From contig VMEW01000007.1 of assembly GCA_007375735.1 (NCBI GenBank), positions 1,494 to 65,493 on the forward strand: a DNA stretch of 64,000 nt, written 5' to 3'. Positions 1-64,000 of the stretch are shown here, piece by piece. Origin of the DNA: Candidatus Peregrinibacteria bacterium Greene0416_19. Lineage in GTDB: Bacteria; Patescibacteriota; Gracilibacteria; Peribacterales; Peribacteraceae. Below the pieces are notes generated by a model. The model worked only from the letters and a program-made list of their open reading frames with translations. It ran no database searches and had not been told where the DNA came from. Numbering within the stretch: position 1 is the first letter of the stretch; each line of letters opens with the position of its first letter. A program made the position numbers and the translations under genes.

Positions 1-1434
1 CTCCCCATCGTTCACCAGTCGGATCTTCACTTTGTCACCCACTTTGAACTGGTAGGCGATGTCCATGTTCTCCTTCGCTGAAGCCTCATCGATCAGTTTC
101 CACTGCGTATTGTGTTTCGTAGACATGGCGTTCACCTGCGGCATCGGGTCTTCCCACTCAATGCCATCGTCGCTTTCAGGAGTCGGAGCGTTGCCGCCGT
201 GTTCTCCTCCGCCCGTGGTGAGCTTTGTCGAACCATGTTGCATGCCCCCGGGGTTTCCTTGCTGCATCATGCGCGCCGGCATCGACTCGACGGAGAGGTG
301 GATGGTTTTGTCGACGGGCTTGTCGAAGTACGGACGAAAAGCATCGATATCCCGGATGATATCGGCATGTTCACGGATCCTGTCCTGTCGCAGCCGGACC
401 GGAGGCAACGCATTATCAACGACGACCGTTCCCAAGGCATACTGAAAATCACCCGGACCCCCGTGCTCGAGAGTGTATGTCGTCGTTTCATCGAATCGAA
501 CGTCGACGATGGCCCGCTCCGATGGACTGAGAGTGACGAACGACACGCGCTGCTCGCGCTCATACCGACCGCCGTCGCCACCGACGAGTGTCAGGGGAAC
601 TAGCGATTCACTGTGCATATTTCTGACCTGGAAACGGAATGTTCGGGTATTCGCCGCATTGATGAGGTACAACCGTACGGTTCCCTGTTGAATGCCAAAA
701 CCGAAACTCAAAGGATCCGTTCCATTGATGAGCATCGTGTTCCCAAATCGTCCCATGAGCGCGTGGTTGGCCTCCTTCTCGCCGTAGGGCACGGGCAGTT
801 CACCTTCGAGGAGTATGTCATCGAGCATCAGAACCTCTTCACGGTTCACGACGCTATAGAGCTTCTCGTCTTTCGGTGTCACCCAGAGACCACCGTACAG
901 TCCCATATCCTGCTGCAAGTCCTCGCGGACGTGCGGGTGATACCAGAACATGCCTTCGTCGGGCACCTTCACGGTGTACGAAAAGCTCTCTCCCGGCTGG
1001 ATGGCCTCCTGCGTCACGCCCGCCGCGCCGTCGAATCGATTCTCCAGCCGGATGCCATGCCAGTGTATGGTCGTCGGGACATCGATGTTGTTCGTGACGT
1101 TCACCGTGAAAGTCGATCCCTGCTTCACCTTGAGGGTCGGGCCGGGGAACTGGCCGTTGTAGGCATAGAGCGCGAACGTTCTTCCGACAATCGTCGCGCG
1201 GACCAGCTCGGGGTTGAGGGTGATCGTCTCGCCGTCTTTCACTTCCAGAATACTCATCGGCTTCGCTTCGGGAAGCTGGTCGATGTTCTTGTCGCGGGCC
1301 GGAAGAAAGGAGCCCTGCATCATTCCGCCTCGATCGCCGCCCATCATGCCGCCACCGCCCATCTGATTGAAATTGGTGGGGGCACAGGCTGCGAGGAAAA
1401 GAGTTCCGATGATGAGGAACGAGCGGTACTTCAT
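1..1434 (-). CDS. Multicopper oxidase, lipoprotein; C-terminus lies beyond the window edge
   Basis: The ORF is not in the track because it runs off the window. I translated the minus strand by hand from the ATG at 1434..1432: MKYRSFLIIGTLFLAACAPT (lipobox LAAC), a Met-rich GGGGMMGGDRGGMMQG stretch, then TIHWHGIRLENRFDG and MFWYHPHVRED (the HxHG and WYHPH copper-ligand motifs of MCO domain 1). The frame stays open to position 1. Confidence 0.85.
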   Translation of the reverse strand, partial: MKYRSFLIIGTLFLAACAPTNFNQMGGGGMMGGDRGGMMQGSFLPARDKNIDQLPEAKPMSILEVKDGETITLNPELVRATIVGRTFALYAYNGQFPGPTLKVKQGSTFTVNVTNNIDVPTTIHWHGIRLENRFDGAAGVTQEAIQPGESFSYTVKVPDEGMFWYHPHVREDLQQDMGLYGGLWVTPKDEKLYSVVNREEVLMLDDILLEGELPVPYGEKEANHALMGRFGNTMLINGTDPLSFGFGIQQGTVRLYLINAANTRTFRFQVRNMHSESLVPLTLVGGDGGRYEREQRVSFVTLSPSERAIVDVRFDETTTYTLEHGGPGDFQYALGTVVVDNALPPVRLRQDRIREHADIIRDIDAFRPYFDKPVDKTIHLSVESMPARMMQQGNPGGMQHGSTKLTTGGGEHGGNAPTPESDDGIEWEDPMPQVNAMSTKHNTQWKLIDEASAKENMDIAYQFKVGDKVKIRLVNDGE

Positions 1435-1674
1435 GAGGAATGAGGGGAATGGGATGGACGAAAGAGTGGGGGAAGAAAGCCGACAATCAGTCCCGCAAGG
1501 AGGCTCGCGCCGACGGCGATCGCTGTGTCTTGCGAAGAATACTGGAACTGCGGCTCGAAGAAGCGCGAAGAGAATCCCTTCCCAGCGCCCCGTGCCACCA
1601 CATGTCCCACGTTCCCGCGAGCACTGCCCAGAAGAGAGCGATGGTGATAAGCCGGATGAGGTGGGTGGGCAATA

Positions 1675-4600
1675 TCATTGCTCCGTACAGGGAACGGTCG
1701 GATCGGCGACGCAATTCTCCACCGGCGGCTTGCCTCGCTCCGGGCAGGTCTGGGAGTAGAGACACGCATCGTCCGAAAGCGTCTGCAGCTGCTCTGGCAA
1801 TTGTTCCCCGGTCGCGCCGTACGTCAGCAGGATCCCATCGAGATCACGAAAGACGTAGCCAGGATCAAACGGCTGCTCCGTTCCGTTCACAAACATCTGC
1901 CAGCGCCGCTGCCCTGAACCGGCGGTGCCAGCCGCGTGGTTCGGGGTTCCGTCCTGGTTGCAGGCGGACGTTCCATCATCGAGCGCGATGCATTGCGCGG
2001 TGGCGATGATACCGACTGCCTTCAGAAATTCACCGACGGACTGCCCCGGTTTGTGCCGGTGGATGACGAGACCGTTGCCATCGTGCAAATGAGGATTTGT
2101 CTCCTTGTCCGGGTCAGTCGATTCTTCGCTCAGCATGTACTTCTCCCCGGAGAGATCGATTCTTCGTCCCTCAATCCACATCGCCAGATCGGCGTGCGTG
2201 TGGTTGGGATCGGGATTGACGGCGGAGAACATGTGAGGGTTCGGAGGTCCTTCCACGATGATTTCTCCCAGCGCCCCCCGGTCGATGGAGCGCGTCAGGC
2301 TGTGATCGACGAGGAGGTAGGTACCCGGCGCGTCGACGGTGAACTCCACGACGGTCGATCCGCCTGCCGGAATCGTCGTTGTCTGAACATTGCGCAGTGG
2401 CGGAGAAATTATGTCACCTTCGGAATACACTTTGTCGAAGACCGCGCCGATGACGTGGAAGTTGGAAGGAACGAAACCGCCCACGCCGATGTAGAGACGG
2501 ATGCGCTCGCCGACCTTCGCCTTCAGCGCCCCGCTTCCGCGCAACGCGCCGACGCGGCCGTTGAAGACGACATACTCGGGTTGTTCGTCGAGGAGCTTTG
2601 GAAGCGAGAAATTCTGTCGGCCTTTTCGTCCGAGTGTTCCTGACGTGTAGAGCTCGCCCTGCATGACGTAGAATTCACGATCGACTGGTTCAAGGTTTTT
2701 TTTGGGTTCCACGACGATCAGACCGTACATGCCGTTGGCGATGTGCGTGGGAACGTGCGGGCTTGCGCAGTGATAGACGTACACTCCCGGCCGGTTCGCC
2801 TTGAAGCGGAAGATCTTCGTCTCCCCGTCCGCCACCTGCGTGAGGACCGAGCCGCCTCCCGGCCCCGTGACCGCGTGGAGATCGATGGAGTGCGTCGCAT
2901 GGCCCTCGGCGGCATGGGAGGCGCTTGCCTCATGTGCATCTCCGTCGTCCTTCCCGCCATCCGCGCGTGCGCGCGGAACGAGAAGATCGAATGTGACATC
3001 GTCGGCGCTTTTTCCAGCCGTATCTTCATCACCTTCCGCATGCGTGAGCTGCAACTCGACAGTGTCGCCCTCCCGCACGCGCAGAAATGGGCCGGGAACC
3101 GTCCCATTGTACGTCCAGTATTGATAGGTCATACCGGGAGCAAGCTCCGAGATAACCTCCCTCGTTTCCAGTTTGATCACGACCGTGCCGTCATTTTTTC
3201 GTGTGATAGGCGAAGCCAGATCTGCGGCCGATCGGCTGATTTCAGGAAGTAGCCGGTCTGCAGACGACATACCCTCTGCTGTCGCACTGCTGAGCTTGGC
3301 GAAGCCGAGGAAGAGAGCCGTAAACCCGACGGCCATGAAAATTGGCGCAAAGTCCGAGAGCCAGTTCTTCCTCGTTGGATAGAAACCTTTCAGGAGAAGT
3401 GAGTTCGTGACGACGGAGACGGAGCTGAGCGCCATCGCGAGTCCGGCGAGCTCGGGCCGCAGAATAATCCCGAAGCTGATGAAGGCTCTGGCGGCGATGG
3501 GAATGCCGATCACATTGAAGAACAGCGCGAAGAACATGTTCTGTTTGATCTTCCCGACTGTCGCCTTGCTGAGCTTGATGGCGGTCACCACATCGCGCAG
3601 GTCGTTCTTCACCAGCACGATGCCGCCCGTCTCCATAGCGATGTCGGTACCGCTGCCCATGGCGATCCCGAGATCGGCCTGGGCAAGGGCGGGGCTGTCG
3701 TTGATGCCGTCGCCGACCATCGCGACGCGCTTACCCTGTTCCTGCAATTTCTTCACTTCATTCGCCTTCTCCTCCGGCAGCACCTCCGCAAGCACATGCT
3801 CAATGCCCGTCTGCCGCGCGAGGGCCAGCGCCGTGCGTTTGTTGTCTCCGGTGATCATGTAGACCGTGAGTCCCATATGCTTCAATCGATCCACTGCCTC
3901 TTTTGAGGTCTCTTTGAGCGTGTCGGCAACGGCAATAGCGCCGATGATCTCGTTTTCATCGGCGAGCAGCATTACCGTTTTTCCATCATCCTCGAGTGTT
4001 GTAATTGCCTGCTGGTGATGCGTATGCAGACGGCCGAATTCAGATTGCAATAACGCCCTGTTGCCGAGTCGATATGCTTTGCTTGCAATGTTTCCCTCGA
4101 CGCCTTTTCCTGGAATGGCACGGAAACCTTCGGTTTGTTGCATCTGTATTCCGTCTTTCTTCGCCCGCGCAACAATCGCATCGGCCAGTGGATGTTCAGA
4201 GCCCTGTTCCAAACTTGCGGCCATTTGCAGAATTTCGTCGGTTCTCATGCCTGCAATCGCGATAACATCCCTCAACTCGGGCTTCCCCTTGCTGAGCGTT
4301 CCGGTCTTGTCGAACACGATTGCATCAAGCTTGTTTGCCGCTTCGAGCGGCTCTCCGCCGCGGATAAGAATGCCGTGTTCAGCTCCTTTTCCTGTTGCGA
4401 CCATGATGCTCGTAGGAGTCGCCAGCCCCATCGCGCACGGACAGGCAATGACGATGACAGATACGAACGCAAGCAATGCGAAAGTCAGCCCAGCGCCGAG
4501 AAACATCCAGACAGCGAATGTCAGGATCGCGATGCCGATCACAGCGGGAACGAACCATGAAGAGATCCAATCGGCGAATGCCTGAATGGGAGCCTTCGAT

Positions 4601-5607
4601 CCCTGCGCTTCCTCCACGAAACGGATGATCTGGGCGAGTGCCGTCTCGGAGCCGACTTTCTCGGCGCGGAATTCGATGCTGCCGGTGCCATTCATCGTCG
4701 CACCAAAGACGCGGTCACCTTCTTTCTTCTCTACGGGAATGCTTTCGCCCGTGAGCATGGATTCATCCACGGAAGAAAGACCTTTGAGCACCGTGCCATC
4801 CACGGGAATCTTCTCCCCTGGGCGTACGACGACGATATCTCCGGCTTGCACATTCTCGATGGGAACATCCACTACTTGTCCATTCCTGAGGATGCGAGCC
4901 GTCTTCGCCTGCAAGCCCATCAGCTTCTGTATTGCCTCGCTCGTCGCGCCTTTCGCGCGCGCTTCCAGCCATTTCCCCAACAGGACGAACGTGATGAGCA
5001 AGGCGGCGACCTCGAAGTAGAGATCATGTATCTCGCCGATCACCGTTCCTTCCGTGAGGAAGTGATCAATGAAGTTGTAGAGACTGTAGAAGTAGGCGGT
5101 GGAAGTACCGATGGCGATGAGGCTGTCCATGTTGAACGTCCTCATTTTCAGGCTCGACCACATGCCCCGATAGAAGCCGTACCCCAGCCAGAACTGCACC
5201 GGCGTTGCGAGTATCAGTGAGATGATGCCCATAGAGGGTATGACTGCTTCATGGACGGGCGAATCTGGCAGAAAGGACAGCACCATAAATCCGAGCATCG
5301 GAAGGCTCAGGACCAGACCAGCCCAGAATTTCCGGCCATACGTTCGGATTTCATCCAGACGTCGCCTCTTGTCCGCCTCTCGATCCTTTTCATCCGCGAC
5401 CGCGGCACCGTAGCCCGCCGCTTTCACGGCTGCGATGAGGCCCTGTTCGTCGACTTTGCCAGGATCGAAGCGGATGCGCGCTTTGTTCGCACCATAATTC
5501 ACATTTGCCTCCTCGACACCGGCAGTCTTCTTGAGCTTCCGGGTGATGAGCGCACTGCAACTGGCACAGTGCATGCCCGTGATGGAGAGAGTAGTCTGAG
5601 AAGCCAT
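1675..5607 (-). CDS. copA: Cu(I)-translocating P1B-type ATPase (CopA) fused to a NirK-type two-domain copper nitrite reductase module and a Cys/His-rich C-terminal domain (1310 aa)
   Basis: ATPase motifs: [18 protein letters not shown] ([12 protein letters not shown]), [23 protein letters not shown]. An extra hydrophobic helix follows ([20 protein letters not shown]). Then come the NirK ligand motifs [24 protein letters not shown] and LVDHSL, followed by a tail containing [13 protein letters not shown] and multiple Cys. Confidence 0.9.
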
Positions 5608-5671
5608 GAGCGGATTGTTGAAAAGAAAGTCATAAAGAAGTTAGGGAACGAGGCTGGTTTGCCGGCCGTAG

Positions 5672-5896
5672 TCACGTACGCGACAAAGGCTGGATCTTGT
5701 ACTTTTCATCAAGGGACTCGATTTCCTGCGTCCACTTCTGCATGTCGAAATGTTCGTCATGATTGAGCGTGACTTTCTTCGTATCAATATCGACCTCGGC
5801 GCTCGTGAGGGAGGGAAATCCGCTGCTCACGTCCTTGATGAGCGCAGCGCAGGAAGCGCAGTGAATGCCGGGGATGGAGACGGTAGTCTGAGGCAT
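5672..5896 (-). CDS. copZ: Copper chaperone CopZ (single HMA domain, 74 aa)
   Basis: Internal start MPQTTVSIPGIHCASCAALIKD with a GxHCxxC metal-binding motif. The longer track ORF (to 6229) overlaps csoR, so the start was trimmed to the ATG at 5896. Confidence 0.85.
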   Translation of the reverse strand: MPQTTVSIPGIHCASCAALIKDVSSGFPSLTSAEVDIDTKKVTLNHDEHFDMQKWTQEIESLDEKYKIQPLSRT

Positions 5897-5925
5897 GAGA
5901 TGAAGATGGAAGGAAGCGGAAAGGG

Positions 5926-6198
5926 TTAGGAACGTTTGGACAATCCGATGGCGTGCGTCAGCTCCTTCACGAACGCATCGTGCTGGGTCTTGGACGAGAG
6001 TTTTTTCCTTGCGCACGTGTGCAGATGGCTCTCCAGCACGATGCCCTGGATGTGCCGCAGATGTCCGTGCATGGCCAATATCTGCTCCAGAACCTCGGGG
6101 CAGTAGGTGTCCTCTTGCACCATCGTTTCCACCTTCTGCAGAAGACCGCGCAATCGTTTGAGCGCGGCGGTCACCTGGATCTTGGAGGTCGGGAGCAT
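5926..6198 (-). CDS. csoR: CsoR/RcnR-family copper-sensing transcriptional repressor
   Basis: 90 aa with YCPEVLEQILAMHGHLRHIQ...HLHTC, the C-H-C ligand pattern of the CsoR (DUF156) family. It heads the csoR-copZ-copA gene order. Confidence 0.9.
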   Translation of the reverse strand: MLPTSKIQVTAALKRLRGLLQKVETMVQEDTYCPEVLEQILAMHGHLRHIQGIVLESHLHTCARKKLSSKTQHDAFVKELTHAIGLSKRS

Positions 6199-6208
6199 GG
6201 CAGAAAGG

Positions 6209-6240
6209 GGTAGGGGGTAGTGGTACCATATCCCCCTACC
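6209..6240. promoter_or_regulatory. Candidate CsoR operator: 32-bp GC-rich inverted repeat centred on GGTACC
   Basis: GGTAGGGGGTAGTGGTACCATATCCCCCTACC has half-sites TAGGGGG / CCCCCTA, resembling the known CsoR operators (TACCC..GGGGGTA type). It lies 11 nt upstream of the csoR ATG. Confidence 0.7.
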
Positions 6241-6254
6241 GCCATGCGTGTCAA
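6225..6254 (-). promoter_or_regulatory. Sigma70-like promoter of the csoR-copZ-copA operon
   Basis: The minus strand reads TTGACA (6254..6249), an 18-nt spacer, then TATGGT (6230..6225). The operator palindrome overlaps the spacer and the -10. Confidence 0.5.
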
Positions 6255-6311
6255 TGCCATTTCTCTCGATCGCGATTTGCCCCGTTCCATCGTAGTGGCC
6301 GGAGCCGCGGC

Positions 6312-7175
6312 TTATGAATCGGAATCGAGCAGCACATCGATCACTGTCTTGAAGCTTGCGAACGGTACTGCACCGGAAATTATGCGGTTTTCGTCGGTCT
6401 TCAGATTCACGACGATGTTCCCCGGCGTGCCATTCACTCCGGCGGCACTGCCGCCAGTCATGTCATCCTGTACATGCTTCGCGTACTTGCCGCTGTCGAG
6501 ACAATTCTTGAATTGCGCTTCGTCGAGGCCGAGTTCTTTTGCGAGGGGCGCGAGATTCTCGAGCGGGAATCCCGTGCCACCGGCGACGGTCCGCTCGAAG
6601 ATGGCATCCGTGTATTTCCAGAATGCGTCGTTGCCGCCAAACTCATTTGCGCACTCGGATGCCTCGGCTTCCTTCTGGGCGTTCGCGTGGAAGCTCAAAG
6701 GGAAGTGGCGGTAGACCCAGACAACATCGTCCTTATAGGCATCCATGATCTGCTTCATCGTCGGATGATGCCGCTGGCAGAACGGGCACTCGAAGTCCGA
6801 ATATTCGACGACGGCAACCTTTGCCTTCGTGAAGTCTCCACGGATGTGATCAATCTTTGCACTGATCGGAGGAAGATTGTCTGTCGATGTCGGCTCAGGA
6901 GGTTGTTGGGGAGCCGGTGCTGCCGGGGCTTGAGCGACTTGGGCGGGAGGACTCCCTGCAGATGTGGGAAAGTTTCCCGTGCGCCACTTGCCGATTCCGA
7001 AGCCGACGATCAGTCCCATCAAGCCGAGAGAGACTGTGAACCATGGATTCGACCCGTTCGATGAACTCAGGTCAAGCTGGCTCACCACAGGTGGATTGTT
7101 GGCCGAGGAAGGGATCGATGATCGCTGAGAGCTTCCAGCGTTTTTCTGCGGCGTGTCTTGCCATTGGATTGCCAT
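6312..7175 (-). CDS. DsbA-family thiol:disulfide oxidoreductase, membrane-anchored
   Basis: N-terminal TM segment (WFTVSLGLMGLIVGFGIG), a Pro/Ala linker, and a thioredoxin fold with the active site SDFECPFCQRHHP. Confidence 0.85.
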   Translation of the reverse strand: MAIQWQDTPQKNAGSSQRSSIPSSANNPPVVSQLDLSSSNGSNPWFTVSLGLMGLIVGFGIGKWRTGNFPTSAGSPPAQVAQAPAAPAPQQPPEPTSTDNLPPISAKIDHIRGDFTKAKVAVVEYSDFECPFCQRHHPTMKQIMDAYKDDVVWVYRHFPLSFHANAQKEAEASECANEFGGNDAFWKYTDAIFERTVAGGTGFPLENLAPLAKELGLDEAQFKNCLDSGKYAKHVQDDMTGGSAAGVNGTPGNIVVNLKTDENRIISGAVPFASFKTVIDVLLDSDS

Positions 7176-7196
7176 ACGTGAAAGAAGAAAAGAGGA

Positions 7197-8555
7197 TTAA
7201 AGAACCGTGAAGGAACCGCGCACCATGCCCATCGAGCAGCTGAAAGCGAGCTGTCCGGGATCGGGGGCGTTGAATTCGATGATGTTCTGACCTTGGGTAA
7301 GGGTCTTGATGACGTTCAGCGTAGGGATGACAAGCTGGCTCGTGCAGCCCTGCGCGCCCTCGCCGTCCACAGTCCAGCGGACGGGAATTCCTGCCTTAAT
7401 TGTCAGATTGCGCGGTTCATAACCGTAGCGAGTCACCTTCATGGACACTTCCTGCACGCCATTCGTGACGACTGGAGCCGAACCGACAGCCACGGGCGGG
7501 CCGCTAAAGAATGAAGAGACATTGAGGCCGGCGAGTGCGAATCCACTATTGAAGTTGAAGAAAGCCAACACGAGAACGAGAGCGCCGGAAAACCGCAGGA
7601 ACAAACGCGATGCAGCGCCTTTCGCAGTTGAAGACACCGCGCTCAAACCGATGAGGGATGGGAGGGTACCGAGTGCGAAGACGAGCATCGTGAAAGCTCC
7701 CGTGACGAAGCTGCCGGATGCGAGTGCGACGAGTTGGAGAGACTGTGTAAAACCGCAGGGCAGGAAGAACGTCATGGCACCCAGCGTAGACGGAGCCAAT
7801 GGATGATCACTCTCCGAAAGATTCGCGACCCAGCGCGAGAGCTTCTTCGGCGGTCGGATGGGGAAACTGCCTTTCGGAATGATGTGCAGGATCGTGAGAG
7901 CCAGCCATAGCATGATGAAGGCCACGGCGATGCTCATGTACCCGCTCATCTTCGTCGAGAGCGTGATGGATTGCCCGATCACGCCGACGAGGCCGCCGAG
8001 AATGAAGTACGACACGAGACGGCCGATGTTGAAGTGCAGGAGCGGTTTGAACTTCTGCCATGGCGTCTCGGCCTGATGGATTTCATTGTGCTTCGCTGCA
8101 AGCGTGAGGAGAAGACCACCGGTCACGGCGAGACAACTGCTGGTACCCGCCACGAGGCCGATGACGAAGATGCCGCCAAAGGACAGCGCTCCGGAGGTCG
8201 ATGGCGCGAGCGACACGAGATCGAAGGCCTGAAGGAGCTTGTAGCCTGCAAAAATAATGATGAGCGCGCCGCCGATCTCCATCCATTTTCGCTTATCAGG
8301 AGAGAGTGTTGAGATGGATGGGGCATCGTCATCGACGACGGAATAGCCGGCCTTATGGATGACGGAGGCGATGCGATCCTCGCTGGGGAGGCGGCTGGCA
8401 TCCGCTGTCATGTGAGCGACGCCGGTTCGATGATCGATATGCACATCGACGACCCCGGGCACCACCTTGAGTTTGCGCTCGAGAAGCAGCTCGCAGCTGC
8501 CGCACGTCATTCCTGAGATGCGGATTTCTGCATGGAGATGTTTGGAGTCGGACAT
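7197..8555 (-). CDS. HMA domain / polytopic membrane domain (TauE-SafE or DsbD_2-like) / C-terminal cupredoxin-like domain fusion protein
   Basis: The N-terminus GMTCGSCELLLERKLK is an HMA domain. About 6-7 hydrophobic helices follow. The C-terminal ~95 aa (VTRYGYEPRNLTIKAGIPVRWTV...FSCSMGMVRGSFTVL) looks like a small cupredoxin-type beta sandwich. Confidence 0.8.
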   Translation of the reverse strand: MSDSKHLHAEIRISGMTCGSCELLLERKLKVVPGVVDVHIDHRTGVAHMTADASRLPSEDRIASVIHKAGYSVVDDDAPSISTLSPDKRKWMEIGGALIIIFAGYKLLQAFDLVSLAPSTSGALSFGGIFVIGLVAGTSSCLAVTGGLLLTLAAKHNEIHQAETPWQKFKPLLHFNIGRLVSYFILGGLVGVIGQSITLSTKMSGYMSIAVAFIMLWLALTILHIIPKGSFPIRPPKKLSRWVANLSESDHPLAPSTLGAMTFFLPCGFTQSLQLVALASGSFVTGAFTMLVFALGTLPSLIGLSAVSSTAKGAASRLFLRFSGALVLVLAFFNFNSGFALAGLNVSSFFSGPPVAVGSAPVVTNGVQEVSMKVTRYGYEPRNLTIKAGIPVRWTVDGEGAQGCTSQLVIPTLNVIKTLTQGQNIIEFNAPDPGQLAFSCSMGMVRGSFTVL

Positions 8556-8623
8556 AGACGCATGAGAAGAAAGGGTAAACAGAACGCCGAATATTCATTC
8601 GGCATCAGACGTGTTCATTTCTC

Positions 8624-9034
8624 TCACAGTCTCAAGACGATCGTGTCAGTGTGAATGGCAGTGGGCGGCGCGGTCGCGGGAGGAACGGCAACCGAGGCAG
8701 TCTGAGATGCTGCGGAGATGATGGGGATCGGGTTAGCAGTTCCGATGTGCGGCGCATCGAAGGTTACCGCGCTAGCAGCAGCGTTCTGTGATTGGGAAAA
8801 ACAATGTCCGGCGCATCCTGTCTGTTGCCGCGACTGGTCCCCGTCATTCAGTTGCACTTGTACGCAATGATCGCAGTTGGCAGGAGACATCGGAAACATC
8901 GGCGTCATGACCATTTCCATGTGTACCGCGTACGGCATCGCCGTGTCCTCTGCAAAGGCCATCGGCATCACGCAGAAATTGCCGATGACAACGTGGACGG
9001 CGAAGACAATGCTTACGGGTATTCTCATGCTCAT
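8624..9034 (-). CDS. Secreted Met/His/Cys-rich small protein, possible Cu-binding
   Basis: Signal-like N-terminus, then AMPYAVHMEMVMTPMFPMSPANCDHC and GCAGHC. The context is the last gene of the copper island. Confidence 0.55.
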   Translation of the reverse strand: MSMRIPVSIVFAVHVVIGNFCVMPMAFAEDTAMPYAVHMEMVMTPMFPMSPANCDHCVQVQLNDGDQSRQQTGCAGHCFSQSQNAAASAVTFDAPHIGTANPIPIISAASQTASVAVPPATAPPTAIHTDTIVLRL

Positions 9035-9109
9035 TTGACAGTAGTATAGACCTTTTTGAAATTTGAATCAAAATCGGAGAGCCGTGGGCGGCTCTGCATG
9101 CCCGGCACC

Positions 9110-9138
9110 TTGGAGAAACAAGGTAAAAGTGCTATAAT
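9110..9138 (+). promoter_or_regulatory. Sigma70 promoter with extended -10 for the giant-protein cluster
   Basis: TTGGAG (9110-9115), 17-nt spacer, TGcTATAAT (-10 at 9133-9138). The first plausible ATG (9149) is only 10 nt after the -10, so the transcript would be leaderless or nearly so. Confidence 0.55.
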
Positions 9139-9148
9139 CATAAGATTT

Positions 9149-9451
9149 ATGCACACGCAAAAAGAAGTGGCGGCCGGCCTGCAGAAGCTCGTATTCCTGA
9201 CGCCCGACGAGGCGGCGGGCATTCTCCGGCGCAGCGGGAATGCACCGCCGGCCGCCATCGACACACTGCTCGCGATCCTCGCGGAAGCGGCGACGGGCCA
9301 GGAGCGATTGCTCATGGAGAAAGTGCATCGGGATCCCGGGTTTGTCGCGCGGTTCAAAGAATTTGCCCGTAGCGTCTTCGACGCCGCCAAGAATCAGGAG
9401 GAAGCGAGCGAGCGCGCGGGCACGGACGCGATCTTTGACGCAGCCCCCTGA
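9149..9451 (+). CDS. Hypothetical protein (100 aa)
   Basis: ORF 9056-9451 trimmed to MHTQKEV because the promoter lies inside the longer version. No recognisable domain. Confidence 0.5.
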   Translation: MHTQKEVAAGLQKLVFLTPDEAAGILRRSGNAPPAAIDTLLAILAEAATGQERLLMEKVHRDPGFVARFKEFARSVFDAAKNQEEASERAGTDAIFDAAP

Positions 9452-9459
9452 TTCCCCTC

Positions 9460-12400
9460 ATGCTGACATACGCATACAAGCGCCGGCGCATCACGGAATT
9501 CGGTGAAGCCAAACGTGTTTTCTTCGAGCCCGGACAGGTGGAGAACGACCTGATGCAGGCGATGGGCGCCGGCAAGCCGTCCCCGCCGGGAGAAACCGGG
9601 AAGGAAAACGTGGACGGCAAAGGCGGCGGGCCGGCTGCTCCTCCGGAGAAAGCCGACCCGAAGGCGGTGGAACAGCAGCAGGTCAAGAGTTTGCTCGATG
9701 ATGTGCAGCGGCGGCAGGAGCAGGCGGCACAACTCAAGCTGCCCGCACCACTGACAAAATCCATCTTCGACAACTACGCGCGCTACCTGGTGGCCTCCGC
9801 GCCAATCTACGACAAAAACCGGAACCGGGTCATTGAGGATGCCACCGCAGAGAAGCAGGAGAGCGAGTTCGCCGCCTACAAGAAGGCGATGCTGGAGAAG
9901 ATCGATGCGGTGCTCAAAGAAGTCTCGGGCGGCGCCGAGCAGGCCAAGAAGGAACAGAAGAAGCAGGAGGAAGAGCAGATGAAATCAGTGGATGAGGAGC
10001 TCAAGGCGATTCAAGAGAAAGTCGATCGCGGCGAACTGGAGAAGATCGCCCCCACGCCCGATGCGCTGCAGGCCGCGTACCAGCGGTACGAACAACGGAC
10101 GGCGGCGCTCGAGACGTACGGGAAAAACCTCGGAACGCAGGTGACGGCGGTTGAGCGCGTGCAGAAGGCGTACGCGAAGGAAATGGAGGGATCGACGCTC
10201 AACGCGGTCGGCGCGACCGGCTTCGTGGCGACCGGAGCGCTCGCGGGATCGTTCATCCCCGGTGTGGGCACCGCCATCGGCGCCGGTGTGGGGCTGCTGA
10301 GCTACATGGCCGTGCGGGCCGGCAGTTTCTTCGTCAACCGTGCCGAGCGCCAGAAGCGAGCAGCGGACATCCAGCAGAAGATCGATGTGGTCAAAGGCCA
10401 TCTTGAGGAGGGGCAGAAGCATGTCACCGCCGAACTCGGCGTCTTTGACGAAGGCGGCGATGCCATCCTGAAGACGACGACGCAGATCCGCGAGAACACG
10501 TACGCTCAAACAGACGAAGCGAAGAAAGGCCTCGAGAGCCAGAAAGAAAAAATCAGTCAGGACCTGGCAGCGACGCAGGCGAAAACATCCGAAGTTCTGA
10601 CGCAGGAGGAACAATTGAGCGAAACGCAGGAGAAAATTGCAGAGCGGCAGCGTGAGGTCACGCAGAAACAGCAAGAACTTAAGAGCGCAGCCGCCGATGC
10701 CGCCAGGAAAGCTGCGACACCCAACGAAGTCGTATCAACTGCAGCCGATGGAAATGCCGGATCGCAGAAGGCAGTCGATGTGCAGGCACAACTGCAGCAA
10801 GCGGCACAAGATGCGGAGGCACTCGAGAAGCAGCTGGGAACTGCCTACCAAGAAGTGGTCGGACAACAGATGATTCTTGGCACAGGACGCCAGGAACTGG
10901 AGCAGCATGCGTCGCTGCAGGAAGTGGGAATGCAGAAGCTTGACCAACAAAAGGAACTGCTCGGACAGACGCTCGAAGGCGAGATGCAGCATCTCGACGC
11001 GCATCACAAGGAAGTGCAGGACGGCATACTAGGATCGACGCTCCGCCATCACGCGGTCGCCACGCAGGTGGAGGGTCAGTACCACTCGATCAAGGACGTG
11101 AAGGTGGAGGAGCCGGGCTTCGTGCAGCACGTGATCGAGAACACCTTCGGCGGCATCAAGGACGGCCTCAACGGCCTGGCCAAACCGCTCAACGGCATCC
11201 CCGGCCTGAGCGTCGTGGGCGGCGTGCTGGAAGGCGCTGGCGAAATGGTCAACGGCATCGGCACTATGATCGCTCACCCGGTACAGACAGTGGAGGGGCT
11301 GAGCGCGCTCGCGGGTTTGAACAAGGACGTGAGCGCGTCCGACGCCTGGAAGGAGATGGGCAAAGCGCTGATCTCGTACGAGGATTTTTCGAAAGGAGAT
11401 TACGGCAAGGGAATAGGCAAGATCGTCTTCAACATCGCCACTACCGCCACCGGAGCGGGCGCGGCGATGAAGGGGGCGCAGGTGGCAACCATCTTGTACC
11501 GCACCTCCATGGTCGGGAAGGCCGGCGCGCTCGCGGCATCCAAGGCGTTCGTGAAGGCGACTGCGGTCGGCGTCGGTGTCGGCACGAAAGAACTTGCGGT
11601 CGGCGCGCTGAAGGTACCGGGAGAGTTCGTAAAAGACGCCGGAAAGATGATCACAACCCCGTACCGGCTCGGCCGCCGCGCGGCCATCGGCGACGCGCGG
11701 CACCTTGGAGAAGTTGCTGACAACCTCACCAGGACGGGAAGTATCCTCAAGGGAAAGATTGATGAGCTGGACATCGGGAAGCACATCACTGCAATCGCGG
11801 ACAGTCCGGTTCCGCTCGCGGACCTGACAAGCGAGCAACTGACTGCGCTGGGGAAGAACAGCGAAGAGCTCGTCAGGCTGGGCATCAAGGATGCAAAATC
11901 CATCTCCAAGTTCCTGGAACTCAAGAAGATGGTCGGTGAGCAGGAGGGGCTGCGCCGCACCATCGCTGCGACTGAACGAGCGAAGGATATTGCGGAGCTG
12001 CCGAAGGATGTTCGTTCCAAACTTTCGCGTACCGAAAATGAGCTCAACTCACTCGAGCAAAAAGCCGCCGCGGCGGAGCGGCAGGCGCAACGCACCGGCG
12101 AAGCCGGCGCGCCGGAGCGGATGCAGGCGGCGCGTGCTCCCATGGATGCCAAGATGGAGGCGCTTCTGCAGGATCTGCAGAATACAGCCGGTGACTTGGG
12201 CAAGGAATTTTGCAAGGAACGGGCCGGTACGGTGCTCCTCCATGGTGATAGCGGCGTGGTTGCCATCGGCCCCGATGGATTCCTGCAAGTGGTGAAGGCG
12301 ACGGAACTCGACGCATTCCTTGCGAAGGTCGCCGGTCCAGGCGCCCGCTTTGCCGACAAGACAGCGGCGCGCTGGCATGTGGCCGAGCGGATAACGGGCC

Positions 12401-15400
12401 GCAAGCTCACTCCTCGTCAGCAGGATGCCGTGCTGCGCGCGCATGAGGTGGGCTCCGCGCGCGGGGCAAAGATCCACGAGTACACTCCTGCCGAGATCGG
12501 CGAGAAGGCTCGCATCCTGGACGAAGCCGGCTTCTCCAAAGCCGAGCGGCGGGCGCTGATGGAGCGCGGGGTGTGCGGGGAGGGGGTAGGAGCAGAAGCT
12601 GCATCCGAAGCGCAATATTATGTCAACAAGGGGCGGGAATTAGCGGATGCCGTGGAAAACGGGAGTGAGCCGCTCTACACAGTGGACAGTTTTGACGAGT
12701 ATGGACATGTATTTACCCGAGATCTGCCGCTTGATGTCATACGGGATACTGAGCTTGATGCGATTAGAGATCCTGCATTGCGGAGACTGGCAAAAGAACG
12801 CCGTCAGGCTGAGAATGTCAGATTCAGGCAGAAGCAAAAAGACGGCGCAATCGCCGACGCGCAGATCGAGCATCTGGATGAGATGAGGGAGGTGAGTCGG
12901 GAGGCGTATGAGAGAGCGAGGGCGAAACTGAATGAGAAACAATCCGCAGCCCGCAAGCCGCGATCGAATCCGAGCCCGGAAGCCGCCGCCAAGCTGCCTT
13001 TTGAGGACGCAATTTCGGGAGGAAACATCGATGATGCTCTGATCCTCAAGTTTGACGACGCGTTGGCCGCACGTTATGCGAAGGCCAGCCCTGAATTGTT
13101 GGAGAATGTGTATGAAACAGCAGAGGCATTGTACTTCATCAAAGATGAAGAAGCTCTTTCAACAGCGTACTGGGCTATTCAAACTCAACTGCAAAAACAC
13201 TACGAAACACAGTTCACAAATCAGCTGCTTACAGAAGCACATTTGCAAGACATAGAGTCGCTGCGTGCGTGGTTTCGGCAGAAGAAGGATGCGTGTGATT
13301 CTTTCAGTGCCGTGGATGTGCTGAAATCAAGCGTCATCGATGACATTGAGCGTAGGTTTCTTTCGGACATTGATTCCAACGTCCCCGTCCGTTCTCCGTC
13401 GTCGGAACAGATCGCGCTGCGTGAGAGGTGGAACAAGCTGCCACAGGCTCAACGGGACGGGATACAGTACGTGAAAGAACAGGGCTGGAAGAGGAACGAG
13501 AAACTGATCATCGAAGTCACGGAGGGCAAGAAAGAGACAGTGACCCTGAATGGAGTGACGCGGGACGGGCGAGTGGAACTGATCAGGGAGGACGGTAGCC
13601 GCGCGCTCTTCGATCGAGATGGTACGCACTCTTATGACAATAACAAGAAATATGAATATCTGCCTGCCCGGGTTAATGAACAGAAGGATCTGGTCGATGC
13701 CATGTCCGTTGCTCAGAAGGAAGGGATCCAGGCCGCCCGCGAGTATCGACATTCGAAGGGAAGTGTCGTGAACTTTCGCGACACGAAAACCCATGAGATC
13801 TCATCGGCGACATTCGAAGGGGTGATGCCTGACGGACGGTGGCGCTTTCGGAGGGAAAACGGCGAGCGATTTGCTCACGATTATCTGAAAGGCTCGGACG
13901 AAGTTCTACCCTCCACACCGAATAAGTCCGTCCCCGCTGATGTTGCACCGCCTCCGGCGGTTTCCAAGAAACCAAGTTTGAAGCCCAGTCCGGCGTCACG
14001 CTTGCCTGACACTGACCTCAACAATGCGTCGCATTACGGCGAATCGCTTGCCGAACAAGTGCGCAGTTCCGAGTATCAAGGTACCACGATTACTATCGAG
14101 CCGAACGGGGATTTCACCATCCTTCCGGTGGAAGTGGCGACAGCGGAGGAACTGCATTTTTATTTTAATAATGTTGAGAAAGATCCGGCGGTCGGCAAAG
14201 CGATCGAGGATGCCAAGAAACCGGCTCTCGCTGCTGATCGCGCAGCGGCGAGAAAGGCGTTTAACGCCAAACGAACGGAACTGAAAGCCCGCGACCGGGC
14301 AGAGTTCGCTAATGAGAGTGGAGCCACTGAGGTGCGAATGGAAGCCACGGTGGCTCCTACCACGGCGCCACGGCAACCCGCTTCTCCGTACGTGGCTGAG
14401 CGGAAACAGCTTGCGGATGTGCGATCGCAGCTGGTCCAAAAGCTCGATAATGCCACGGACAACAAGACGCGCGCTCTCCTGGAGCAGTCGCTTCGTGATG
14501 TTGAAAACAAGATCGACGCCTCCTTCGCCACCCAGCGAACCGAGCTGATCAAGCGATGCCAGGATACATCGCTGCCCGTCCCCGAGCACGAGAAGGTATT
14601 GCTGCAGCTCAAACAGCATTGCGCCAAGATGGAAATCCGCAGCGAGTTGTACTCGACGTTCAAACTGGAGCCGCAACTCTCTCCTATCTCTCTCAAGAAA
14701 ACATCGCTTCTGCGTGGGGAGTATCTCAAGAGCGGATACGAGGTTCTGGGCAGGGGAAAGACGCGGTATCCGGGGAAAACCGGCGTGATCGAGGTGGAGG
14801 AACTGCTCATCGGGAAGTGGGACAAGGCGAAAAACGAGTATCTGACTTTGCAGGTTGCCGCAAAAGACGTGGCGACGTGGGAAATGAACCTCTATAAGAC
14901 AATCCGCGGCAAATCGGACAGCGAGCTCGTCAGTCGCTTCCACGAATTGAAAAAGATGAAGAAGAAGGAACTCTCGCCGGAATTGACAGAGGAGATTCGC
15001 GTGTGCGATGCCGAGCTGCGTCAGCGCGGCGGCATCGGGAAGGTGGAGGAGAATATCAATAACCAGAAAACGCTGGATGCCTGGCGGGAGCACAAATCGA
15101 AGACCGCTGGGGCGAAAACAGGCGCTGCCGCAGAGATATTTAGCTTGCAACGCTTTGACAAACTATTGGCCAAATACACCGGTTACATCAATGATCCGAA
15201 AGGGATGGAGCGCATCGGCGCCGACATCGCTGTTCTTGAGAGGAGTGGAGCCGATGCTGGAAAACTAGGCGAGCTCATGGAGCTTCGCAATCTGATGCAG
15301 GTAAGGCCAAAGGTGAAGCAGCCGCCACCGCTCAGCAAATGGCGACCGGGTGACAGCATTCAAGGTCGCACGCTCCGCGCCGCAGATGGCAGCGAACTGC

Positions 15401-16563
15401 CGGCACTGGACTACAAGGTAGTGAGCATCAAAGAAGGCAATCCGCCGACGGTGGTGCTGGAGGCAACCAGTGGAGCCAGCTATGGCATGGTGGGTAAGCA
15501 GGTGGAGGTGAAAGTTGCAGATTTGAATGAAATGGCGAAATCGAAGCCCCCACCGAAGCCCCCGATTGGCACCGCAGGCGCAAAGAATCCTGCTCCAGAT
15601 GCACCTCCCGCGGCCGTACCAAGAGCAAAGAATGCACCTCCCGATACGGTCCCTGCGAAGCTGCCGAAGGACGTACTGGCGGAGGAAGCGGCGCGGGTCG
15701 CCGCGCTGCGGCGCAGCGCGGAAGCGAAGGCTGCGGGCGTCGATGTCACAGAAATGGTCCATAAACGCGATGAACTGTACAAGCAACTTGAAGAGCTTGA
15801 GAAAAAATATCCGGATTTCGACAGCTACACGCCCGAGTATTATAGAAAATTCAGTGAGTCGAGTGAACCAGTCAAACTTCTCGATCGGAAGATCGTCCGG
15901 CAGCAGTGCGAGGCGATGACGACCGAAGAACTGGAGGCGCTCATCACCCAGGAGACGCAAGGAACCAAGTTCGAAGCATTGGCCGACAAAACCCTGTGGA
16001 ATTACGACCGTTCCGAGATCATGGGGGACCTGCTTGGGGAAAAGCGGCTGCAAGAGCGGTATCCTCTCGGCCTTGCCGAGGAACGCAAGAAATACTTCAA
16101 CGAATGCGTGTCCCAGTGCCGGCGCATGGGCGATCGTCAATTGATGGAAAAGTACGTCGCGCTGATCAGCAGAAAATCGAAATCAGAGGATGACATCCTC
16201 ACTCAACTCGCAATGGAGACACGGTTGTGGGTGAAAGGCCGTCCGCCGGATCTCGTCGTGGGCCGCTTCCAGGCGATGACCAAGCAGGGATACCAGCTCG
16301 CCGATCTGCGCAATGCGGACGCCGCCAAATTGGAATCACTCGGTTGCAGGGCCGGTGAGACCGTGAAGGTGCGGGCAGAGGACGGTCAGTTTCGGACTCA
16401 CAGGATTGAAGGAATCGAAGGTAATTTTGTGAGCATGGAAGACATCTTTCTTGGGATCAATCTGAGCGACACCCCCGTATGGGTGAAGCCAGGCAAGGAC
16501 GTGCCGGAAATTGTCATCGATATGAATGGGCCGCTGACGAAAGGAGTGGACGACATGGGATAA
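9460..16563 (+). CDS. Giant protein (2367 aa) with long coiled coils, Gly-zipper hydrophobic segments and repeated small beta-rich modules; function unknown
   Basis: Uninterrupted 7.1-kb ORF with coding-like composition. Contains GATGFVATGALAGSFIPGVGTAIGAGVGLLSY, Q/E/K-rich heptad-like stretches, tandem modules at 13438-13890, and PPKPP/AP-rich linkers. Confidence 0.85.
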   Translation: MLTYAYKRRRITEFGEAKRVFFEPGQVENDLMQAMGAGKPSPPGETGKENVDGKGGGPAAPPEKADPKAVEQQQVKSLLDDVQRRQEQAAQLKLPAPLTKSIFDNYARYLVASAPIYDKNRNRVIEDATAEKQESEFAAYKKAMLEKIDAVLKEVSGGAEQAKKEQKKQEEEQMKSVDEELKAIQEKVDRGELEKIAPTPDALQAAYQRYEQRTAALETYGKNLGTQVTAVERVQKAYAKEMEGSTLNAVGATGFVATGALAGSFIPGVGTAIGAGVGLLSYMAVRAGSFFVNRAERQKRAADIQQKIDVVKGHLEEGQKHVTAELGVFDEGGDAILKTTTQIRENTYAQTDEAKKGLESQKEKISQDLAATQAKTSEVLTQEEQLSETQEKIAERQREVTQKQQELKSAAADAARKAATPNEVVSTAADGNAGSQKAVDVQAQLQQAAQDAEALEKQLGTAYQEVVGQQMILGTGRQELEQHASLQEVGMQKLDQQKELLGQTLEGEMQHLDAHHKEVQDGILGSTLRHHAVATQVEGQYHSIKDVKVEEPGFVQHVIENTFGGIKDGLNGLAKPLNGIPGLSVVGGVLEGAGEMVNGIGTMIAHPVQTVEGLSALAGLNKDVSASDAWKEMGKALISYEDFSKGDYGKGIGKIVFNIATTATGAGAAMKGAQVATILYRTSMVGKAGALAASKAFVKATAVGVGVGTKELAVGALKVPGEFVKDAGKMITTPYRLGRRAAIGDARHLGEVADNLTRTGSILKGKIDELDIGKHITAIADSPVPLADLTSEQLTALGKNSEELVRLGIKDAKSISKFLELKKMVGEQEGLRRTIAATERAKDIAELPKDVRSKLSRTENELNSLEQKAAAAERQAQRTGEAGAPERMQAARAPMDAKMEALLQDLQNTAGDLGKEFCKERAGTVLLHGDSGVVAIGPDGFLQVVKATELDAFLAKVAGPGARFADKTAARWHVAERITGRKLTPRQQDAVLRAHEVGSARGAKIHEYTPAEIGEKARILDEAGFSKAERRALMERGVCGEGVGAEAASEAQYYVNKGRELADAVENGSEPLYTVDSFDEYGHVFTRDLPLDVIRDTELDAIRDPALRRLAKERRQAENVRFRQKQKDGAIADAQIEHLDEMREVSREAYERARAKLNEKQSAARKPRSNPSPEAAAKLPFEDAISGGNIDDALILKFDDALAARYAKASPELLENVYETAEALYFIKDEEALSTAYWAIQTQLQKHYETQFTNQLLTEAHLQDIESLRAWFRQKKDACDSFSAVDVLKSSVIDDIERRFLSDIDSNVPVRSPSSEQIALRERWNKLPQAQRDGIQYVKEQGWKRNEKLIIEVTEGKKETVTLNGVTRDGRVELIREDGSRALFDRDGTHSYDNNKKYEYLPARVNEQKDLVDAMSVAQKEGIQAAREYRHSKGSVVNFRDTKTHEISSATFEGVMPDGRWRFRRENGERFAHDYLKGSDEVLPSTPNKSVPADVAPPPAVSKKPSLKPSPASRLPDTDLNNASHYGESLAEQVRSSEYQGTTITIEPNGDFTILPVEVATAEELHFYFNNVEKDPAVGKAIEDAKKPALAADRAAARKAFNAKRTELKARDRAEFANESGATEVRMEATVAPTTAPRQPASPYVAERKQLADVRSQLVQKLDNATDNKTRALLEQSLRDVENKIDASFATQRTELIKRCQDTSLPVPEHEKVLLQLKQHCAKMEIRSELYSTFKLEPQLSPISLKKTSLLRGEYLKSGYEVLGRGKTRYPGKTGVIEVEELLIGKWDKAKNEYLTLQVAAKDVATWEMNLYKTIRGKSDSELVSRFHELKKMKKKELSPELTEEIRVCDAELRQRGGIGKVEENINNQKTLDAWREHKSKTAGAKTGAAAEIFSLQRFDKLLAKYTGYINDPKGMERIGADIAVLERSGADAGKLGELMELRNLMQVRPKVKQPPPLSKWRPGDSIQGRTLRAADGSELPALDYKVVSIKEGNPPTVVLEATSGASYGMVGKQVEVKVADLNEMAKSKPPPKPPIGTAGAKNPAPDAPPAAVPRAKNAPPDTVPAKLPKDVLAEEAARVAALRRSAEAKAAGVDVTEMVHKRDELYKQLEELEKKYPDFDSYTPEYYRKFSESSEPVKLLDRKIVRQQCEAMTTEELEALITQETQGTKFEALADKTLWNYDRSEIMGDLLGEKRLQERYPLGLAEERKKYFNECVSQCRRMGDRQLMEKYVALISRKSKSEDDILTQLAMETRLWVKGRPPDLVVGRFQAMTKQGYQLADLRNADAAKLESLGCRAGETVKVRAEDGQFRTHRIEGIEGNFVSMEDIFLGINLSDTPVWVKPGKDVPEIVIDMNGPLTKGVDDMG

Positions 16564-16674
16564 GAGAAACATTCATGAACGAAAGCCGATCTTCGAGGAG
16601 CGTCCAGAGGGTAAAATAACCACTTTCCGCTGCCGGAAGGGTCGATTGTGGCATAGCTCAAAACGCTCTTTTCT

Positions 16675-16682
16675 GCTATAAT
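16675..16682 (+). promoter_or_regulatory. Possible extended -10 element (TGCTATAAT)
   Basis: The same TGCTATAAT string as at 9130-9138, located 22 nt upstream of the ATG at 16705. No good -35 is present. Confidence 0.35.
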
Positions 16683-16704
16683 TACTGGATTTACAGCCCA
16701 AATA

Positions 16705-17115
16705 ATGCCTGAACCACAAACATCCACAAATCAAGATCCGGCAGGGCAGAATCCGGCGTCAGCCGGCAGCCAGCAGGGCGGCCAGACTGCCGTTCCCATG
16801 CTCCCAGAGGTATTGGAAGGCGGCGCTCTCTATGACCAGATCATGACCGCGATAGAACCGGAACTGACGTCGACGGTGTATCCGACACTGGCGGAAAAAT
16901 ATAAAGACGAGACCCCGGAGCAGGCGAAGGTGCGGGCGGAGCGGTACGCGAAGGCAATGGAGGAGTATAAGAAACAACTCCAGAAATACGGGGCTGATTT
17001 TGGCGGAAAGGTGCGTACCTTCCAGCACGGTGTGCGCAAATCCATGGAAGCCGACGATCGGAACCGCGAAACCAGTAACATGTCCGGATTGGAAGATGCC
17101 ATCTCCAATTTGTAG
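16705..17115 (+). CDS. Hypothetical protein (136 aa), low-complexity N-terminus followed by a helical region
   Basis: ORF with coding-like composition. No recognisable domain. Confidence 0.6.
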   Translation: MPEPQTSTNQDPAGQNPASAGSQQGGQTAVPMLPEVLEGGALYDQIMTAIEPELTSTVYPTLAEKYKDETPEQAKVRAERYAKAMEEYKKQLQKYGADFGGKVRTFQHGVRKSMEADDRNRETSNMSGLEDAISNL

Positions 17116-17185
17116 AGCCATGCACACGCTGTTCCAACACAGGCGTTTCTCCCCCAGCAAAGAGCAGAGGCTGTGTTTTCACAGC

Positions 17186-19672
17186 ATGGAGGCTGGAAAC
17201 GCGCAGACAAACGAAGCGCCCAAAGAAGCCGGCGCGCGTGCGGCCGAGAAGCTTCTGAATGCCGATGGCAAAATGGACAAACAGGAACTGCAGAAGATGG
17301 TGGATGATCTCAAAGCCACCACCCGTGATATGGCGGAAAGCAACAAGAATCAGCTGAAGACACTCAGGGACTGGCTCAGCGCCCAGGGCACACAGGCGGT
17401 GCAGGACTACGCGCAGAGCAAGGGGCTACAATCCGCAGATCAACTCACAAAACAAGACCGCGATGCCTTCGTGAAAGGGTTTGCCGAGAAGCTCCACATC
17501 AGCGCCGCCGGCCAGGGCATGAGCATCGACTCTCTCGGTTCCAGTGTGGTTCTCCGTGTGCAGGAGCGTACCGCTGCGGAGAAGCAACAACACAACAAGC
17601 AAGCGGAGCAAAAGCAGTACAACGATGCCATCGCGAAATATGATGGAATGCCCCCCGAGGCGAAGGAGGCAATGAAAGTCATCATAAAGGATTTGGATAG
17701 GCAGACTGTGTATCTTCTCGTCATCCAAAATGGCGACATGCCTGCGTTACAACTCCAGACTGCAGCGCGCGTCCTCGGCTCTCTGCCGGACAAAGCGAAA
17801 ATCATGCAGGTCATCACCACGGATTTCGGCGGTCGGCTCTCCATGTTCGATCCGGCCAAGCAGGGCGAAACCCAAGCAATCTACAACGGCCTCAGAAAGC
17901 AGGCGGCGGGCATCGTGGATCGGACGAATCCACAGTTCACCATCTTGAGCCGCAAAATCAATCTGTTGAACAAGTTGGGTCTTGCGCAGGGGCAGGATGC
18001 CCGGAGTGAGCAGCAGAGCCGGCTGACGCAGAATGATCTCGCGACTCCTGAGGATAAAGAGAAAATGGCCAAATCCTTTATCGATCGTGTGCAAGGTCTA
18101 CCAGATGGCAAGTCTCTTACTGAGATGTACAACCGCCAGCTGCCGCAAATGAAGGCGCAGTTCGATGGACTGCTCAAGCAGGTGCCGGAGGGGAAGCTGG
18201 AGGCGGTGGGCAAAGTGGTACTCGTACTGGGAAATCAGCAGCAGTTCACTGAACGGGAGATGAGTACGGCTATTCAGGAGACGTTGGGTGCCAAACCAAC
18301 AGTGGATGCCAAGCTCCGTCTGCGCGTGGATCTGGCCAAGAAGTTCCTTGATGCCCAGGGGCTCAAGAGTGATGCACTCCAGTCCTACGTCGATGCAGCG
18401 TCCAGCCAGTCCACCGATATGGCCCGCAATCCGAACACGCAAGCTCTGGCATCGCAGGCACAAACGCAGAATCTCTCCCGCTTCGAACAGGCGCAGATCC
18501 GGCTCATGCAGTCACAGGCGATCCTGAATCATCCGCGAGCCAGCGGATTGCAGAAAATTGGAGCGATGGCGACTATGCTCTACACGCAGGTGGAGATGTT
18601 TATGAACGGGAAAAAGCAGGAGTACTTCCAGCGGCCGCAAGCGGCGGCCCCAGAAGCTCCAAAGGCGGGCGAGCCGGGAAAAGAGGAGACCAAGCCGGAG
18701 ACCCAGCTGACCAAATTGAAAGGCGAGCAGCAGAAGCTCCAGAAGGAAGTGAAGGATTGGACCGATTATAAAACTCAATTGGAGGCCAGAAAGGCGGGCG
18801 AGCCAAAGCCGAACGGGGAGCAGATGAAACAAATCGAAGAAGGCATCGCGAAGGCGACGCAGAAGATCAAGGAGAAGACGACGGCGATCAAGAGTGTGGA
18901 GGAGATGATGAAGGCGACGGAGAAATCGGAAGCGGAGGTGAAGGGGCGAAAGGAGGAAGTGGGAGAGATGGTGAAAAAATTGGAGGAGTATAAAACAAAG
19001 TTGGTATCTGAGAAAAAGGATGTGAAGGACGTCGATAAGGCAATCGAGTCTCTAAACAAACTCAAGGGGAAGGAGTCGGTCTCTCAAGAAGAGTTCGACA
19101 AGGCAAAGAGTGAAATAAAGCCGGTGCTTGATAAGCAAAATGCCGCACAGAAAAAGAACGAGGATGAGAAGAAGCGGGGTGACAACCGTGATAAAGCCAC
19201 TGAGAACATGGAGAAGAATTCGGAGTATGGGAAGGCCGCACACATATTTGCTTTAGCATTGGCATTTAACGACATAAGCAGGATTGCGAATGTGAACAAG
19301 GATGTTGCCATCACTCAGTTAGCCGCCGACGTGCCGCCGTCTGGTGTTGCCGGCAACGTGGCCGATCAGATAGTCCACTACTTCCAAAATGATTCGGGAA
19401 CATGGACGAGCAATGCGCCCAATAAAACATTCGGTCTGGAAATTTCTCACGGCGGCGACTTAGAGGAGAATGACGGAAGCAACTGGTTCTACGATACGGA
19501 TTTAATTTCGAATTTCGCGACGAAGGTCAAGGACAGCCCGGAGGTGGCCATCCAGGAGCTCATGGCTATTCCGGATTCTGGCCTCAATGGCACAGCCAAG
19601 GTTCGGCTTGCCAAAATAAAGCAGAGCTTGAGCAAGCACATGGCTGACTTGGGCATCAAGAAGGAAGGCTGA
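17186..19672 (+). CDS. Coiled-coil K/E/Q-rich protein (~830 aa) with a globular C-terminal ~150 aa; function unknown
   Basis: Track ORF 17000-19672 overlaps the previous gene. In-frame ATGs at 17120 and 17186 are the plausible starts, and which one is used is uncertain. Confidence 0.75.
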   Translation: MEAGNAQTNEAPKEAGARAAEKLLNADGKMDKQELQKMVDDLKATTRDMAESNKNQLKTLRDWLSAQGTQAVQDYAQSKGLQSADQLTKQDRDAFVKGFAEKLHISAAGQGMSIDSLGSSVVLRVQERTAAEKQQHNKQAEQKQYNDAIAKYDGMPPEAKEAMKVIIKDLDRQTVYLLVIQNGDMPALQLQTAARVLGSLPDKAKIMQVITTDFGGRLSMFDPAKQGETQAIYNGLRKQAAGIVDRTNPQFTILSRKINLLNKLGLAQGQDARSEQQSRLTQNDLATPEDKEKMAKSFIDRVQGLPDGKSLTEMYNRQLPQMKAQFDGLLKQVPEGKLEAVGKVVLVLGNQQQFTEREMSTAIQETLGAKPTVDAKLRLRVDLAKKFLDAQGLKSDALQSYVDAASSQSTDMARNPNTQALASQAQTQNLSRFEQAQIRLMQSQAILNHPRASGLQKIGAMATMLYTQVEMFMNGKKQEYFQRPQAAAPEAPKAGEPGKEETKPETQLTKLKGEQQKLQKEVKDWTDYKTQLEARKAGEPKPNGEQMKQIEEGIAKATQKIKEKTTAIKSVEEMMKATEKSEAEVKGRKEEVGEMVKKLEEYKTKLVSEKKDVKDVDKAIESLNKLKGKESVSQEEFDKAKSEIKPVLDKQNAAQKKNEDEKKRGDNRDKATENMEKNSEYGKAAHIFALALAFNDISRIANVNKDVAITQLAADVPPSGVAGNVADQIVHYFQNDSGTWTSNAPNKTFGLEISHGGDLEENDGSNWFYDTDLISNFATKVKDSPEVAIQELMAIPDSGLNGTAKVRLAKIKQSLSKHMADLGIKKEG

Positions 19673-19706
19673 GGTGCACCGCGTCTATCTTTCCGCATTT
19701 TCGGTA

Positions 19707-19730
19707 CGGGATGACGAATCCCGGCTGCGG
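19707..19730. repeat. Dispersed hairpin repeat CGGGATGACGAATCCCGGCTGCGG (copy 1)
   Basis: 23 of 24 nt identical to 44875-44898. The stem is CGGGAT/ATCCCG. It lies in a convergent intergenic region. Confidence 0.7.
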
Positions 19731-19755
19731 TCATTTTTCCGGCCTTCCACGCCCA

Positions 19756-20040
19756 TTACACAGGGATGCGGACATGCCGCTCCAGGCGGACGATGCGGTC
19801 TTCGTGGTTTTCAATGCGATCCTTGTTCATGCCGATGGCATCACGGTTCGCACCCATGGCATCGTGGCGGATATCTTCGGCGACGACCTTGAATTCGTGA
19901 ATGATTTCGTCCTTCCAGCGCTCATTGTCATTGAGTATCTCGTCCTTCCAGCCCTCGGTCGCATCGTACAACTTGCCGATCTCCTGCATGATCATGCCGA
20001 TATCCTCTTTCGTGGCCGGTGGTGACGGTTGTGTAGTCAC
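19756..20040 (-). CDS. Hypothetical small protein (94 aa)
   Basis: ORF with internal duplication (WKDEILNDNERWKDEIIHEF). No known domain. Confidence 0.5.
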   Translation of the reverse strand: MTTQPSPPATKEDIGMIMQEIGKLYDATEGWKDEILNDNERWKDEIIHEFKVVAEDIRHDAMGANRDAIGMNKDRIENHEDRIVRLERHVRIPV

Positions 20041-20111
20041 GGGCTGGTCATCGTATCCGGCCAGTGCGTCCGAAGCAAGACGACTGGCGCACGTCGGGAA
20101 TATGCTCCTGC

Positions 20112-21026
20112 CTACGCTTCGTTCCGCTTCTCCCCCTCCTTCCTCGCCTCCTCCCTCTTCCTCATTTTCTCATACTCAATCTGCTGCTTCTTTCCCCGCG
20201 TATCCGCCTCCGCCTGCATCTTGCGGTTCACTGCGTCATTCTCCAGTTTCTGACGTCGCGTGATCTCCTCTGTGTCCAGCTTGGTGCGCTCCTCGGTGGC
20301 CCATTTCTCGGTGGAGGCGATCTTCTGGTGCATCTGCATCTCCAGCTGCTGCTTGCGGGCCTGGACCTCAGGCGTGGAGATTCCCGGTAGCATCGAATAC
20401 TGATTGCGATACTCGCTGTCGATCATGAATTTCTTCTGCAGTTCCTCGGTGTAGATCTTGTTCCGCCGCTCGCGGATGTCGGCCTGCATCAGGTCCTTCT
20501 GCACGATCAGGTCTTTCTCAACCTGTTCCTTACTGCGGAGCTCATCGCTATCCGCGCGGTTACGATGGAGCATGGCATCCGTCTCCACTTGGCTGATTTT
20601 CTGCTTCACTTCCTGCTCGCGCGCGATCCGCTTCTTTTCTTGCTGGATCTGCGTGGCCGCTTGGGCATGTACGTCCTGCAGGTACTCAGCCTGCTTTTTC
20701 TTCTGCTCGTCTTCCAGGCGCTCCTTCTCCGCCATCATGCGGATCTGCTGTTCCTTCTCCAGGCGCTCCTTCTCCTTTCGTTCTTTCTCGGTTTTCCTTT
20801 TCTTGCGGAATGCCTCCGCCTCCTTCTTCCGCTCGATCTCCGCGCGTTCCTCCTCTTGTAGTGCCAGGAAACTCCGCTTGGCACCCGCCTCTTGTTCCGT
20901 CTGGCGCTTCGCTTTGGCGTCGGCGATGCGCTTTTCCTCGGCCTTCATGCCCTCGAGGCTCTTTTTCTGGAATTCCTCAAGGATTTTCTTCTTGGCCTTT
21001 GGGTCGGTGGGATCGGCTGGGGGCAT
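20112..21026 (-). CDS. Highly charged K/E/R/Q-rich coiled-coil protein (304 aa)
   Basis: Track ORF trimmed to MPPADPTDPKAKKK, because the longer version overlaps the yafQ-like toxin, which ends at 21029. Confidence 0.6.
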   Translation of the reverse strand: MPPADPTDPKAKKKILEEFQKKSLEGMKAEEKRIADAKAKRQTEQEAGAKRSFLALQEEERAEIERKKEAEAFRKKRKTEKERKEKERLEKEQQIRMMAEKERLEDEQKKKQAEYLQDVHAQAATQIQQEKKRIAREQEVKQKISQVETDAMLHRNRADSDELRSKEQVEKDLIVQKDLMQADIRERRNKIYTEELQKKFMIDSEYRNQYSMLPGISTPEVQARKQQLEMQMHQKIASTEKWATEERTKLDTEEITRRQKLENDAVNRKMQAEADTRGKKQQIEYEKMRKREEARKEGEKRNEA

Positions 21027-21028
21027 GG

Positions 21029-21316
21029 TTACTCGTGGAAGAGTTGCGAATGAGTGCCGGAGCGAAGGAGATGGAGGACAAGCTTGTCCTTCTTCTGTCG
21101 ATACACCAGGAGCCAATCCGATTCGATATGGCACTCCCGTCGTCCTTCCAAATCTCCGCTCAACGAATGATCTCGATACTGTTCGGGCATTTGCTGCCCC
21201 GCCGCCAACAATGCGATAGCGCGTGTAAGTTTTCGCATGTCATAACGTTTCGATTTCTCAAGTCGCTTCACGTCACGCCGAAATCGCTTTGCTTCCACTA
21301 CCTGATACATGTCCAC
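21029..21316 (-). CDS. yafQ: Type II toxin, YafQ/RelE-family mRNA interferase
   Basis: 95 aa with KRFRRDVKRLEK and DHSLSGDLEGRRECHIESDWLLVYR, the signature of YafQ-type toxins. Confidence 0.85.
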   Translation of the reverse strand: MDMYQVVEAKRFRRDVKRLEKSKRYDMRKLTRAIALLAAGQQMPEQYRDHSLSGDLEGRRECHIESDWLLVYRQKKDKLVLHLLRSGTHSQLFHE

Positions 21317-21326
21317 ATTCTATCAT

Positions 21327-21644
21327 TCATTGATCAGACAATTGCCCAAACCGTTTCTCCGCGCGCTTTCTCCATCCTTTTCCCAAAATATCATCCATCA
21401 GCTCTTCGGCAGAATTGAACCTCTTCCCATGCTCCAGAGCCCATTTTTCTTCCCGGAGCATCCTCCGCTCCTGAGAAGGGGTGAATCCGTTCACCGTGCG
21501 GATCTCGAAGGGAATGCTGCCGGTGATGGTGATCTGCCGGAGATAGAGGTTTATGGCGCTGCTCAGGTCGAGTCCCATTTCTTTGAGCATTTTCTGGGCC
21601 TTCTGCTTCAACTTCGCATCGGTGCGGACGTGGATGACGCTCAT
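21327..21644 (-). CDS. dinJ: Type II antitoxin, DinJ/RelB family
   Basis: IHVRTDAKLKQKAQKMLKEMGLDLSSAINLYLRQI is a ribbon-helix-helix DinJ-type N-terminus. The gene lies immediately upstream of the toxin. Confidence 0.8.
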   Translation of the reverse strand: MSVIHVRTDAKLKQKAQKMLKEMGLDLSSAINLYLRQITITGSIPFEIRTVNGFTPSQERRMLREEKWALEHGKRFNSAEELMDDILGKGWRKRAEKRFGQLSDQ

Positions 21645-21650
21645 GCAACA

Positions 21651-21678
21651 AGTGTAGCAAATGTGTAAACAATGTCAA
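21651..21678 (-). promoter_or_regulatory. Sigma70-like promoter giving a leaderless dinJ-yafQ transcript
   Basis: The minus strand reads TTGACA (21678..21673), a 16-nt spacer, TACACT (21656..21651), then 6 nt to the ATG at 21644. Confidence 0.5.
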
Positions 21679-21680
21679 CA

Positions 21681-23492
21681 TCAATCTTTCACGATCCTGA
21701 TCCCCAGCTCCCGCAACTGCCTCTCCGGCACCTCCCCCGGCGCCCCGAGCAGCAGGTCTTTCGCTTTCTGGTCCTTGGGGAAGGCGATCACTTCGCGGAT
21801 GTTGGGCTCGCCGGCGACGATCATCACCAGGCGGTCGATGCCGTAGGCGAAGCCGCCGTGGGGGGGCGCGCCGTAGGTGAAGGCTTCCAGCATGTGACCG
21901 AAGCGCTTCTGCTGGTCTGCCCGAGAAATCCCGAGCATCTCGAAGACCTCCTGCTGGAGTGTGGCGTCGTGGATTCTGATCGATCCGGATCCGAGTTCGT
22001 AGCCGTCCAGCACAAGGTCGTAGCAGACGGAGTGGACTCCGTGCGGGTTCTCCTTCCGGCGCTTCCACTCTTCCACATTCGGGCTCGTGAAGGGATGGTG
22101 GGAGAAGGTGAGGGTGCCGTCCTCCATCTCCTCGAACATCGGGAAGTTCGTGACCCAGAAGAGCGAGTGGACGGAGGTGTCGATCAGGTTGAAGCGCTTC
22201 GCGGCTTCGCTGCGGATCCTCCCCAGGCTCGAGCAGACGGTCTTGAAGCCGTCGGCGCCGAAGAAGAGCGCGTCGCCGGTCTGTGCGCCGGTCGCCGCGA
22301 TGAGCTTGTCGAGGAACCCTTCCTTGAAGAACTTCACGAGTGGCGACTTCGGTCCTTCGGCTGTGAAGAGAATGTACGCGAGCCCTTTTGCTTTCAGTTC
22401 CTTCGCGAGCTCCGTCCACGTGTCGATCTCGCTCCGCGTGAGCGCGGCCCCGCCGGGGACGCGCAGCGCGCGGACGGTCCCTTTGTTCTTGAGCGCCTTC
22501 TCGAAAACCTCGAAGCCGCATCCGTCGCAGAGTGCGGAGATGTCGACGATCGGGAGATCGTAACGGAGGTCCGGCTTGTCCGATCCATAGCGGTCCATCA
22601 CGTCCTGCCAGGTGTAGCGCTGCACGCCGTCGCCCTTCAGGGGTTTGCCGGAACACTCGGCGAGCACACGAACGACAGACCCTTCCACCGTTTTCTGCAC
22701 GTCCTCCTGGGTGCAGAAGCTCATTTCGAGGTCGAGCTGCACGAACTCCGGCTGCCGGTCGCCGCGCTGGTCCTCGTCGCGGAAGCAGCGCGCGATCTGG
22801 AAGTAGCGGTCCAGCCCCGCCACCATGCAGAGTTGCTTGAGCTGCTGTGGGCTCTGCGGAAGCACGAAGAATTGCCCGGGGTACAGGCGTGACGGGACGA
22901 TGTACTCCCGTGCGCCCTCCGGTGTTCCCTTGATGAGGCAGGGGGTGTCGACCTCGATGCATCCTTGTTCGGTAAAATAATTGCGGATGATCTGGAAAAT
23001 TTTCGATCGCAGGATGATGTTCCGCTGCATCCGCTCGCGACGAAGATCCAAGTAGCGGTACTGAAGGCGCAATTCCTCATTTACCTCCGCCGCGGGGCCT
23101 GCACTGTCTTCCTTGTTTCCCCGCACGGCGGAGCCGTGCTGCTGGGGGTGGTCGATTTCAAACGGCGGCGTCTTCGCCTCGTTCAACACGTCGACCGCCG
23201 TCACCTCCACCTCGATCATGCCGGTCGGATTATCGGAGCGTTCCGCCCCCGCGATTCTCTTTCGCACCGTTCCGGTTACCTTCAACACCCACTCGGGACG
23301 GATGGTTTCGGCGGTCTTAAAAATCTTCCCATGCTTCGGGTCGAACACGATTTGCGTGAACCCGTAGCGATCACGGAGATCGACGAAGATGAGCCCGCCG
23401 TGGTCGCGGCGCCGCAGCACCCAGCCGCAGAGGGTCACGGTTTCGCCGGCGTGGTCGGCGCGGAGATCGCCGCAGGTGTGGGTGCGGAGCAT
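21681..23492 (-). CDS. aspS: Aspartate--tRNA ligase
   Basis: 603 aa. The N-terminal OB region RTHTCGDLRADHAGETVTLCGWVLRRRDHGGLIFVDLRDRYG and the class II motifs (FRDEDQRGDRQPEF, GSIRIHD, YGAPPHGG) are present. Confidence 0.95.
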   Translation of the reverse strand: MLRTHTCGDLRADHAGETVTLCGWVLRRRDHGGLIFVDLRDRYGFTQIVFDPKHGKIFKTAETIRPEWVLKVTGTVRKRIAGAERSDNPTGMIEVEVTAVDVLNEAKTPPFEIDHPQQHGSAVRGNKEDSAGPAAEVNEELRLQYRYLDLRRERMQRNIILRSKIFQIIRNYFTEQGCIEVDTPCLIKGTPEGAREYIVPSRLYPGQFFVLPQSPQQLKQLCMVAGLDRYFQIARCFRDEDQRGDRQPEFVQLDLEMSFCTQEDVQKTVEGSVVRVLAECSGKPLKGDGVQRYTWQDVMDRYGSDKPDLRYDLPIVDISALCDGCGFEVFEKALKNKGTVRALRVPGGAALTRSEIDTWTELAKELKAKGLAYILFTAEGPKSPLVKFFKEGFLDKLIAATGAQTGDALFFGADGFKTVCSSLGRIRSEAAKRFNLIDTSVHSLFWVTNFPMFEEMEDGTLTFSHHPFTSPNVEEWKRRKENPHGVHSVCYDLVLDGYELGSGSIRIHDATLQQEVFEMLGISRADQQKRFGHMLEAFTYGAPPHGGFAYGIDRLVMIVAGEPNIREVIAFPKDQKAKDLLLGAPGEVPERQLRELGIRIVKD

Positions 23493-23608
23493 GAAGGGAG
23501 TATAGGAGCAAGCTTTGGCTTGGGCTAGGCAAACTGGGTGCCGCCGTCTTTCTAAATCCGCCGCACCCCGGAAGGGTGCTGCTGCGGTAAAATGATTTCT
23601 ATTGATCT

Positions 23609-23632
23609 CAGCAGCACGGCTCCGCCGTGCGG
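23609..23632. repeat. Hairpin repeat CAGCAGCACGGCTCCGCCGTGCGG (intergenic copy)
   Basis: Identical 24-mer at 24744-24767. The stem is GCACGGC/GCCGTGC. Confidence 0.75.
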
Positions 23633-23635
23633 CAC

Positions 23636-25063
23636 TTACAGTTTCAGGTACCTCCTAGCTCCCTCCAGCACCCCCTCCATCTCCCTCTTCACTCTCCTGT
23701 ACTCCCGGTTCCCCCTGATCTCCTCCCGCCGGTTCTCGAACCAATCCACCGGCCGCCGGCGCTGATTGAGCGGGATGTTCTCCAGGTCCGGCGTCACGTT
23801 CTCGCGGGCGCGGTTGACCAGAGGGTAACGGTCGATGATGCCGACGATGTCGCGCTGCGTCCGCTTGCCGAGGTCCGGGATGATGAGGCCGGCGTCCACC
23901 TCGTCGCCTTCCGGCGTGGTGCAGGCCTGGTAGGAGACGTCGCCATCCGGGCTCAGGACGACGCCATTCACGCACATCACCGTTCCTCTGCCGGAGAAGA
24001 GGGGGTTGCCCGGAAATTTTTCCACCGCCCGCCCCTCCGCGGCGCCGATGAAGGGCAGCCGCTTGAGGGACTTGCGAAGCCTCATGAGGATCGCCTCGTC
24101 GGATGAGCCCGCAGCGCGTCCCTTCCGGATCTCGTACACCGCCAGCCTGGATTCCGTCGCCCACGGCCGGAGCGACTGCATCGAGAAGGACCCGATGCGC
24201 GTGGTAAGTTCCTCCAGCTCCCGCAGGTTCCGCGCGAAGAGGTAGACGATGGAGGGATCGACACGCGTCTCGATGGTGTGCTGCAGGTGCTTCCAGTAGA
24301 CCTCGGGCTTTGCGGCGAATGCCGGGACCAGCGAGGGATGCGGAGCGGAGATGCGGACGTGGTCGCTCGTCGAAATCTGATTTTCGAGCATGTACGACAC
24401 CGCCAGATCTCCCACCGATCCTCTGCCGAACGGGAGTGTGGAGACGGCGGCATGGAGCGTGAGCGCGTCTCGGAGCTTGCGAGGGTCGGATTGGAATTCG
24501 CGTTGGAAACGTGCATGCATTGAGGGATCGCCCGCGGCCGCACCGGCCAGTTTCTCGCTGTCCGCAAGCTGGAAGGTCTCGATCGTGTGTTCGGCGATGT
24601 GACCGAAGTGCCTGCCGTAGAGAGGATCGCGCCAATTGATCGGGTTGCTGCGCCAGTAGAGCATCAGGTTGCCCGAGTAGTTGTTGAAGCGGTTCCGACG
24701 GTGGCGCGCGAGGGAGAGGGCGGCATCCAACGGCGTGGGAACACAGCAGCACGGCTCCGCCGTGCGGTGCAACGCATCCCATACCAGTACGTCGACCGCT
24801 TCCTCACGCAGCACGTCCCGCTGCAAGCCGGCGATGTGATCGAGCAGCTCCGTCACGTGCGGCCAGGGCATGGCCTTCCCGCTCCCGGGCGCATTGATGT
24901 AGCACATCGCGCAGTCGTACGGGCACCAGTTCATCACCTCCACGATGGCGGTGCGCAGGAGCAGCCGGTCGATCATCGGGCGGCCGAGGCCGGTGCGTTC
25001 CTGGAGGATCGTCAGGTAGGGTACGAGGGCGTCGGCGGGGAGCTGATCGAGGACCTGGATCAT
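23636..25063 (-). CDS. Radical-SAM-like protein (CxxxCxxC), otherwise unrecognised (475 aa)
   Basis: Trimmed to MIQVLDQ because the upstream part of the track ORF runs through a repeat element and into nrdR. Contains NWCPYDCAMCY 40 aa from the start. The remainder has no motifs I recognise. Confidence 0.6.
   Translation of the reverse strand: MIQVLDQLPADALVPYLTILQERTGLGRPMIDRLLLRTAIVEVMNWCPYDCAMCYINAPGSGKAMPWPHVTELLDHIAGLQRDVLREEAVDVLVWDALHRTAEPCCCVPTPLDAALSLARHRRNRFNNYSGNLMLYWRSNPINWRDPLYGRHFGHIAEHTIETFQLADSEKLAGAAAGDPSMHARFQREFQSDPRKLRDALTLHAAVSTLPFGRGSVGDLAVSYMLENQISTSDHVRISAPHPSLVPAFAAKPEVYWKHLQHTIETRVDPSIVYLFARNLRELEELTTRIGSFSMQSLRPWATESRLAVYEIRKGRAAGSSDEAILMRLRKSLKRLPFIGAAEGRAVEKFPGNPLFSGRGTVMCVNGVVLSPDGDVSYQACTTPEGDEVDAGLIIPDLGKRTQRDIVGIIDRYPLVNRARENVTPDLENIPLNQRRRPVDWFENRREEIRGNREYRRVKREMEGVLEGARRYLKL
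24744..24767. repeat. Hairpin repeat CAGCAGCACGGCTCCGCCGTGCGG (copy inside a CDS)
   Basis: Exact copy of 23609-23632. It is translated in frame as TAEPCCC within the radical-SAM-like protein. Confidence 0.75.
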
Positions 25064-25156
25064 CGTGTCGTCGCCTCTCCCGATGCATGCAGCCGCAATC
25101 TCTCGCCCGCGCGGTGAGACCGCGGGATGATCCACGAGCAGCCGGGCGCGGTGGGT

Positions 25157-25282
25157 GGCCCCCACCCCCTGACCCCCTCCCCCGAGGGGAGAGGGGGGAC
25201 TGGATTCAATATATTCACTGTTCAATAAGTGATCTCGCTCCCCCTCCCCCGTCGGGGGAGGGGGCTGGAGGGTAGGGGCTGG
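25157..25282. repeat. Gene-less pair of G/C-tract termini related to the inverted repeats of the DUF559 element
   Basis: GCCCCCACCCCCTGACCCCCTCCCCCGAGGGGAGAGGGGGG, about 40 bp of AT-rich spacer, then CTCCCCCTCCCCCGTCGGGGGAGGGGGCTGGAGGGTAGGGGCTGG. Compare 59210-59273 and 59655-59720. Confidence 0.6.
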
Positions 25283-25310
25283 TACCTGTAAAGAATGAGG
25301 AGGCACAATC

Positions 25311-25757
25311 TTACTTAAACAACCGCCCCAGCTCCTGTTTGAACTCCTCCACATCCTTGAACTCCCGGTGCACGGAGGCGAAGCGGATGTAGGCGACCTG
25401 GTCGATCTTCTTGAGTTCCTTCATCACGTCGGTGCCGATGGTGCCGCTCGCGACCTCCTTCTTATTGGCGCCCCACTTTTCCTCCAGCCGGGTGAGGAGC
25501 CTGTCAATCTGCTCCTGCGACACCGGTCGCTTGGTGCAGGAGAGCCAGATGCCGCGTTCGATCTTGCTGCGCGAATACGGCTCCCGCGTGCCGTCGCGTT
25601 TGATGACGATGAGGGAACTGAGCTCCTGCCGCTCGAAGGTGGTGAAGCGATGTGCGCACTTGGGGCACTCCCGTCGCCGCCGCACGGCCCGTCCCTCATC
25701 GCTCAGGCGCGAGTCGATGACCGACGTATCGGCGGACTTGCAGCGGGGACAGTGCAC
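25311..25757 (-). CDS. nrdR: Transcriptional repressor NrdR
   Basis: MHCPRCKSADTSVIDSR...RRRECPKCAHRFTTFE zinc ribbon plus an ATP-cone. Confidence 0.95.
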   Translation of the reverse strand: MHCPRCKSADTSVIDSRLSDEGRAVRRRRECPKCAHRFTTFERQELSSLIVIKRDGTREPYSRSKIERGIWLSCTKRPVSQEQIDRLLTRLEEKWGANKKEVASGTIGTDVMKELKKIDQVAYIRFASVHREFKDVEEFKQELGRLFK

Positions 25758-25775
25758 GTCCCCAGCATACCTCTT

Positions 25776-26246
25776 TCATTCGTCGTCTAATAAGGCGTTT
25801 CCGAACCGTTTGCGGATGGCCGGGGGCAGGTCGTCCCACTGCACCCGACGGCCCGGATGCCCGGCGTTCTCCTGCAGCGCACGCAGAGCATCATCCAAAT
25901 TCCGTTCCAGGGATTCCTCCAGCCGCTCCTCCCTCTGTCGCCGCTCTTCGTGCTGGCGGGTTATTTCTTCCAGGTAGAAGCGATTGCGTTCGAGTTCGCG
26001 ACCGGCGCGCTCGCCGCAGCCGTTGTTCAGCCGGCAGAGCCTTTCGACCTGATCCGCCACCGCCCTGCTCCACGGGCGGACCGACTGCTCGTCGCGGTTG
26101 GGAGCTTGTGCAGGAGGCGTCAGCAGCACGCGAGTGGTCCAAGGGAGGTGGAGCTTGAAAAGATCGGGCATAGCCTCCGCCACGGCCTTGTGCCAGCCGC
26201 GGCGTCCGATGGCATCGGGATCGAGCGATGGGCGTTGGCGGTTCAT
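25776..26246 (-). CDS. Hypothetical protein (156 aa), Arg/Glu-rich C-terminal helix
   Basis: This is the C-terminal part of track ORF 25776-26903, starting at MNRQRPS. The upstream part of that ORF is a shadow frame over tsaC. Confidence 0.45.
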   Translation of the reverse strand: MNRQRPSLDPDAIGRRGWHKAVAEAMPDLFKLHLPWTTRVLLTPPAQAPNRDEQSVRPWSRAVADQVERLCRLNNGCGERAGRELERNRFYLEEITRQHEERRQREERLEESLERNLDDALRALQENAGHPGRRVQWDDLPPAIRKRFGNALLDDE

Positions 26247-26362
26247 GATGGAATCCGGGGAAGTGGGCAGTCTTGTACCAGAGGGACGGAGAAAAACAAT
26301 GGTCCCCGCGACGCGAGGGCCGGTGGGGGCTTCCCCCTCTGCGCCGAAAAGGGGAACCAGCC

Positions 26363-27007
26363 TCAGGGAGCCACATGCAGCGGCCCGCTCCGCAGGGTCT
26401 GCGGGCTCCCGCCGGATAGATCGACCACCGTCGACGGAGGGGTTCCGGGGAGGGGCCCGCTGTCGATGATCAGATCCGGCTGCAGCCGGCGTCCGTCGAA
26501 TTGCCGCACCACCTCCTCCGTGCTGTAGGGGTTCGGCTGGCCGTGCAGGTTGGCGGACGTGGTGCTGAGCGGACGGCCGTAGCTGTTGATGAGCTCTTGG
26601 GCCAGCGGGTGGGAGGAGATGCGCACGCCGATCGTGCGCCGTTCCGCGTGGTGGGGGGCCCGGCTCTCGGGAGGAGGGACATTGGTGAAGAGCGTGTGGG
26701 GGGCACCGGTGGTTTTCAGCGGGAGGATGATGGTGAGAGGGCCGGGCAGGTGTTTGGCGGCCAGGACGTCCGCTTCCGCTGTCCACTCCGTGTACTGCCT
26801 GGCTTGCCCCACGGAGGAGAAGAGCCCGCTCACAGGTTGCAGCAGGTGACGCTCCTTTACCAGAAACAGCCGGGCCACCGCATCCGGGTTCGCGAGATCG
26901 CACGCGAGTCCGTAGCAGGTCTCCGTGGCATGCGCGACGATGCCTCCGCGGCGCAGGATCCTGATGGCCTCCTGGATGGCTTCAGCCGAAGCGGGAAGGA
27001 TGTGCAT
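26363..27007 (-). CDS. tsaC: L-threonylcarbamoyladenylate synthase (YrdC/Sua5/TsaC family)
   Basis: GGIVAHATETCYGLACD, KERHLLQPVS, PGPLTIILP and STSANLHGQP motifs. Confidence 0.9.
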   Translation of the reverse strand: MHILPASAEAIQEAIRILRRGGIVAHATETCYGLACDLANPDAVARLFLVKERHLLQPVSGLFSSVGQARQYTEWTAEADVLAAKHLPGPLTIILPLKTTGAPHTLFTNVPPPESRAPHHAERRTIGVRISSHPLAQELINSYGRPLSTTSANLHGQPNPYSTEEVVRQFDGRRLQPDLIIDSGPLPGTPPSTVVDLSGGSPQTLRSGPLHVAP

Positions 27008-27024
27008 GGCGGGAGTGTATACCT

Positions 27025-30000
27025 CTACAAGCTCTTTACCTCATACCGCCCAAGCATTTCCTCAATCTTGTTCTCCAGCACCGTCGACATGGACACCGTC
27101 ATCGGGACCGGGATGACCTGGGCGCCGATCCTCAGCTGTACCCGCTCGTGTCCGGGGAACGACTCGAATGCTTTCTTCAGGTCAAGCAGGAGCTGCTTGG
27201 GGGCGCGGGGAGGAAGGTCGATGGTGTGGATGGAGATTTTTGTTGATAAGGAATCCGAGGAGTCCGAAGAATCCGATGATTCCGAGGAACGATCATTCCG
27301 CTTCGGATTCATCGGAATCTTTTGCTCGTGAGGATCTCCATTGTTTTCCCACCCGAGAAAAGCGAGGGGTTCAGCAAGGCGCATGCCGCCGAGGATCCAT
27401 TTCCCCAATGGGCCCAGGAATTCGTCTCCTTGCTCCTCCTTTTGCAGTATCACCGTCTCGCCGGCGATGACGTTGCCTTCCTCGTCCACCAGTTCGATGG
27501 TCTCCTCTTCCTCCTCACGGCGCCCGAGCGCGATGCCGCGCTTGGCCTCTTCCTCGTCGAAGAACCCTTCCGTTTTTGCCTTCTCGATCATGGTCGTGAG
27601 TGAGGCGCGCTTGGCCGCATCCGCGCGTACCTGCAGCTGTCCGCCGCGCAGGTCGAGCGTGCCCCCCACGACCAACACCGTGTCCGGCTTCTCCAGGAGC
27701 GGTGCCAATAGCGCGTACGTGCGCGGGAAGAACGTCACTTCGATCTTCCCGGTGGGATCCTCCAGTGTCACGATGCCCATCGCCTCGCCTTTCTTGGTTG
27801 TCAACTTCTTCACCATCTCCGGGAGCCCCGCCACGGTCACGGTCTTCCCGACGTCTTTGGTCGAGAGGCCGGACACCAGCCGGGCTTTCTTTCCGATGTA
27901 CTTGCGGAGCCCCGCCAGCGGATGGCTGCTGACGTACAGGCCCAGTGTTTCCTTCTCCCACGCGAGCTTCTCCATCGGCGTTGCCGGGGGGGTGACCGGT
28001 AATTCGATCCTCGCGGCCTCCGCGCCGCTACCCAGGCTCGCGAATATGTCGGTTTGCGCCGCGCCGGCGTTGCCGGACGCCTTGCTGAACTCCGCGATGC
28101 GATCGTAGTGTTGCACGATGATGTTGCGCTCTCCCAGGGAGTCGAGCGCGCCGGACTTGGCGAGCGCCTCCAACGTCTTCTTGTTGAGCACTTTCCCCGG
28201 GATTCGCCGCGCGAAATCTTCGAGCGAGGTGAACGGGCCGGCCTGCATGCGTGCGTCGATCAGCTGCTGGACGGAGCTCTCGCCGATGCCCTTGATGGCG
28301 GTGAGACCGAAACGAATCGATCCTTTGGGAGCAGCTCGGGTCTTCTTCTTCGCCCCGACGTCGGGGGGAGGAATAGCGGTGAAATGTCGCAGTGATTCGT
28401 TGATGTCCGGCGGCAGCACGGCGATACCCATGGCGCGGCACTCCTCGATCTCGATCATCACCCGGTCCGTGCGCTGCGCGTCGCTGCTCAGGAGCGCTGC
28501 CATGAATTCCGTCGGGTAGTGCGCCTTCAGGTAGGCCGTCTCGAACGCGATGCGCGCGTAGCCCGCGGCGTGGGATTTGTTGAATCCGTACCCGGCGAAC
28601 GGCGTGATGACATCATCGAAGATTCTCTTCGCCAGTTCCTCCTTGTACCCTTTCGCCTTGGCGCCGCTGACGAATTTCTCCCGCTGCGCGCGGAGTTCCT
28701 TCACAATCTTCTTCCCAATCGCCCGGCGGAGGATGTCGGCTTCCCCCAGGGTGAACCCGGCGAACAAGCGGGCAATCTGCAGAATCTGCTCCTGGTACAG
28801 GCCGATACCATAGGTCGGCTCCAGGATCAGGCGCAGGTCTTCGTGGGTGTACTCCACCTGCTCCTGTCCGTGCTTGCGTTTGATGTAACTGGGAATCCAG
28901 TCCATGGGGCCCGGCCGGTACAGCGCGACCATGGCGGTGATGTCGCCGAACTCCGTGGGTTTCAGCTGCTTGAGGTAGCGCCGCATGCCCGTCGATTCCA
29001 GCTGGAACACGCCGGTCGTGTCGCCATGCTGCAGGAGAGTGAATGTCTCGCGGTCGTCGACCGGCGCGGTGTGCAGATCAATCTTCTCACCGTACAACCG
29101 CTCGATGATCTCGAGCGTCGTCTGGATGACCGTGAGGTTCGTGAGTCCCAGGAAGTCCACCTTCAGCAGTCCGAGCGCCTCGAGCGGCTTGGCCGCGTAC
29201 TGGGTGATGACCGTATTCTCGTCCTTCGGTGCGCGCTGGAGGGCGGTGTACTTGACTGCCGGCTTTTCGGAAATGATGACCCCGCACGCGTGCACGGACA
29301 CGTGCCGCGCCTTCCCCTCCAGTTTCAGCGCGGTCTCCACGATGCGTCCGTACGTGTCGTTGCTCCCGAACATCGCCCGCAGTTCCTCGCTCTCCTCCAG
29401 CGCATCTTTCAGCTTGGTGCCGGGTCGTTCGGGGATCAGCTTGGCCAGCTGGTTCATCTCCAGGAACGGCACGCCGTAGGCGCGGCCCACGTCCTTGACC
29501 GCCGCGCGCGCGGCCAGCGTCCCGAACGTGCAGATCTGCACCACGTGGTCGCGCCCGTACTTTTCCCGCACGTACTCCAGCACCTCGTCGCGGCGGGTGT
29601 CCGCGAAGTCGATGTCGCAGTCGGGCATGGTAATGCGCTCGGGGTTGAGGAACCGCTCGAACAGGAGGCCGTGCGGGATGGGATCGATATCCGTGATGCG
29701 CAGGCAGTAGCTCACCATGGATCCCGCCGCCGAGCCGCGGCCGGGCCCCACCGTGATACCACGACGCTTCGCCTCGTTCACGAAGTCGGCCACAATGAGG
29801 AAGTACCCGGAGAAGCCGACCTGTCTGATGACACCGAGCTCGTACTGCAGGCGCTTGCGGTGCACGGGCGAAGCTTTCGGGTACCGGTCAGCGAAGCCCT
29901 TCTCGCACAGCTCGGTCAGGTGCGCATCCTCGCTGCCGCCCCCGGGGACCGGGAAGCGCGGGATCTGGTACTTGCCGAACTCGAAGGCGGTCCGCACTCG

Positions 30001-30819
30001 GTCGGCGATGACGCGGGTATTGTCGAGCGCCTCCGGCACGTGCGCGAACACGTGTTCCATCTCTTCGAATGGCCGCATGGCATAATCGCTGTCGCGCATG
30101 GAGAAGCGGCCGGGGTCGGAGACCTGGGCATTCTTCTGGATGCAGAGGAGCACGTCGTGCGCCTCGGCGTCCTCCGGCCGGCAGTAGTGACTGTAGGCGG
30201 TCGCGACCACCGGCACCCCCAACTGCTTCCCCCAGTGGATGAGCTGCTGGTTCACTTCGGCTTGTCCCGCGACTCCGGGCAGGTCGATCAATTCGAAGTA
30301 GAGGTTTTCTTTTCCGACAAACGATCGATATTCCTCAGTCAGCTCCGCAATGCGCTTGCCGTCCTCCGCCAGCGCCGCTTGCGGGATGGCTCCGCTCAGC
30401 GGTCCCGTGAGCGCAATGAGGCCCTTGCCGTACTGGCTCAAGAGCTCCGTATCCACGCGCGGCTTGTAGTACATTCCTTCGAGTGCGGATCTCGTCGCCA
30501 GCTGCAGCAGGTTCTCGTAGCCCTCCTGCGTCTCGGCGAGGAGCGTGAGCGGGAAGCGTTTGGTGTCGATGCCGCTCTCCTTATCCATACGCGTGCGCGC
30601 CGCGATGTATACATCCATCCCCAAGACCGGCTTGATACCTTTTTTCGACGCCTCCTGGTGGAACTCGATCAGGCCGTGCGTGTAGCCCTTGTCGGCAAGA
30701 CCCACCGCCGTCTGTCCCAGCTCCGCCGCCCGCGCCACGATCTCCGCCGGGCTCGGGAGGGCTTCTAATAAGGAGTAGGTCGAATGGCAGTGGAGGTGAA
30801 CAAAATCAGCTGCTTTCAT
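27025..30819 (-). CDS. dnaE: DNA polymerase III alpha subunit
   Basis: PHP N-terminus FVHLHCHSTYSLLEA, polymerase core (GRGSAAGS, PDCDIDF), an OB domain, and a C-terminal extension carrying an SSESSDSSDSSDS insert. Confidence 0.95.
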   Translation of the reverse strand: MKAADFVHLHCHSTYSLLEALPSPAEIVARAAELGQTAVGLADKGYTHGLIEFHQEASKKGIKPVLGMDVYIAARTRMDKESGIDTKRFPLTLLAETQEGYENLLQLATRSALEGMYYKPRVDTELLSQYGKGLIALTGPLSGAIPQAALAEDGKRIAELTEEYRSFVGKENLYFELIDLPGVAGQAEVNQQLIHWGKQLGVPVVATAYSHYCRPEDAEAHDVLLCIQKNAQVSDPGRFSMRDSDYAMRPFEEMEHVFAHVPEALDNTRVIADRVRTAFEFGKYQIPRFPVPGGGSEDAHLTELCEKGFADRYPKASPVHRKRLQYELGVIRQVGFSGYFLIVADFVNEAKRRGITVGPGRGSAAGSMVSYCLRITDIDPIPHGLLFERFLNPERITMPDCDIDFADTRRDEVLEYVREKYGRDHVVQICTFGTLAARAAVKDVGRAYGVPFLEMNQLAKLIPERPGTKLKDALEESEELRAMFGSNDTYGRIVETALKLEGKARHVSVHACGVIISEKPAVKYTALQRAPKDENTVITQYAAKPLEALGLLKVDFLGLTNLTVIQTTLEIIERLYGEKIDLHTAPVDDRETFTLLQHGDTTGVFQLESTGMRRYLKQLKPTEFGDITAMVALYRPGPMDWIPSYIKRKHGQEQVEYTHEDLRLILEPTYGIGLYQEQILQIARLFAGFTLGEADILRRAIGKKIVKELRAQREKFVSGAKAKGYKEELAKRIFDDVITPFAGYGFNKSHAAGYARIAFETAYLKAHYPTEFMAALLSSDAQRTDRVMIEIEECRAMGIAVLPPDINESLRHFTAIPPPDVGAKKKTRAAPKGSIRFGLTAIKGIGESSVQQLIDARMQAGPFTSLEDFARRIPGKVLNKKTLEALAKSGALDSLGERNIIVQHYDRIAEFSKASGNAGAAQTDIFASLGSGAEAARIELPVTPPATPMEKLAWEKETLGLYVSSHPLAGLRKYIGKKARLVSGLSTKDVGKTVTVAGLPEMVKKLTTKKGEAMGIVTLEDPTGKIEVTFFPRTYALLAPLLEKPDTVLVVGGTLDLRGGQLQVRADAAKRASLTTMIEKAKTEGFFDEEEAKRGIALGRREEEEETIELVDEEGNVIAGETVILQKEEQGDEFLGPLGKWILGGMRLAEPLAFLGWENNGDPHEQKIPMNPKRNDRSSESSDSSDSSDSLSTKISIHTIDLPPRAPKQLLLDLKKAFESFPGHERVQLRIGAQVIPVPMTVSMSTVLENKIEEMLGRYEVKSL
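27241..27320. repeat. 9-nt-periodic palindromic repeat (NGANTCCGA units), copy inside dnaE
   Basis: GGAATCCGA GGAGTCCGA AGAATCCGA TGATTCCGA, then the inverted units TCGGATTCA TCGGAATC. Same family as 30878-31023 and 46851-46930. Confidence 0.7.
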
Positions 30820-30877
30820 TGGTGGGGGTGGAGGCTTGCCCGGCGTAGCCCCCGCAGGGGCGGAGTCGGGTGGACGA

Positions 30878-31023
30878 AGTCCTCGGAGCGCATGCTTCTA
30901 CTATAGAGAAGTCCTCTAGAGAGGAAACCGAAGAAACCGACGATTCCGAGGATTCCTGTTTTTCCTTCGCGCGAAGCGCGATCGTCGGACTCCTCGGTTT
31001 CCTCGGACTCTTCGGACTCCTCA
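30878..31023. repeat. 9-nt-periodic palindromic repeat, intergenic copy (dnaE upstream / operon 3' end)
   Basis: GAGGAAACCGA AGAAACCGA CGATTCCGA GGATTCC ... ATCGTCGGACTCC TCGGTTTCC TCGGACTCT TCGGACTCC. The arms are mutually complementary. Confidence 0.7.
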
Positions 31024-32619
31024 CCGTATCCCCGCCCCCGCCTTGCACTTCTGCCACCGCGGGTTTGCGGGATCGGTATCGGAGACGAACGTGCCTTTCG
31101 CGTAGGGGAAACACTCGTCCGTCGTGATGATCCGCATGACCTGTTCCAGGCGCTTGTTGCACGGGCGGAAGATGCAGGAACGTCGGAGGAAATAGGCGAA
31201 GTCCCGCACGAAGCCGCGGAGCGTCCGCTCCCCTCCGGGTTGGCCGAGCGTCGTCCCGACGGTCACGAGCCGCCCCACGGCTTGGCTCAGGTTGGAGAAG
31301 GCGGCGCGCCCGACCAAGCTCGGATCGGTACCGGCCGCGATAGTCATGCTCTCTTTCTGCGCCTGCTGCGTTTCGAACTCGCGCACGCCGGTCGCAGCCT
31401 GTCCGCCCATCAGCCGGTAGAGCCAGCTGCCGTCCAGCTGGAAGGAGCGCGGCGCCGTGCCGCGTGCGCCGAAGCTCCGGCGCAGGTCCACGTACTGTCG
31501 CAGCAGCCGCTCCTCGTCCCGCTCCAGCGAGAACGGCCCGCGCAGTTCGTACGCCAGCGCCCCCTCCAGCTTCTGGCAGACGTTCTGTCCTCCGCAGTCA
31601 GCATCGGCCCCGCACGTGATGTTGAAGTCGTTCGAACATGTCCCAACCTCCGAGGACGCGACGCAGCGTCCTATCTGCAACCTCGAACACACGGCATCGC
31701 TGTTGCAGGGAGTCATGGCATCGCCGGTGCACGCGCCGTCCAGGATGCACATGGTCCGTCGCCGGTGCTTGCGGGTGACATCCGGAGGAACCGGCGTCTG
31801 CAGCGTCCCGTTAGTCTGGAACGGCATCGACTGCATCGCCCGGTCGAACTGCGCCGTGTAGGACTGGTAGCGCCCGGCGGCGATGATGGCGCTGATGATG
31901 CCAGCGCGCTGCTGGGAGATGGCGTCCCGCAGCCACTGTCCGTCCGGATGGGTGCGGATGCGGCTCATGGCCCTGTTGAGCCCGTCCAGGTCGCACCCGT
32001 AGCCGGAGAGGCCCGGCGGCAGGTAGTTGGAATCGAACGCGCAGAACGAGACGAGCGGGTCCAGGACGAAGCGCGGATCATCGAACGGGCGTCGCACGTT
32101 CCACGAGCTGTCGATGGACGTGGGATCGCGGGCGCCCTGCAAAAGGATCTTGTAACGTTCATTCAGGAACTGCAGCAGCTGGGAGAGCAGATTGACGCTG
32201 GCAACCTTCCGCGCGTCCACGGCTCGCGTCATGGCATCCGCCACGCGCTTCATTTCCCCTTCGAGCAGGAACAGGTCGGTGCGCAGGCAGGCCGAGTTGT
32301 CCGTCAGGGACCGCCCCTGCGCCACGATCTGCCTCGTGACGTCCGTTTGCGCCGCAATCGCCGCCACCACGTTCCGCTGCCAGTGGAGCCTGTCGAAGCC
32401 GGCCGCAGGGGTCGGTGGGAATGAGGATCCCGTCGTGTACGTCCTGGCGGCCCTCGACCGGTTGAGGACGAAGTCCACGTAGTTGGATGGCTCCGCCGCC
32501 GCCGCTAACCGGATGTGCACCGTCAGACTCAGGATGATGGTGAGCATGCTGCTGCAGAGCAGTCGCGACGCGCGACGTCTGCGGATCGGTGCCAGTGAGG
32601 GTGAGTGGCGCATGATCAT
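31021..32619 (-). CDS. Secreted Cys-rich protein E of the five-gene operon (532 aa); function unknown
   Basis: Start MIMRHSPS overlaps the upstream stop as ATGA. Signal peptide ...TVHIRLAAAAEP. A Cys cluster is present (CILDGACTGDAMTPCNSDAVCSRLQIGRCV...CSNDFNITCGADADCGGQNVC). Confidence 0.75.
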   Translation of the reverse strand: MIMRHSPSLAPIRRRRASRLLCSSMLTIILSLTVHIRLAAAAEPSNYVDFVLNRSRAARTYTTGSSFPPTPAAGFDRLHWQRNVVAAIAAQTDVTRQIVAQGRSLTDNSACLRTDLFLLEGEMKRVADAMTRAVDARKVASVNLLSQLLQFLNERYKILLQGARDPTSIDSSWNVRRPFDDPRFVLDPLVSFCAFDSNYLPPGLSGYGCDLDGLNRAMSRIRTHPDGQWLRDAISQQRAGIISAIIAAGRYQSYTAQFDRAMQSMPFQTNGTLQTPVPPDVTRKHRRRTMCILDGACTGDAMTPCNSDAVCSRLQIGRCVASSEVGTCSNDFNITCGADADCGGQNVCQKLEGALAYELRGPFSLERDEERLLRQYVDLRRSFGARGTAPRSFQLDGSWLYRLMGGQAATGVREFETQQAQKESMTIAAGTDPSLVGRAAFSNLSQAVGRLVTVGTTLGQPGGERTLRGFVRDFAYFLRRSCIFRPCNKRLEQVMRIITTDECFPYAKGTFVSDTDPANPRWQKCKAGAGIR

Positions 32620-35258
32620 GGCGTCACATTGGGGAACCAGCCGCTGCTCTGGCTCTGTCCCGGGGCCTGCAACTCGCTGGCATTGAGGGGGCACATGGTA
32701 CGGGAGAAGTCGACGTTCGCGACGCTCTGGAGCATGGCGGTTGCGGCGTTCACCACTTCCGTGAGTGCCTGAGCGCTCCGCTGCAGGTACGGGCCGTACA
32801 GCGCGGTCCCGATCCGCATGCCGAGCGCGTCGCTCATCCGCTCGATCCCCGTCGCGGGCACGATGAGCTGCTGTTGCGAGAGCGACAGGCTGCGCACGAT
32901 CTGCAGTATTTCCTTCCCGCCTCCCAGGAGCGCCCCCTTCGCGATGAACCCGCAGGCCGCAGGCGGGGTCTGCGGCGGCAGACCGTTGAGCTGGCACAGG
33001 GCGATATCCATCTGCTGCAGCAGCTGCGCCGGTCGGTAGGGCGGGAAGTTCGCGAGCGGTGCGGAGGGCGAGGCGACAGGTGTGAACATCTCCGGATACT
33101 TGTTGCCGCCGGCGTCGAAGGGGAACGCCTGGTCCTGCACCGTGAAGCCGTTGCGCCCGGGCATCAGGCGGTGGTTCTCCAGCGATTCCTCCAGGCAGCG
33201 GTCCAGGTAGCAGAGGTTGTTGCCGATGGTGTTTTCATACGACGTGACGCGCAGGGGATCGCAGACCTCCCGTCCGATTTGGCTGATCTGCTGCAACTGC
33301 GATCGGATGAAGGGATCCTGGATGCGGTGGAGGTTGTCGCCCGTCCGGAATACTTTCCCGCCGATCGTTTCCTGGCAGGTGAGCGGACGCCGGAGAGGAT
33401 TGGTTTTGGCGGCTGCTCCGATGGCGTTCACGAATAGCGCCACCACCTCCCGTTGTTTTGTGAAGCTGAAGCTCTCCGGGCACGCGCCGAATTTTTCCGC
33501 GCGGCATTCCGCATCGGTCGCTGCCTGGGCGCAGGTTTCCACGTTCATAGGGATGCCGCCCGGGCCCAGTGTTTCCTGTCCTCCGGGACGCAAGACACCA
33601 TCCTCATCCATCGCCTGACACTGGGTACGGTTTCCTTCATACTCCATCCGGCAGCATTCGGAGAGCTTGAATTCATTATCGTTGCTTGCAGTGTAGTTCG
33701 TTCCCGGTGGCAGGTCGCAGAGCTGCCGCGCATGGACGAGTTCGTGACGGATCAGATAGGACGGCGGCGAGCCGCCGGTATTTTCCTTGATGGAGATCGA
33801 GATGATCCCTTTTGTGGTTTTCGGGTGCGTTTTCGCGTCAAATTTGATGTCGGGTGAATTGTCGCACTTGATTTCCACGTCGCAGTGCCTGGCTGGATCG
33901 AACCGCTGCGGTGACAGCGACCATGACGTCTCCACGCACGCATCCGGTCCGGTCGATGTCCGCCGCTCGGGCACGTTCTCCGTGCAGGAGGCGATGTTGA
34001 TGGTGTTCGACTGCAGACGGACCTGCTCCTTGCAGATCGCCGCTTCGCGCGTCTGCAGCGGCCGGCACAGGTAGCCTTGGCGATGGATGGGATGCTCGCA
34101 GACGGCCCAATGTTCGGGCGGCAGTGGCGGGTAGAGACCGCCCGCGATCGGCTGGCAGCGGTTCTGGGTGGGCTGCGCGTCTTCCGGCACGCCCTGTCCG
34201 CACAACGACGGCAGCACCGGCTCCACCGCGTACTGCCACGCGAACCCGGCATTCAGGAAGAGCGGGTCGGCGCCGCGTGGCACGAGTGCGTGCGGCCAGC
34301 GCTCGGCGCGGATCCACAGGAGGACGTTTCCGGGCATGAGCTCCTGGTAGGATGGCGGAATGATCCACTGCACCACCTGTCGTTCTCCCATGGCGAAGGT
34401 GAGCCGCGACACCTGCCGCGCCGTCTCCGCCAGATCCAGCAGCATCGCTTCCATCTGGCAGTTCCGTTTCTCCGTCCAGTAGAGCTCGGAGCCGGGCCTG
34501 GGCGGCAGGGCCTGCGCGCACGGCTGCGACAGCAGGGCGTACCCGGAGCGGTACCGCCACACAGTGCCGGTGAATTCCTCCACGTTCTTTTCCTTCTGCG
34601 CAGACGTGACGACACTGGTGAGGATTGTCCCGCTCAGCGCCTTCCCCAGGGTTGTGATTTTCTGCCGCAGCTCCGGCGTCTCCGGCAGCGGGATCGCCCG
34701 CAGCACCGCGCCGCTCCCCGCGACCGTCACTGCGCCGGAGCCGGCGCGCCAGAGGTGGGTGATGCTCTGCACCTGCAAGATCATGGCGCCGGACACGTCG
34801 GTGTCGAGGGGCCGCTCGTAGCTGTCGGCGATCGCCTGCAGGTCGCGCCCGAGCGCGCGCACCTTCTCCTCCCGGCGGGCGAGCATCAGGATGTCTTGCG
34901 CCAGCTGGTTGCATTTCCCCAGCCCCTGCGCTGGGCGGTGGGTCTTGCCGGCGCAGAAGACACCCCGCAGTTCCGGTCGCAGGGCCTGATCCACCTCGAA
35001 GCGGTACACGATCTGCCGCAGCCGCGGCGCGCTTGCCACCGCGGAAAGGAAGCGCTTGAGCGGGGCTTCCACAGTGTGCTGAAAGGTGCGGTTCAGGAAC
35101 GCTTCACGTTCCGTCGTCGTCAGCATCAGGTCGTAGAGATTCGGGGCAGCCCCGCGCGCGCTTGCGCGCCGCGGGGCCGGCACCGCGCTGAGCGCGGTGG
35201 CCACGATGAGCATGACGATTATCTTCACCAGCCTGTGTTGACGGATGGTGACGATCAT
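32616..35258 (-). CDS. Secreted Cys-rich protein D (880 aa) with a single HExxH motif; function unknown
   Basis: Start MIVTIRQHRLVKIIVMLIVATALSAV overlaps the upstream stop as ATGA. HELVH lies at nt 33746..33732. There are more than 30 Cys. Confidence 0.75.
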   Translation of the reverse strand: MIVTIRQHRLVKIIVMLIVATALSAVPAPRRASARGAAPNLYDLMLTTTEREAFLNRTFQHTVEAPLKRFLSAVASAPRLRQIVYRFEVDQALRPELRGVFCAGKTHRPAQGLGKCNQLAQDILMLARREEKVRALGRDLQAIADSYERPLDTDVSGAMILQVQSITHLWRAGSGAVTVAGSGAVLRAIPLPETPELRQKITTLGKALSGTILTSVVTSAQKEKNVEEFTGTVWRYRSGYALLSQPCAQALPPRPGSELYWTEKRNCQMEAMLLDLAETARQVSRLTFAMGERQVVQWIIPPSYQELMPGNVLLWIRAERWPHALVPRGADPLFLNAGFAWQYAVEPVLPSLCGQGVPEDAQPTQNRCQPIAGGLYPPLPPEHWAVCEHPIHRQGYLCRPLQTREAAICKEQVRLQSNTINIASCTENVPERRTSTGPDACVETSWSLSPQRFDPARHCDVEIKCDNSPDIKFDAKTHPKTTKGIISISIKENTGGSPPSYLIRHELVHARQLCDLPPGTNYTASNDNEFKLSECCRMEYEGNRTQCQAMDEDGVLRPGGQETLGPGGIPMNVETCAQAATDAECRAEKFGACPESFSFTKQREVVALFVNAIGAAAKTNPLRRPLTCQETIGGKVFRTGDNLHRIQDPFIRSQLQQISQIGREVCDPLRVTSYENTIGNNLCYLDRCLEESLENHRLMPGRNGFTVQDQAFPFDAGGNKYPEMFTPVASPSAPLANFPPYRPAQLLQQMDIALCQLNGLPPQTPPAACGFIAKGALLGGGKEILQIVRSLSLSQQQLIVPATGIERMSDALGMRIGTALYGPYLQRSAQALTEVVNAATAMLQSVANVDFSRTMCPLNASELQAPGQSQSSGWFPNVTP

Positions 35259-36199
35259 CGGTTGGGCGGTGGATTGCGGAGAGATCCGCGCGCATCCCAG
35301 ATGCGCGGCAGGCAGGCGCTCGTCTCGGCCGCGAGGCCCAGGACGTTGCGGATATCCAGGGACGCACGCTCCAGGCATGCAAGATTCATGCTCAACGGCT
35401 GCAGCCGCTCGGTGCCGGCCAGGAACAGGAGGGTGCGGTGGAGCGCTGCACGCGGGATGGAGAGCTCCTGCTGGATGATCGACGCGCGGCGGATGCCTTC
35501 CCCCGCCAGCCCTGCCCCGGTGAGCGGCGTGAGCGATCCAAAGGCGGTTGCGATGTCGGCGGGGAGGAAGTCGCGCGCTTCCCGCATCGCACATTCGTAC
35601 TCCCGCAGGTACTCCAGAAGCACCGCGCCCATGTCCTGTTCGGTGAGGGCTTGCATGGCTGCCGGCGTCTTCCACGGTTTCAGCTTTGCGGCGAGCGTGC
35701 GGAGGTCCTGTGACGGAGGACTGGTGACGTTGCCGGTGCAGATGGGGGACTGCGGACGGAGATGTGCAGAGACGATGCGCCGCAGATCGTTGTGGTAGGT
35801 CAGCACCCACTGTTCCAGGTTGCCGCCATTCCCGCTGGTGAAGAGCGCCTCGTTCCGCTCGCACTGCCCACCACCGGCAGGAGTGCCGCTTCTTCCGGTG
35901 GAACCACCCGTGGCGCCGCCGGTCGTTCCACCGGCGCTGCCCCCTGTGGTGCCGGTTGTCCCGCCAGTCGTACCCCCAGCCGTTCCACCAGTCGCACCAC
36001 CCGTTCCTCCGCTCGTGCCGCAGATCGGGCAAGTCGCTTGCAGCATCAATCGGTCGCTGCCGTTCCACTGCGCGATGAGCACCGGTGCGGCGGCCAGGAA
36101 CAGGAGTCCCGTCACGGTGACTGCCAGCCGCGAACGCGTGAGCCGGTGCCACGTCGTTCGCGAACGAACATGCCGGTGATTGCTGTGGAGCTTACTCAT
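35255..36199 (-). CDS. Membrane-anchored or secreted protein C (314 aa) with a Gly/Thr low-complexity linker; function unknown
   Basis: Start MSKLHSNHRH overlaps the upstream gene by 8 nt. Contains a TM segment (LAVTVTGLLFLAAAPVLIA) and a 53-aa (G/T/A/S) run bracketed by Cys. Confidence 0.7.
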   Translation of the reverse strand: MSKLHSNHRHVRSRTTWHRLTRSRLAVTVTGLLFLAAAPVLIAQWNGSDRLMLQATCPICGTSGGTGGATGGTAGGTTGGTTGTTGGSAGGTTGGATGGSTGRSGTPAGGGQCERNEALFTSGNGGNLEQWVLTYHNDLRRIVSAHLRPQSPICTGNVTSPPSQDLRTLAAKLKPWKTPAAMQALTEQDMGAVLLEYLREYECAMREARDFLPADIATAFGSLTPLTGAGLAGEGIRRASIIQQELSIPRAALHRTLLFLAGTERLQPLSMNLACLERASLDIRNVLGLAAETSACLPRIWDARGSLRNPPPNR

Positions 36200-37163
36200 T
36201 GCATTCAGCGAGGAAACAAGGGATGCGTGCCAGTTGTCCCACGAGCGGCAGGGCCTGCCGGAGAGGAGTGAGCAGATCGGTGCGGAACGCACCCAGGAAC
36301 ACGTCGGTCATGCCCGCGAACTGGAGGAGCGTCCGGTATGCGGCGTCGTACCCTGTTGCGAGCTTGAGCAGTTCTGCCTCCCGGCCCGCCAGCTCCGCCA
36401 TGGACGCCGGGCAGTAGGTGCGGGCGATCACCTGGTCCGCGGCTGTCGCAAACTGCGTCCCCGCCCCCGGCGGGCCGGCCGTGCTGCCGAGCGCATTCAG
36501 GAAACAGGAGGTGGGGGCGGGAACCCTGGCCGCCACACAGCCGGGCACCGTCACTTCGTAGTACGCGATGCCGCTGATCATCACGATCTGCGGGTCCAGG
36601 CTCTGCGCGCGCTCCGCTGCGATGCAGATGGCGGCCAGCCGGCACTGGAACGCGCGGTACGACTGCGTCAGGTGCGGCACCAGCTCACTCGTCAGCGCGC
36701 CGCGTGTCTCGAAGATGCCGCGTCGCACCGGCGTGGACGTGTTCGCCGCGAACCAGTCGCGCTCGCTGAGGGCGTCCATCCGGCTGTCATTCAGCGCAGT
36801 GCGGCTGAGCCGGGGAACGGCCGTCCGCCACTCGTTGTGGCGCAGCTTGATCCACGGGTTTCTTTGGATGTCGTAGCGTGTGGTGCCGAGCGGTTCATCC
36901 GCCGCGCTATGTATACCGAAGAGGACGCCGCGGTACACGCGCTGTTCCTGGGCAGCCAGATCATTCACTTGCCCGATGCAGGCGCTGGCGGGAATCAGTC
37001 TCTGCGCACGCGCCGTGACTGGAGCGAGTATCAGGGTAAGGGCAAGGGTCAGGGCAAGGGCAAGGGCCGGGGTTCCCCCCTTCGTCAAGCCTTCGGGGGA
37101 CAGGCGGGTTTGGGTGCGGGCTCGAGACATCGGGCCGGTGGTTGCGGAGCGTCGGAGCGTCAT
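36192..37163 (-). CDS. Secreted protein B (323 aa); function unknown
   Basis: Start MTLRRSATTG overlaps the upstream stop as ATGA. Hydrophobic segment ALALALTLALTLILAPVTARA. Several Cys. Confidence 0.7.
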   Translation of the reverse strand: MTLRRSATTGPMSRARTQTRLSPEGLTKGGTPALALALTLALTLILAPVTARAQRLIPASACIGQVNDLAAQEQRVYRGVLFGIHSAADEPLGTTRYDIQRNPWIKLRHNEWRTAVPRLSRTALNDSRMDALSERDWFAANTSTPVRRGIFETRGALTSELVPHLTQSYRAFQCRLAAICIAAERAQSLDPQIVMISGIAYYEVTVPGCVAARVPAPTSCFLNALGSTAGPPGAGTQFATAADQVIARTYCPASMAELAGREAELLKLATGYDAAYRTLLQFAGMTDVFLGAFRTDLLTPLRQALPLVGQLARIPCFLAECNE

Positions 37164-40100
37164 GGCTTGCGCGGAGGGAAGAGGTCCACGGGTCTGGGGA
37201 CGCCGAAGACGGGATACAGCGTCCACGGCGGTGTGACGTACGGCGTCCCGCCGCGGATGGTTCCGTTCGGATTCAGCGTGTACCCTCGCTCCTCGGCTCT
37301 CATCGATTCCACCGGATCGAAGTCGGGATTATTGATGTCGAACGACGGCTGACGGGGTTCCTGCGGGATGGTGATACGGACACCGCCGCGCCCCCCTGTG
37401 CGTTCCCCCTGCAGGGTGATGCAGGCGTGATCGTCGGGCAGACACGTTGCATCTTTTCTGGGAGGCTGTGCGCCCGGCGGCGCGGTCAGGGGAGGAATGA
37501 ACGTTCTGCCGATTCCCTGCGTTTCCTTGTCCTCCTTCAGCAGCACCGCAGGCCGGGCGGTGATGCGCTCGATGCGTTCCATGAGATCCATTTCGACGTG
37601 GACGCAGCTCGCTTGCTGCCATCCGCAACATTCGAGTGGCTGCAGAGCTCTTCCGTTGCACTTGGGCGCGTCCCGCGCCTGCCGGTCCAGGCTCTGCCAG
37701 AACTTCTTGTACGTATCGTTCATGCCGGCGATCATCATCTTGGCGTGTTCCAGCGCACTGCGTGCCTGTGCCGCATTGAACGCCGGCGGGTCGGGCAGAA
37801 CCGGCGGGGATGCGCCGAAAACGACGTTCGGGAGCAGCCGGTCCAATCGGTCCCACTGCACGAGCAGCACATCCGGCAGCGGCGGCAGGGTGGGGAGGGA
37901 GGCAGGGTCCAGGACGGATCCCGGGAGCGGAATCTGCATACGGATCTGGATCGGCTTCAGGACCGGCACCTTCAACGATCCCGACGATACCTTGAGCACC
38001 GACAAATCCCAGATCAGATCCGCTTCTCCGGCTGGCGGGCAGAGCATCGGCAGACGCTTCTGACCGTCCGGCCCGGTAGGGTTACAGGCGGGGCTCAGAT
38101 CCTGCAGGTCCGGCCGCGGTGGGTACCATGGATCGAGCAGGGAGTAGATGGGCGTGGTGAAGCGGTCGTTGCGGCACCACGGCATATTCGTGATGTCGCT
38201 GAACTCGACGAATTGCTTCTGCGCGGAGCGCCAGATGTTCTGAAGCTCCTCACGCTCGCGGAACTGCTTCAGGTGCTTGTCGTACGCGCGGCCGTTCTGC
38301 TCGATCCACGACTGCAGGTACCGCAGCAGATTCTCCTGCCGCATGAGCAGCACCGACAGGTACTTGGCGATTTCCCCGCGCAGACCGTGGTAGCTCTCTA
38401 TCTGCTTCGCGTACTGTTCCAGTGTGTCGATCAGAGAGTCCACCTCCGCTGGTACCGGGAGCCGGGCGGCATCGCGTTTGGACTTCCACTCCTTCCACAA
38501 CGCCGCCGCCGTCCGGAACTCGACCGGTGACCCGGCCGGCACCACCACCGGCACCGGCTCCTCCCGTACCGGAAGGATGAGCGACTGCTTCAGGTAATGC
38601 CCCAGGAGTCCCACCAGATCGTCCTGGGCCGTCAGCTGCACGTCGATCGCTTGCTGCAACGCGGTACCGCTCGCGGGCACGTCGATGAGCGTTGTCTCGA
38701 GCGGCCGGAGGGCATCCAGCCGGTAGCTCCAGCTCACCGGCAACCGCAGGTGCACGAGTGGCGGGGTGAACAGCCGGTGCGCGTCCGTCTCGAACTGCTG
38801 CCACCAGCGCGTGAACGGCCGCAGCTCCCGCCGCGCGTTCGACACGCTGTCATCCACCGATCGCAGTATCGACTGCCGCGCGCGCGGCGCGGTCTGGGTG
38901 TTCTGCGGCACAGCCTGCACGACGGCCTTATCCGGATTCAGCAGCGCCTCACTCAGGTTTCCTTTCCATCCGGGGATGGAGAGGAAGGAGAGAGCGCTGC
39001 CCAGGTTTGGATACCAGGTGTCGGTCGCGGCATTGAAGCGCGGATTCCGCGGCGCCTGGAACAGGTCGATGGGGAGCGGGTTCGGCTTGTAGTGTCCTTT
39101 GCCCGACTGCGTGTTCCGCAAATTCTGCCACTGTACCGGCAGGTCGATGACGCAGCGTTGGTCCTTCGTCTCCGTCTTGCGGCTGCGCGGGTCGAATTCG
39201 TCGTAGAAACCGTAGCAGGCTGCCTGCCCGTTCCTCACGTCACTCAGAGCATCCCGCGGAGCATCGTTGATTTTGCTCCGCGAGGCACTGATATTCTTGT
39301 AGCTGCGGTAGAAGGAGCGGTACGGCTTGTTGTTCTCCGCCGACTTCTTGCAGGTATCGTCGCTTTTGGCGGAGCAGCGGAGCTCCTTTCCCTTCGCATC
39401 GATCAGGCAGTTCTTCTGGCCGGGGCTCCCCACGCGCGGCACGAGCGGATCCACCCACTCGTCGGAGCAGGTCCACCGCTTCGCCCATGTCACGCATTTT
39501 CCATACCATACCTTACCGGTGAGATCGGGAATGGGCGGGCTGAGCGGGACCGCAATGCGGCAATCCTGGTACGTCCACTTGCTGTCGTTCAACCAGCTGC
39601 AGAAGTTTGTGCACTTGCCGAGATTGTGCGGAGGCGTGTCCTTCTGCTGCCGGTCTTTCCACAAGCAGGGCGGGTCCTCGAAGTACGGGTGGGCGATATT
39701 GATTTTTTTATTCTTGGTACCCGGCAGGTCCCCGTCGCTGTACACCCTCTTGTCGATATTCCCTTTCTTCTCTTCGCATACGGTGAGCATTCCTGTCGTG
39801 TGGTTCCACGTGGGGAAGAAAAATCCGTTCCCCGTCTTCCCAGGAGTGTATTGGTCGGTCTCCTGCCTCTTTCCCATGCCGGATCCGGGATTTCCCAGTG
39901 GATCACTCGTGCGGCCGGGTACGCCGCCGGCGCGCGGGATCTTGCCCTGCACCGACTCGCGGGGATCCGTGCTCCAGCCGCCGCACTGGGCTGCATCCAG
40001 TGTCCGCACAATCTGGTTCTGGATGGCGGGGATCTGGCTGACGCTCTGGGTATTCGAGAGCGGCGGGACCTGGAATGCGGCATGTGCGGAGCGCCCGGCG

Positions 40101-40195
40101 AGCAGCCCCGCGGTCATGAGCGATACGGTGAGGAACCGGTGGCGGTGGGGGTATAGGTGTATCAGGGAAGTATAGCATTTTTTTGGCTTCTGCAT
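37160..40195 (-). CDS. Secreted Cys-rich protein A (1011 aa), first gene of the operon; function unknown
   Basis: Signal peptide ...FLTVSLMTAGLLAGRSAHAAF. Lys/Cys/Trp-rich N-terminal half and Pro-rich C-terminal half. No recognisable domain. Confidence 0.8.
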   Translation of the reverse strand: MQKPKKCYTSLIHLYPHRHRFLTVSLMTAGLLAGRSAHAAFQVPPLSNTQSVSQIPAIQNQIVRTLDAAQCGGWSTDPRESVQGKIPRAGGVPGRTSDPLGNPGSGMGKRQETDQYTPGKTGNGFFFPTWNHTTGMLTVCEEKKGNIDKRVYSDGDLPGTKNKKINIAHPYFEDPPCLWKDRQQKDTPPHNLGKCTNFCSWLNDSKWTYQDCRIAVPLSPPIPDLTGKVWYGKCVTWAKRWTCSDEWVDPLVPRVGSPGQKNCLIDAKGKELRCSAKSDDTCKKSAENNKPYRSFYRSYKNISASRSKINDAPRDALSDVRNGQAACYGFYDEFDPRSRKTETKDQRCVIDLPVQWQNLRNTQSGKGHYKPNPLPIDLFQAPRNPRFNAATDTWYPNLGSALSFLSIPGWKGNLSEALLNPDKAVVQAVPQNTQTAPRARQSILRSVDDSVSNARRELRPFTRWWQQFETDAHRLFTPPLVHLRLPVSWSYRLDALRPLETTLIDVPASGTALQQAIDVQLTAQDDLVGLLGHYLKQSLILPVREEPVPVVVPAGSPVEFRTAAALWKEWKSKRDAARLPVPAEVDSLIDTLEQYAKQIESYHGLRGEIAKYLSVLLMRQENLLRYLQSWIEQNGRAYDKHLKQFREREELQNIWRSAQKQFVEFSDITNMPWCRNDRFTTPIYSLLDPWYPPRPDLQDLSPACNPTGPDGQKRLPMLCPPAGEADLIWDLSVLKVSSGSLKVPVLKPIQIRMQIPLPGSVLDPASLPTLPPLPDVLLVQWDRLDRLLPNVVFGASPPVLPDPPAFNAAQARSALEHAKMMIAGMNDTYKKFWQSLDRQARDAPKCNGRALQPLECCGWQQASCVHVEMDLMERIERITARPAVLLKEDKETQGIGRTFIPPLTAPPGAQPPRKDATCLPDDHACITLQGERTGGRGGVRITIPQEPRQPSFDINNPDFDPVESMRAEERGYTLNPNGTIRGGTPYVTPPWTLYPVFGVPRPVDLFPPRKP

Positions 40196-40241
40196 GAGGT
40201 TTTTTTGGCATCTCCACCGGAGGAGAACTTGACATGATAGT

Positions 40242-40269
40242 TTACCGGTTACCGGTTACTTGTTACTGG
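40242..40269. repeat. Tandem heptamer array TTACCGG TTACCGG TTACTTG TTACTGG
   Basis: Read directly from the divergent intergenic region between operon gene A and ssb. Confidence 0.8.
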
Positions 40270-40399
40270 TTATATCACACAATATTTATTACTTTTTGCA
40301 GCACCTTTGCGTTGTATCGTCGGAAATCGGGTGTACAAATGTACACGTTCCCTGCGCGCACCCATCGGGACATCCTCTACTTCCATTCCTCTTCCAGAT

Positions 40400-41272
40400 A
40401 TGTTCTCCTTCAATCGCGTGCACATCATCGGCTACCAGACACAACCAGTTTCCATCAGACAAACGCCCAGCGGCACCAGTGTCACCGATCTCAACTTGGT
40501 CGTGCCCTACCGCTTCCGGGCCGATACGGGCGAGATGCTCGATGGCAAGGGCTTTCACACGGTCACCCTGTGGGGGCCGATGGCGGATATAGCGGGACGC
40601 TTCATTAAACCCGGATCGCAGCTCTTCATTTCCGGCCGCCTCCAGACCGACAGCTGGGAGGATGAGAAGACCGGCGAGAAACGCTCGAAGACCAAGATCG
40701 TCGGGCTCGACATGATCATGCTCGACCCCAAGGACGGCCAGCTCCCCGCTCCGGCCAATGCCCCGTCGCTCACCACCCTCATCAACCGTGCCGATGTGAT
40801 CGGCAACGTCACCCGCGATCCGGAGATGCGCACCACCACCGGCGGCCAGCAAGTCCTCACGCTCGGGGTCGCCACGAACGAACGGTGGAAGGACAAAGCG
40901 TCCAACACCGACCGCGAACGTACCGAGTTCCACAATGTCGTCATCTGGGGAGCGCTCGCGGAGGAAGTCGCCCGTACCATCAAGAAGGGCAACCGCGTCT
41001 TCGTCAGCGGTCGCGTGCAGACGCGTAGCTGGGAGACGAAGGACGGTGCCAAGCGCTACACTACCGAAGTCGTCGCCGACACGGTGTCGTTCCTCGGCAC
41101 CAGGAATCCACTCGTTGATGGCAATATCCAAACGGAGGCGCGCGGTTCCTCCGATGCCAATCAGGACGCTGCATCTGCTCCGATGGCAGCGTCGCAGGAG
41201 CCGGTTCCTTCTGTCGACGTGCCGCAGATCGCGTACGCATCGGAGATCAAGGCTGAGGATTTGCCTTTCTGA
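40400..41272 (+). CDS. ssb: Single-stranded DNA-binding protein with two tandem OB folds (290 aa)
   Basis: Start MFSFNRVHIIGY. OB1 ends ...SGRLQTDSWEDEKTGEKRSKTKIV. OB2 spans ADVIGNVTRDPEMR...SGRVQTRSWETKDGAKRYTTEVV. The acidic tail ends in EDLPF. Confidence 0.9.
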   Translation: MFSFNRVHIIGYQTQPVSIRQTPSGTSVTDLNLVVPYRFRADTGEMLDGKGFHTVTLWGPMADIAGRFIKPGSQLFISGRLQTDSWEDEKTGEKRSKTKIVGLDMIMLDPKDGQLPAPANAPSLTTLINRADVIGNVTRDPEMRTTTGGQQVLTLGVATNERWKDKASNTDRERTEFHNVVIWGALAEEVARTIKKGNRVFVSGRVQTRSWETKDGAKRYTTEVVADTVSFLGTRNPLVDGNIQTEARGSSDANQDAASAPMAASQEPVPSVDVPQIAYASEIKAEDLPF

Positions 41273-41578
41273 AGCGGAAAATCATATCTTCCGTCACCGT
41301 TTGCGATAGAAGCAATACATCTTCACTCTGAAAGAGGTAGAGTGAACAGTTGCCCCTCTGATGCATATGACCCACCGATTCACCGGACCGTACGAGGATG
41401 CTTCGCAATTACTGCGTGATGTGCAGTGTGTGACAGATCAAGAACTCAGTAACCCTCGGATCCACGAGGGGCTGCGCGGCAGGATCGATCAGGTCACTGA
41501 TAGCGCGTACAGGATCTTGCTCCTCCGCACATGGGCGGCGCGGACGGGGAAGACAGACGCTTGCAATGGCGCTCTCCC

Positions 41579-42559
41579 TTAAGCGGCAATCCGACCGTTC
41601 TCAGCGTAGAACCGCATCTCCACGCCGGTGATTTGCGGAACTTTCTCCTTGATCGTCTTCGTGATCGAAAGCGCATCTTGAAACGTCCCCTTATCCACGT
41701 TCAGCAGAAAATTCGCGTGCTTCTCGCTCACTTCAATGCCTCCGATTTTCAATCCACGCAATCCTGCCGCGTCGATAAGTTTCCACGCCGGCGTGCCGTC
41801 GGGGAGCGACTTGAAGCACGATCCCGCGGTCTTGATGTGCGGCTGGGTCTCGATTCTCCTTTTGATCAATCGTTCAATCTCTGCTTGCACGTCGGTTGCC
41901 GGCTTTGAAGGGACGGTCAGTGTCACCTGCCAGATCACCGGAGGAGTTTGTAGTTGGTAGTTTGTAGTTTGTAGTGATAGGTCTTTGAACCAACTTTCTC
42001 GATAACGGAAATGACATTCATCTTTCGTGAGTGTTTTCCATTCTCCGTCGATGTATACGGTAACGGTATCGATGAAGGAACTGATCCAGATACCGCCTGC
42101 GCCGGCCGTAGCCGCATTCGTCGCGTGGGTGTGCATGGATTCTGTTCCAATCGGAGAGGCTACGATGGGCGAAGGCCGGCTGGCGCCCTGGCCGGCGTTG
42201 CCGAAGACGGCGCCGCCGACGGTGCCGGGGATGCCGGTGAGGGGAGAGAGATCCAGATCCTTTGCTGCGAGATCGTTCAGGAGCGACGCGAGAATTTTTC
42301 CCGCGCCGACGGTCACCTTGTTCTCATCGATTGTGACAGCATCATGCTTCAGCCGAACGACGAATGCTTCGATGATACCGTCTGCGAAGATAGTGTTCGA
42401 TCCGCCGCCGAGGACGATGAGCGGAATGCGTTTTTCCTTCGCAAAACGCACCGCCTCCTCCACGTCCTCCCTCGTCATGAGTTCCGCGAAGTAGCGCGCC
42501 TGTCCGCCAATGCGCATGGTGGTCTTGGGACCGACGGGAACGTTTTCCTGGAGTTGCAT
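41579..42559 (-). CDS. murB: UDP-N-acetylenolpyruvoylglucosamine reductase
   Basis: FAD-binding N-terminus (TTMRIGGQARYF, LIVLGGGSNTIF), GIPGTVGGAVFGNAG, and C-terminal AGSCFKS...AAWLID-like motifs. Two insertions are present. Confidence 0.9.
   Translation of the reverse strand: MQLQENVPVGPKTTMRIGGQARYFAELMTREDVEEAVRFAKEKRIPLIVLGGGSNTIFADGIIEAFVVRLKHDAVTIDENKVTVGAGKILASLLNDLAAKDLDLSPLTGIPGTVGGAVFGNAGQGASRPSPIVASPIGTESMHTHATNAATAGAGGIWISSFIDTVTVYIDGEWKTLTKDECHFRYRESWFKDLSLQTTNYQLQTPPVIWQVTLTVPSKPATDVQAEIERLIKRRIETQPHIKTAGSCFKSLPDGTPAWKLIDAAGLRGLKIGGIEVSEKHANFLLNVDKGTFQDALSITKTIKEKVPQITGVEMRFYAENGRIAA
41945..41972. repeat. Tandem heptamer array AGTTTGT AGTTGGT AGTTTGT AGTTTGT inside murB
   Basis: Read directly from the sequence. 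Translated on the minus strand as LQTTNYQLQT. Confidence 0.8.
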
Positions 42560-42563
42560 CGTC

Positions 42564-43259
42564 TCAGTGAATGACGAGGGATGAGAGGGCCTGCCTCACG
42601 AGCGGCAATTCAACGTCGCATGCGGATTGGAACACGTAGTTGTGCTTTGTACCGATAACCTCGAAGAACGTAGCTTCACAGAAACCGCCTTCGCCATACT
42701 CTACGACGGTATTGCCATTGATAGTGCGTACTTCTGGTCCTGTCCCCAACGTCGTGCCGAATTCTCTCTTTTCCTCCTCCCGGTTCCTGCGAACGGTATC
42801 CACAACCTGCTGCTTGGTACGCGCGTCCCGTATTTCCACAAAACCGAAGCGCGCCGCGCCGCCGCCCTCAAAGATATCTGCCGGTCCGAATTCTATTCCC
42901 CGTTGTGAACTGCTGTACGGCTCCAGTTGGCATGCGGTACTCCCCCAAGCGGGATTGTAGGGAACGGAGAATGACAGTTCCGGATGTTCGAATGCGACAG
43001 TCGTTGTTGGCTCTCCGCGCTGCCATTTTGCTTCGATGTTATAGAAATCTTCATTGGTGCATGCACGCCGCGACATAAGGATAGGAGCACTACTCGCACT
43101 GCTGTACGCGATCTGCGTTATTGCCGTGCTACTACTTGAACTCTGTACTGAGACCTGCAGGGGTTCCACCTGTATGTGTTGCACTTGCTCAGTCGGCTGG
43201 CACGCCGTGACTGCAACGATGGTGAATGCGGCTCCGGAGAGAATCGTCAGTGATCGCAT
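42564..43259 (-). CDS. Lipoprotein, function unknown (231 aa from MRSLTIL)
   Basis: MRSLTILSGAAFTIVAVTAC matches a lipobox. Alternative starts are at 43286 and 43295. The longer track ORF overlaps gltX. Confidence 0.6.
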   Translation of the reverse strand: MRSLTILSGAAFTIVAVTACQPTEQVQHIQVEPLQVSVQSSSSSTAITQIAYSSASSAPILMSRRACTNEDFYNIEAKWQRGEPTTTVAFEHPELSFSVPYNPAWGSTACQLEPYSSSQRGIEFGPADIFEGGGAARFGFVEIRDARTKQQVVDTVRRNREEEKREFGTTLGTGPEVRTINGNTVVEYGEGGFCEATFFEVIGTKHNYVFQSACDVELPLVRQALSSLVIH

Positions 43260-43306
43260 AAGTATCAAGTGTCTATCGAATATCATATACCACATGCCGT
43301 ATCCGA

Positions 43307-44791
43307 TCAGGACAACGCACTCACAATCTCCCGCGCCCGTTTCAGGCGTGCCAGTGTTTTCTCCCTTTCCAGTGCTGCCGCCACCTCCACCGCCCCGGGA
43401 CTGTACGGAAGCCCCGTGAGCGCGGAGCGCAGCGGCCACAGAAGCTGGCCGAGTTTCCAGGTTCCTTTGGCAACTTCACCCTTTACGTCTGTGAGCAGCC
43501 GCTCAGGTGTCCAGTCTTTTTCCGGAATCACCTCCAGGATACCGAGGAGTGTTGTGAGAATTGTCGGCAGCTCCTCCGGTTTCACTTTCTGTTTCTCGTT
43601 CGCGAGCAGTTCCGTCGTGATGCCCGGCTCTTCATAGAAGTACCCCAGCATCGCCGATGCCTCGTGGAAGAACGTGATGCGCTCGTGGATGAGCGATGCT
43701 TTCTGTTCGAAGTCGGCGTCGTGCAGCGCGGTCGGGTATTCTTTCCCGACGATCGGGCGGATGCGCTCGGCGAAATCGGTGACGGGGATCTTCCGGATCC
43801 ACTGTCCCTGCAACCAATCGAGTTTCTCCAGATCGAACACGGCGCCGCTCTTCTGGACACGGTCAAGCGAGAACTGTTCAACCAGCTCCGGCAGTGAAAA
43901 AGTTTCCTGCGTGGTGCCGGGGTTCCAACCGAGCATCGCCAGGAAGTTCAGCAGCACCTCCGGCAAGTATCCTTTGGCAATGTATTCCTCCACCGATACG
44001 GCGTTCTGCCGCTTGCTCAGCTTGGTCCGGTCTTTGTTGAGGAGCAGCGGGACGTGCGCGAAGCGCGGAGCCTTCCAATCCAGGTATTCAAAGAGAAGCA
44101 GATGCTTGGGAAGGCTGCTCAGCCATTCCTCGCCGCGGAGGACCAGATCGATGTCCATGAAGTGATCGTCGATCACGTGGGCCAGGTGGTACGTCGGGAA
44201 CCCGTCGCTCTTGAGGAGCACCTGATCGTCGACGGTATGACCCTGAAACGTCATGGTGCCGCGGATGTCATCGTCGAACCGGATGGTCCGCTCGTGCGGC
44301 ACTTTCAGGCGGATGACATGGGAGGTACCCGCCTCGATGAGCCTCTTCACGTCGTTCTCCGGCAGATGAAGGCACTGACGGTCGTACATCGGCGCCTGCT
44401 TGCGCGCTTCCTGCTGCCTGCGCATTTCTTCCAGACGTTCAGTCGTGCAGAAGCAACGGTACGCGTGACCGCTTGCGAGCAGCTGTTCCGCATGTTCGCG
44501 ATAGATCCCCGTCGCTTGCCGACGTGACTGGATGTACGGGCCCTTCGAACCCCGCTCGATCACCAGACCATCCTCCATCATCACTCCCTCATCCGGACTG
44601 ATTCCCGCCCACGCGAGCGACCGGACGATGCTCTCGACGGCGCCCTCCACCGTCCGCTCCTGATCGGTATCCTCGATCCGCAGGAGGAACTGCCCGCCGG
44701 TCTGTTTCGCAAGCAGATATGAGTAAAGCGCGGTCCGGAGTCCTCCCACGTGGAGGAAGCCTGTTGGGGATGGGGCGAAGCGCGTCCGCAT
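43307..44791 (-). CDS. gltX: Glutamate--tRNA ligase
   Basis: RTRFAPSPTGFLHVGGLRTALYSY (HIGH-type motif) and KLSKRQ (KMSKS-type motif). Confidence 0.95.
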   Translation of the reverse strand: MRTRFAPSPTGFLHVGGLRTALYSYLLAKQTGGQFLLRIEDTDQERTVEGAVESIVRSLAWAGISPDEGVMMEDGLVIERGSKGPYIQSRRQATGIYREHAEQLLASGHAYRCFCTTERLEEMRRQQEARKQAPMYDRQCLHLPENDVKRLIEAGTSHVIRLKVPHERTIRFDDDIRGTMTFQGHTVDDQVLLKSDGFPTYHLAHVIDDHFMDIDLVLRGEEWLSSLPKHLLLFEYLDWKAPRFAHVPLLLNKDRTKLSKRQNAVSVEEYIAKGYLPEVLLNFLAMLGWNPGTTQETFSLPELVEQFSLDRVQKSGAVFDLEKLDWLQGQWIRKIPVTDFAERIRPIVGKEYPTALHDADFEQKASLIHERITFFHEASAMLGYFYEEPGITTELLANEKQKVKPEELPTILTTLLGILEVIPEKDWTPERLLTDVKGEVAKGTWKLGQLLWPLRSALTGLPYSPGAVEVAAALEREKTLARLKRAREIVSALS

Positions 44792-44874
44792 GTCCCGATC
44801 ATATCATGCAGCCGGGATTCGGTATCCCGGCAACTTGGAAAACATTGCAATGCAATGCGGGCTTGCGCCCGCGC

Positions 44875-44898
44875 CGGGATTACGAATCCCGGCTGCGG
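44875..44898. repeat. Dispersed hairpin repeat CGGGATTACGAATCCCGGCTGCGG (copy 2)
   Basis: 23 of 24 nt identical to 19707-19730. A related hairpin CCGGGATTCGGTATCCCGG lies at 44812-44830. Confidence 0.7.
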
Positions 44899-44920
44899 CG
44901 AATCGCTGATCCGGAACGGA

Positions 44921-45694
44921 TCAACTCTTCACTTCCACCGTGTACGTCACTGGCTCCGTCGGCTTGTCGCTGGCGTCGCGGGGCAGCTTGGAAATCGTAT
45001 CGATCACGTCCATACCTTTCGACACGTTGCCGAACACGGTGTGCTTCGCCTCCAGCCACGGCGTCTTCTCGGCCGTAATGATGAAGAACTGACTGCCGTT
45101 CGTATTGGGTCCGCGGTTTGCCATGACGATGGCGCCGCGCTTCATTGGGAGCGAGCGGAGTTGATCGTTGTAGCGGTACCCCAGCTTCTCGTAGTACTGC
45201 TTGATCGTCAGGTTCGCGATGTCGGCCGGCACCTCCTGGCCCTTGGCCAGATTCTTGATCACCTTTCCCTGCAGGCCGTAGCTGTTCGCATTCACTTCAT
45301 CCTCGAACGTATCACCGTAGACGCTCACGCCGCCGGTGCCGTTGCCGTTGGGATCGCCGCCCTGGACCATGAAGTTCTCGATGATGCGGTGGAACATCTG
45401 CCCGTTGTAGTAGCCGTTCGTGGCAAGTGTCACGAAGTTGGTGACGGTCTTGGGCGCGGCATCCGCGTTCAGCTCCAGCGTCACATCCCCTTTCGAGGTG
45501 CGCAGTAGGACGGTGTGGACACCGGAAAGAAGCTTGCCGTCCCATTTAAAATTGAGAGGGGCAGCAGGTGCCCCCGGTCCGCCGCCGGTCGTCTCCTGGC
45601 CGGTTGGCGGAGAAACGACTGTCGGTTTGGGTGAGAAGCGGCTGCAGCTCACGAGCAGAAAGGCAAGAGCGAAGAGGGGAATGATGAACTTCAT
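44921..45694 (-). CDS. Peptidyl-prolyl cis-trans isomerase, cyclophilin type, lipoprotein
   Basis: MKFIIPLFALAFLLVSC lipobox, plus FHRIIENFMVQGGDPNGNGTGG and the FFIT motif. Confidence 0.9.
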   Translation of the reverse strand: MKFIIPLFALAFLLVSCSRFSPKPTVVSPPTGQETTGGGPGAPAAPLNFKWDGKLLSGVHTVLLRTSKGDVTLELNADAAPKTVTNFVTLATNGYYNGQMFHRIIENFMVQGGDPNGNGTGGVSVYGDTFEDEVNANSYGLQGKVIKNLAKGQEVPADIANLTIKQYYEKLGYRYNDQLRSLPMKRGAIVMANRGPNTNGSQFFIITAEKTPWLEAKHTVFGNVSKGMDVIDTISKLPRDASDKPTEPVTYTVEVKS

Positions 45695-45785
45695 AGCGGA
45701 AGAAAGCCTACTCAGCAGGCAGCGTTGTAGCAAGGCATGAGAACACTTTGTGAGGGGTTTGCCTAGCACCGTTCGACAGGAGTTG

Positions 45786-46850
45786 TCACGTCACTCCCGG
45801 CTGAGGCGTCTGCCCATTCCCAACTGCAACGACAATAGTCGCAATATTTTTCGCCGCATCCGGTTGGAAGAATTCTCCGATGTGTTTCGAGAGGTCCGCT
45901 CGCTTTGTTTCATCGGCGATGAGAGCGTTGATCGTCGGCACAAGCGTCGTATCGAGCGATTCCTCTGCAAGCAGGACGCAGGCATTCTTCCGCGCCACCG
46001 CCTCCGCGTTCCACTGCTGGTGATCGTGCGCCACGCCGCGGATGGGAACCAGAACATTCGGGATGCCATTCGCGGCGAGCTCGCTGATGAAGCCAGCGCC
46101 GGCGCGGCTCACCGCGAGCGTCACAAGCGCGTACACATCGGGCAGTTCATTGTGGACGAATGGTCGTGCCCAGTATCCTTTGCGCTCGACACCAGTCTCC
46201 TTACCCGGGCCGGTCAGATGGACGATATCGCCTATCGCGAGAAGTTCATCCAGCCGGCGTGCGATCACCTCATTGATTGCCCGTGCCCCCTGGCTGCCGC
46301 CCAGGACAAGCAAGATCGGGCGATCACCCGTCAAGCCTGTCAACCTTAGCCCCTTCTCTCTTGACCCCTCTGTGATGTGCCGACGTATGGGATTGCCTGT
46401 GAAAACGGACAGAGGGGATCGGACAGAGGGAATGGGGAATCCCCTGCAGACGACATCTGCCCATCGCGCCACCAGCCGGTTCGCCCTCCCGCTCACCGCG
46501 TCGGATTCGTGCAGCACGATCGGGATGTGCATCCGGTGTGCGGCGTAGCACACGGGGGCACTCACGGCGCCGCCCTTGCTGAAGATGACATCGGGTTGGA
46601 AGCCGCTCAGGATGTCCTGCGCCTTCTTCATCGCGCGCAGGAATGTCACGGGCAGCGAGAGCGACAGGTGAACGACGGGGATCTGCGCGTAGGGGAGACC
46701 GGCTGCGCGGAGCATGTCCGCATCCGACTCTTTCTGCGAACAGACCGCGAGCGCTTGCGCCTGCGGTTCCATTCTCCTGAGCGCCTCCCATACGGCGACG
46801 AGCGGGTAGATGTGACCGCCGGAGCTGCCGCCGACGAGAAGGATTCTCAT
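45786..46850 (-). CDS. murG: Undecaprenyldiphospho-muramoylpentapeptide beta-N-acetylglucosaminyltransferase
   Basis: MRILLVGGSSGGHIYPLVAV, and a C-terminal SRAGAG...E motif. Confidence 0.95.
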   Translation of the reverse strand: MRILLVGGSSGGHIYPLVAVWEALRRMEPQAQALAVCSQKESDADMLRAAGLPYAQIPVVHLSLSLPVTFLRAMKKAQDILSGFQPDVIFSKGGAVSAPVCYAAHRMHIPIVLHESDAVSGRANRLVARWADVVCRGFPIPSVRSPLSVFTGNPIRRHITEGSREKGLRLTGLTGDRPILLVLGGSQGARAINEVIARRLDELLAIGDIVHLTGPGKETGVERKGYWARPFVHNELPDVYALVTLAVSRAGAGFISELAANGIPNVLVPIRGVAHDHQQWNAEAVARKNACVLLAEESLDTTLVPTINALIADETKRADLSKHIGEFFQPDAAKNIATIVVAVGNGQTPQPGVT

Positions 46851-46930
46851 GAGGACTCAGAGGATACAGAAGATTCAGACGACTCAGAAGAATAACGCTT
46901 CTGCATCCTCAAGCGCCTTCTGAGTCCTCA
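46851..46930. repeat. 9-nt-periodic palindromic repeat, intergenic copy (murG/ftsW)
   Basis: GGACTCAGA GGATACAGA AGATTCAGA CGACTCAGA AG ... CTTCTGAGTCCTC. Confidence 0.7.
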
Positions 46931-46936
46931 GTTTTC

Positions 46937-48115
46937 TCAGGCATTCGATAAAAACCATTTCCCCACTCGCTTGGACGTGGAGCGCCGAGCGAGGCTCGCC
47001 TCCTCGGTCGAACGCATCGAAATATTCAAGAGGACGCCCACCCCGCACAGGACCGAGAGCAGCGACGATCCGCCGTAGCTGATGAACGGGAGCGTGAGAC
47101 CGGTGATCGGGAACAGTCCGACATTCACTGCGATGTTGACGATGGTCTGGACAGCGATCCAAGTGGTGATGCCCGTCGCCACCAGGAAACCGAAGCGGTC
47201 CGGCGCGTGTTGAGCCACGCGGTACCCGCGGAGCACCAGAATGACATACATGAGTAAGATGATGAGGAGGCGGATGAAGCCCAATTCTTCAGCCATCGCC
47301 GAAAAGATCATGTCCGATTGCACTTCCGGCAGGTACCCGAATTTCTGGATGGATTTGCCGTACCCCACACCGAAGAATCCACCGCTCCCAATGGCAATGA
47401 GCGCCTGTTTGATCTGGAACCCGATGTCTTCGGCGATCTTCGGATCATCCGGCCGCAGGAACGCAATGAAGCGTTTCTGGATGTATTCCTTCTGCAAAAT
47501 AATTGGCAGACCCACCAACGCTGCCGCCGTAGCGCCCATGAATAAATGGGTGATGCTGCCCCCGGCGATGAAGAACATGACGCCGCCGACGACGCACAGA
47601 ATAAGGAACGATCCCAGATCCGGCTCGATGGCGATCAAGAACGTGCTGACGATGAGCAGAATCGCGAAGGGCAGGAATCCTTCCTTCCATGTTCCAATCA
47701 GCTGCTCGCGCTTTTGCAGCCAGACGGACAGGTAGAAGATGAACGCGAGCTTGAAGAATTCGGAGGGTTGGATGGAGAAGGGGCCGACGCGGAGCCAGCT
47801 GCGGGAAGTGCCCCATCCTGCGTTAATCCCCGGCAGCAGTGCGGCAATGAGCAGGACGATGCAGGCGATGTACAAGAACCGCGCGTGCCGTTCCCAGAAA
47901 TGATACGGTATCACCGTCATCAGCATCATGCCGACGATTCCGACGATCACATGGATGAACGTGCGCCATAAGTAAAAGGAATTGCTCCCCTGACCGGTCA
48001 GGTGCTGCGTCAGCTGATAACTCTCGAACACGCTCACGCTGGCGATCATGGCCAAGCCGAAGAACGTGAGCACCACCGCGACGCCGAGGAGCAGCAGGTC
48101 CATCCGACGGAACAT
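46937..48115 (-). CDS. ftsW: FtsW/RodA/SpoVE-family peptidoglycan glycosyltransferase
   Basis: Polytopic membrane protein with EFFKLAFIFYL, PDLGSFL, the QSDMIFSAMAEELG-type motif and PFISYGGSS. The start was trimmed to MFRRMDLLLLG. Confidence 0.9.
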   Translation of the reverse strand: MFRRMDLLLLGVAVVLTFFGLAMIASVSVFESYQLTQHLTGQGSNSFYLWRTFIHVIVGIVGMMLMTVIPYHFWERHARFLYIACIVLLIAALLPGINAGWGTSRSWLRVGPFSIQPSEFFKLAFIFYLSVWLQKREQLIGTWKEGFLPFAILLIVSTFLIAIEPDLGSFLILCVVGGVMFFIAGGSITHLFMGATAAALVGLPIILQKEYIQKRFIAFLRPDDPKIAEDIGFQIKQALIAIGSGGFFGVGYGKSIQKFGYLPEVQSDMIFSAMAEELGFIRLLIILLMYVILVLRGYRVAQHAPDRFGFLVATGITTWIAVQTIVNIAVNVGLFPITGLTLPFISYGGSSLLSVLCGVGVLLNISMRSTEEASLARRSTSKRVGKWFLSNA

Positions 48116-48155
48116 GGAGTGAGTATAGAGAAGAATGTAGAATGAGAAGTAAAGA

Positions 48156-48593
48156 ATGATGTTCATGTTCGTCGCCGCCATCGTCAGCTTCGTTTCCAGC
48201 ATGGCTCTGGCGGTTGTTGTCGACCGCACTCTCGATCATCGCATCCCCGTGTTCGGCTCATTCGCCGGCTTCGAACGCGCATACAATTCCGGCATTGCCT
48301 TCAGCATCATGCTCCCGCACGGACTCCAGACCGTGCTCATCATCGCGGCATTGCTCCTGGTGATGTTCCTCGCAGTCCGTTCCGCTCGGACCACCGTGCA
48401 GCAAGCCGGCTTCGGGCTCATCATCGGCGGAGCACTCGGCAACATCGCCGACCGGCTCCCGGACGGGTTCGTGACTGATTACATGCAGGTGGGAACGTTC
48501 CCGGTGTTCAATCTGGCAGATAGTTGCATTACTGTTGGGGTAGGATTGTTGCTCATTGGCATGTTGTTGGATTGGCGTCAGAAGAGGAAATAA
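48156..48593 (+). CDS. lspA: Lipoprotein signal peptidase II
   Basis: YNSGIAFS, GGALGNIADR and VFNLADSCITVG motifs. Confidence 0.9.
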   Translation: MMFMFVAAIVSFVSSMALAVVVDRTLDHRIPVFGSFAGFERAYNSGIAFSIMLPHGLQTVLIIAALLLVMFLAVRSARTTVQQAGFGLIIGGALGNIADRLPDGFVTDYMQVGTFPVFNLADSCITVGVGLLLIGMLLDWRQKRK

Positions 48594-48643
48594 CGAATGA
48601 ATCCGTGCCTGCACCATAAAATGCGGTACACTACCCCCCCCGT

Positions 48644-49915
48644 ATGGACATAACCTATCGCATCCGCGGCGGCATTCCGCTCAAGGGTGATATCGCCATC
48701 GGCGGATCCAAGAATGCGGCGCTCCCGCTGATCGCGGGGAGTATTCTGGCACAAGGCGAGACAGTCCTCACGAATGTGCCACGGTTGAGGGATACCATCG
48801 CCATGGTGAAGATCCTGGATTTTTTGGGTGCGGAAACCAGCTTTGAAGGGACGACGGTCCGCATTCGCGCGGAGAGAATCCGCAGCCAGCCGATCCCCGC
48901 CGAGTACGTGTCGATGCTCCGCGGTTCCATTGTGCTGCTGGGTCCGCTGCTCGCGCGGTTCGGCGTAGTGGAGATGTCCTATCCCGGTGGATGCGTGCTC
49001 GGCAAGCGCCCGATACTGGCGCACGTGGAGGCGTTCAGGCAGATGGGTGCGGAAGACATGAGCACCGACGATGTCCTGCACTTGCAGGGTGACTTGCAGC
49101 CCGGGCACGTCATTCTTCCAGAGTTCTCGGTGACGGCGACGGAGAACGTCATCCTCGCCGCGTCCGTTCTTCCTGGCGACACATGCATCCATCTGGCTGC
49201 CGCTGAACCCCATGTGCAAGACGTGGAAAAGTTCGTGGTGGAGATGGGGGCCGAGGTGATCGGCGCCGGCGGCCACACCGTCACGGTCCGCGGCAGCCGG
49301 GTGCTTCGCGGGGTCACACACGACGTGATTTCGGACTACCTGGAGGCCGGCGCATTGGTGCTCGCCGCGCTTGTGACGCGCGGCAAGGTGCGCCTGCACG
49401 GCATCGATCGTATGCACCTCCTCTCCTTCCTGGATGCCCTGCGGCGGAGCGGATGCGTGTGGAAGTATGACGAGGCCAGACAGGAGCTCTTCATCGACGG
49501 CGAGCTCTCCTCGCTTGCGTCCATGAACATCCGCACCAACATCTTCCCCGGCTTCCCCACAGACCTGCAAGCGCCGATGGGCGTGGCCATGACGCAGGCC
49601 AAGGGCGTCAGCCGCATGTTCGAACGCCTGTACGAGGGACGGATGGCGTACCTCTACGAGCTCGAGAAGATGGGTGCGCACGTGGAGGTGCTCAACGCCC
49701 ACCAGGCGCTCATCATCGGCCCGACCCCGCTCAAGGGTCGCATCGTTGCCAGCAACGACATCCGCGCCGGCGCGGCCATGGTGCTTGCCGCACTCTGCGC
49801 CGACGGCGAGACGACGATCACGGATGTCCGCTACATCGAGCGGGGGTACGACCGGCTGGACGAGAAGCTGAGGAGCCTGGGCGCAAAAATTGAAAGAATG
49901 GAAATACCTTCATAA
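48644..49915 (+). CDS. murA: UDP-N-acetylglucosamine 1-carboxyvinyltransferase
   Basis: GGSKNAALPLIAGSIL, active-site PGGCVLGKRPI, FPGFPTDLQAPM. Confidence 0.95.
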   Translation: MDITYRIRGGIPLKGDIAIGGSKNAALPLIAGSILAQGETVLTNVPRLRDTIAMVKILDFLGAETSFEGTTVRIRAERIRSQPIPAEYVSMLRGSIVLLGPLLARFGVVEMSYPGGCVLGKRPILAHVEAFRQMGAEDMSTDDVLHLQGDLQPGHVILPEFSVTATENVILAASVLPGDTCIHLAAAEPHVQDVEKFVVEMGAEVIGAGGHTVTVRGSRVLRGVTHDVISDYLEAGALVLAALVTRGKVRLHGIDRMHLLSFLDALRRSGCVWKYDEARQELFIDGELSSLASMNIRTNIFPGFPTDLQAPMGVAMTQAKGVSRMFERLYEGRMAYLYELEKMGAHVEVLNAHQALIIGPTPLKGRIVASNDIRAGAAMVLAALCADGETTITDVRYIERGYDRLDEKLRSLGAKIERMEIPS

Positions 49916-49937
49916 TTCAATTAGTATCAAATTCCTC

Positions 49938-50474
49938 ATGCTCACCTTCACCTCCCTCGGCGGCTCCTCCATTCGCGTCACCGGCGCAGGAAAGATCGTC
50001 ATTGTGTTTCCGACGGAGGGCATGAAGATGCCGGATCGTGATTTCATCGCGCTCCTGCCGGTGCCGCAGGAATCTCCGACCGTGCACCTCATCTCCTGGC
50101 CGGGCGAGTACAACGAAGCGGGGATTTCCATCAAGGGAGTGGGACATGTGGAGGGTCAGCAGGTCTCGTACGTCCTGCAAGCCGAGAATCTCACCATTGC
50201 GTTCCTCTCCCGTCCGCTCCAGGACTGGTCAGACAAACAACTGGAGATGGTCGGGGACATCGACGTGCTCGTCATCCCCGCGTTCGACGCCAAGCTGGTA
50301 CAGAAGCTCGTCGATGAATTCGACCCGCGGGTCCTCGTCCTCACCGTTTCCGACGGCGCGGAATCGGAAGCGGTCCTCAAGCAGATCGGCGCTCATGGCG
50401 AACGGGTGGATGAGTACAAATTGAAAGGCAGCCTGCCGGCGGAGGGGCGGGAGACGGTGGTGTTGGTGAAATGA
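49938..50474 (+). CDS. Hypothetical protein (178 aa), possibly a degenerate beta-lactamase-fold protein
   Basis: Start MLTFTSLGGSSIRV. No HxHxDH motif is visible, so no function is claimed. Confidence 0.55.
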   Translation: MLTFTSLGGSSIRVTGAGKIVIVFPTEGMKMPDRDFIALLPVPQESPTVHLISWPGEYNEAGISIKGVGHVEGQQVSYVLQAENLTIAFLSRPLQDWSDKQLEMVGDIDVLVIPAFDAKLVQKLVDEFDPRVLVLTVSDGAESEAVLKQIGAHGERVDEYKLKGSLPAEGRETVVLVK

Positions 50475-51013
50475 CTGTAGAATCAAAGGCAATCATGCAA
50501 CTCGTCCCGCCATCGATGGACTATGAAGAAACGTTTCAATCCGCTCTCAATGAGATGCGGCAAGTTGGAAGTATGGGAATAGGAGATTGGGCCGAGATCG
50601 GTTCACCCAAGAATGTCGTCGAGTACATTCGCGTACGCCAGGATCATTCTGAAGGACGAAATTTGCCGCGAGGTTGGATTCCGGCGACCACCTACTGGCT
50701 CGTCGATGAAGGGGCATTCATCGGCGAGACGACAATCCGTCACGAACTCACAGAACATCTGCGGAACGTCGGCGGGCAGATTGGCTACTGGATTCGACCT
50801 GTAAAACGCCATCAAGGCTACGGTCGCCAGATCCTGCGGCTTGCTTTGCAGAAAGCGAAAGAATTAAGGTTAGAAAAAATCATCATCACATGCGATGCAA
50901 CCAACATCGGTTCCAGAAAAATTATTGAATCCAATGGCGGCGTCTTCGAGAGAGAGCAAGATATGGGGCCACAGAACCCGAAAAAGCTGTTGTTCTGGAT
51001 TACAATCCAATAG
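50471..51013 (+). CDS. GNAT-family N-acetyltransferase
   Basis: IGYWIRPVKRHQGYGRQILRLALQKAKELRLEKIIITCDATNIGSRKIIESNGGVFE is an acetyl-CoA-binding motif A. The start overlaps the upstream stop as ATGA. Confidence 0.85.
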   Translation: MTVESKAIMQLVPPSMDYEETFQSALNEMRQVGSMGIGDWAEIGSPKNVVEYIRVRQDHSEGRNLPRGWIPATTYWLVDEGAFIGETTIRHELTEHLRNVGGQIGYWIRPVKRHQGYGRQILRLALQKAKELRLEKIIITCDATNIGSRKIIESNGGVFEREQDMGPQNPKKLLFWITIQ

Positions 51014-51034
51014 CTGCTGCTCTGCCCGAAGCGC

Positions 51035-51071
51035 TTGTGCAATAAAATAAATTGGAGTACAATTGGAGTAC
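51035..51071 (+). promoter_or_regulatory. Promoter plus direct-repeat operator of the second DinJ-YafQ module
   Basis: TTGTGC (51035-51040), 17-nt spacer, TACAAT (51058-51063). The direct repeats ATTGGAGTAC at 51051-51060 and 51062-51071 straddle the -10. Confidence 0.5.
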
Positions 51072-51092
51072 TTTTGTCACTTCCTTTCAGCT

Positions 51093-51371
51093 ATGACTTC
51101 CACTCGTCTTCAGCACCGCATCAATCCCGTCCTCCGCCGTGATGCTGAGGCCATCCTCCGGGCCCAGGGTATCAAGCCTTCGCAGGCAATCATCCTCTTC
51201 TACACCGAGGTGAAGCGCTCCGGAGGACTTCCCTTCGTGCCGTCTCCGGTGCAACCAGCCGAAATTCCGAATGCGCGGTTGCGAAAGGCGATCCGGGAAG
51301 CACGCCAGGGGAAAGGCGTGCGGACGTACACCAGCAAGAAAGCGTTCTTCGATTCCCTCAAACGCCTGTGA
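51093..51371 (+). CDS. dinJ: Type II antitoxin, DinJ/RelB family
   Basis: TRLQHRINPVLRRDAEAILRAQGIKPSQAIILFYTEV. It overlaps the toxin gene by 4 nt. Confidence 0.75.
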   Translation: MTSTRLQHRINPVLRRDAEAILRAQGIKPSQAIILFYTEVKRSGGLPFVPSPVQPAEIPNARLRKAIREARQGKGVRTYTSKKAFFDSLKRL

Positions 51372-51658
51372 CGAGACGGAAATTCCGGCAAACGAAACAG
51401 TTCCGTCGGGACTACGCCAAGATGAAGCGCTCCGGCAGGAAGATATCGAAGCTCCATGCGGTCATTGATCTGCTCATGGACGGGAAGCCTCTGCCGCTGA
51501 AGTATCACGACCACGAACTGCAGGGCGCATGGAAAGGCGTACGGGATTGCCACATCGGGGGAGACTGGCTGCTACTGTACGAACTGAGCAGAGGCGCTGA
51601 CGGAAATGAGATCGTCACGTTCCACGCGACGGATACGCATGAGAATCTCTTTGGCTAA
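51368..51658 (+). CDS. yafQ: Type II toxin, YafQ/RelE family
   Basis: QFRRDYAKMKRSG and DHELQGAWKGVRDCHIGGDWLLLYE. Confidence 0.85.
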   Translation: MTRRKFRQTKQFRRDYAKMKRSGRKISKLHAVIDLLMDGKPLPLKYHDHELQGAWKGVRDCHIGGDWLLLYELSRGADGNEIVTFHATDTHENLFG

Positions 51659-52069
51659 CTATTCGAACCCGTGCTCGTGCACAATGTCCTCAGCACACTC
51701 GTTGAGAATTCTGTACATCTCCTGCTTCACCTCTGGTGAGGACGGAATGCTTTCCAGACACCTCTGGAGATTCCATAATCCCCCACGGACAATTCCTTCG
51801 TTTGTCGCAACATACTGTAGGTGAGGAATATCGTTTCTGCTCAGTACAGATGTGATTCTCTGGTAGGCTTGGGAAAGGAGCATTGCCATCGCTCTCCCCG
51901 TACGAACCGATAGTTCGCCCGGTGTCCGTTCCATTCCGCTTGCTCGATACGCGGCAGTCAGTTTCGTCACAGCCTTCACGAACGGTCCGCTGGGCAGTGG
52001 AATGGAAGGTGTATTCCTCATGAGGAAGGCAATGTAATAGTGTGAATCTTTATTGTCAAATGACAGCAT
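51659..52069 (-). CDS. Hypothetical protein (136 aa)
   Basis: ORF in a lower-GC stretch. No recognisable domain. Confidence 0.45.
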   Translation of the reverse strand: MLSFDNKDSHYYIAFLMRNTPSIPLPSGPFVKAVTKLTAAYRASGMERTPGELSVRTGRAMAMLLSQAYQRITSVLSRNDIPHLQYVATNEGIVRGGLWNLQRCLESIPSSPEVKQEMYRILNECAEDIVHEHGFE

Positions 52070-52306
52070 TACGGAGAAATCGCTCTACTTCAAAGATGGG
52101 ATATCGGACATAGCCCTGTACCAGATGCTTTCCGGCTGCCAGTAACACAAGAACAACGCATCGGTACAGGGCATCCCAGTAGTACTCGCTTCGTTCGACT
52201 ACGGGACACGTGAACCAGAGCATCCTCGCTTGTGCCAACGTGGCGGTGCCATGAACCGAACGCCGCACTAGAAAAAACGCCGGAGGCGCTGCGGCGTTCT
52301 GGTTCA

Positions 52307-52381
52307 TGGTGGCCCCGGCGGGGATCGAACCTGCATTTACCCCTTAGGAGAGGGTCGTTCTATCCATTGAACTACGGGGCC
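52307..52381 (-). tRNA. tRNA-Arg (anticodon CCT), CCA encoded
   Basis: The minus strand reads GGCCCCG TA GTTC AATGGATA GAAC G ACCCT CTCCTAA GGGGT AAAT GCAGG TTCGATC CCCGC CGGGGCC ACCA. This gives a cloverleaf with a 7-bp acceptor stem, a TTCGATC T-loop and one A-C mismatch in the T-stem. Confidence 0.9.
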
Positions 52382-52427
52382 ATGAAACGCGAGAGACAAA
52401 CCTATCCGACGCTTTATTCAAAAGAAC

Positions 52428-52571
52428 GTTTCCACCGGTTTTCCACCGTTATCCACAGCTCTGTGGAAAACCCTGCGGAACGCATTGTACTATCTTTTGC
52501 TCTTCCGATCAGTATACAGCGCTCATCCAGGCAGCTCGTATTCCACAGTATCCGACCATGAATGTGGAAAA
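52428..52571. promoter_or_regulatory. Cluster of six DnaA-box-like 9-mers
   Basis: TTATCCACA at 52449-57 (perfect). TGTGGAAAA at 52462-70 and 52563-71 (reverse complement TTTTCCACA, fits TTWTNCACA). TTTTCCACC at 52439-47 and TATTCCACA at 52539-47 (1 mismatch each). GTTTCCACC at 52428-36 (2 mismatches). Confidence 0.55.
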
Positions 52572-52586
52572 CGTACAAGGATTCAG

Positions 52587-54209
52587 ATGGTGAGAGGTAC
52601 TTTTGAAGCGTGGGACAACAGATTGTCTCATGCAGGGCACGGCCGGTCGGCGTTAGAATACATGATGATGATCGAGTGGGTCAGATCGATTCCAGGCATC
52701 GCCGACGGGAATATTGTACATTTTCTGTCGTGGCTCACCGGCATCTCCGGCGAAGGCACCTCCTCCTTCGTCATCAGCCGCTGGGTCTTCCTGCGTGCGC
52801 TTGGGATTATCTACCTCATCGCCTTCGTGTCATTCTGGGTGCAGGCGAAGGGACTCATCGGGAGCAGGGGCATCCTGCCGATTCAGGACATGATGACCGG
52901 GCTCAAGTCGGGGAGTGTTTCCTGGTACCAGTTCCCGACTCTCTTCTGGCTGAGCGGATCCGATACCATGATCCATGTCGTCTGCGCGCTCGGCGTTCTG
53001 AGCTCCATCCTGCTCGTCGCCGGGGTTTTCCCCACATTGAACCTCTTCTTCCTATGGCTTCTCTACCTGTCGCTGGTCACCGCGGGACAGGACTTCATGA
53101 GTTTCCAGTGGGACATCCTGCTGTTGGAAACGGGACTCCTCGCGCTCCTCCTTGCTCCGAGCGCGATCTTGCCTGGATTGGCCCGGGAGACGATGGTGCC
53201 GCCGCTCGCGCTCTTCCTCCTGTGGTTCCTGCTCTTCCGCTTGATGTTTGAGTCAGGTTTCGTGAAGCTCGTGAGCGGCGATTCCTCGTGGCTGGATATG
53301 ACCGCGCTCCGTTATCACTACGAGACTCAGCCGCTTACTACTTGGACGGCGTGGTACATGCACCAGCTTCCGCTCTGGTTCCACTGGCTCTCGACCGTGA
53401 TCATGTACGTGATCGAGCTTGCTCTGCCGTTCCTCTTCTTCGGCACGCCGACGATGCGCCTGATTGCCGCGGCCGGTACAGCCGCTCTCATGATCCTCAT
53501 CTTCCTCACCGGCAACTACAATTTCTTCAACCTACTCACCGTCGCGCTCGCATTTCTCCTCCTCAACGATGCAGCGTGGCGGAAGATGCTGCCGGAAACA
53601 GTCCTCAAGTTCATTGGTGAGAGTGGCTCTCTTGCGCCCCTTTCCCCCTGGTTTGCTTTTCCTGCGGCAGTCATCGGGACTCTTCTCTTCTGGATCGCAG
53701 CGAGCGGATTCATTGGCACGGTCATCCCAGGCGGATCGCTCCCACTTGGCGATCGATTAGCGTCCGTGCTTCGACCTTTCCGCAGCGTGAGCGATTACGG
53801 CCTGTTCCGCGTCATGACCCGCACGCGGCCGGAGATCATCGTCGAGGGAAGCGACGACGGGGAGACATGGAAGCCGTATGCGTTCCGCTGGAAGGCTGGC
53901 GACGTGACGCGGCGGCCCGGCTTCGCGGAGCCGCACCAGCCGCGGCTGGACTGGCAGATGTGGTTCGCGGCACTGTCCGATTATCGTTCTGAATCATGGT
54001 TTCAGAATTTCTTGGTGCGGCTACTCCAGGGGTCGCCGGATGTTCTCGCACTTCTCCGATCGAATCCATTTCCGGATCATCCGCCGCGCTTCGTCCGCTC
54101 ACGGCTTTTCGTGTATCGCTTCACGACCGCAGAGGAGCGGCGCCAGATCGGTGCGTGGTGGCAGAGGGAGGAGCGGGGTCTCTACTCGCCGGTGATGTCC
54201 TTGCGTTGA
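52587..54209 (+). CDS. Lipase maturation factor (LMF1/DUF1222)-family polytopic membrane protein
   Basis: Motifs SFQWDILLLETG, FRLMFESGFVKL, YHYETQPL, DYGLFRVMT, EGSDDGETWKPY and PRLDWQMWFAAL. The start is uncertain (52587 or 52662), and the longer track ORF overlaps the DnaA boxes. Confidence 0.8.
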   Translation: MVRGTFEAWDNRLSHAGHGRSALEYMMMIEWVRSIPGIADGNIVHFLSWLTGISGEGTSSFVISRWVFLRALGIIYLIAFVSFWVQAKGLIGSRGILPIQDMMTGLKSGSVSWYQFPTLFWLSGSDTMIHVVCALGVLSSILLVAGVFPTLNLFFLWLLYLSLVTAGQDFMSFQWDILLLETGLLALLLAPSAILPGLARETMVPPLALFLLWFLLFRLMFESGFVKLVSGDSSWLDMTALRYHYETQPLTTWTAWYMHQLPLWFHWLSTVIMYVIELALPFLFFGTPTMRLIAAAGTAALMILIFLTGNYNFFNLLTVALAFLLLNDAAWRKMLPETVLKFIGESGSLAPLSPWFAFPAAVIGTLLFWIAASGFIGTVIPGGSLPLGDRLASVLRPFRSVSDYGLFRVMTRTRPEIIVEGSDDGETWKPYAFRWKAGDVTRRPGFAEPHQPRLDWQMWFAALSDYRSESWFQNFLVRLLQGSPDVLALLRSNPFPDHPPRFVRSRLFVYRFTTAEERRQIGAWWQREERGLYSPVMSLR

Positions 54210-54272
54210 TGTTGTCCGGAAATCAATGCAACCTTATTGGTGTCTGTGGTTTCGTTTGATAGACTCCGTTCT

Positions 54273-55949
54273 ATGCGCAAATCCCTCCCCGCCCTCACTC
54301 TCAGTCTCTTCGTCCTCCCGGTCATCGTCGCCGCGCTCGACTTCACCGACCGGGCCGATGATTACAGCGATGCGCCGTTCACCAAGGCGGAAGCGGTGGC
54401 CATCAGCGTGCTCACCAATCTGAAAGCGGTGCAGGGAAATCCCGATGGTTCCTTCCAGCCGCGCAGAGCGCTCAATCGGGCGGAGTTCACAAAGATCGCA
54501 CTTCTGAGCAGCGGACTGCAACCGGGGGATGCAGAAGATTGCTTTCCGGATGTTCGGGAGAAGGATTGGTTCAGCGTGTACGTTTGTCGCGCCAAGAAGG
54601 ATGGCATCGTCTCCGGGAACCCAGACGGAACCTTCCATCCCGAGAGGCTGGTCAACTACGCCGAAGCGGTCAAGATTCTTGGCGGCATCTACGAGTACGA
54701 GCTGAAGAAACAGCGTGACGATGAGTGGTTCATGCCGTACGTGCGAGCGGCGGGCGCGCACCGCACTGCGCTGCCGACGTCGGTCGAACCGGGGGATGTC
54801 ATCACCCGAGGCGAAATGGCCCGCCTCGCAGCAGCGTTTCGCGCGGAAGCGGACGGCGAGCTCGATCTCTACCGCGCCGCTGAGCAGGGGAAGGCGCTCT
54901 CGAGTGCCAGCAGTTTCACTTCGAGCGTCTCCTCGACGCCCGCAGGGTCTTCGAGTTCCACGTCATCTTCGGTTTCTTCAAATCCCTCCTCTTCCTCGGC
55001 GATCTCCTCCAGCTCCAGTGCCGCCGCCAACCTGCCTGACTTTCCCAGCAAGAGCCATCTTCTGATGTTCGGCGAGCTGTCGCAGCCGATTGCGGGCGGC
55101 AAGTTCTTCGCGGATAAGGAAGGGTTATTCGTCCAGGGAACCGAAGTGATCATGCGCGAAGAGGCCAAGTCTCTGGATACACTCTTCATGATCGATGAAT
55201 TCGGCAAGCGGATCGGGCAGCTCTACCTGGATCCGCTCGATTCGAACAAGAAGAAGTGGGTCGGCACCTTCTACAGCAGCGGCTCCTACCACATCCCGAA
55301 AGCGACGGAGCGGGTGTTGGGGATTCAGGCGCGCCTGAAGGCCCGCGATAACGGCGGCGTTCCCGGCGAACTCGTCGAAATCAAGACGTTCCGCGTCACC
55401 TCGCTCGGCGAGGACAGCGGAGCCACGTACAACGCCTTCGCTCCGGATGCATTCTTCCCCAAAAACCGCGCCGTGCAGGGCAAAATCGTGTCCGTGAAAA
55501 ACGCGCTCGCCGAAAAGGACACGTTCATCCTGGGACAGAACCAGCTTATCGCCGCCTTCACCGTTACATCTGCCTCCATCCCGCCGACCAAGGTTCTCAT
55601 CAAGCGTTTTTCCTTCAACGTCAGTAAGTCGTCCGGCGTATCGGTCATCAATTGGCAGCTGGGAATGGTAGACTCACCGGTGCGTACTTCCTGTTCGGTG
55701 GGTGACTCGCTCATCAACTGTCTGGGGATCATGGAAGAGATGGGCACCGTTGCCGGTGGCAGCCGCACCTACCGGCTCTTCGGGGATGTCACGCTCGATC
55801 AGGGGGTGAAGGACCCATTCCTGCAGGTGTCCCTCAACGACCCGGGCACCGTGACCACGCAGGGGGACATCGAGTGGACCGATGAAGCAGCCACCTTCAG
55901 CTGGATCGAAGTGCCTATGCCGATTATGCGGGCAACCCTGTGGAAGTAA
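54273..55949 (+). CDS. S-layer-homology (SLH) domain surface protein
   Basis: Signal peptide MRKSLPALTLSLFVLPVIVAA. Two or three SLH-like repeats (GNPDGSFQPRRALNRAEFTKI, FPDVREKDWFSVYV, GNPDGTFHPERLVNYAEAVKI). A Ser-rich linker, then a beta-rich C-terminal region. Confidence 0.8.
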   Translation: MRKSLPALTLSLFVLPVIVAALDFTDRADDYSDAPFTKAEAVAISVLTNLKAVQGNPDGSFQPRRALNRAEFTKIALLSSGLQPGDAEDCFPDVREKDWFSVYVCRAKKDGIVSGNPDGTFHPERLVNYAEAVKILGGIYEYELKKQRDDEWFMPYVRAAGAHRTALPTSVEPGDVITRGEMARLAAAFRAEADGELDLYRAAEQGKALSSASSFTSSVSSTPAGSSSSTSSSVSSNPSSSSAISSSSSAAANLPDFPSKSHLLMFGELSQPIAGGKFFADKEGLFVQGTEVIMREEAKSLDTLFMIDEFGKRIGQLYLDPLDSNKKKWVGTFYSSGSYHIPKATERVLGIQARLKARDNGGVPGELVEIKTFRVTSLGEDSGATYNAFAPDAFFPKNRAVQGKIVSVKNALAEKDTFILGQNQLIAAFTVTSASIPPTKVLIKRFSFNVSKSSGVSVINWQLGMVDSPVRTSCSVGDSLINCLGIMEEMGTVAGGSRTYRLFGDVTLDQGVKDPFLQVSLNDPGTVTTQGDIEWTDEAATFSWIEVPMPIMRATLWK

Positions 55950-56158
55950 TCGTTGCGTCTGAGAATCGTTGCTCGTTGCTTGATGAGGATGCCGAACGAG
56001 CAAGAGCACGCAAAACACTATGAATCTCTTGATCGTTGGATTTTTTGTGACTACAATTGGCCTAGATGGTTTTCCGCTCTCTGCGGATTGTCGGCATCGT
56101 CATCGCCTCTGCTTACGCGGGGAGATAGGATGCTGTCGTCGTTTCCTTTCCACTCCCT

Positions 56159-56180
56159 CCCCGCGCAGCGGGTTTTTTTT
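56159..56180 (+). terminator. Intrinsic terminator (GC stem plus T8)
   Basis: CCCCGC GCA GCGGG followed by TTTTTTTT (56173-56180). Confidence 0.6.
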
Positions 56181-56182
56181 GT

Positions 56183-56707
56183 ATGTCCACCTACCGAGGA
56201 ACATTGTTGGAATTGGCGAATCGCGTGCTCGACGAGACGAGCCCGGAAAACATCATGCGTCATCATATCGCCTGCGTGGAAACACCAACCACGTTGGAAG
56301 AAATAAACCAGCCATTCAAGAATGATGAGCGAACGGCCGATCGATGGCGTGCCGTGCACTTCTACGTCGAAGCGCATGTACGCTCCGCACTTGCTCATGC
56401 TTTCCGTTACAGGAGGCTGAAAAAGTCAGTTACGAAGCGGGTTCGATTGCTCATGCGACAAGCCTTGAATCCAAAGAGTAAGAACCTGATTCAGGAGATG
56501 AATGAATACATGCGCCGATGCTCGAGAATGAATAACGGTCGAGTATCTCCAGTTCTCGCCAATTTCAACATCTTTCGTCAGGCGCTCTTGCGATGGCAAG
56601 CCGTACTTCAGTTATTGCAAGAAAGCGAGCAACCCCCGGAGATACGGCAACTCTTTTATAAAGTCCATGAGCCTCTCAATGCGACACCCCCTTCCCATGC
56701 AAACTAA
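56183..56707 (+). CDS. Hypothetical protein (174 aa)
   Basis: ORF only. Its ATG sits 2 nt after a terminator T-run, so either the start or the gene itself is uncertain. Confidence 0.4.
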   Translation: MSTYRGTLLELANRVLDETSPENIMRHHIACVETPTTLEEINQPFKNDERTADRWRAVHFYVEAHVRSALAHAFRYRRLKKSVTKRVRLLMRQALNPKSKNLIQEMNEYMRRCSRMNNGRVSPVLANFNIFRQALLRWQAVLQLLQESEQPPEIRQLFYKVHEPLNATPPSHAN

Positions 56708-56720
56708 TGCTCCATCCATC

Positions 56721-57848
56721 ATGGCTGATCCACGATTCGAGCGACGGACATCCGCTGAGCCTCTCAACGTCTGTGTCCGCGGCGCCGGAGGACTGCTTGG
56801 TCATCGCATTGTTCGTGAGATCTGTCGAAGTCAAGCGGACATGCGCGTGCGCTGCGTGGTACTCAGCACCGATCAAGAAAGCTATCAGCGGTTCCGTCAG
56901 ACCGCCATGGTGCTGGATGAACGTCGGCACTTGGATCCTGCGCTCACTTTGCTCATCGATGCGCGGCAACGGGAAGCGCAGTCGCTAGGCTCGTCGTGGG
57001 TCGGGCCGTGGCAGCTCAAGCCGCTCGACCAAGGATTCAATGAATTGCAGCAAACCGATGCGATCATCGACGCCTCGATCCTGAAGAATGGAGATTCCCT
57101 CGCTGGTTTCTATGAACAGTACAGTCTCACGCGGCCGGTCATTCGGCAGTCGGGTACCTACCCCGCTTACCACTCGCTCGCGCCTCCATTCGAGCCTCGG
57201 TTACAGGCGGATGCGCCGCATCAATACCGGCAAGGCGATTGCCTCGTTTCGGGTGTCGTGCCCGTTCTTCACGCTTTCCGTGGCGATCTACAGCATGTGC
57301 TCATGATTGTCGCAATTCAAAAGCAACAACGTCTCAACGATTACACGTTGCGGTCGAACCTCGAGGAGTTCCGCATCGATTGCCGTCTCAATGCAATGGT
57401 CGAGAGGTATCTCCGCGACCTCATGCCAACGACAGCATTCCGCGTGAAGACAATTCAGGTGCCCGGTCACGATTATTATCTCTGTGATTGTGAGATGACA
57501 CTTCGCAACACTATTCCCTACGACGATCTCATCGATCGTCTGCGGCAGCAGCCCCGACTTGCGCTTTTGTTCTCGCCTATGCCTATCAGCACATCTGCAT
57601 TACAGCACTTGATACACGAACAACGCACGGAGAATGGAATCCCTCTCCAGCCGATCATCTGCTTCGCACACCGAGATCATCTCAATATCGATGGCCCCCA
57701 ATGCACGCTGCGGTTCGCTATCTATTCCAAGGCCATCACCGTGCTGCCGAATATCGACAGCGCCCGCGCGCTCTGTACGAGGATGCCGATGATCAATGCC
57801 ATGCGGCGGACGGATGAGTACGCAGGGTTTGCGTCGAATGTGCTCTAA
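56721..57848 (+). CDS. Divergent archaeal-type (class II) glyceraldehyde-3-phosphate dehydrogenase-like protein
   Basis: The N-terminus VCVRGAGGLLGHRIVREI is Rossmann GxGxxG. QGDCLVSGVVPVL aligns by eye with the SCNTTGL catalytic-Cys segment, VKTIQVPGHDYYLCDCEMTL with VPTTLMHxHxV, and ITVLPNIDSARAL with VVPENIDAIRA. Confidence 0.5.
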   Translation: MADPRFERRTSAEPLNVCVRGAGGLLGHRIVREICRSQADMRVRCVVLSTDQESYQRFRQTAMVLDERRHLDPALTLLIDARQREAQSLGSSWVGPWQLKPLDQGFNELQQTDAIIDASILKNGDSLAGFYEQYSLTRPVIRQSGTYPAYHSLAPPFEPRLQADAPHQYRQGDCLVSGVVPVLHAFRGDLQHVLMIVAIQKQQRLNDYTLRSNLEEFRIDCRLNAMVERYLRDLMPTTAFRVKTIQVPGHDYYLCDCEMTLRNTIPYDDLIDRLRQQPRLALLFSPMPISTSALQHLIHEQRTENGIPLQPIICFAHRDHLNIDGPQCTLRFAIYSKAITVLPNIDSARALCTRMPMINAMRRTDEYAGFASNVL

Positions 57849-57851
57849 GCC

Positions 57852-58703
57852 TCACAAGGCACCCTGTAACTCCTTTGCCATCTCCTTTGCCGCTTTCATG
57901 GCCGCCTCCTTCCAATCCTTCCCTTTCGATGCGTAGATGATCGAGCGTGAGGCGTTGACGATCGCGCCCGTCCCATTCGGAATGAATCCGTGCTTCACCT
58001 CCTGCGCCGTGCCGCCCTGCGCGCCGTAGCCGGGGATGAGGAACGGAATGTGCGGCATGAGCGTGCGCAGGTACTTGAGTTCCTCCGGGTACGTCGCACC
58101 CACGACGGCGCCGACACATGACAGGTTCGATTGTGAGCCGAAGTGTTGCGCTCCCCAACTTTCCACAAGTTGTGCGAGGTGTTCATGGACCACTTCGTCG
58201 CCGACCGGAAGATCCTGCAACTCGCCCGAACTTGGATTGCTCGTCTTCACGAGGATGAAGATGCCCTTGTCGTTCTTCGTGCAGCGCTCGACGAACGGCT
58301 TGATGCCGTCGGAGCCGAGGTATGGGTTCACCGTGATGGCGTCGACGGGACTCTCTTCGTACAGGTATGCGTCTGCGTACGCCTCGCACGTGGAGCCGAT
58401 GTCACTGCGCTTGCCATCGGCGATGACAATCATTCCCTGTTCCCTGGCATACCGGCAAGTATCCCAGAACACTTTCATGCCTTCCCAGCCGAGCAGCTCG
58501 TAGTACGCAAGCTGCGGCTTCACCGAACAGGCGATGTTTTTCGTCGCGTCGATGATTCCCTTGTTAAAGGCGAGAACTCCTTCGGGGTCTTTTGAAATTC
58601 CCTCGGGCAATTTCTCAAGTTGCGGATCGAGGCCGATGCAGACGGGGGATTTTTGTTGAGCGGCCTTCGTCAGCGCGTCCGCGAAGTGCATGGATGTCAC
58701 CAT
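57852..58703 (-). CDS. pyrF: Orotidine 5'-phosphate decarboxylase, type 2
   Basis: VCIGLDP, VKPQLAYYE, IADGKRSDIGST, IPGYGAQGG. Confidence 0.9.
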   Translation of the reverse strand: MVTSMHFADALTKAAQQKSPVCIGLDPQLEKLPEGISKDPEGVLAFNKGIIDATKNIACSVKPQLAYYELLGWEGMKVFWDTCRYAREQGMIVIADGKRSDIGSTCEAYADAYLYEESPVDAITVNPYLGSDGIKPFVERCTKNDKGIFILVKTSNPSSGELQDLPVGDEVVHEHLAQLVESWGAQHFGSQSNLSCVGAVVGATYPEELKYLRTLMPHIPFLIPGYGAQGGTAQEVKHGFIPNGTGAIVNASRSIIYASKGKDWKEAAMKAAKEMAKELQGAL

Positions 58704-58734
58704 ACAAGAGTGCCAGGTCCTGCGCCAGATTGCC

Positions 58735-59163
58735 TTACCGGATCATCTCTCCCCGTGCCAACCTTTCTGATTCGAGTTTTTCGAACACCCGTCGGTGGAC
58801 TGCATCGTCGCCTTCTTCCAGCAAGAGATGCGCGAGTTCGGCGCGGAACCGGATGGAATCATCGAGAGCTTTCCTGCGGTCAGCGTCCTCTCCGATGGGG
58901 ATGGAACCGATGGTCTCCGCGCACCGGTCAAACAGATCGGTGCCGGTTCTCGCCAGCCCACGCGCCACCGCCAGGTTCTCCATTCCCAGATAGTGGATGT
59001 AGATGGCATCCCATGCCTTTCTGACGAGCATGCGCAAGCGGGAGACATCGGGATATGGCGTCGTGTCCCCGTCCGGCAGCGCTTCAGACAGCTCCGTGAG
59101 CGCCGAGACTACGCCGGGAGCGCTGACCCAATGAGGGTCGTTCTTCGTCATGGTGGCGATCAT
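58735..59163 (-). CDS. Hypothetical protein (142 aa)
   Basis: ORF with coding-like composition. No recognisable domain. Confidence 0.5.
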   Translation of the reverse strand: MIATMTKNDPHWVSAPGVVSALTELSEALPDGDTTPYPDVSRLRMLVRKAWDAIYIHYLGMENLAVARGLARTGTDLFDRCAETIGSIPIGEDADRRKALDDSIRFRAELAHLLLEEGDDAVHRRVFEKLESERLARGEMIR

Positions 59164-59647
59164 ACACCTGTGGTCTGTCTAGGGACGAGCGGATGCTTTC
59201 CTTGTTCATGCCCCCACCCCCAGCCCCTCCCCCTCGGCTCCGACGCTGCGCGTCTCCGCCTGGGAGAGGGGAGCTTCTTTCAAGCTCGTGGATGATCATT
59301 TGCCGTACCCTTGGTAGGTCATTCAATACTCCGTCATTTGTGAACCGAAGGATCCGAATTCCGAATTCACTAAGCATTAATGTGCGCTCTCGATCGTATT
59401 CTTGCTGAGTCTTTTTATCGTGAACCGATCCGTCTATCTCAATTCCGAGACGAGCAGAGTCACAGTAGAAATCGAGGATGAAAAGTTTGAAGGGATGCTG
59501 CCTGCGAAAGTGATAACTATGCAATCTGTGATGACGGAGCATGCTCCAAATAATTCTTTCCGATTTCGTTGGTTCCTTTCGCATCAGGCGGGCATGAGAA
59601 ACAACGGTCCGATGCGGTGATCGCAATCCATAGTTTCCCCTGTACAT
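59084..59647 (-). CDS. DUF559 (Vsr-like) endonuclease-domain protein
   Basis: RLMRKEPTKSERIIWSMLR..FRRQHPFKLFILDFYCDSARLGIEIDGSVHD...RERTLMLSEFGIRILRFTNDGV. The 3' part reads through the left inverted repeat into the next gene and is probably not functional protein. Confidence 0.65.
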   Translation of the reverse strand: MYRGNYGLRSPHRTVVSHARLMRKEPTKSERIIWSMLRHHRLHSYHFRRQHPFKLFILDFYCDSARLGIEIDGSVHDKKTQQEYDRERTLMLSEFGIRILRFTNDGVLNDLPRVRQMIIHELERSSPLPGGDAQRRSRGGGAGGGGMNKESIRSSLDRPQVYDRHHDEERPSLGQRSRRSLGAHGAV

Positions 59648-59720
59648 TTTCGTTCTCCCCTCTCCCAGGCCGCACACCCCGCAGGGTTGCGGCTGAGGGG
59701 GAGGGGCTGGGGGTGGGGGC
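59210..59720. mobile_element. Mini-element: DUF559 gene bracketed by ~65-bp imperfect inverted repeats made of G/C tracts
   Basis: Left arm: GCCCCCACCCCCAGCCCCTCCCCCTC...CCTGGGAGAGGGGAG (59210-59273). Right arm: CTCCCCTCTCCCAGG...GAGGGGGAGGGGCTGGGGGTGGGGGC (59655-59720). The outer 25 nt and inner 15 nt are exact reverse complements. Confidence 0.55.
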
Positions 59721-59797
59721 ATGGTATAGAGAAGGAATCCGCTGATCACGTGTGAAACGTAGTAGCATGGAATGAGGAGAGTAACAGCTGCACACGA

Positions 59798-61333
59798 TCA
59801 CGCACCGACGTTCTGCCGATATTGCAACGCCTCCGCCACATGCGCCGTCCGTATGTCTTCGCTGCCTTCCAAATCCGCAATCGTCCGTGCCACTTTGATC
59901 GTCCGGTGGTAACTCCGCGCCGAGAGGCCAAGCCGCAGCACGGCCTGCTGTAGCAATTTCTTCGATGCCTCATCCAGCGGGCACAGTTCATCGATCATCC
60001 GCACGCTCATTTCCTTGTTGGTGGAGATGCGGAGTTTTTCAAAACGCAATCGCTGCCGTTCCCGCGCATGGCGCACGCGGGCGGCAATGTCGGTCGTGGT
60101 CTCGGCGCTCCGCGGCTTCTTCTGCAGATCCTCCACCGGCACGGCCTGCACGTCGATCTTCAGATCGATGCGATCGAGGAGCGGGGCGGAGATGCGGCGC
60201 TGGATCTTCTGCGCGCCGCCGACGCTGTACTCCGGCGGGTTCATGGCGGCGACCAGGATGAAATCGGCGGGGAAAGTGACGGTGCCGTGCGCGCGGGTGA
60301 TGGTGATGGTGCGGTCCTCGAGCGGCTGTCGCAACACTTCGAGGACCTGTGCGGGGAATTCGGCAAGTTCATCCAGGAACAGCACGCCGCGGTGGGCCAG
60401 GCTGATCTCGCCGGGCCCCGGGATCTGCCCGCCGCCGACGATCGAGACGCCGCTCGCGGTGTGGTGGACGATGCGGAACGGACGGGTCTGGAGGAGCGGC
60501 GTGTCTTTGGGGAGCAGATTCGCGACCGAGTAGATCTGCGATACCTCAATGGATTCCTCTTGCGTGAGCGGTGGCAGGATGCCGCGGAAGGCGCGGGCGA
60601 GCAGCGTCTTCCCCGCGCCAGGCACCCCGCTCATGAGCACGTTGTGACCGCCGGCCGCGGCGATTTCGAGCGCGCGCTTGGCATGCTCCTGCCCACGTAC
60701 GTCTGAGAAGTCGATGAGATCATCGGGAAGCGCGGCAGCTGCGCTTGCAGGAGGAATCACCGGATCCGGCTTACGGATACCGGTGAGGATGTCGACGAGT
60801 TCATTCAGACTCGCAGGTGCGATTACCTCAACACCGGGGATGAGCGCCGCTTCCGGCCCGTTCACTGCTGGCACGACGAGTGATCTGATCCCCATCTTCG
60901 CGCAGGCGATCGCGGCCGAGAGGACCCCCGATACATGGCGCAGGCTTCCGTCGAGTGAGAGTTCGCCCAAGAAAGCCATTGTTTTCAACTTCTCCAGATC
61001 GACCGTGATGAGCTCCTGCTCGATCAAGACCGCGAGGGCGATCGGGAGATCGAATCGCGGGCCGGCCTTGCGCAGGTCGCCGGGCGCCAGATTGGCCGTG
61101 ATCACGCGCCCCGTCGGCTGGTGGAACCCGGAGCTGCGGATGGCGATGCGCACACGCTGCTTGCTCTCCTGCACGGCGGTGTCGCCGAGTCCGACGATGA
61201 AGAACTTCGCCTGATCGGAGTAGCTGATGCCCGCCTCGACGGTGATTTTCTCGGCTCGGAGACCGATGGTCGCGAAGGAGGTGATGGGGCTCGCCATGGG
61301 AGTGGAGGAGGTTTCGGCAGGAAAGTTCGACAA
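59798..61333 (-). CDS. yifB: YifB/ComM-family Mg-chelatase-like AAA+ ATPase
   Basis: Lon-protease-like N-terminal domain, Walker A GVPGAGKT, GVLFLDELAEF, and the C-terminal LSARSYHRTIKVARTIADLEG. Confidence 0.9.
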   Translation of the reverse strand: MSNFPAETSSTPMASPITSFATIGLRAEKITVEAGISYSDQAKFFIVGLGDTAVQESKQRVRIAIRSSGFHQPTGRVITANLAPGDLRKAGPRFDLPIALAVLIEQELITVDLEKLKTMAFLGELSLDGSLRHVSGVLSAAIACAKMGIRSLVVPAVNGPEAALIPGVEVIAPASLNELVDILTGIRKPDPVIPPASAAAALPDDLIDFSDVRGQEHAKRALEIAAAGGHNVLMSGVPGAGKTLLARAFRGILPPLTQEESIEVSQIYSVANLLPKDTPLLQTRPFRIVHHTASGVSIVGGGQIPGPGEISLAHRGVLFLDELAEFPAQVLEVLRQPLEDRTITITRAHGTVTFPADFILVAAMNPPEYSVGGAQKIQRRISAPLLDRIDLKIDVQAVPVEDLQKKPRSAETTTDIAARVRHARERQRLRFEKLRISTNKEMSVRMIDELCPLDEASKKLLQQAVLRLGLSARSYHRTIKVARTIADLEGSEDIRTAHVAEALQYRQNVGA

Positions 61334-61386
61334 GGAAGGTTCAAAAAGAGTGTACGATAGTACACCTTCCGGGAAAAGCGGATGGA

Positions 61387-61818
61387 ATGGACAGGGAAAA
61401 GGTTTTATTGTCCTCCCCTTTCATGGGAATGATCGCCTCGCTCCTCGGCCGCCCCGCCATTGCCCCGCACCTCCTGCTGGGCAGGCAGGGCGAACAGGTT
61501 GCCGCCGCCTATCTCCGCTCCGTCGGTTACCGGGTGGATGAAGTGAACGTCCGCGTCGGCCGGCACGACGAGATAGACCTCATCGCCTTCGATCCTTCGG
61601 ATGAGGTTCTGGTGTTCGTGGAAGTGAAGACGACTGCGCAGTGGGACGAGCGGTTCCCGCCCGAGATGCGGCTGGATCACCGCAAACGCCGCGCGCTCTC
61701 CCGCGCCGCGCAGGGGTGGGTGACGAGGCAGGAGTATGACGGTGCCTTCCGCATTGATTTAGTGTGTGTGGCGGGTGGGAAGGTGGTGGATCACTTTAAG
61801 GAGATTGGGGGGGGGTGA
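61387..61818 (+). CDS. yraN: YraN-family (UPF0102) endonuclease
   Basis: GRQGEQVAAAYLRSVGYRV, GRHDEIDLIAFD and VFVEVKT motifs. Confidence 0.85.
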   Translation: MDREKVLLSSPFMGMIASLLGRPAIAPHLLLGRQGEQVAAAYLRSVGYRVDEVNVRVGRHDEIDLIAFDPSDEVLVFVEVKTTAQWDERFPPEMRLDHRKRRALSRAAQGWVTRQEYDGAFRIDLVCVAGGKVVDHFKEIGGG

Positions 61819-61833
61819 TAACACTTCTCCTTT

Positions 61834-62484
61834 TCAGTGATAGTTTATCATGAGGTAGCTGAGGTCCGTTGGCGGATGAATGCAGCGCTTCATGTCGTAC
61901 ATGAATCGAAGCCTTCTCTGATCACTTAGGTCGGTCACTCTCAGCAGTCCACTCGGTGCCAGATACAGTAGTTTTTCCCTATTATTGAGGTAGAGAGCCG
62001 GTTCTGCTCCTGCCTCTAGGATGCAGAGCACGACATGTCGGATCTGGTCGATGTAGTGCAGCTCCTCAGGTGGTTGCAGACAGTCGCGGTTCTCTCTCAG
62101 TTCGTACACAAAATCGTCTTCAGTGAAGTCCGTCCCAGCTACCACTGCGACACGTGATGTTTTCGAAAGCGAACTTTTTCCGAAAAATTCACCGAGAATG
62201 AGGCGACTCGTTTCTTTGTATTGTTTCAATCCCATTTCAGTGTCTGGACTTGGTTCAAATGGACCGAAACAGGGAGGGAGGTGCAGTAAGCTCCTCAGCT
62301 CCAACCTTGGTTTGAACGTTCCAACTAGGATACATGCGGCGCTCACTGCCTCCAAACTTGGCCCTGCACGACGTGTAATACTGAACTGATTCATGTCCAC
62401 GTCGGCTCTGCCCTCCACTTCATTGATCCTTCCCCATCCTTCGTACTCATACGTGCGGACAAGACTGTCTATCATGATGTTCAC
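61834..62484 (-). CDS. Hypothetical protein (216 aa) in a lower-GC patch
   Basis: ORF only. No recognisable domain. Confidence 0.5.
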   Translation of the reverse strand: MNIMIDSLVRTYEYEGWGRINEVEGRADVDMNQFSITRRAGPSLEAVSAACILVGTFKPRLELRSLLHLPPCFGPFEPSPDTEMGLKQYKETSRLILGEFFGKSSLSKTSRVAVVAGTDFTEDDFVYELRENRDCLQPPEELHYIDQIRHVVLCILEAGAEPALYLNNREKLLYLAPSGLLRVTDLSDQRRLRFMYDMKRCIHPPTDLSYLMINYH

Positions 62485-62525
62485 TTTATAATATTATTCA
62501 ATTTAATCAATATGGCCAGAATTCC

Positions 62526-63128
62526 CTACAAATAGACAAGATATCCCCGTCGTGTGTACTCCATTATCCGCACATACTCCCCGTACACCCGCGCTCGCGA
62601 GACTGCATGCTTCCGCCACGTCTCCCTCCGCACTTCCACTCCTTCATACGTTGCCGGATAACTGAAGCAGGAGAGCGCGACGCCCGGAAAATGCTTTGCG
62701 AGTGTCCGTGCACACCGCCCGCTGTGATGCGCCTTGCAGGCGAAGACGATCGATCGCGGATCGAGGTGATGCTCTTTCAGAATCATTTTCCCGAACATGA
62801 CGTTCTCGCCGGTGTTCGTCGACCGGTCTTCGGTCAGGATGCGATCGGATGGAACGCCGTGCGACACGAGCGCATCGCGGATGGTGTGTGCCTGCGGCTC
62901 CTCCCCTGCCGGCGCGGTCGGGGGTCCCTTTCCGGTTGTGAGCACGATCGGCGCGATGTTCTTCATGATGAAAAGATCAGCCACCGATTTCCAGTCACCG
63001 TCACTAGTGCCGAAGACGAAGAGGAGATCGGATGATTTTGGTTCCGACGGAAAGAAGACGGTCGCCTCGATGCGATCCAACTCCGTAGAGGAGAGGGGCG
63101 GGACGGCGGGTTCGCGGGGGAGGGGCAT
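62526..63128 (-). CDS. YdcF/ElyC (DUF218) family protein
   Basis: DLLFVFGTSDGDW, TEDRSTNTGENV and ACKAHHSGRCARTL motifs. Confidence 0.8.
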   Translation of the reverse strand: MPLPREPAVPPLSSTELDRIEATVFFPSEPKSSDLLFVFGTSDGDWKSVADLFIMKNIAPIVLTTGKGPPTAPAGEEPQAHTIRDALVSHGVPSDRILTEDRSTNTGENVMFGKMILKEHHLDPRSIVFACKAHHSGRCARTLAKHFPGVALSCFSYPATYEGVEVRRETWRKHAVSRARVYGEYVRIMEYTRRGYLVYL

Positions 63129-63137
63129 GGATGCTGA

Positions 63138-64000
63138 TTAGAACCATTTGATCCCATCACGTGCAATCCATCCATCCGCCTCCGCCGGCCCCATCGTTCC
63201 TGCAGGATAGAGATGTAGTGGCGTCGTCTCCCTGCTCAGGTGCGCCTGCAGCGGATCCACCAGCCGCCATGCGGCTCGGACTTCGTTGAAGGTGAGGAAC
63301 CAGTGCTTCTTGCCGTGGATGGCTTCGAGCAGCAGGAGGCCGTGTTCCGGCAGGCAGTCACCGACGCAGACGAGCGGGTCTTCCAGAATCAGCGGGCGGA
63401 ACATCGGCTCGGTGCCGCCGAGCTTCGTCTGCAAAAAGATCCGCATGCCGGCTTCGCCTTGTAAAATGATGTCGAGGCGGTTCGGACTCGATCCTTCGCC
63501 GACCACGCGCGGCACCTGGAATTGGAGTGAAATCCGCGTCTCCTTTTTGGTGAGTCGTTTTCCCGAACGCATGTAGAACGGCACGCCCTGCCAGCGGCTC
63601 TCGCGGCTGAGGAGCTTGAGGGCCGTGTACGTATTCGTGCGCGAGTTGTTCTCCACGCCCTCCTCTTCGCGGTAGCCAGGCACCTCCTTTTTCCCCACCG
63701 TTCCGCGCGTGTACTGCCCCTGCACTACGATGTCATTCAGGTCCGCCGCCGGCGGCAGGTAGAACTGCTGGAGGGCGTTGGTCCGCGCCTCGCGGATCTG
63801 ATCGTCCGTATCCTTTATATGCATGGTCAGCAGCGATGCCATCATCAGCAGGTGACTCTGCACCATGTCGCGGAAGGTCCCGGTGTGCTCGAAGTAACCG
63901 GCGCGTTCCTCTATCCCCACGCTCTCGAGCGCGGTGATTTCCACATGTTGGATGAGCGTGTTCTTGAACAGCCGTTCGAGGATGGGGTTCGCGAAGCGCA
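63138..64000 (-). CDS. zwf: Glucose-6-phosphate 1-dehydrogenase; N-terminus lies beyond the window edge
   Basis: RFANPILERLFKNTLIQHVEITALESVGIEERAGYFE, RDMVQSHLL, QGQYTRG, RWQGVPFYMRSGKRL. The frame stays open to position 64000. Confidence 0.9.
   Translation of the reverse strand, partial: RFANPILERLFKNTLIQHVEITALESVGIEERAGYFEHTGTFRDMVQSHLLMMASLLTMHIKDTDDQIREARTNALQQFYLPPAADLNDIVVQGQYTRGTVGKKEVPGYREEEGVENNSRTNTYTALKLLSRESRWQGVPFYMRSGKRLTKKETRISLQFQVPRVVGEGSSPNRLDIILQGEAGMRIFLQTKLGGTEPMFRPLILEDPLVCVGDCLPEHGLLLLEAIHGKKHWFLTFNEVRAAWRLVDPLQAHLSRETTPLHLYPAGTMGPAEADGWIARDGIKWF

Follow-up and report, generated by a model that had tools for sequence, protein, structure and literature searches.

Release of Cu(I) by P1B pumps and the supply of copper to NirK-like extracytoplasmic cuproenzymes are only partly understood, and both have so far been studied through transient contacts. 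CopA passes Cu(I) to periplasmic CusF and CueO, with cuproenzymes metallated outside of the cytosol (PMC7558416). For the copper nitrite reductase NirK of CPR bacteria, both the role of the enzyme and its electron supply are acknowledged puzzles (PMC5581439). A 64,000-nucleotide stretch of a Candidatus Peregrinibacteria contig (VMEW01000007.1; hereafter the window) contains a gene relevant to the unexplained role of NirK in these bacteria, in which a CopA-type copper ATPase and NirK are encoded as one polypeptide. Is this polypeptide real, and why would a copper exporter be covalently joined to a nitrite reductase? A full-text search, with most subscription journals outside of its coverage, returned no published description of a CopA-NirK or CopA-multicopper-oxidase fusion, nor of a ninth helix in P1B pumps.

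Architecture and authenticity of the fusion

The 1310-aa chain begins with a complete P1B-1 copper ATPase, which is followed by a ninth transmembrane helix, an AniA-like NirK that is likewise complete and, at the C-terminus, a His/Cys-rich tail of 186 aa (Table 1). An initial annotation, made from the sequence without database searches, had described an uninterrupted reading frame of this length and had quoted a series of motifs and domain calls. The frame is indeed uninterrupted and ATG-initiated, all of the quoted motifs are located in its translation, and the domain calls agree with Pfam and NCBIfam scans, which include Pfam matches to HMA, E1-E2_ATPase, Hydrolase, Cu-oxidase_3 and Cu-oxidase_2. 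The annotation had also proposed a database search for the same domain architecture, and this search recovered full-length orthologues in at least 12 further 90%-identity clusters (1286-1324 aa, 73-82% identity, 100% query coverage) on contigs as long as 1.2 Mb from four data sources (JGI, NCBI, ENA and Logan). Wherever a full-length orthologue comes from a named genome, this genome belongs to Candidatus Peribacteria, and among GTDB species-representative genomes the fused loci occur only in Candidatus Peribacteria / Patescibacteria MAGs.

The single reading frame is preserved in five independent loci, where every segment exhibits pS values of 0.49-0.78 versus pN values of 0.06-0.39 and a dN/dS of 0.03-0.27, with synonymous sites near saturation. 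Purifying selection acts on every segment of the fusion, which is a genuine single polypeptide and not an assembly artefact. That the long frame results from a missed stop or frameshift, or from chimeric assembly of separate copA and nirK genes, is effectively refuted by recurrence and codon-level conservation, as the same in-frame junction is present in the other clusters from independent samples and assemblers, junction-spanning substitutions obey codon structure, there is no GC break at the ATPase/NirK junction, and the related MAG L002, whose stop within the ATPase N-domain speaks for an artefact, nonetheless keeps the ATPase C-terminus, the ninth helix and NirK in one reading frame.

Table 1. 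Features of the fusion gene and its surrounding locus (positions within the window).
Feature	Position	Strand	Basis or remark
Single ORF: CopA, ninth helix, NirK and tail	1675..5607	(-)	1310 aa; ATG start; stop codon 1675-1677; domain scans and full-length orthologues
N-terminal HMA metal-binding domain, cytoplasmic (GMHCASCS)	5410..5592	(-)	Pfam PF00403, 50.3 bits
P1B-1 ATPase core, aa 91-745; helices MA, MB, M1-M6	3373..5337	(-)	Domain scans and alignment to 3J09
Ninth transmembrane helix, aa 753-772, preceded by basic loop	3292..3351	(-)	Hydropathy 1.76, flanking charges; motif kept in all close homologues; dN/dS 0.035-0.09
Ser/Ala/acidic linker between ninth helix and NirK, aa 773-794	3226..3291	(-)	First 8 residues pLDDT <50
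AniA-like (class II) copper nitrite reductase module, aa 795-1124	2236..3225	(-)	TIGR02376; PDB alignments E about 1e-93; Foldseek
Asp/His/Ala-rich insert, aa 856-903	2899..3042	(-)	Gap versus 2DV6 and 1KBV; middle (aa ~865-889) predicted disordered, pLDDT <50
Tail domain, aa 1125-1310; uncharacterised family with three invariant HxH, NPD and six Cys	1678..2235	(-)	81-sequence alignment; AlphaFold2 pLDDT 86.8; 1371 representatives
Three-domain multicopper-oxidase lipoprotein gene; LFLAAC lipobox, Met/Gly-rich N-terminus; continues beyond window start	1..1434	(-)	
CopZ-like HMA chaperone gene, 74 aa	5672..5896	(-)	PF00403; same position in relatives
CsoR-family copper-sensing repressor gene, 90 aa	5926..6198	(-)	PF02583, 59.2 bits; 51% identity to CsoR of locus L085
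Palindrome, 32 nt, G5/C5, between -10-like hexamer and csoR start; candidate CsoR operator	6209..6240	.	Similar arms upstream of csoR in L085 and L091
DsbA-like thioredoxin-fold protein with N-terminal membrane anchor	6312..7175	(-)	PF13462 and PF01323
HMA, DsbD_2 membrane domain and Cupredoxin_1 in one protein; C-terminal C...CxMxM motif	7197..8555	(-)	Conserved in relatives
136-aa Met/Cys/His-rich protein with signal-peptide-like N-terminus; first gene of locus	8624..9034	(-)	Homologue at same position in L085

The ATPase and its ninth helix

Judged by its motifs and profile scores, the ATPase core is a member of the P1B-1 CopA family with an architecture that deviates from the norm, and it is predicted to function as an ATP-driven Cu(I) exporter. 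The sequence contains GMHCASCS (aa 11-18), TGES (286-289), CPC (389-391), DKTGT (433-437), SEHPLA (470-475), a ten-residue motif with GDGxND (632-641) and MALSS (725-729), as well as MITGDN. It scores 627.6 bits against NCBIfam TIGR01511 (Cu-ATPase; cutoff 397) and 667.3 bits against TIGR01525 (cutoff 346.25), and CopA of Archaeoglobus fulgidus (3J09) aligns with aa 4-745, matching all eight canonical helices. The pump shares with CopA-type ATPases of A. fulgidus (3J09/7R0G) and L. pneumophila (3RFU) the HMA domain with CxxC, helices MA, MB and M1-M6, the TGES, CPC, DKTGT, HP, GDGxND and MxxSS motifs, a TIGR01511 score above the cutoff, and CopZ and CsoR partner genes. Unlike those pumps, it has a conserved ninth helix, a C-terminus that is predicted to lie outside, and 350-570 extra residues in an extracytoplasmic position. 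The transmembrane metal site comprises CPC in M4 and MALSS in M6, while M5 reads FFN versus IYN in A. fulgidus CopA, such that the Asn of the P1B-1 YN motif is kept and the Tyr is replaced by Phe; close relatives have either FN or YN. We list the FN variant among the points against the reading of the fusion that we prefer below.

P1B-1 pumps have an eight-helix topology with a cytoplasmic C-terminus. Here a conserved ninth helix follows the canonical eight, and having nine rather than eight membrane helices implies a C-terminus outside of the cell membrane. NirK and the tail are thus very probably located outside, as the initial annotation had proposed, and several independent lines of evidence agree on this placement. 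The 3J09 alignment stops after M6, which is the cytoplasmic side, and is followed by a basic loop (three Lys/Arg) ahead of a hydrophobic helix of 18-20 residues. Stand-alone proteins comprised of NirK plus tail begin with lipoprotein-type signals, and the N-terminus is hydrophobic in 130 of the 139 tail proteins that stand alone. Additionally, the tail contains six conserved Cys residues and the operon codes for DsbA-like and DsbD_2 proteins.

The annotation had described the ninth helix as an extra segment of this chain. It belongs to the pump and not to the fusion, being a trait of the Peribacteria CopA lineage as a whole, in which plain nine-helix CopAs are common. About 65 of the 120 closest CopAs carry the same helix and terminate directly behind it, which rules out that the helix derives from a NirK signal peptide.

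The nitrite reductase module

The NirK module looks competent, and its ligands and modeled fold predict nitrite reduction. It scores 300.5 bits against NCBIfam TIGR02376 (Cu_nitrite_red; cutoff 296.3), a narrow margin that arises because the insert divides the match into two stretches. Motifs are found at aa 906-911 (HSIDLH), 945-962 (18 residues), 1049-1054 (NFHVIG) and 1099-1104 (LVDHSL), and the His-x-x-Asp-x-His, His-Cys-x7-His-x4-Met, FHVIG and VDHS patterns match both 2DV6 and AniA. Alignment to the solved structures 2DV6 and 1KBV upholds the initial assignment of copper ligands, with H906, C947, H955 and M960 at the type-1 site and H911, H946 and H1102 at the type-2 site. D909 (in HSIDLH) and H1051 (in NFHVIG) correspond to the catalytic residues Asp98 and His255 of AcNiR, and I1053 (also in NFHVIG) to the Ile that covers the type-2 copper site. 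An AlphaFold2 model of the two-cupredoxin-domain fold (pLDDT 86.9) superimposes on 6THE with a Foldseek TM-score of 0.97 and an rmsd of 1.5 A, and on AniA with TM-scores of 0.92-0.94. The annotation had also considered that the module might act as a copper sink or sensor for the pump, which is less likely given that the catalytic Asp, His and Ile are kept as well as the metal ligands and that the module is under selection as strong as expected for a working NirK.

The closest characterized relatives are AniA of Neisseria gonorrhoeae and other class II NirKs (1KBV, 5UE6 and the cores of 2DV6 and 6THE), with which the module shares about 45% identity, TM-scores of 0.92-0.97, all type-1 and type-2 ligands, the catalytic residues and an N-terminal membrane tether. 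The tether of the fusion, however, is a transport ATPase and not a lipid, and the fusion differs further in its 47-aa Asp/His-rich insert and its C-terminal His/Cys-rich domain. Activity of AniA requires the periplasmic PCuAC-like chaperone AccA.

The insert reported by the annotation is present as a gap of ~47 aa relative to solved NirKs, directly N-terminal of the first type-1 His ligand, but it is a general feature of CPR NirKs (median ~54 aa including flanks, 14% His) and not specific to the fusion.

The tail domain

What the annotation had described as a C-terminal tail is an independent, uncharacterised family of domains, very probably extracytoplasmic, that is widespread and is also joined to CopA in the absence of NirK. 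The two quoted tail motifs are found at aa 1131-1140 (10 residues) and 1173-1185 (13 residues), but instead of at least seven Cys the translation contains six (aa 1206, 1216, 1282, 1288, 1299 and 1307). The tail has no match in Pfam (E=10), NCBIfam or PDB sequences, and a Foldseek search of its model against the PDB returned nothing below E=0.1, with only a weak beta-grasp resemblance. It likewise has no sequence or fold match to the extracytoplasmic copper chaperones CusF, PCuAC, Sco/SenC, CopC or CopG, which we count against our preferred reading of the fusion. A chaperone-like role of the tail is suggested by its context, and stand-alone tail genes are neighbors of HMA, Cupredoxin_1 and DsbD_2 genes.

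A NirK core that shares its chain with extra domains is also known from NirKs of three or four domains (R. pickettii 3ZIY, P. haloplanktis 2ZOO, H. denitrificans 2DV6 and Bradyrhizobium ORS 375). Their extensions are cytochrome c or cupredoxin electron donors, whereas those of the fusion are a pump and a domain without detectable relation to either. The heme c motif CxxCH is absent from the tail, and Foldseek alignments of NirK plus tail with three-domain NirKs are limited to the core (~340-350 columns).

Interchangeable passengers and the cop operon

About half of the close homologues stop right after the ninth helix. The others carry one of several modules on the outside: NirK plus tail, NirK alone, tail alone (about 24 clusters), a three-domain multicopper oxidase or a domain termed "domX" that has no Pfam, NCBIfam or PDB match. 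Passenger types interleave qualitatively on a neighbor-joining tree of the ATPase, which is without support values, suggesting that passengers have been gained and lost often. The presence of various passengers on the same conserved helix in closely related pumps supports a functional link between passengers and pump. All passengers of recognizable fold are copper proteins, but this could reflect only which genes of a cop operon are downstream and available for fusion, which counts against the reading preferred below.

The gene order in this window and in relatives is HMA-DsbD_2-cupredoxin / DsbA / CsoR / CopZ / fusion / multicopper oxidase. The fusion resides in a CsoR/CopZ/CopA/multicopper-oxidase resistance operon and not in a denitrification cluster. 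A 185-aa frame at 5672-6229 that resembles a single HMA protein is a spurious long frame over the real genes for CsoR (5926-6198) and CopZ (5672-5896). The G5/C5 palindrome ahead of csoR overlaps a promoter-like site, in a scan where promoter and terminator counts were no higher than in shuffled sequence; it may serve as a CsoR operator, through which CsoR would regulate the fusion. No electron donor for NirK is evident within the window, a further point against the reading preferred below. The cupredoxin of the upstream 452-aa protein was considered for this role and rejected, as its motif is C...CxMxM and not the His/Cys/His/Met of a blue-copper site; we take this motif to be a CupA-like Cu(I) site.

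A proposed reading: a pump that displays its clients

On balance, we favor the reading that this single polypeptide of Candidatus Peribacteria is a nine-helix copper exporter that displays copper-using clients at its own exit. Cu(I) would be handed to the pump by CopZ, cross the membrane driven by ATP hydrolysis and emerge beside the tethered passengers, with the tail probably the first acceptor, after which two coppers would be loaded per NirK subunit. NirK would then operate as a membrane-tethered trimer at the cell surface, in an organism without a periplasm in which soluble enzyme or free copper could be kept. Direct transfer of copper from pump to passenger, the chaperone role of the tail, trimer formation and CsoR regulation are the more tentative parts of this reading. 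The "self-metallating" interpretation of the initial annotation is consistent with the comparative evidence, namely fusion of the pump to other cuproenzymes and location of the gene in a CsoR/CopZ operon. NirK is an obligate trimer with type-2 copper at its subunit interfaces, and to our knowledge CopA is not a trimer; this mismatch in stoichiometry counts against the reading.

The relays CopA to CusF, CopA to CueO and CopA2/CcoI to SenC/PccA to cbb3 oxidase similarly move P1B-exported Cu(I) to an extracytoplasmic acceptor and on to a cuproenzyme (PMC7558416). Those are separate proteins with transient contacts, whereas the fusion unites pump, candidate acceptor and enzyme in a single chain. 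Joining of a cofactor-delivery protein to the enzyme that it serves is also found in IcmF, which combines the MeaB chaperone with the B12-dependent mutase that is its client (PMC11672702), although IcmF is soluble and cytoplasmic, handles another cofactor and involves no membrane transport step. A natural chain of pump, candidate acceptor and enzyme would constitute direct "Rosetta-stone" evidence for their joint working, and it offers a natural single-chain construct with which reconstitution and cryo-EM could be attempted. With NirK, multicopper oxidase, tail or domX on one conserved ninth helix, the family also flags two uncharacterised domain families as candidate copper-handling modules. 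Surveys of nirK that rely on gene names would overlook such fusions.

Of the alternatives, the one that survives best, though we consider it unlikely, is that the ninth helix merely substitutes for the lipid anchor by which such surface enzymes are attached elsewhere. The fusions would have arisen as neighboring operon genes lost the stop codon and signal peptide that separated them, providing co-expression and membrane retention, and copper would arrive by diffusion or from other chaperones. Consistent with this, NirK-plus-tail and multicopper-oxidase proteins that occur on their own are lipoproteins, copA is followed immediately by a multicopper-oxidase gene in several loci, this window among them, and passengers appear to come and go frequently on the ATPase tree. 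In other CPR NirKs the fusion partner is another membrane protein, DsbD (P0056 and P0069 of Candidatus Wolfebacteria are examples); these share with the CopA fusion a CPR-clade NirK, the same insert and a polytopic membrane partner, but the partner is N-terminal, of the DsbD type (PF02683) and not a pump, and the tail domain is absent. An anchor could be provided by many membrane proteins, yet this pump repeatedly bears copper-related modules. Moreover, the tail-only fusions have no enzyme to anchor, and the ninth helix is highly conserved even where it carries no passenger.

Next in probability, and also improbable in our judgment, is that the pumped Cu(I) is not only a cofactor but also the electron donor of the tethered NirK. 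The protein would then be a nitrite-dependent cuprous oxidase that converts toxic Cu(I) to Cu(II) without oxygen, with the insert as the substrate-copper site and the tail as a copper relay. Such an activity would correspond, under anoxic conditions, to that of CopA plus CueO, with nitrite in place of oxygen, and would provide a reason for retention of NirK in CPR bacteria without respiratory chains. Location of the gene in a copper-resistance operon, sister pumps joined to a three-domain multicopper oxidase, the His-rich and predicted disordered insert immediately before a type-1 ligand, and the puzzle over electron supply in CPR bacteria (PMC5581439) are all in keeping with this idea, as is the finding that CueO-type oxidases oxidize CopA-delivered Cu(I) (PMC7558416). 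However, CPR NirKs without a pump fusion have the insert as well, and the product NO is itself toxic. A precedent for electron donation from Cu(I) to NirK was absent from the literature that we searched, and we know of none ourselves, which counts against the idea.

It is very unlikely that the chain is a polyprotein in which the ninth helix acts as an internal signal sequence, with the passenger cleaved near "...AKLSS-A" and then released or re-anchored to give a separate mature pump and NirK. The hydrophobic stretch of about 18-20 residues has the length of a membrane helix and not that of a signal peptide, and the surroundings of the putative cut site are variable. In its favor, plain nine-helix CopAs terminate exactly at "...FAK(I/L)SS", and small residues (Ser-Ser-Ala) are present behind the helix in many of the fusions.

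An intact and conserved pump fusion

The ORF carrying both the CopA-type copper pump and the NirK-type nitrite reductase module is unbroken over 1310 codons from an ATG start, as the initial annotation had read it. A motif lookup found all of the motifs quoted there in place; the sole factual slip concerned the His/Cys-rich C-terminal tail (aa 1125-1310), where at least seven Cys had been claimed and the last 186 residues hold six. A Pfam scan matched HMA (aa 6-66), E1-E2_ATPase (232-411), Hydrolase (428-645), Cu-oxidase_3 and Cu-oxidase_2. The N-terminal 745 residues belong to the copper P1B-ATPase subfamily (NCBIfam TIGR01511, 627.6 bits; cutoff 397), and aa ~795-1131 match the NirK equivalog TIGR02376 at 300.5 bits, barely over the curated cutoff of 296.3, in two stretches parted by an insert.

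That so long an ORF arose from a missed stop, frameshift or chimeric join is effectively excluded. Apart from the entry for the window itself, a whole-protein search against clusters at 90% identity brought up 12 further full-length clusters of 1286-1324 aa with 100% query coverage and 73-82% identity, drawn from JGI, NCBI, ENA and Logan assemblies with contigs up to 1.2 Mb. GTDB species-representative genomes also hold loci with the junction, NirK and tail at 77-83% identity, all in 'Candidatus Peribacteria' or 'Patescibacteria group' MAGs. Codon comparison of the orthologues at five loci shows synonymous differences close to saturation (pS 0.49-0.78) and few non-synonymous differences in any segment, with dN/dS of about 0.08 in the ATPase core, 0.035-0.09 in the loop and helix 9, 0.04-0.07 in NirK, 0.06-0.13 in the tail and 0.16-0.27 in the insert. 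The GC profile of the window has no step at the ATPase/NirK junction, and the window, which also encodes DnaE, AspRS, GluRS, MurA, MurB, MurG, FtsW and an SLH-domain protein, is ordinary chromosome. One related locus, L002 (NCBI GCA_016187665.1, 1-2279), has a stop within the ATPase N-domain, a sign of a pseudogene or else of faulty assembly, which leaves ORFs 24-527 and 534-2279. Despite this stop, one frame still runs from the ATPase C-terminus through helix 9 into NirK; because of it, NCBI annotates a 347-aa 'nitrite reductase' whose start Met lies inside helix 9.

A nine-helix pump with interchangeable passengers

The main new finding is a nine-helix copper pump with interchangeable passengers, as we term the modules after helix 9. 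The 120 closest ATPase homologues were sorted by the sequence after M6, and assignments were corrected with tree labels and a BLAST check. The helix-9 motif, RNWLSD-AP--M--GFTALF--FAK(I/L)SS, is present in every homologue whose M6 end was locatable. Two further homologues are apparently truncated proteins.

What follows helix 9 in the closest ATPase homologues (cluster numbers approximate)
After helix 9	Clusters	Protein length
Nothing, stop within a few residues	~65	770-800 aa
Tail	~24	~945-960 aa
NirK + tail	~13	~1290 aa
domX, a C-terminal passenger of ~200 aa	~9	~1000-1030 aa
NirK	~8	1105-1167 aa
Tail + domX	~3	~1175 aa
Three-domain multicopper oxidase	~3	~1264 aa

A neighbour-joining tree of ATPase cores, computed without support values, intersperses pumps of different passenger types. 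For example, the nearest neighbour of the window protein is a tail-only pump, and another NirK-plus-tail pump is the sister of a plain pump. This interleaving means that pumps have repeatedly gained, lost or swapped passengers. P0365, a more divergent pump, has its own ninth helix and tail, which suggests that the theme reaches beyond this narrow clade.

Three related proteins (P0185, P0191, P0205) join a nine-helix CopA to a complete three-domain multicopper oxidase. This passenger resembles the lipoprotein oxidase downstream of copA in the window and in the related locus L091, suggesting fusion of neighbouring operon genes. The domX passenger occurs alone in P0174, P0178, P0181, P0204, P0214, P0215, P0220, P0221 and P0238, and with the tail in P0182, P0188 and P0192. 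It has His-rich motifs (FQHLHP; GHSVL.SP...F.HTH) and no Pfam, NCBIfam or PDB sequence match.

At M5, A. fulgidus CopA reads ALIYNVILIP, whereas the fusion has Phe for the metal-site Tyr, so that the 'YN' signature of P1B-1 pumps becomes 'FN'; YN is retained by some close relatives (P0179, L002).

The NirK module

NirK is an obligate trimer, and three pumps would therefore need to assemble. The nearest solved structures are H. denitrificans NirK (2DV6, E=1e-93), gonococcal AniA (E about 1e-92 for both 1KBV and 5TB7) and further multi-domain NirKs, matched in their cores. Alignment places the type-1 (His906, Cys947, His955, Met960) and type-2 (His911, His946, His1102) copper ligands in register with solved NirKs, in agreement with the initial annotation, together with catalytic Asp909 and His1051 and also Ile1053. 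AlphaFold2 models aa 773-1310 with mean pLDDT 86.9 and pTM 0.82, and the model superimposes on the 6THE core with a TM-score of 0.97 and an rmsd of 1.5 A, and on AniA with a TM-score of 0.92-0.94. The ligand motifs are retained in 108-118 of the 120 closest NirKs. The earlier suggestion that the module might instead be a copper sink or sensor for the pump is unlikely, since the catalytic residues are conserved as well as the ligands. No electron donor for NirK is apparent within the window.

The Asp/His-rich insert noticed previously spans aa 856-903, a gap of ~47 residues against solved structures, immediately N-terminal to the first type-1 His ligand; its middle has pLDDT < 50 and is predicted to be disordered. 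Such inserts are general in NirKs of the CPR (Candidate Phyla Radiation) clade (median ~54 aa with flanks, 14% His), so the insert is not specific to the fusion. Danczak et al. 2017 (PMC5581439) already described NirK in CPR bacteria, with conserved ligands and an unsettled role in physiology.

Another class of fused CPR NirKs, 705-776 aa long, begins with a polytopic membrane domain of DsbD type (PF02683), and NirK comes after it (P0050, P0056, P0069, P0073, P0075, P0078, P0086, P0087, P0089, P0092, P0096, P0097, P0103). One is named Candidatus Wolfebacteria, and P0056 has about 8-9 hydrophobic segments ahead of its NirK module.

The tail domain

The tail has no Pfam match even at E=10 and no NCBIfam or PDB sequence match. 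A tail-only query returned 448 clusters; among the matches listed, most are 170-260-aa 'hypothetical proteins' and those named are Peregrinibacteria or Patescibacteria. In an 81-sequence alignment (tail numbering) N7, P8, D9, H12, H14, D16, H49, H51, H59, H61, C82, C158, C164, C175 and C183 are invariant and C92 is nearly so, giving a signature of six Cys and three HxH motifs. When 1.84 billion representative proteins were searched with a profile, 1371 matched at E<=1e-3; in some of these the tail is attached to the C-terminal end of a DsbA-like thioredoxin domain or of another P-type ATPase. The tail is a domain family of its own.

The AlphaFold2 tail model is confident (pLDDT 86.8, pTM 0.84). 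A Foldseek comparison with the PDB gave nothing below E=0.1, with a weak beta-grasp likeness to the transcobalamin beta domain, the 'putative metal binding protein' 3U7Z and ThiS or SAMP. A Gly/Ala-rich loop in the tail has pLDDT < 50 and is missing from orthologues. In one genome a stand-alone tail gene adjoins a CopZ-like HMA gene; in a second, such a gene adjoins a Cupredoxin_1 gene and lies close to a DsbD_2 gene.

Membrane topology

In solved CopA structures the chain end after M6 lies on the cytoplasmic side. Alignment with A. fulgidus CopA (3J09) covers aa 4 to 745 of the fusion, including MA, MB and M1-M6, and stops past M6. Directly after M6 comes a short basic loop (3 K/R vs 1 D/E), then an unbroken hydrophobic stretch (aa 753-772) and a Ser/Ala/acidic linker. 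Together with the signals on stand-alone homologues, these features argue strongly for the earlier proposal that a ninth helix puts NirK outside. Stand-alone NirK-plus-tail homologues have lipoprotein-type N-terminal signals (e.g. LLLTAC, LLLAGC); of the 139 tail proteins that stand alone, the N-terminus is hydrophobic in 130 and a lipobox-like motif occurs in 65. Six Cys are conserved in the tail, and among the operon's products are a DsbD_2 membrane protein and one resembling DsbA. Additionally, characterised NirKs and multicopper oxidases act outside the cytoplasm (PMC7558416). On these grounds we strongly infer that NirK and the tail lie outside the membrane.

The copper locus

All copper-locus genes in the window are on the minus strand, and relatives have the same gene order with or without a passenger on CopA. 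From this order and context, the fusion sits where a canonical copper-induced efflux pump would and is not placed as a denitrification gene.

Features of the window
Feature	Position	Strand	Remarks
Three-domain multicopper-oxidase lipoprotein	1-1434	-	Met/Gly-rich N-terminus; extends past window edge
CopA-NirK-tail fusion	1675-5607	-
Gly/Ala-rich tail loop	~1906-1953	-	aa ~1219-1234
M5 'FN'	3475-3510	-	aa ~700-711
CopZ-like HMA protein	5672-5896	-
CsoR	5926-6198	-	PF02583
Candidate CsoR operator	6209-6240		32-nt palindrome
DsbA-like protein	6312-7175	-
HMA + DsbD_2 + Cupredoxin_1 protein	7197-8555	-	452 aa
Met/Cys/His-rich small protein	8624-9034	-	136 aa; signal-peptide-like N-terminus; first gene of locus
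ORF	9460-16563	+	2367 aa
ORF	17000-19672	+	about 650-1200 aa
ORF	31021-32997	-	about 650-1200 aa
ORF	32616-36152	-	about 650-1200 aa
ORF	37160-40195	-	about 650-1200 aa
LMF1 + LMF1_C protein	52485-54209	+	574 aa
SLH-domain protein	54237-55949

The 136-aa protein has no Pfam match and has a homologue in the same position at the related locus L085. The 452-aa protein, conserved in all related loci inspected, combines a cytoplasmic HMA, a DsbD_2 membrane domain and a C-terminal Cupredoxin_1 whose Cys...Cys-x-Met-x-Met looks like a Cu(I)-binding site of CupA type, not blue-copper. The palindrome has G5/C5 arms and separates a promoter-like site (TTGACA-18-TATGGT) from the csoR start codon, with similar arms upstream of csoR in L085 and L091. 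By comparison with known CsoR boxes, it is possibly the CsoR operator.

A proposed path for copper

Taking the observed architecture, conservation and genomic context of the fusion together, we propose that a rise in Cu(I) would cause CsoR to let go of the operon and that CopZ would supply Cu(I) to the pump. The metal would exit beside the tethered modules and be captured there, probably first by the tail, as this is the commonest passenger and is without other evident job; NirK would then take up two coppers per subunit. CPR cells are apparently single-membraned with an S-layer, and the window encodes an SLH-domain protein. Tethering with local supply makes sense in such a cell, which would lose free copper and any soluble enzyme. 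The closest precedents are the hand-offs from CopA to CusF and from CopA to CueO (PMC7558416), which occur between separate proteins, whereas the fusion is one chain.

Alternatively, helix 9 may simply stand in for a lipid anchor, the fusions mirroring downstream operon genes. We regard this as unlikely, for it leaves without explanation both the tail-only fusions and the strong conservation of helix 9 where there is no passenger. It is also rather improbable that exported Cu(I) donates electrons to NirK, making that module a nitrite-dependent cuprous oxidase; the resistance-operon context, the parallel CopA-multicopper-oxidase fusions and the His-rich insert adjoining the type-1 copper all fit such a role, but it has no known precedent. 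Cleavage of a polyprotein after helix 9 is very doubtful given the length of that helix, despite the small residues past it and the plain pumps that end at '...AKISS'.

The component families are textbook. In the full-text literature, coverage of which leaves out most subscription journals, we found no CopA-NirK or CopA-multicopper-oxidase fusion, and neither the tail domain nor a P1B pump with a ninth helix was mentioned; the comparison took in the paper on Peribacteria genomes, the one on CPR NirK and copper-homeostasis reviews. The fusion is of interest to both the metal-homeostasis and nitrogen-cycle fields.

Other genes of the window

The 2367-aa ORF and the other large ORFs have no Pfam match. 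Further along the window, a protein with the lipase-maturation-factor domains LMF1 and LMF1_C is adjoined by the SLH-domain protein.

What the first reader, a model, noticed from the sequence alone, without database searches (positions are those of the whole stretch)
9110..19672. Four-gene cluster built around a 2367-aa giant protein and an ~830-aa coiled-coil protein, with no recognisable enzymatic domain
Seen in sequence:
- A strong promoter (TTGGAG-N17-TGcTATAAT) precedes a 100-aa ORF, a 7.1-kb ORF, a 136-aa ORF with its own TGCTATAAT element, and a 2.5-kb ORF.
- The giant protein alternates Q/E/K-rich heptad-like regions, Gly-zipper hydrophobic segments, Pro-rich linkers (PPKPPIGTAGAKNPAPDAPPAAVPRAKNAPPDTVPAKLP) and at least five short beta-rich modules.
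- The second large protein is about 80% coiled coil, with a globular C-terminal ~150 aa.
- No signal peptide is evident on either large protein.

Inference: this may be a large filamentous or membrane-inserting structural or effector complex with two small accessory (chaperone or adaptor) proteins. About 16% of the window is devoted to it.
Basis: partly seen in the sequence, partly recalled or inferred. Interest (0 to 1): 0.7.

Follow-up and report, generated by a model that had tools for sequence, protein, structure and literature searches.

The report
Escort-plus-tagged-fibre gene pair beside orphan giant
In a tiny, probably symbiotic groundwater-type bacterium (Peribacteria), the cluster is a previously undescribed, lineage-wide gene pair (a small helical protein plus a fast-evolving long protein with a conserved 20-residue N-terminal tag), and next to it lies a one-off 2367-residue mosaic protein; none of them matches any known protein family.

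Summary
All four ORFs, both TGCTATAAT promoters, the Gly-zipper segments, the Pro-rich linker and the beta modules are present, and the 7.1-kb ORF is identical on three contigs. The window is chromosomal DNA of a Peribacteria/Peregrinibacteria (CPR) bacterium.

The cluster is not one conserved four-gene unit. Genes 3 and 4 (136 aa and 850 aa) are the local copy of a module confined to Peregrinibacteria:
- an extended -10 promoter;
- a conserved small protein (AlphaFold: disordered tail plus a 64-residue helix);
- 0-20 nt downstream, a 400-1100-aa A/E/K/P-rich protein that diverges 10-30 times faster than its neighbours and keeps only an N-terminal tag (...E-x-R-L-I-F).

The core tag motif (E-x-R plus two hydrophobic residues) follows the small gene at 48 of 61 loci, against a 2.5% background.

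Gene 1 and the giant are lineage-specific. The giant shares only two short modules with two proteins among 1.84 billion representatives.

Pfam, NCBIfam, PHROGs, PDB sequences, Foldseek, and the phage, plasmid and viral collections gave no meaningful hit. PADLOC gave only coiled-coil matches.

My best reading (about 0.4) is an escort protein plus a tag-targeted, hypervariable envelope or host-contact fibre, with the giant as a membrane-inserting relative by analogy. The main rival is a cytoplasmic scaffold. Function is inferred, not shown.

The parts
9110..9138 (+). Promoter 1: TTGGAG-N17-TATAAT with extended -10 (TGCTATAAT at 9130-9138)
   Evidence: This is one of only two TGCTATAAT sites in the window (expected 0.09).
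9149..9451 (+). Gene 1: 100-aa Ala-rich orphan protein. Its stop lies 8 nt before the giant's ATG.
   Evidence: No Pfam, NCBIfam, PHROG or PADLOC hit. Not related to the gene-3 family. No tblastn hit in any fetched locus.
9460..16563 (+). Giant 2367-aa mosaic protein
   Evidence: No homologue by word-indexed search. An exhaustive HMMER search of aa 1168-2367 gave only two weak hits.
9460..9537 (+). Giant aa 1-26, MLTYAYKRRRITEFGEAKRVFFEPGQ: a leader-like N-terminus with one extra residue in the E-x-R core, followed by a P/G-rich linker
   Evidence: It matches a relaxed regex that hits about 0.5% of unrelated ORFs. It does not score with the leader HMM. Status: suggestive only.
10198..10335 (+). 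Giant aa 247-292: Gly-zipper-type hydrophobic segment (GATGFVATGALAGSFIPGVGTAIGAGVGLLS...)
   Evidence: Hydropathy 1.5-1.6 over 15-19-aa windows. GxxxG counts.
11116..11619 (+). Giant aa about 553-720: Gly/Ala-rich amphipathic region
   Evidence: Similar regions precede the shared beta module in P0060 and P0061.
12415..12579 (+). Giant aa 986-1040: helical module (AHxV...RILxxAGFS...GVCG) shared with P0061 aa 424-474
   Evidence: 38% identity, pairwise E 4e-7. tblastn coordinates.
15316..15564 (+). Giant aa 1953-2035: small beta module (W-x-x-G-D-x-I-x-G...LDYxV...VxVADLN) shared with P0060 and P0061; probably an SH3/Tudor/Sm-like barrel
   Evidence: 45% identity to P0061 and 63% to P0060. AlphaFold gives 4-5 strands at pLDDT 62-74. 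Foldseek best hits are Sm, Tudor and the BirA C-terminal domain, all non-significant.
15544..15669 (+).
16674..16682 (+). Promoter 2: extended -10 TGCTATAAT in front of gene 3
   Evidence: TGnTAnAAT lies upstream of the gene-3 homologue in 25 of 61 loci, against a 2% background.
16705..17115 (+). Gene 3: 136-aa member of a Peregrinibacteria-restricted small-protein family, the putative escort
   Evidence: The search found 58 protein clusters at E<=0.001 (57 relatives plus the window's own protein), and every cluster that carries an organism name is Peregrinibacteria or Peribacteria. Family HMM E 3.8e-44. AlphaFold with a 57-sequence alignment: pLDDT 86.8, aa 1-38 disordered, helices 39-50 and 59-65, and one long helix 71-134. 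No fold or sequence match in the PDB.
17120..19672 (+). Gene 4: 850-aa K/A/Q/E-rich protein, the hypervariable partner. Its ATG lies 4 nt after the gene-3 stop.
   Evidence: Only a self hit in the homology search. No Pfam, NCBIfam or PDB hit.
17120..17179 (+). Gene 4 aa 1-20, MHTLFQHRRFSPSKEQRLCF: the family's N-terminal leader/tag
   Evidence: Best hit of the leader HMM among 1100 six-frame segments of the window (12.6 bits, E 0.007). Alignment of 39 leaders.
20112..21026 (-). Context gene: 304-aa protein rich in E, K and R (42% of residues), convergent with gene 4 and conserved next to aspS in Peribacteria
   Evidence: It may or may not belong functionally to the module; it is also present in L007, which lacks the pair.

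Best explanation
Shown:
- The region holds two adjacent operons on the chromosome of a Peribacteria (CPR) bacterium. Each has an identical extended -10 element and consists of a small ORF followed 4-8 nt later by a large ORF.
- Operon 2 (genes 3 and 4) is the local copy of a module confined to Peregrinibacteria. Its small protein is conserved and consists of a disordered tail plus one roughly 95-Å helix. The gene that follows encodes a long A/E/K/P-rich protein that evolves very fast.
- The only family-wide feature of that long protein is a roughly 20-residue N-terminal tag (M-x-[FYH]-H..P-x-F...[KR]-E-x-R-L-[IL]-[FW]) followed by a Pro/Ala/Glu linker.

Inferred:
- The small protein acts as a dedicated escort (chaperone or targeting factor) that recognises the tag or the adjoining helical region.
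- The large protein is delivered to the cell envelope or surface of this probably episymbiotic cell, where its variable distal part contacts a partner such as a host cell, prey or phage. That would explain the rapid divergence and the replacement of the C-terminal half between close relatives.
- Operon 1 (gene 1 and the giant) is a lineage-specific addition built on the same plan. The giant is a mosaic of charged helices, glycine-zipper segments able to insert into a membrane, Pro-rich spacers and SH3-like beta barrels. It most likely forms a membrane-anchored or membrane-inserting fibre or effector.
For: Organism: AspRS is 71-75% identical and DnaE 62-70% identical to Peribacteria/Peregrinibacteria MAGs.

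Module:
- The gene-3 family comprises 58 clusters among 5.8 billion proteins, and every cluster carrying an organism name is Peregrinibacteria.
- The ancestral order is dnaN-mfd-gene3-gene4...aspS-nrdR-sua5-dnaE. The pair also occurs in other genomic contexts and as tandem duplicates.
- The core of the tag (M...E-x-R-[LIFPV]-[LIVCAF]) follows gene 3 at 48 of 61 distinct loci, against 2.5% of random windows.
- Window gene 4 is the top leader-HMM hit in the window.
- An extended -10 is conserved upstream in 25 of 61 loci, against 2% background.

Evolutionary rate:
- Between L009 and L010, the partner protein has dN 0.36 against 0.01-0.04 for dnaN, mfd and aspS. dN/dS is 0.30-0.44 against 0.006-0.04. 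The small protein is at 0.09.
- In the same pair the C-terminal half of the partner cannot be aligned at DNA level, although the surrounding 21 kb is 80-85% identical.

Parallel build of operon 1:
- It has the same unique 9-mer promoter element and the same small-plus-large layout.
- The giant's N-terminus is tag-like and is followed by a P/G linker.

Giant's relatives:
- P0060 and P0061 share the order Gly-zipper, Pro-rich linker, beta module.
- P0061 lies next to CAP and SLH envelope proteins.

Literature: Peribacteria are inferred to be symbiotic and to invest heavily in large surface proteins (PMC4736985).
Against: - None of the 45 partner proteins examined, nor the giant, has a Sec or Tat signal peptide, lipobox, LPxTG, SLH domain or other wall-binding domain. 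Export therefore rests wholly on an uncharacterised tag.
- No transporter gene is linked to the module.
- dN/dS stays below 1, so relaxed constraint on low-complexity helical sequence could explain much of the divergence.
- The module sits among housekeeping genes at a conserved position, as a cytoplasmic structural gene might.
- The giant fails the leader HMM and gene 1 is unrelated to gene 3. Treating operon 1 as a version of the module is analogy only.
- The AlphaFold model of the giant is mostly low confidence (mean pLDDT 46).
Confidence: 0.4

Rival explanations
1. Cytoplasmic scaffold or cytoskeleton-like proteins. The long charged helical proteins would form intracellular filaments or condensates, for example for division, shape or nucleoid organisation. 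The N-terminal tag would be a docking peptide for a conserved cellular partner and the small protein a co-assembly factor. Fast divergence would simply reflect weak constraint on coiled-coil or low-complexity sequence.
For: - No export or anchoring signal in any member.
- The module holds a conserved chromosomal position between mfd and aspS among housekeeping genes.
- dN/dS is below 1.
- The only Pfam hits among the 45 partners are weak matches to coiled-coil and filament-type families such as Filament, BAR_4 and MAP65.
- A neighbouring, conserved protein with more than 40% E/K/R residues looks like a single-alpha-helix protein.
Against: - Abrupt loss of all DNA similarity in the C-terminal half between genomes that are otherwise 80-85% identical, together with length variation of 414-1092 aa and tandem duplication, is unusual for a housekeeping scaffold.
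- The module is missing from the syntenic position in one Peribacteria genome (L007).
- The giant's Gly-zipper segments and Pro-rich spacers point towards a membrane or the envelope.
Confidence: 0.3
2. Polymorphic toxin or effector system. The conserved N-terminal tag plus the small partner would act as a delivery module, and the variable C-termini would be interchangeable toxin or effector domains, by analogy with Lap-LXG or chaperone-effector pairs. The giant's glycine zippers would act as a pore-forming or translocation element.
For: - C-terminal replacement between close relatives.
- The small helical partner is always encoded upstream.
- Glycine-zipper segments in the giant, P0060 and P0061.
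- P0061 ends in a region with a C...H...D-like motif (GQCGPATEF...GHGFAYV...YLVDPT), seen by eye only.
Against: - No toxin, LXG, WXG100 or PT-TG domain in the giant, in gene 4 or in the 45 partners.
- No recurrent small immunity-like gene lies downstream; the next gene is a conserved charged protein on the opposite strand.
- The small protein is a single long helix, not a WXG hairpin.
- No T7SS, T6SS or T3SS gene occurs in the 64 kb.
Confidence: 0.12
3. Remnant of a prophage or mobile element, with the giant acting as a tape-measure-like protein and the small ORFs as its chaperones.
For: Tape-measure proteins are long and helical, carry Gly-rich hydrophobic segments and are preceded by small chaperone genes. 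Gene 4 has one weak PHROG 'tail protein' hit (E 0.005, in its coiled-coil region).
Against: - The giant has no PHROG hit.
- No match in 50,697 phage or 72,556 plasmid records, nor in IMG/VR for the giant or the gene-3 family.
- No capsid, portal, terminase, integrase or tail gene nearby.
- Genes 3 and 4 sit at a conserved chromosomal position across the class.
Confidence: 0.03

Closest known systems
Lap-LXG (T7SSb) and other escort/chaperone-substrate pairs (T3SS chaperone-effector, EspG-PE/PPE)
   Same: A small helical protein is encoded directly upstream of a large protein. That large protein has a conserved N-terminal region and a variable remainder. The host has a monoderm-type envelope.
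   Different: No LXG or WXG100 domain. The small protein is one long helix rather than a hairpin. The tag is only about 20 residues. No T7SS or T3SS gene was seen. No toxin domain or immunity gene was found.
Hypervariable fibrillar surface proteins of Gram-positive bacteria (M protein, pneumococcal PspA/PspC)
   Same: A/E/K-rich helical rods with Pro-rich regions, extreme sequence divergence between close strains, and strong promoters.
   Different: Those proteins carry Sec (YSIRK) signal peptides and LPxTG or choline-binding anchors. None of these is present here.
Large extracellular proteins of Ca. Peribacter riflensis (Anantharaman et al. 2016, PMC4736985)
   Same: Same lineage, large size, strain variability, and a proposed role in attachment.
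   Different: Those proteins are Cys-rich (about 7%) and mostly carry signal peptides. The giant and gene 4 have 0.4% and 0.1% Cys and no signal peptide.
Phage tape-measure proteins; chlamydial Inc proteins and T3SS translocators; Zorya ZorA tail
   Same: Long helical proteins with Gly-rich hydrophobic segments. PADLOC ZorA matches the giant at aa 130-514 (E 4.6e-6).
   Different: The ZorA match covers only its coiled-coil tail, and there is no MotA-like domain. There is no phage context. No T3SS was seen. The hydrophobic segment lies at aa 247-292 and is only moderately hydrophobic.

Membership tests
Peregrinibacteria 'small helix protein + tagged hypervariable protein' module (defined here) | Member of the conserved small-protein family (YDxIMxxIEPEL...KYKDETPE...RYxKAFxEY) | tested here: met
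   Gene 3 scores E 3.8e-44 against the family HMM. Profile search.
Peregrinibacteria 'small helix protein + tagged hypervariable protein' module (defined here) | A large ORF on the same strand starting within about 20 nt of the small gene's stop, carrying the N-terminal E-x-R-L-I-F leader | tested here: met
   Gene 4 starts 4 nt after the gene-3 stop. Leader HMM gives 12.6 bits, the best of 1100 window segments. The core of the leader (M...E-x-R-[LIFPV]-[LIVCAF]) follows the small gene at 48 of 61 loci.
Peregrinibacteria 'small helix protein + tagged hypervariable protein' module (defined here) | Do the giant and gene 1 form a second copy of the module? | tested here: inconclusive
   Gene 1 is not homologous to gene 3. 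The giant fails the leader HMM but matches a relaxed motif found in about 0.5% of unrelated ORFs. It also shares the promoter 9-mer and the gene layout.
T7SSb LXG toxin / WXG100 / Lap partners | LXG or WXG100 domain; helix-turn-helix hairpin with WxG | tested here: not met
   No Pfam or NCBIfam hit. The AlphaFold model of gene 3 is a single 64-residue helix with no hairpin.
T7SSb LXG toxin / WXG100 / Lap partners | EssC-type FtsK/SpoIIIE ATPase in the genome | not testable with these tools
   Only 64 kb of the genome plus flanks was available. None was seen in the window.
Phage tail tape-measure protein with chaperones | Similarity to TMP families; neighbouring tail or head genes; occurrence in viral genomes | tested here: not met
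   The giant has no PHROG hit. Neighbours are copper-resistance and housekeeping genes. No hit in the phage, IMG/VR or plasmid collections.
Sec/sortase-dependent surface proteins (including the Cys-rich Peribacteria exoproteins) | N-terminal signal peptide; LPxTG or SLH anchor; high Cys content | tested here: not met
   Maximum N-terminal hydropathy is 0.14. There is no LPxTG. Cys content is 0.1-0.4%. No SLH domain by Pfam.
RTX / T1SS substrates | C-terminal GGxGxD nonapeptide repeats | tested here: not met
   The motif does not occur in any of the four proteins.
Zorya ZorA / Druantia DruC (anti-phage defence) | MotA/ExbB-like membrane domain (ZorA); full-length family match with partner genes | tested here: not met
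   The hits cover only coiled-coil parts (ZorA profile 349-634 of 699; DruC 200-369 of 626). No partner genes are present.
Polymorphic toxin systems | Recognisable C-terminal toxin domain and an adjacent immunity gene | tested here: not met
   None of the 45 partners nor the window proteins has a toxin domain. No recurrent small gene lies downstream on the same strand. Variable C-termini are present.

The most novel reading that the evidence does not exclude
The E-x-R-L-I-F N-terminal tag and its dedicated small helical partner would define a previously unrecognised protein-targeting or export route in CPR bacteria. Signal-peptide-less, hypervariable fibres, including a 2367-aa membrane-inserting giant, would be delivered by it to the symbiont-host interface.
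Probability: 0.22. Interest if true: 0.8.

Novelty: new variant of a known kind. Interest (0 to 1): 0.58.

Why it matters
CPR bacteria make up a large share of bacterial diversity. They are thought to live attached to other cells, yet the molecules at that interface are almost unknown, and most candidates so far are Sec-dependent giant proteins.

A lineage-wide gene pair would be a concrete, testable handle on how Peribacteria build or target host-contact structures. Its features are a strong promoter, a conserved escort-like protein and a short conserved N-terminal tag on otherwise hypervariable proteins.

If the proteins turn out to be cytoplasmic, the pair would instead mark a new bacterial scaffold family. 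Either way the tag gives a simple search key for finding more members and co-occurring machinery.

Tried and rejected
- Word-indexed homology searches with the giant and with gene 4 found nothing but self. The candidate lists were capped at 8000, so weak relatives may have been missed.
- A GTDB genome scan with the giant found nothing.
- Pfam, NCBIfam and PHROGs on all four proteins gave nothing usable, and PADLOC gave only coiled-coil matches.
- PDB sequence searches gave nothing.
- Foldseek with the gene-3 model gave a best E of 3. With the giant's C-terminal half, only non-significant Sm, Tudor and SH3-like hits appeared.
- Gene 1 as a paralogue of gene 3: rejected.
- A gene-3-like domain inside the giant: rejected.
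- Internal repeats in the giant found nothing, by self-BLAST or by an HMM of the shared beta module.
- Paralogous modules elsewhere in the window: none.
- A double-glycine (PCAT) leader, a Tat motif, a prepilin signal and a beta-clamp-binding motif were each considered for the tag. I rejected them by inspecting the 39 aligned leaders: the spacing to Gly varies, no hydrophobic h-region follows, and the residues do not fit the QL[SD]LF pattern.
- One literature search timed out. A second, on giant genes in Patescibacteria, returned nothing relevant.

Full report
**1. What is in the sequence**

The + strand carries four ORFs:
- 9149-9451, 100 aa ('gene 1');
- 9460-16563, 2367 aa ('giant');
- 16705-17115, 136 aa ('gene 3');
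- 17120-19672, 850 aa ('gene 4').

Gene calls on public assemblies that hold the identical sequence give the same four genes.

The giant's exact product is called on three contigs (231 kb ENA ERZ27284380, 17 kb Logan SRR8863439, and one of 50-200 kb). The long ORF is therefore unlikely to be an assembly accident.

A TTGGAG-N17-TATAAT promoter with an extended -10 lies at 9110-9138, and a second TGCTATAAT lies at 16674-16682. That 9-mer occurs only at these two places in the 64 kb, where 0.09 occurrences are expected.

Each small ORF ends 4-8 nt before the next ATG. The region therefore reads as two similarly built operons.

The claim that gene 4 is about 80% coiled coil is not supported by a crude heptad scan: 0.20 of residues against 0.16 in shuffles.

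**2. The organism**

The flanks are chromosomal. Upstream lies a copper-resistance cluster. Downstream lie aspS, nrdR, sua5, dnaE, and murB/murG/ftsW.

AspRS is 71-75% identical and DnaE 62-70% identical to MAGs labelled Peribacteria, Peregrinibacteria or Patescibacteria. The window therefore comes from a CPR bacterium of the class Peribacteria. No species-level relative is present in GTDB.

**3. Genes 3 and 4 are a conserved, lineage-restricted module**

tblastn of the cluster proteins against the syntenic loci of eight Peribacteria genomes detected only gene 3. Next to every hit lies a 414-943-aa ORF on the same strand.

A profile of the small protein found 58 clusters among 5.8 billion proteins. 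Every cluster carrying an organism name is Peregrinibacteria, including Ca. Peribacter riflensis.

Contexts fetched from NCBI, ENA and JGI show the ancestral order dnaN-mfd-gene3-gene4-(variable)-charged 300-aa protein(-)-aspS-nrdR-sua5-dnaE. A second context lies next to rpoC, with two copies of the pair.

A JGI metagenome scan added 53 loci.

Across all loci the downstream proteins are A/E/K/P-rich, mostly lack hydrophobic segments, and are mutually unalignable except within subgroups. Nearly all of them begin with the same short leader: M-x-[FYH]-H..P-x-F...[KR]-E-x-R-L-[IL]-[FW], followed by a Pro/Ala/Glu stretch.

The core of that leader (M...E-x-R-[LIFPV]-[LIVCAF]) follows the small gene at 48 of 61 distinct loci, against 2.5% of random windows.

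An HMM built from 38 non-window leaders picks gene 4 (MHTLFQHRRFSPSKEQRLCF) as the best of 1100 six-frame segments of the window (12.6 bits, E 0.007).

An extended -10 (TGnTAnAAT) precedes the small gene in 25 of 61 loci, against 2% background.

**4. Structure and evolutionary rate**

AlphaFold with a 57-sequence alignment models gene 3 at pLDDT 86.8. The model has a disordered first 38 residues, two short helices and one 64-residue helix. Neither Foldseek nor a profile search finds anything in the PDB.

| Comparison L009 vs L010 | dN | dN/dS |
|---|---|---|
| dnaN, mfd, aspS | 0.01-0.04 | 0.006-0.044 |
| small protein | 0.06 | 0.09 |
| partner protein | 0.36 | 0.30 (alignable N-terminal half) to 0.44 (full length) |

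The two loci align at 80-85% DNA identity over 21 kb. The exception is the C-terminal half of the partner gene, which does not align at all.

The module thus combines a constrained small protein and tag with an unconstrained or diversifying body. Pfam finds only weak coiled-coil-type hits in 45 partners.

**5. Gene 1 and the giant**

No relative carries them at the syntenic position. In the window the mfd/dnaN side is replaced by gene 1, the giant and the copper cluster.

Gene 1 is unrelated to gene 3 and has no hit in any fetched locus.

An exhaustive HMMER search of the giant's aa 1168-2367 against 1.84 billion representatives gave two hits, both at E about 6e-5:
- P0060 is cut by the contig end on all five contigs that carry it.
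- P0061 (1033 aa) lies in a MAG, beside CAP and SLH proteins inside a ribosomal-protein region.

The shared parts are a beta module (giant aa 1953-2035; 45-63% identity) and a helical module (aa 986-1040; 38% identity, E 4e-7). Both relatives also have Gly-zipper-like segments and a Pro-rich linker ahead of the beta module.

AlphaFold on the giant's C-terminal 1200 aa is poor overall (mean pLDDT 46). It does place 4-5-stranded modules at aa 1348-1384 (pLDDT 70-84) and aa 1966-2018 (pLDDT 62-74). Foldseek's best hits for these are non-significant and are Sm, Tudor and BirA-C (SH3-like) barrels.

The giant's N-terminus (MLTYAYKRRRITEFGEAKRVFFEPG, then a P/G linker) looks like a leader with one extra residue. 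It matches a relaxed motif that hits about 0.5% of unrelated ORFs but fails the HMM. I treat its link to the module as suggestive only.

**6. Known systems excluded**

- No hit in PHROGs for the giant. No hit in phage, plasmid or IMG/VR collections.
- No LXG, WXG, RTX, LPxTG or SLH features, and no signal peptide.
- PADLOC's ZorA and DruC hits cover only coiled-coil regions.
- The large extracellular proteins described for Ca. P. riflensis are Cys-rich and mostly carry signal peptides (PMC4736985). These proteins are neither.

**7. Interpretation**

Established:
- a Peregrinibacteria-specific module made of a promoter, a small helical protein and a tag-bearing hypervariable protein;
- beside it, an orphan giant mosaic with membrane-active-looking segments and SH3-like barrels.

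Inferred: the small protein escorts or targets the tagged protein, and the variable part acts at the cell envelope or the host interface. My confidence in this reading is about 0.4.

The main rival, at about 0.3, is a cytoplasmic scaffold whose sequence drifts quickly. It fits the complete lack of export and anchor signals and the housekeeping neighbourhood.

A polymorphic-toxin reading (about 0.12) lacks toxin domains and immunity genes. A phage remnant (about 0.03) is essentially excluded.

**8. Novelty and score**

The gene pair and its tag are not in Pfam, NCBIfam, PHROGs or the PDB, and they are not discussed in the one genomic paper on this class that I read.

In logic the pair resembles known escort-substrate pairs and hypervariable fibrillar surface proteins, but it meets none of their defining features. 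I rate it a new variant of a known kind.

I set interest at 0.58. It is a concrete, searchable handle on CPR cell-surface or scaffold biology, but its function is entirely inferred.

Noticed in passing
window 1-9034 (- strand): Copper-handling cluster. It contains a 1310-aa P-type Cu ATPase with partial multicopper-oxidase domains at its C-terminus (1675-5607), an HMA chaperone, a CsoR-type repressor, DsbA, a DsbD/HMA/cupredoxin fusion (7197-8555), and a Met/His-rich 136-aa protein with a signal peptide (8624-9034). The synteny break relative to other Peribacteria falls exactly between this cluster and gene 3.
   Followed up: partly
window 20112-21026 (-): A 304-aa protein with 42% E+K+R and no heptad signal (single-alpha-helix-like). 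It is conserved next to aspS in all Peribacteria loci examined, including L007, which lacks the gene 3-gene 4 pair.
   Followed up: partly
window 21327-21644 (-): A RelB-type antitoxin gene (105 aa) between the charged protein and aspS, with no obvious toxin partner.
   Followed up: no
window 23636-25063, 31021-32619, 32616-35258, 37160-40195 (all -): Four more large ORFs (475, 532, 880 and 1011 aa) with no Pfam hit, in the high-GC part of the window (0.63-0.68).
   Followed up: no
L008 about 17879-18496; L047 from 8834: Leader-bearing ORFs not placed directly after a small-protein gene. One is a 205-aa ORF starting ...NREHRLLFF in L008. The other is a 376-aa leader protein just upstream of the small gene in L047. 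The tag may therefore occur outside the canonical pair.
   Followed up: no
L095 10001-13102 (P0061): The 1033-aa distant relative of the giant ends in a region with a Cys...His...Asp-like motif (GQCGPATEF / GHGFAYV / YLVDPT). This could be a papain- or transglutaminase-like catalytic domain. It has no Pfam or PDB sequence hit.
   Followed up: partly
window 9149-9158 and 17120-17129: Gene 1 and gene 4 both begin with the same 10 nt, ATGCACACGC (M-H-T). This may be coincidence or a shared translation-initiation context.
   Followed up: no
window 52485-55949 (+): A lipase-maturation-factor (LMF1)-like protein (574 aa) followed by an SLH-domain protein (570 aa). A tRNA gene lies at 52310-52381 (-).
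   Followed up: no

What the first reader, a model, noticed from the sequence alone, without database searches (positions are those of the whole stretch)
31021..40195. Five translationally coupled genes for large Cys-rich signal-peptide proteins with no recognisable domains: candidate undescribed extracytoplasmic system
Seen in sequence:
- After removing the GC-driven N-terminal extensions in the ORF track, five minus-strand genes remain (1011, 323, 314, 880 and 532 aa), chained by overlaps.
- The overlaps are ATGA at 37160-37163, 8 nt at 36192-36199, ATGA at 35255-35258 and ATGA at 32616-32619.
- Each product begins with a positively charged n-region followed by a hydrophobic h-region (for example ...LMTAGLLAGRSAHA, ...LTLILAPVTARA, ...IRLAAAAEP).
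- The products are rich in Cys, often in close pairs or clusters.
- About 3060 aa contain no ATPase, pilin, sortase or transporter motif, and no repeat-family motif such as SLH, FG-GAP or cadherin. I recognise only one HExxH.

Established knowledge: 4-nt ATGA overlaps indicate translational coupling and usually stoichiometric complex partners. Multi-Cys secreted proteins need an oxidative folding catalyst, and a DsbA-like gene is present at 6312-7175.

Inference: a multi-subunit, disulfide-stabilised cell-surface or secreted assembly of unknown function (adhesion, host interaction or envelope structure).
Basis: partly seen in the sequence, partly recalled or inferred. Interest (0 to 1): 0.85.

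Follow-up and report, generated by a model that had tools for sequence, protein, structure and literature searches.

The report
Peribacteria-specific five-gene exported protein operon
Five tightly chained genes for exported, cysteine-stabilised proteins with no known relatives form an operon kept in the same place in every Peribacteria (CPR) genome examined. A protease-like module that moves between two of the proteins suggests they work together as one still-uncharacterised envelope or surface assembly.

Summary
There are five minus-strand genes: A 1011 aa, B 323, C 314, D 880, E 532. Their junctions overlap by 4, 8, 4 and 4 nt, and an independent gene caller gives the same boundaries. All five have signal-peptide-like N-termini and no other membrane segment. 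Cysteine is 2.7%, against 0.9% in neighbouring housekeeping proteins, and most cysteines are invariant.

The A-B-C-D-E order is kept in all 26 related loci wherever the contig allows, always between ssb and dnaE. Every named genome is a Candidatus Peribacteria/Peregrinibacteria MAG, including Ca. Peribacter riflensis, where the genes are annotated "hypothetical".

Pfam, NCBIfam, PHROGs, PADLOC and PDB profile searches gave no significant hit. A fairly confident AlphaFold model of A (pTM 0.70) has no structural neighbour.

The one lead is D's HExxH subdomain. It resembles peptidase M76/Atp23 below threshold. It is degenerate in three lineages and deleted in one. In at least two lineages it sits inside A instead, and in one of those D has lost it.

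Best reading: a vertically inherited, Sec-exported, disulfide-stabilised multi-subunit envelope or surface assembly with an accessory zincin-like module that processes or helps assemble it. Function is not proven.

The parts
37160..40195 (-). Gene A, 1011 aa. It has a signal peptide and a Cys-rich beta-rich N-terminal region (about residues 70-420) where insertions and deletions concentrate. It also has an 86-residue heptad helix and a conserved C-terminal region.
   Evidence: boundaries. (AF2 pLDDT 78, pTM 0.70). (no Foldseek neighbour in PDB or BFVD). (indels concentrated at residues 150-300). (46 homologues; 261 representative clusters).
38189..38446 (-). A residues 584-669: one long amphipathic helix with heptad periodicity, a candidate stalk or oligomerisation element.
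   Evidence: DSSP helix 584-669, pLDDT 86-95. (72% hydrophobic residues at a/d positions in the best register). (coordinates checked).
36192..37163 (-). Gene B, 323 aa. It has a signal peptide and 8 invariant Cys. Its ATG overlaps the stop of A (ATGA).
   Evidence: no Pfam or PDB hit.
35255..36199 (-). Gene C, 314 aa. It has an N-terminal hydrophobic segment (signal peptide or anchor) and 5 invariant Cys. It overlaps B by 8 nt.
   Evidence: no Pfam or PDB hit.
35864..36031 (-). Gly/Thr-rich low-complexity linker with a CPIC motif in C (residues 57-112). It is present only in this lineage.
32616..35258 (-). Gene D, 880 aa. It has a signal peptide, a helical N-terminal part, a Cys-rich middle with the HExxH module, and a conserved C-terminal part (YENTIGNNLCY...). 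About 23 Cys are conserved.
33357..33896 (-). Zincin-like subdomain of D (residues about 455-634). HELVH is at residues 505-509 (33732-33746), with a conserved Glu539 downstream (CCxxExEAY).
   Evidence: HExxH is kept in 19 of 22 orthologues, and L004 and L026 lose both the motif and the Glu. Peptidase_M76 hits 6/22 members and DUF6782 5/22, best 20.9 bits against a cut-off of 25.2; this is the only confidently modelled part of D, with three strands followed by the HExxH helix and a second helix; it is deleted in the L028 lineage; it is located in A in L030 and L031.
31021..32619 (-). Gene E, 532 aa. It has a signal peptide and 8 conserved Cys. Its ATG overlaps the stop of D (ATGA).
   Evidence: no consistent Pfam or PDB hit.
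31576..31749 (-). Run of nine Cys at 6-9 residue spacing in E (residues 291-348). This insert is specific to this lineage.
   Evidence: only weak DUF7107 and WAP noise in Pfam.
40196..40306 (.). AT-rich intergenic region between A and the divergently transcribed ssb. It is the likely promoter region of the operon.
   Evidence: sequence; no promoter-like or terminator-like sites above chance inside the operon.
6312..7175 (-). Membrane-anchored DsbA-like thiol-disulfide oxidoreductase (CPFC). It is a candidate folding catalyst and is not part of the operon.

Best explanation
The five genes are one operon, inherited vertically in the class Peribacteria (CPR). It encodes five unrelated Sec-exported proteins that fold outside the cytoplasm around conserved cysteines and work together as one envelope or surface assembly.

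Proposed roles:
- A is the large projecting subunit. It has a variable Cys-rich head and a long heptad helix that could act as a stalk.
- D is a scaffold subunit. It carries an accessory gluzincin-like (HExxH...E) module that trims or helps assemble the partners, in the way Atp23 both processes and chaperones its client.
- B, C and E are smaller structural subunits.

Shown here: the genes, their coupling, the export-type N-termini, the conserved Cys, co-inheritance, vertical descent, faster evolution than neighbouring genes, and the movement of the module between D and A.

Inferred: disulfide bonding, that all five form one complex, protease activity, and location at the cell surface.
For: - Boundaries and overlaps are confirmed.
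- Junctions are tight or overlapping in independent gene calls of relatives and in Ca. Peribacter riflensis genes 963-967.
- The A-B-C-D-E order and orientation are kept in all 26 related loci wherever the contig allows. The cluster lies downstream of ssb, and dnaE follows it in most loci.
- All 21 genome hits are Peribacteria/Peregrinibacteria MAGs.
- Signal-peptide-like N-termini are present in nearly all orthologues of all five families, and nothing else anchors the proteins.
- Cysteine is three times the local background and mostly invariant.
- Pairwise distances of A-E track DnaE distances (r 0.81-0.86), which indicates vertical inheritance.
- Median identity to orthologues is 28-38%, against 51-70% for neighbouring genes. 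This fits exposed extracytoplasmic proteins.
- The A-D link: D-HMM positions 426-595 hit A of L030 at E=1.3e-32, while the D protein of that locus lacks positions 360-610. A of L031 also carries the module, at a different place.
- The zincin reading: HExxH is kept in 19/22 orthologues, the downstream Glu is invariant among the 16 HExxH-bearing sequences aligned, motif and Glu are lost together in two lineages, and M76 and DUF6782 give sub-threshold hits centred on the motif.
- The local predicted structure is three strands followed by two helices.
- A DsbA-like oxidoreductase is encoded in the window.
Against: - There is no direct evidence that B, C or E bind A or D. The partial distance correlations among A-E (0.48-0.83) are only slightly above those with SSB (0.41-0.56).
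- If all five signal peptides are cleaved, nothing found here would hold the assembly on the cell. No TM segment, lipobox, LPXTG or SLH domain was found.
- The zincin assignment is below Pfam's thresholds, and Foldseek gave no zincin hit, although the D model is poor overall (pLDDT 54).
- The module is degenerate or absent in 4 lineages, so catalysis cannot be the core function.
- Function is not established. CPR genomes hold many conserved hypothetical exported proteins.
Confidence: 0.55

Rival explanations
1. The assembly is specifically an attachment organ. It would be a surface spike or adhesin complex that binds a host or partner cell, in line with the presumed symbiotic lifestyle of Peribacteria.
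For: - The proteins are exported and evolve about twice as fast as neighbouring genes.
- The N-terminal Cys-rich region of A is where insertions and deletions concentrate, with large lineage-specific insertions up to 1836 aa.
- A has a long heptad helix suited to a stalk.
- Published Peribacter genomes are thought to invest in extracellular Cys-rich proteins for attachment (PMC4736985).
Against: - The cluster appears once per locus at a fixed chromosomal position in every relative examined, and no paralogue was found in the window.
- No adhesin-type repeats or known binding domains were found.
- The Ca. P. riflensis orthologues (963-967) are not in that paper's list of Cys-rich proteins. Whether they are among its strain-variable proteins was not checked.
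- No retention signal to the cell was found.
Confidence: 0.2
2. It is an envelope-biogenesis machine that works on peptidoglycan, the S-layer or cell division, rather than an outward-facing structure.
For: - In several genomes the cluster lies in a conserved neighbourhood with murA, lspA, ftsW, murG and murB.
- It is a single-copy core gene set in the lineage.
- A metallopeptidase-like module could act on wall peptides.
Against: - The neighbours also include gltX, ssb, dnaE, nrdR and aspS, so the neighbourhood is generic housekeeping.
- No LysM, SPOR, PG-binding, SLH, penicillin-binding or known hydrolase domain was found.
- The protease-like module is dispensable in some lineages.
Confidence: 0.12
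3. The five products are independent secreted proteins, for example a secreted protease with unrelated exoproteins. They would be co-transcribed without forming a complex.
For: - hhalign found no homology among the five.
- There is no direct interaction evidence.
- The co-evolution signal is weak.
Against: - Order, orientation and overlapping junctions are kept at 25-40% identity across all related loci.
- No locus was found in which the genes occur apart.
- The D module has been relocated into A while D lost it. This is hard to explain unless the two proteins act in one place.
Confidence: 0.1
4. The ORFs are artefacts of GC-rich DNA, or the cluster is a recently acquired mobile or phage element.
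For: - Local GC is 63-68%, against about 57% elsewhere in the window.
- Many long spurious ORFs overlap the region on both strands.
Against: - All five proteins are conserved with invariant Cys in more than 20 species.
- An independent gene caller agrees on the boundaries.
- No relatives were found in viral contigs, PHROGs or PADLOC.
- Distances track those of DnaE.
- The raised GC also covers dnaE and aspS.
Confidence: 0.01

Closest known systems
Peptidase family M76 (Atp23), the mitochondrial intermembrane-space metalloprotease and assembly factor, and the related Pfam family DUF6782
   Same: - An HExxH motif of the same flavour (HELVHAxQ) followed by a conserved acidic residue.
- A cysteine-rich module folded in an oxidising extracytoplasmic compartment. 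Atp23 has ten Cys (PMC4951193).
- Atp23 has two roles, processing and assembly (PMC12315970). This matches a D protein that is kept even where the motif is lost.
- Sub-threshold Pfam hits cover M76 profile positions about 22-114.
   Different: - Scores stay below Pfam's cut-off (best 20.9 against 25.2 bits), and the window protein itself gets no hit.
- The module is about 150-180 aa inside an 880-aa exported protein whose other parts have no relatives.
- No ATP-synthase context.
- No structural confirmation.
Large, very cysteine-rich extracellular proteins of Ca. Peribacter riflensis (Anantharaman et al. 2016, PMC4736985)
   Same: Same bacterial class. The proteins are exported, Cys-enriched and without functional prediction, and were suggested to act at the cell surface.
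   Different: - Those proteins average 7.2% Cys and 1655 aa, and include a 14-gene cluster.
- The five here have 2.2-3.2% Cys.
- Their P. riflensis orthologues (genes 963-967) appear only as 'hypothetical protein' in the genome table and are absent from that paper's Cys-rich list.
Surface assemblies of monoderm bacteria: sortase-built pili, SLH-anchored S-layer proteins, type IV pili
   Same: Several exported subunits encoded in one operon, presumably assembled outside the membrane.
   Different: No sortase or LPXTG, no SLH domain, no prepilin-type leader, and no ATPase or platform protein.
Viral class I fusion glycoproteins (analogy only)
   Same: A disulfide-rich head combined with a very long heptad helix, with proteolytic maturation as a possible step.
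   Different: - No sequence or structural similarity. The only hint was a coiled-coil-level hit to gp41 at E=0.39.
- Foldseek against PDB and BFVD found nothing.
- No membrane anchor and no fusion peptide were identified.

Membership tests
Zincin metallopeptidase, Peptidase_M76/Atp23-like (D residues about 455-634) | HExxH zinc-binding motif on a helix | tested here: met
   HELVH lies at D residues 505-509 inside predicted helix 499-514. The motif is kept in 19 of 22 orthologues.
Zincin metallopeptidase, Peptidase_M76/Atp23-like (D residues about 455-634) | Third metal ligand downstream on the next helix (Glu in gluzincins) | tested here: inconclusive
   A Glu in the CCxxExEAY motif is invariant among HExxH-bearing orthologues. 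It is lost together with HExxH in L004 and L026. It lies in predicted helix 528-552. Its role as a metal ligand is inferred, not shown.
Zincin metallopeptidase, Peptidase_M76/Atp23-like (D residues about 455-634) | Score above Pfam's gathering cut-off for PF09768 or PF20573 | tested here: not met
   The window D gets no hit. Among orthologues, 6/22 hit M76 and 5/22 hit DUF6782, best 20.9 bits against 25.2.
Zincin metallopeptidase, Peptidase_M76/Atp23-like (D residues about 455-634) | Zincin fold confirmed by structure comparison | tested here: inconclusive
   The D model has pLDDT 54 overall and only residues 455-660 are confident. Foldseek against PDB gave no significant match. A PDB profile search with the subdomain found nothing.
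Sec-exported proteins with an SPase I signal peptide | Basic n-region, hydrophobic h-region and small residues at positions -3 and -1 | tested here: met
   A rule-based check found these features in 18/20 A orthologues and in all B, C, D and E orthologues. No other TM-like segment is present. SignalP and DeepTMHMM were not available. C could be an uncleaved anchor.
Sortase-dependent surface proteins and pili | C-terminal LPXTG sorting signal and a sortase gene in the cluster | tested here: not met
   None of the five has an LPXTG-like motif or a C-terminal hydrophobic tail. No sortase domain was found.
SLH-anchored S-layer proteins | SLH domain | tested here: not met
   No SLH hit in Pfam for any of the five proteins or their orthologues.
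Type IV pilus / type II secretion | Prepilin leader, assembly ATPase and platform protein | tested here: not met
   No such domains were found in Pfam or NCBIfam. The N-termini are classical signal peptides.
Published 'very Cys-rich large extracellular proteins' of Ca. Peribacter riflensis | About 7% Cys, about 1655 aa, and listed in Table S4 of PMC4736985 | tested here: not met
   The five have 2.2-3.2% Cys. The orthologous genes 963-967 occur only in the whole-genome table, not in the Cys-rich list.
Phage or defence-system proteins | Match to PHROGs or PADLOC families, or relatives on viral contigs | tested here: not met

The most novel reading that the evidence does not exclude
The operon encodes a previously unknown kind of bacterial cell-surface machine, confined to one CPR class and built from five protein families with new folds. 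It would be the organ by which these ultra-small, presumably symbiotic cells contact or fuse with a partner cell. Its logic would resemble viral spikes: a variable disulfide-locked head, a long heptad stalk, and maturation by a built-in zincin module.
Probability: 0.12. Interest if true: 0.9.

Novelty: categorically new. Interest (0 to 1): 0.62.

Why it matters
Peribacteria, like most CPR bacteria, are uncultured. How they build their envelope and contact other cells is unknown. This operon appears once in each related locus examined, is vertically inherited, and sits at a fixed position among replication and cell-wall genes, so it is probably central to their cell biology.

None of its five proteins resembles anything characterised, and the largest has a confidently predicted fold with no neighbour in PDB. 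The finding supplies:
- a defined set of five families, with alignments of 20-46 orthologues each and about 260 representative clusters for A;
- a catalytic-site hypothesis for D (H505, E506, H509, E539);
- natural experiments: lineages with the module degenerate, deleted, or moved into A.

Together these make the system open to structure prediction, heterologous expression and metaproteomics without a culture.

Tried and rejected
Searches that gave nothing useful:
- Pfam and NCBIfam on the five proteins: only noise (VMAP-M1 E=0.04, CMD E=0.012).
- Pfam on every orthologue of A, B, C and E: no family recurs.
- Pfam on sub-regions, including the 9-Cys insert of E: only weak DUF7107 and WAP noise.
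- PDB profile searches with all five family alignments and the D subdomain: only coiled-coil noise.
- PDB searches with three extra-long A homologues, looking for fused known domains: nothing.
- Foldseek of the A model against PDB and BFVD: no match below E=1.
- Foldseek of the D model: meaningless, because the model is poor.
- PHROGs, PADLOC and a viral-contig scan: nothing.
- Promoter and terminator scan inside the operon: not above chance.
- Literature search: no description of this cluster found.

Ideas tested and dropped:
- Paralogy among the five proteins, tested by hhalign: rejected. Only the signal peptides resemble each other.
- A second protein search with the D alignment found no additional D homologues, because of the candidate cap.
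- Mirror-tree partial correlations as a test of co-evolution: too weak to use.
- The annotation 'putative reductive dehalogenase subunit A' on one A homologue: dismissed as spurious, since no such domain was found.
Full report
**1. What is in the sequence**

The region 31021-40195 carries five minus-strand genes: A 37160-40195 (1011 aa), B 36192-37163 (323 aa), C 35255-36199 (314 aa), D 32616-35258 (880 aa) and E 31021-32619 (532 aa). I checked start codons, stop codons and junctions directly. The junctions are ATGA at 37160-37163, an 8-nt overlap at 36192-36199, ATGA at 35255-35258 and ATGA at 32616-32619.

That contig is ENA ERZ27284380 k139_731739, 230,958 bp.

No promoter-like or terminator-like site above chance lies inside the cluster. 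An AT-rich 111-nt spacer separates A from the divergently transcribed ssb.

**2. Properties of the products**

Each protein begins with a basic stretch followed by a hydrophobic segment. None has a second hydrophobic 19-mer, an LPXTG motif or a C-terminal anchor.

There is a single HExxH, at D residues 505-509.

Cysteine makes up 2.68% of the five proteins, against 0.93% in DnaE, AspRS, SSB, MurB and GltX of the same window. This is less extreme than it sounds. Ca. Peribacter proteomes average 1.67% Cys, and the 'very cysteine-rich' proteins described there average about 7% (PMC4736985).

Pfam, NCBIfam, PHROGs and PADLOC gave nothing significant for the window proteins. hhalign found no relationship among the five families beyond their signal peptides. 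The window holds no paralogues.

**3. Conservation**

A search of 5.8 billion proteins found only 7 relatives of D (27-34% identity) and 46 of A, none with a meaningful name. A profile of A run against 1.84 billion representative proteins found 261 at E<=0.001.

A scan of one genome per species returned 21 loci. All come from MAGs labelled Candidatus Peribacteria, Peribacterales, Peribacteraceae or Peregrinibacteria.

In all 26 related loci fetched up to that point, tblastn finds A, B, C, D and E in that order on one strand. Genes are missing only where the contig ends. The surroundings are also conserved: gltX, murB and a divergent ssb lie upstream, and dnaE, nrdR and aspS usually follow downstream.

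Independent gene calls show the same tight junctions, mostly 4-nt or 8-nt overlaps.

The complete genome of Ca. Peribacter riflensis has the same cluster as genes 963-967 (1030, 279, 263, 821 and 521 aa), with three 4-nt overlaps. All five are annotated 'hypothetical protein'. They are absent from that paper's table of Cys-rich proteins. I found no paper that describes the cluster.

Signal-peptide-like N-termini recur in essentially all orthologues of all five families.

Most cysteines are invariant:
- B: 8 of 8
- C: 5 of 7
- D: about 23 of 27
- E: 8 of 17; the other nine lie in an insert specific to this lineage
- A: at least 17 of 23

Median identity to orthologues is 28-38% for A-E, against 70% for DnaE, 65% for GltX and SSB, 55% for AspRS and 51% for MurB. 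Pairwise distances of A-E follow those of DnaE (r 0.81-0.86).

The set is therefore real and vertically inherited. It evolves about twice as fast as its housekeeping neighbours and is kept as a unit. No relatives occur on viral contigs.

**4. Structure**

An AlphaFold2 model of A built from 46 homologues is fairly confident (mean pLDDT 78, pTM 0.70). From the N-terminus it shows:
- a helix;
- a beta-rich region at about residues 70-420 that holds 13 of the 23 Cys;
- a mixed alpha/beta middle;
- one continuous helix at residues 584-669;
- a mixed C-terminal part.

The long helix has heptad periodicity. Foldseek finds no neighbour in PDB or in BFVD. Insertions and deletions among orthologues concentrate at A residues 150-300, while the rest keeps its length. 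Some homologues carry acidic or Ser-rich insertions of several hundred residues.

The model of D, built from only 8 sequences, is poor (pLDDT 54). The exception is residues about 455-660, where three strands are followed by the HExxH helix and a second long helix. Foldseek on this model is uninformative.

**5. The one recognisable module**

HExxH is kept in 19 of 22 D orthologues. A Glu in a downstream CCxxExEAY motif is invariant among the 16 HExxH-bearing sequences aligned.

Scanning each orthologue against Pfam gives Peptidase_M76 in 6 of 22 and DUF6782 ('putative metallopeptidase') in 5 of 22. The hits are centred on the motif and cover M76 profile positions about 22-114. They always stay below the curated cut-off, best 20.9 against 25.2 bits. 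The window protein itself gets no hit.

I therefore read this as a zincin-like, probably gluzincin-type module, not as an established M76 member.

Several natural variants are informative:
- In L004 and L026, both HExxH and the Glu are replaced. In L001, HExxH is replaced.
- In the divergent L028 lineage, D is 621 aa and lacks exactly this module. A does not carry it either.
- In L030 (GCA_030649955.1), A is 1570 aa and carries the module at residues 234-389 (D-HMM positions 426-595, E=1.3e-32, HELVH at 283). The D protein of the same operon is 693 aa and lacks HMM positions 360-610.
- In L031, A (1214 aa) carries the module at residues 85-224. D is cut off by the contig end there.

Moving a module from one subunit to another within the same operon is Rosetta-stone evidence that A and D act in one place. 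The module's loss in some lineages shows it is accessory to the conserved function.

The known M76 protein Atp23 offers a useful parallel. It is a cysteine-rich protease of an oxidising compartment that both processes and chaperones its client (PMC4951193, PMC12315970).

**6. Most likely mechanism**

The operon is transcribed from the ssb-proximal spacer and translated with coupling. The five products are exported by the Sec pathway and folded around conserved cysteines. The membrane-anchored DsbA-like protein at 6312-7175 (CPFC) may help, although it lies 24 kb away in a copper-handling neighbourhood. The proteins then assemble outside the membrane.

I propose the following roles:
- A is the main projecting subunit, with a variable Cys-rich head and a long heptad helix.
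- D is a scaffold whose zincin-like module trims or helps assemble partners.
- B, C and E are smaller structural subunits.

Steps shown and steps inferred are listed under the best explanation above. I put 0.55 on this reading.

Rivals are a dedicated host-attachment organ (0.2), an envelope-biogenesis machine suggested by the mur/ftsW neighbourhood (0.12), five independent exoproteins (0.1) and an artefact or mobile element (0.01).

One weakness applies to every 'assembly on the cell' reading: nothing found here would hold the proteins on the cell if all five signal peptides are cleaved. C is the best candidate for an uncleaved anchor.

**7. Comparison with known systems, and novelty**

The cluster fails the defining features of:
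- sortase pili;
- SLH-anchored layers;
- type IV pili and type II secretion;
- phage or defence systems;
- the published Peribacter Cys-rich proteins.

For the zincin module, two features are met or plausible and two are not confirmed.

All five families lack characterised relatives, and A has a confidently predicted fold with no structural neighbour. I therefore rate the cluster as lying outside every known kind of system. The caveat is that its function is unknown, and better models of B-E could still reveal a distant analogue.

I set interest at 0.62. A class-wide, syntenic operon of exported proteins with a built-in natural experiment is a good target. However, conserved hypothetical exoproteins are common in CPR genomes, and no culture exists in which to test it.

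Noticed in passing
window 9460-16563 (+), 17000-19672 (+), 20112-21134 (-): There is a 2367-aa ORF rich in Ala, Glu, Lys and Leu, with no signal peptide and no Pfam hit. It is followed by an 890-aa ORF and a 340-aa Glu/Lys/Arg-rich ORF, also without hits. The region has a strong purine skew (AT skew up to 0.30). These look like giant coiled-coil-type proteins of unknown role.
   Followed up: partly
window 1675-8555 (-): A copper and thiol-redox neighbourhood. It holds a P-type ATPase with an HMA domain and pieces of multicopper oxidase in one 1310-aa ORF. Next come the membrane-anchored DsbA-like protein (CPFC) and a DsbD_2 membrane protein fused to HMA and cupredoxin domains.
   Followed up: partly
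window 23636-25354 (-): A gene of 475-572 aa with no Pfam hit lies between nrdR and aspS and carries a CxxxCxxC motif (CPYDCAMC). In the relatives L001 and L003, nrdR and aspS are adjacent, so this gene is an insertion in this genome.
   Followed up: no
window 40307-41272 (+): The ssb gene encodes a tandem protein with two SSB (OB-fold) domains, about 290 aa. It is conserved, and divergent from the operon, in all relatives examined.
   Followed up: no
window 35864-36031 and 31576-31749 (-): Two inserts are specific to this lineage: a Gly/Thr-rich linker with CPIC in C, and a run of nine Cys at 6-9 residue spacing in E. Other lineages carry inserts at other positions in the same proteins.
   Followed up: partly
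L009 8198-9184, L015 7927-8889, L024 11-2005: A short Trp-containing motif of B (FDxxGxxWIK...W) is duplicated in the B proteins of L009 and L015. The B profile (positions 58-105) also hits the D protein of L024 at E=3.8e-5. This may be a second small element shared between subunits.
   Followed up: no
window 22000-40000: GC content is 62-68% across about 18 kb that includes aspS, dnaE and the operon, against about 55-60% in the rest of the window. The rise is not specific to the operon.
   Followed up: no
P0107 (1836 aa A-family homologue): Some A homologues carry insertions of several hundred residues made of Ser-rich and Asp/Glu/Trp-rich repeats (for example DDDGWxDxDxDG). These lie in the N-terminal region and near the C-terminal Cys motif.
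   Followed up: no
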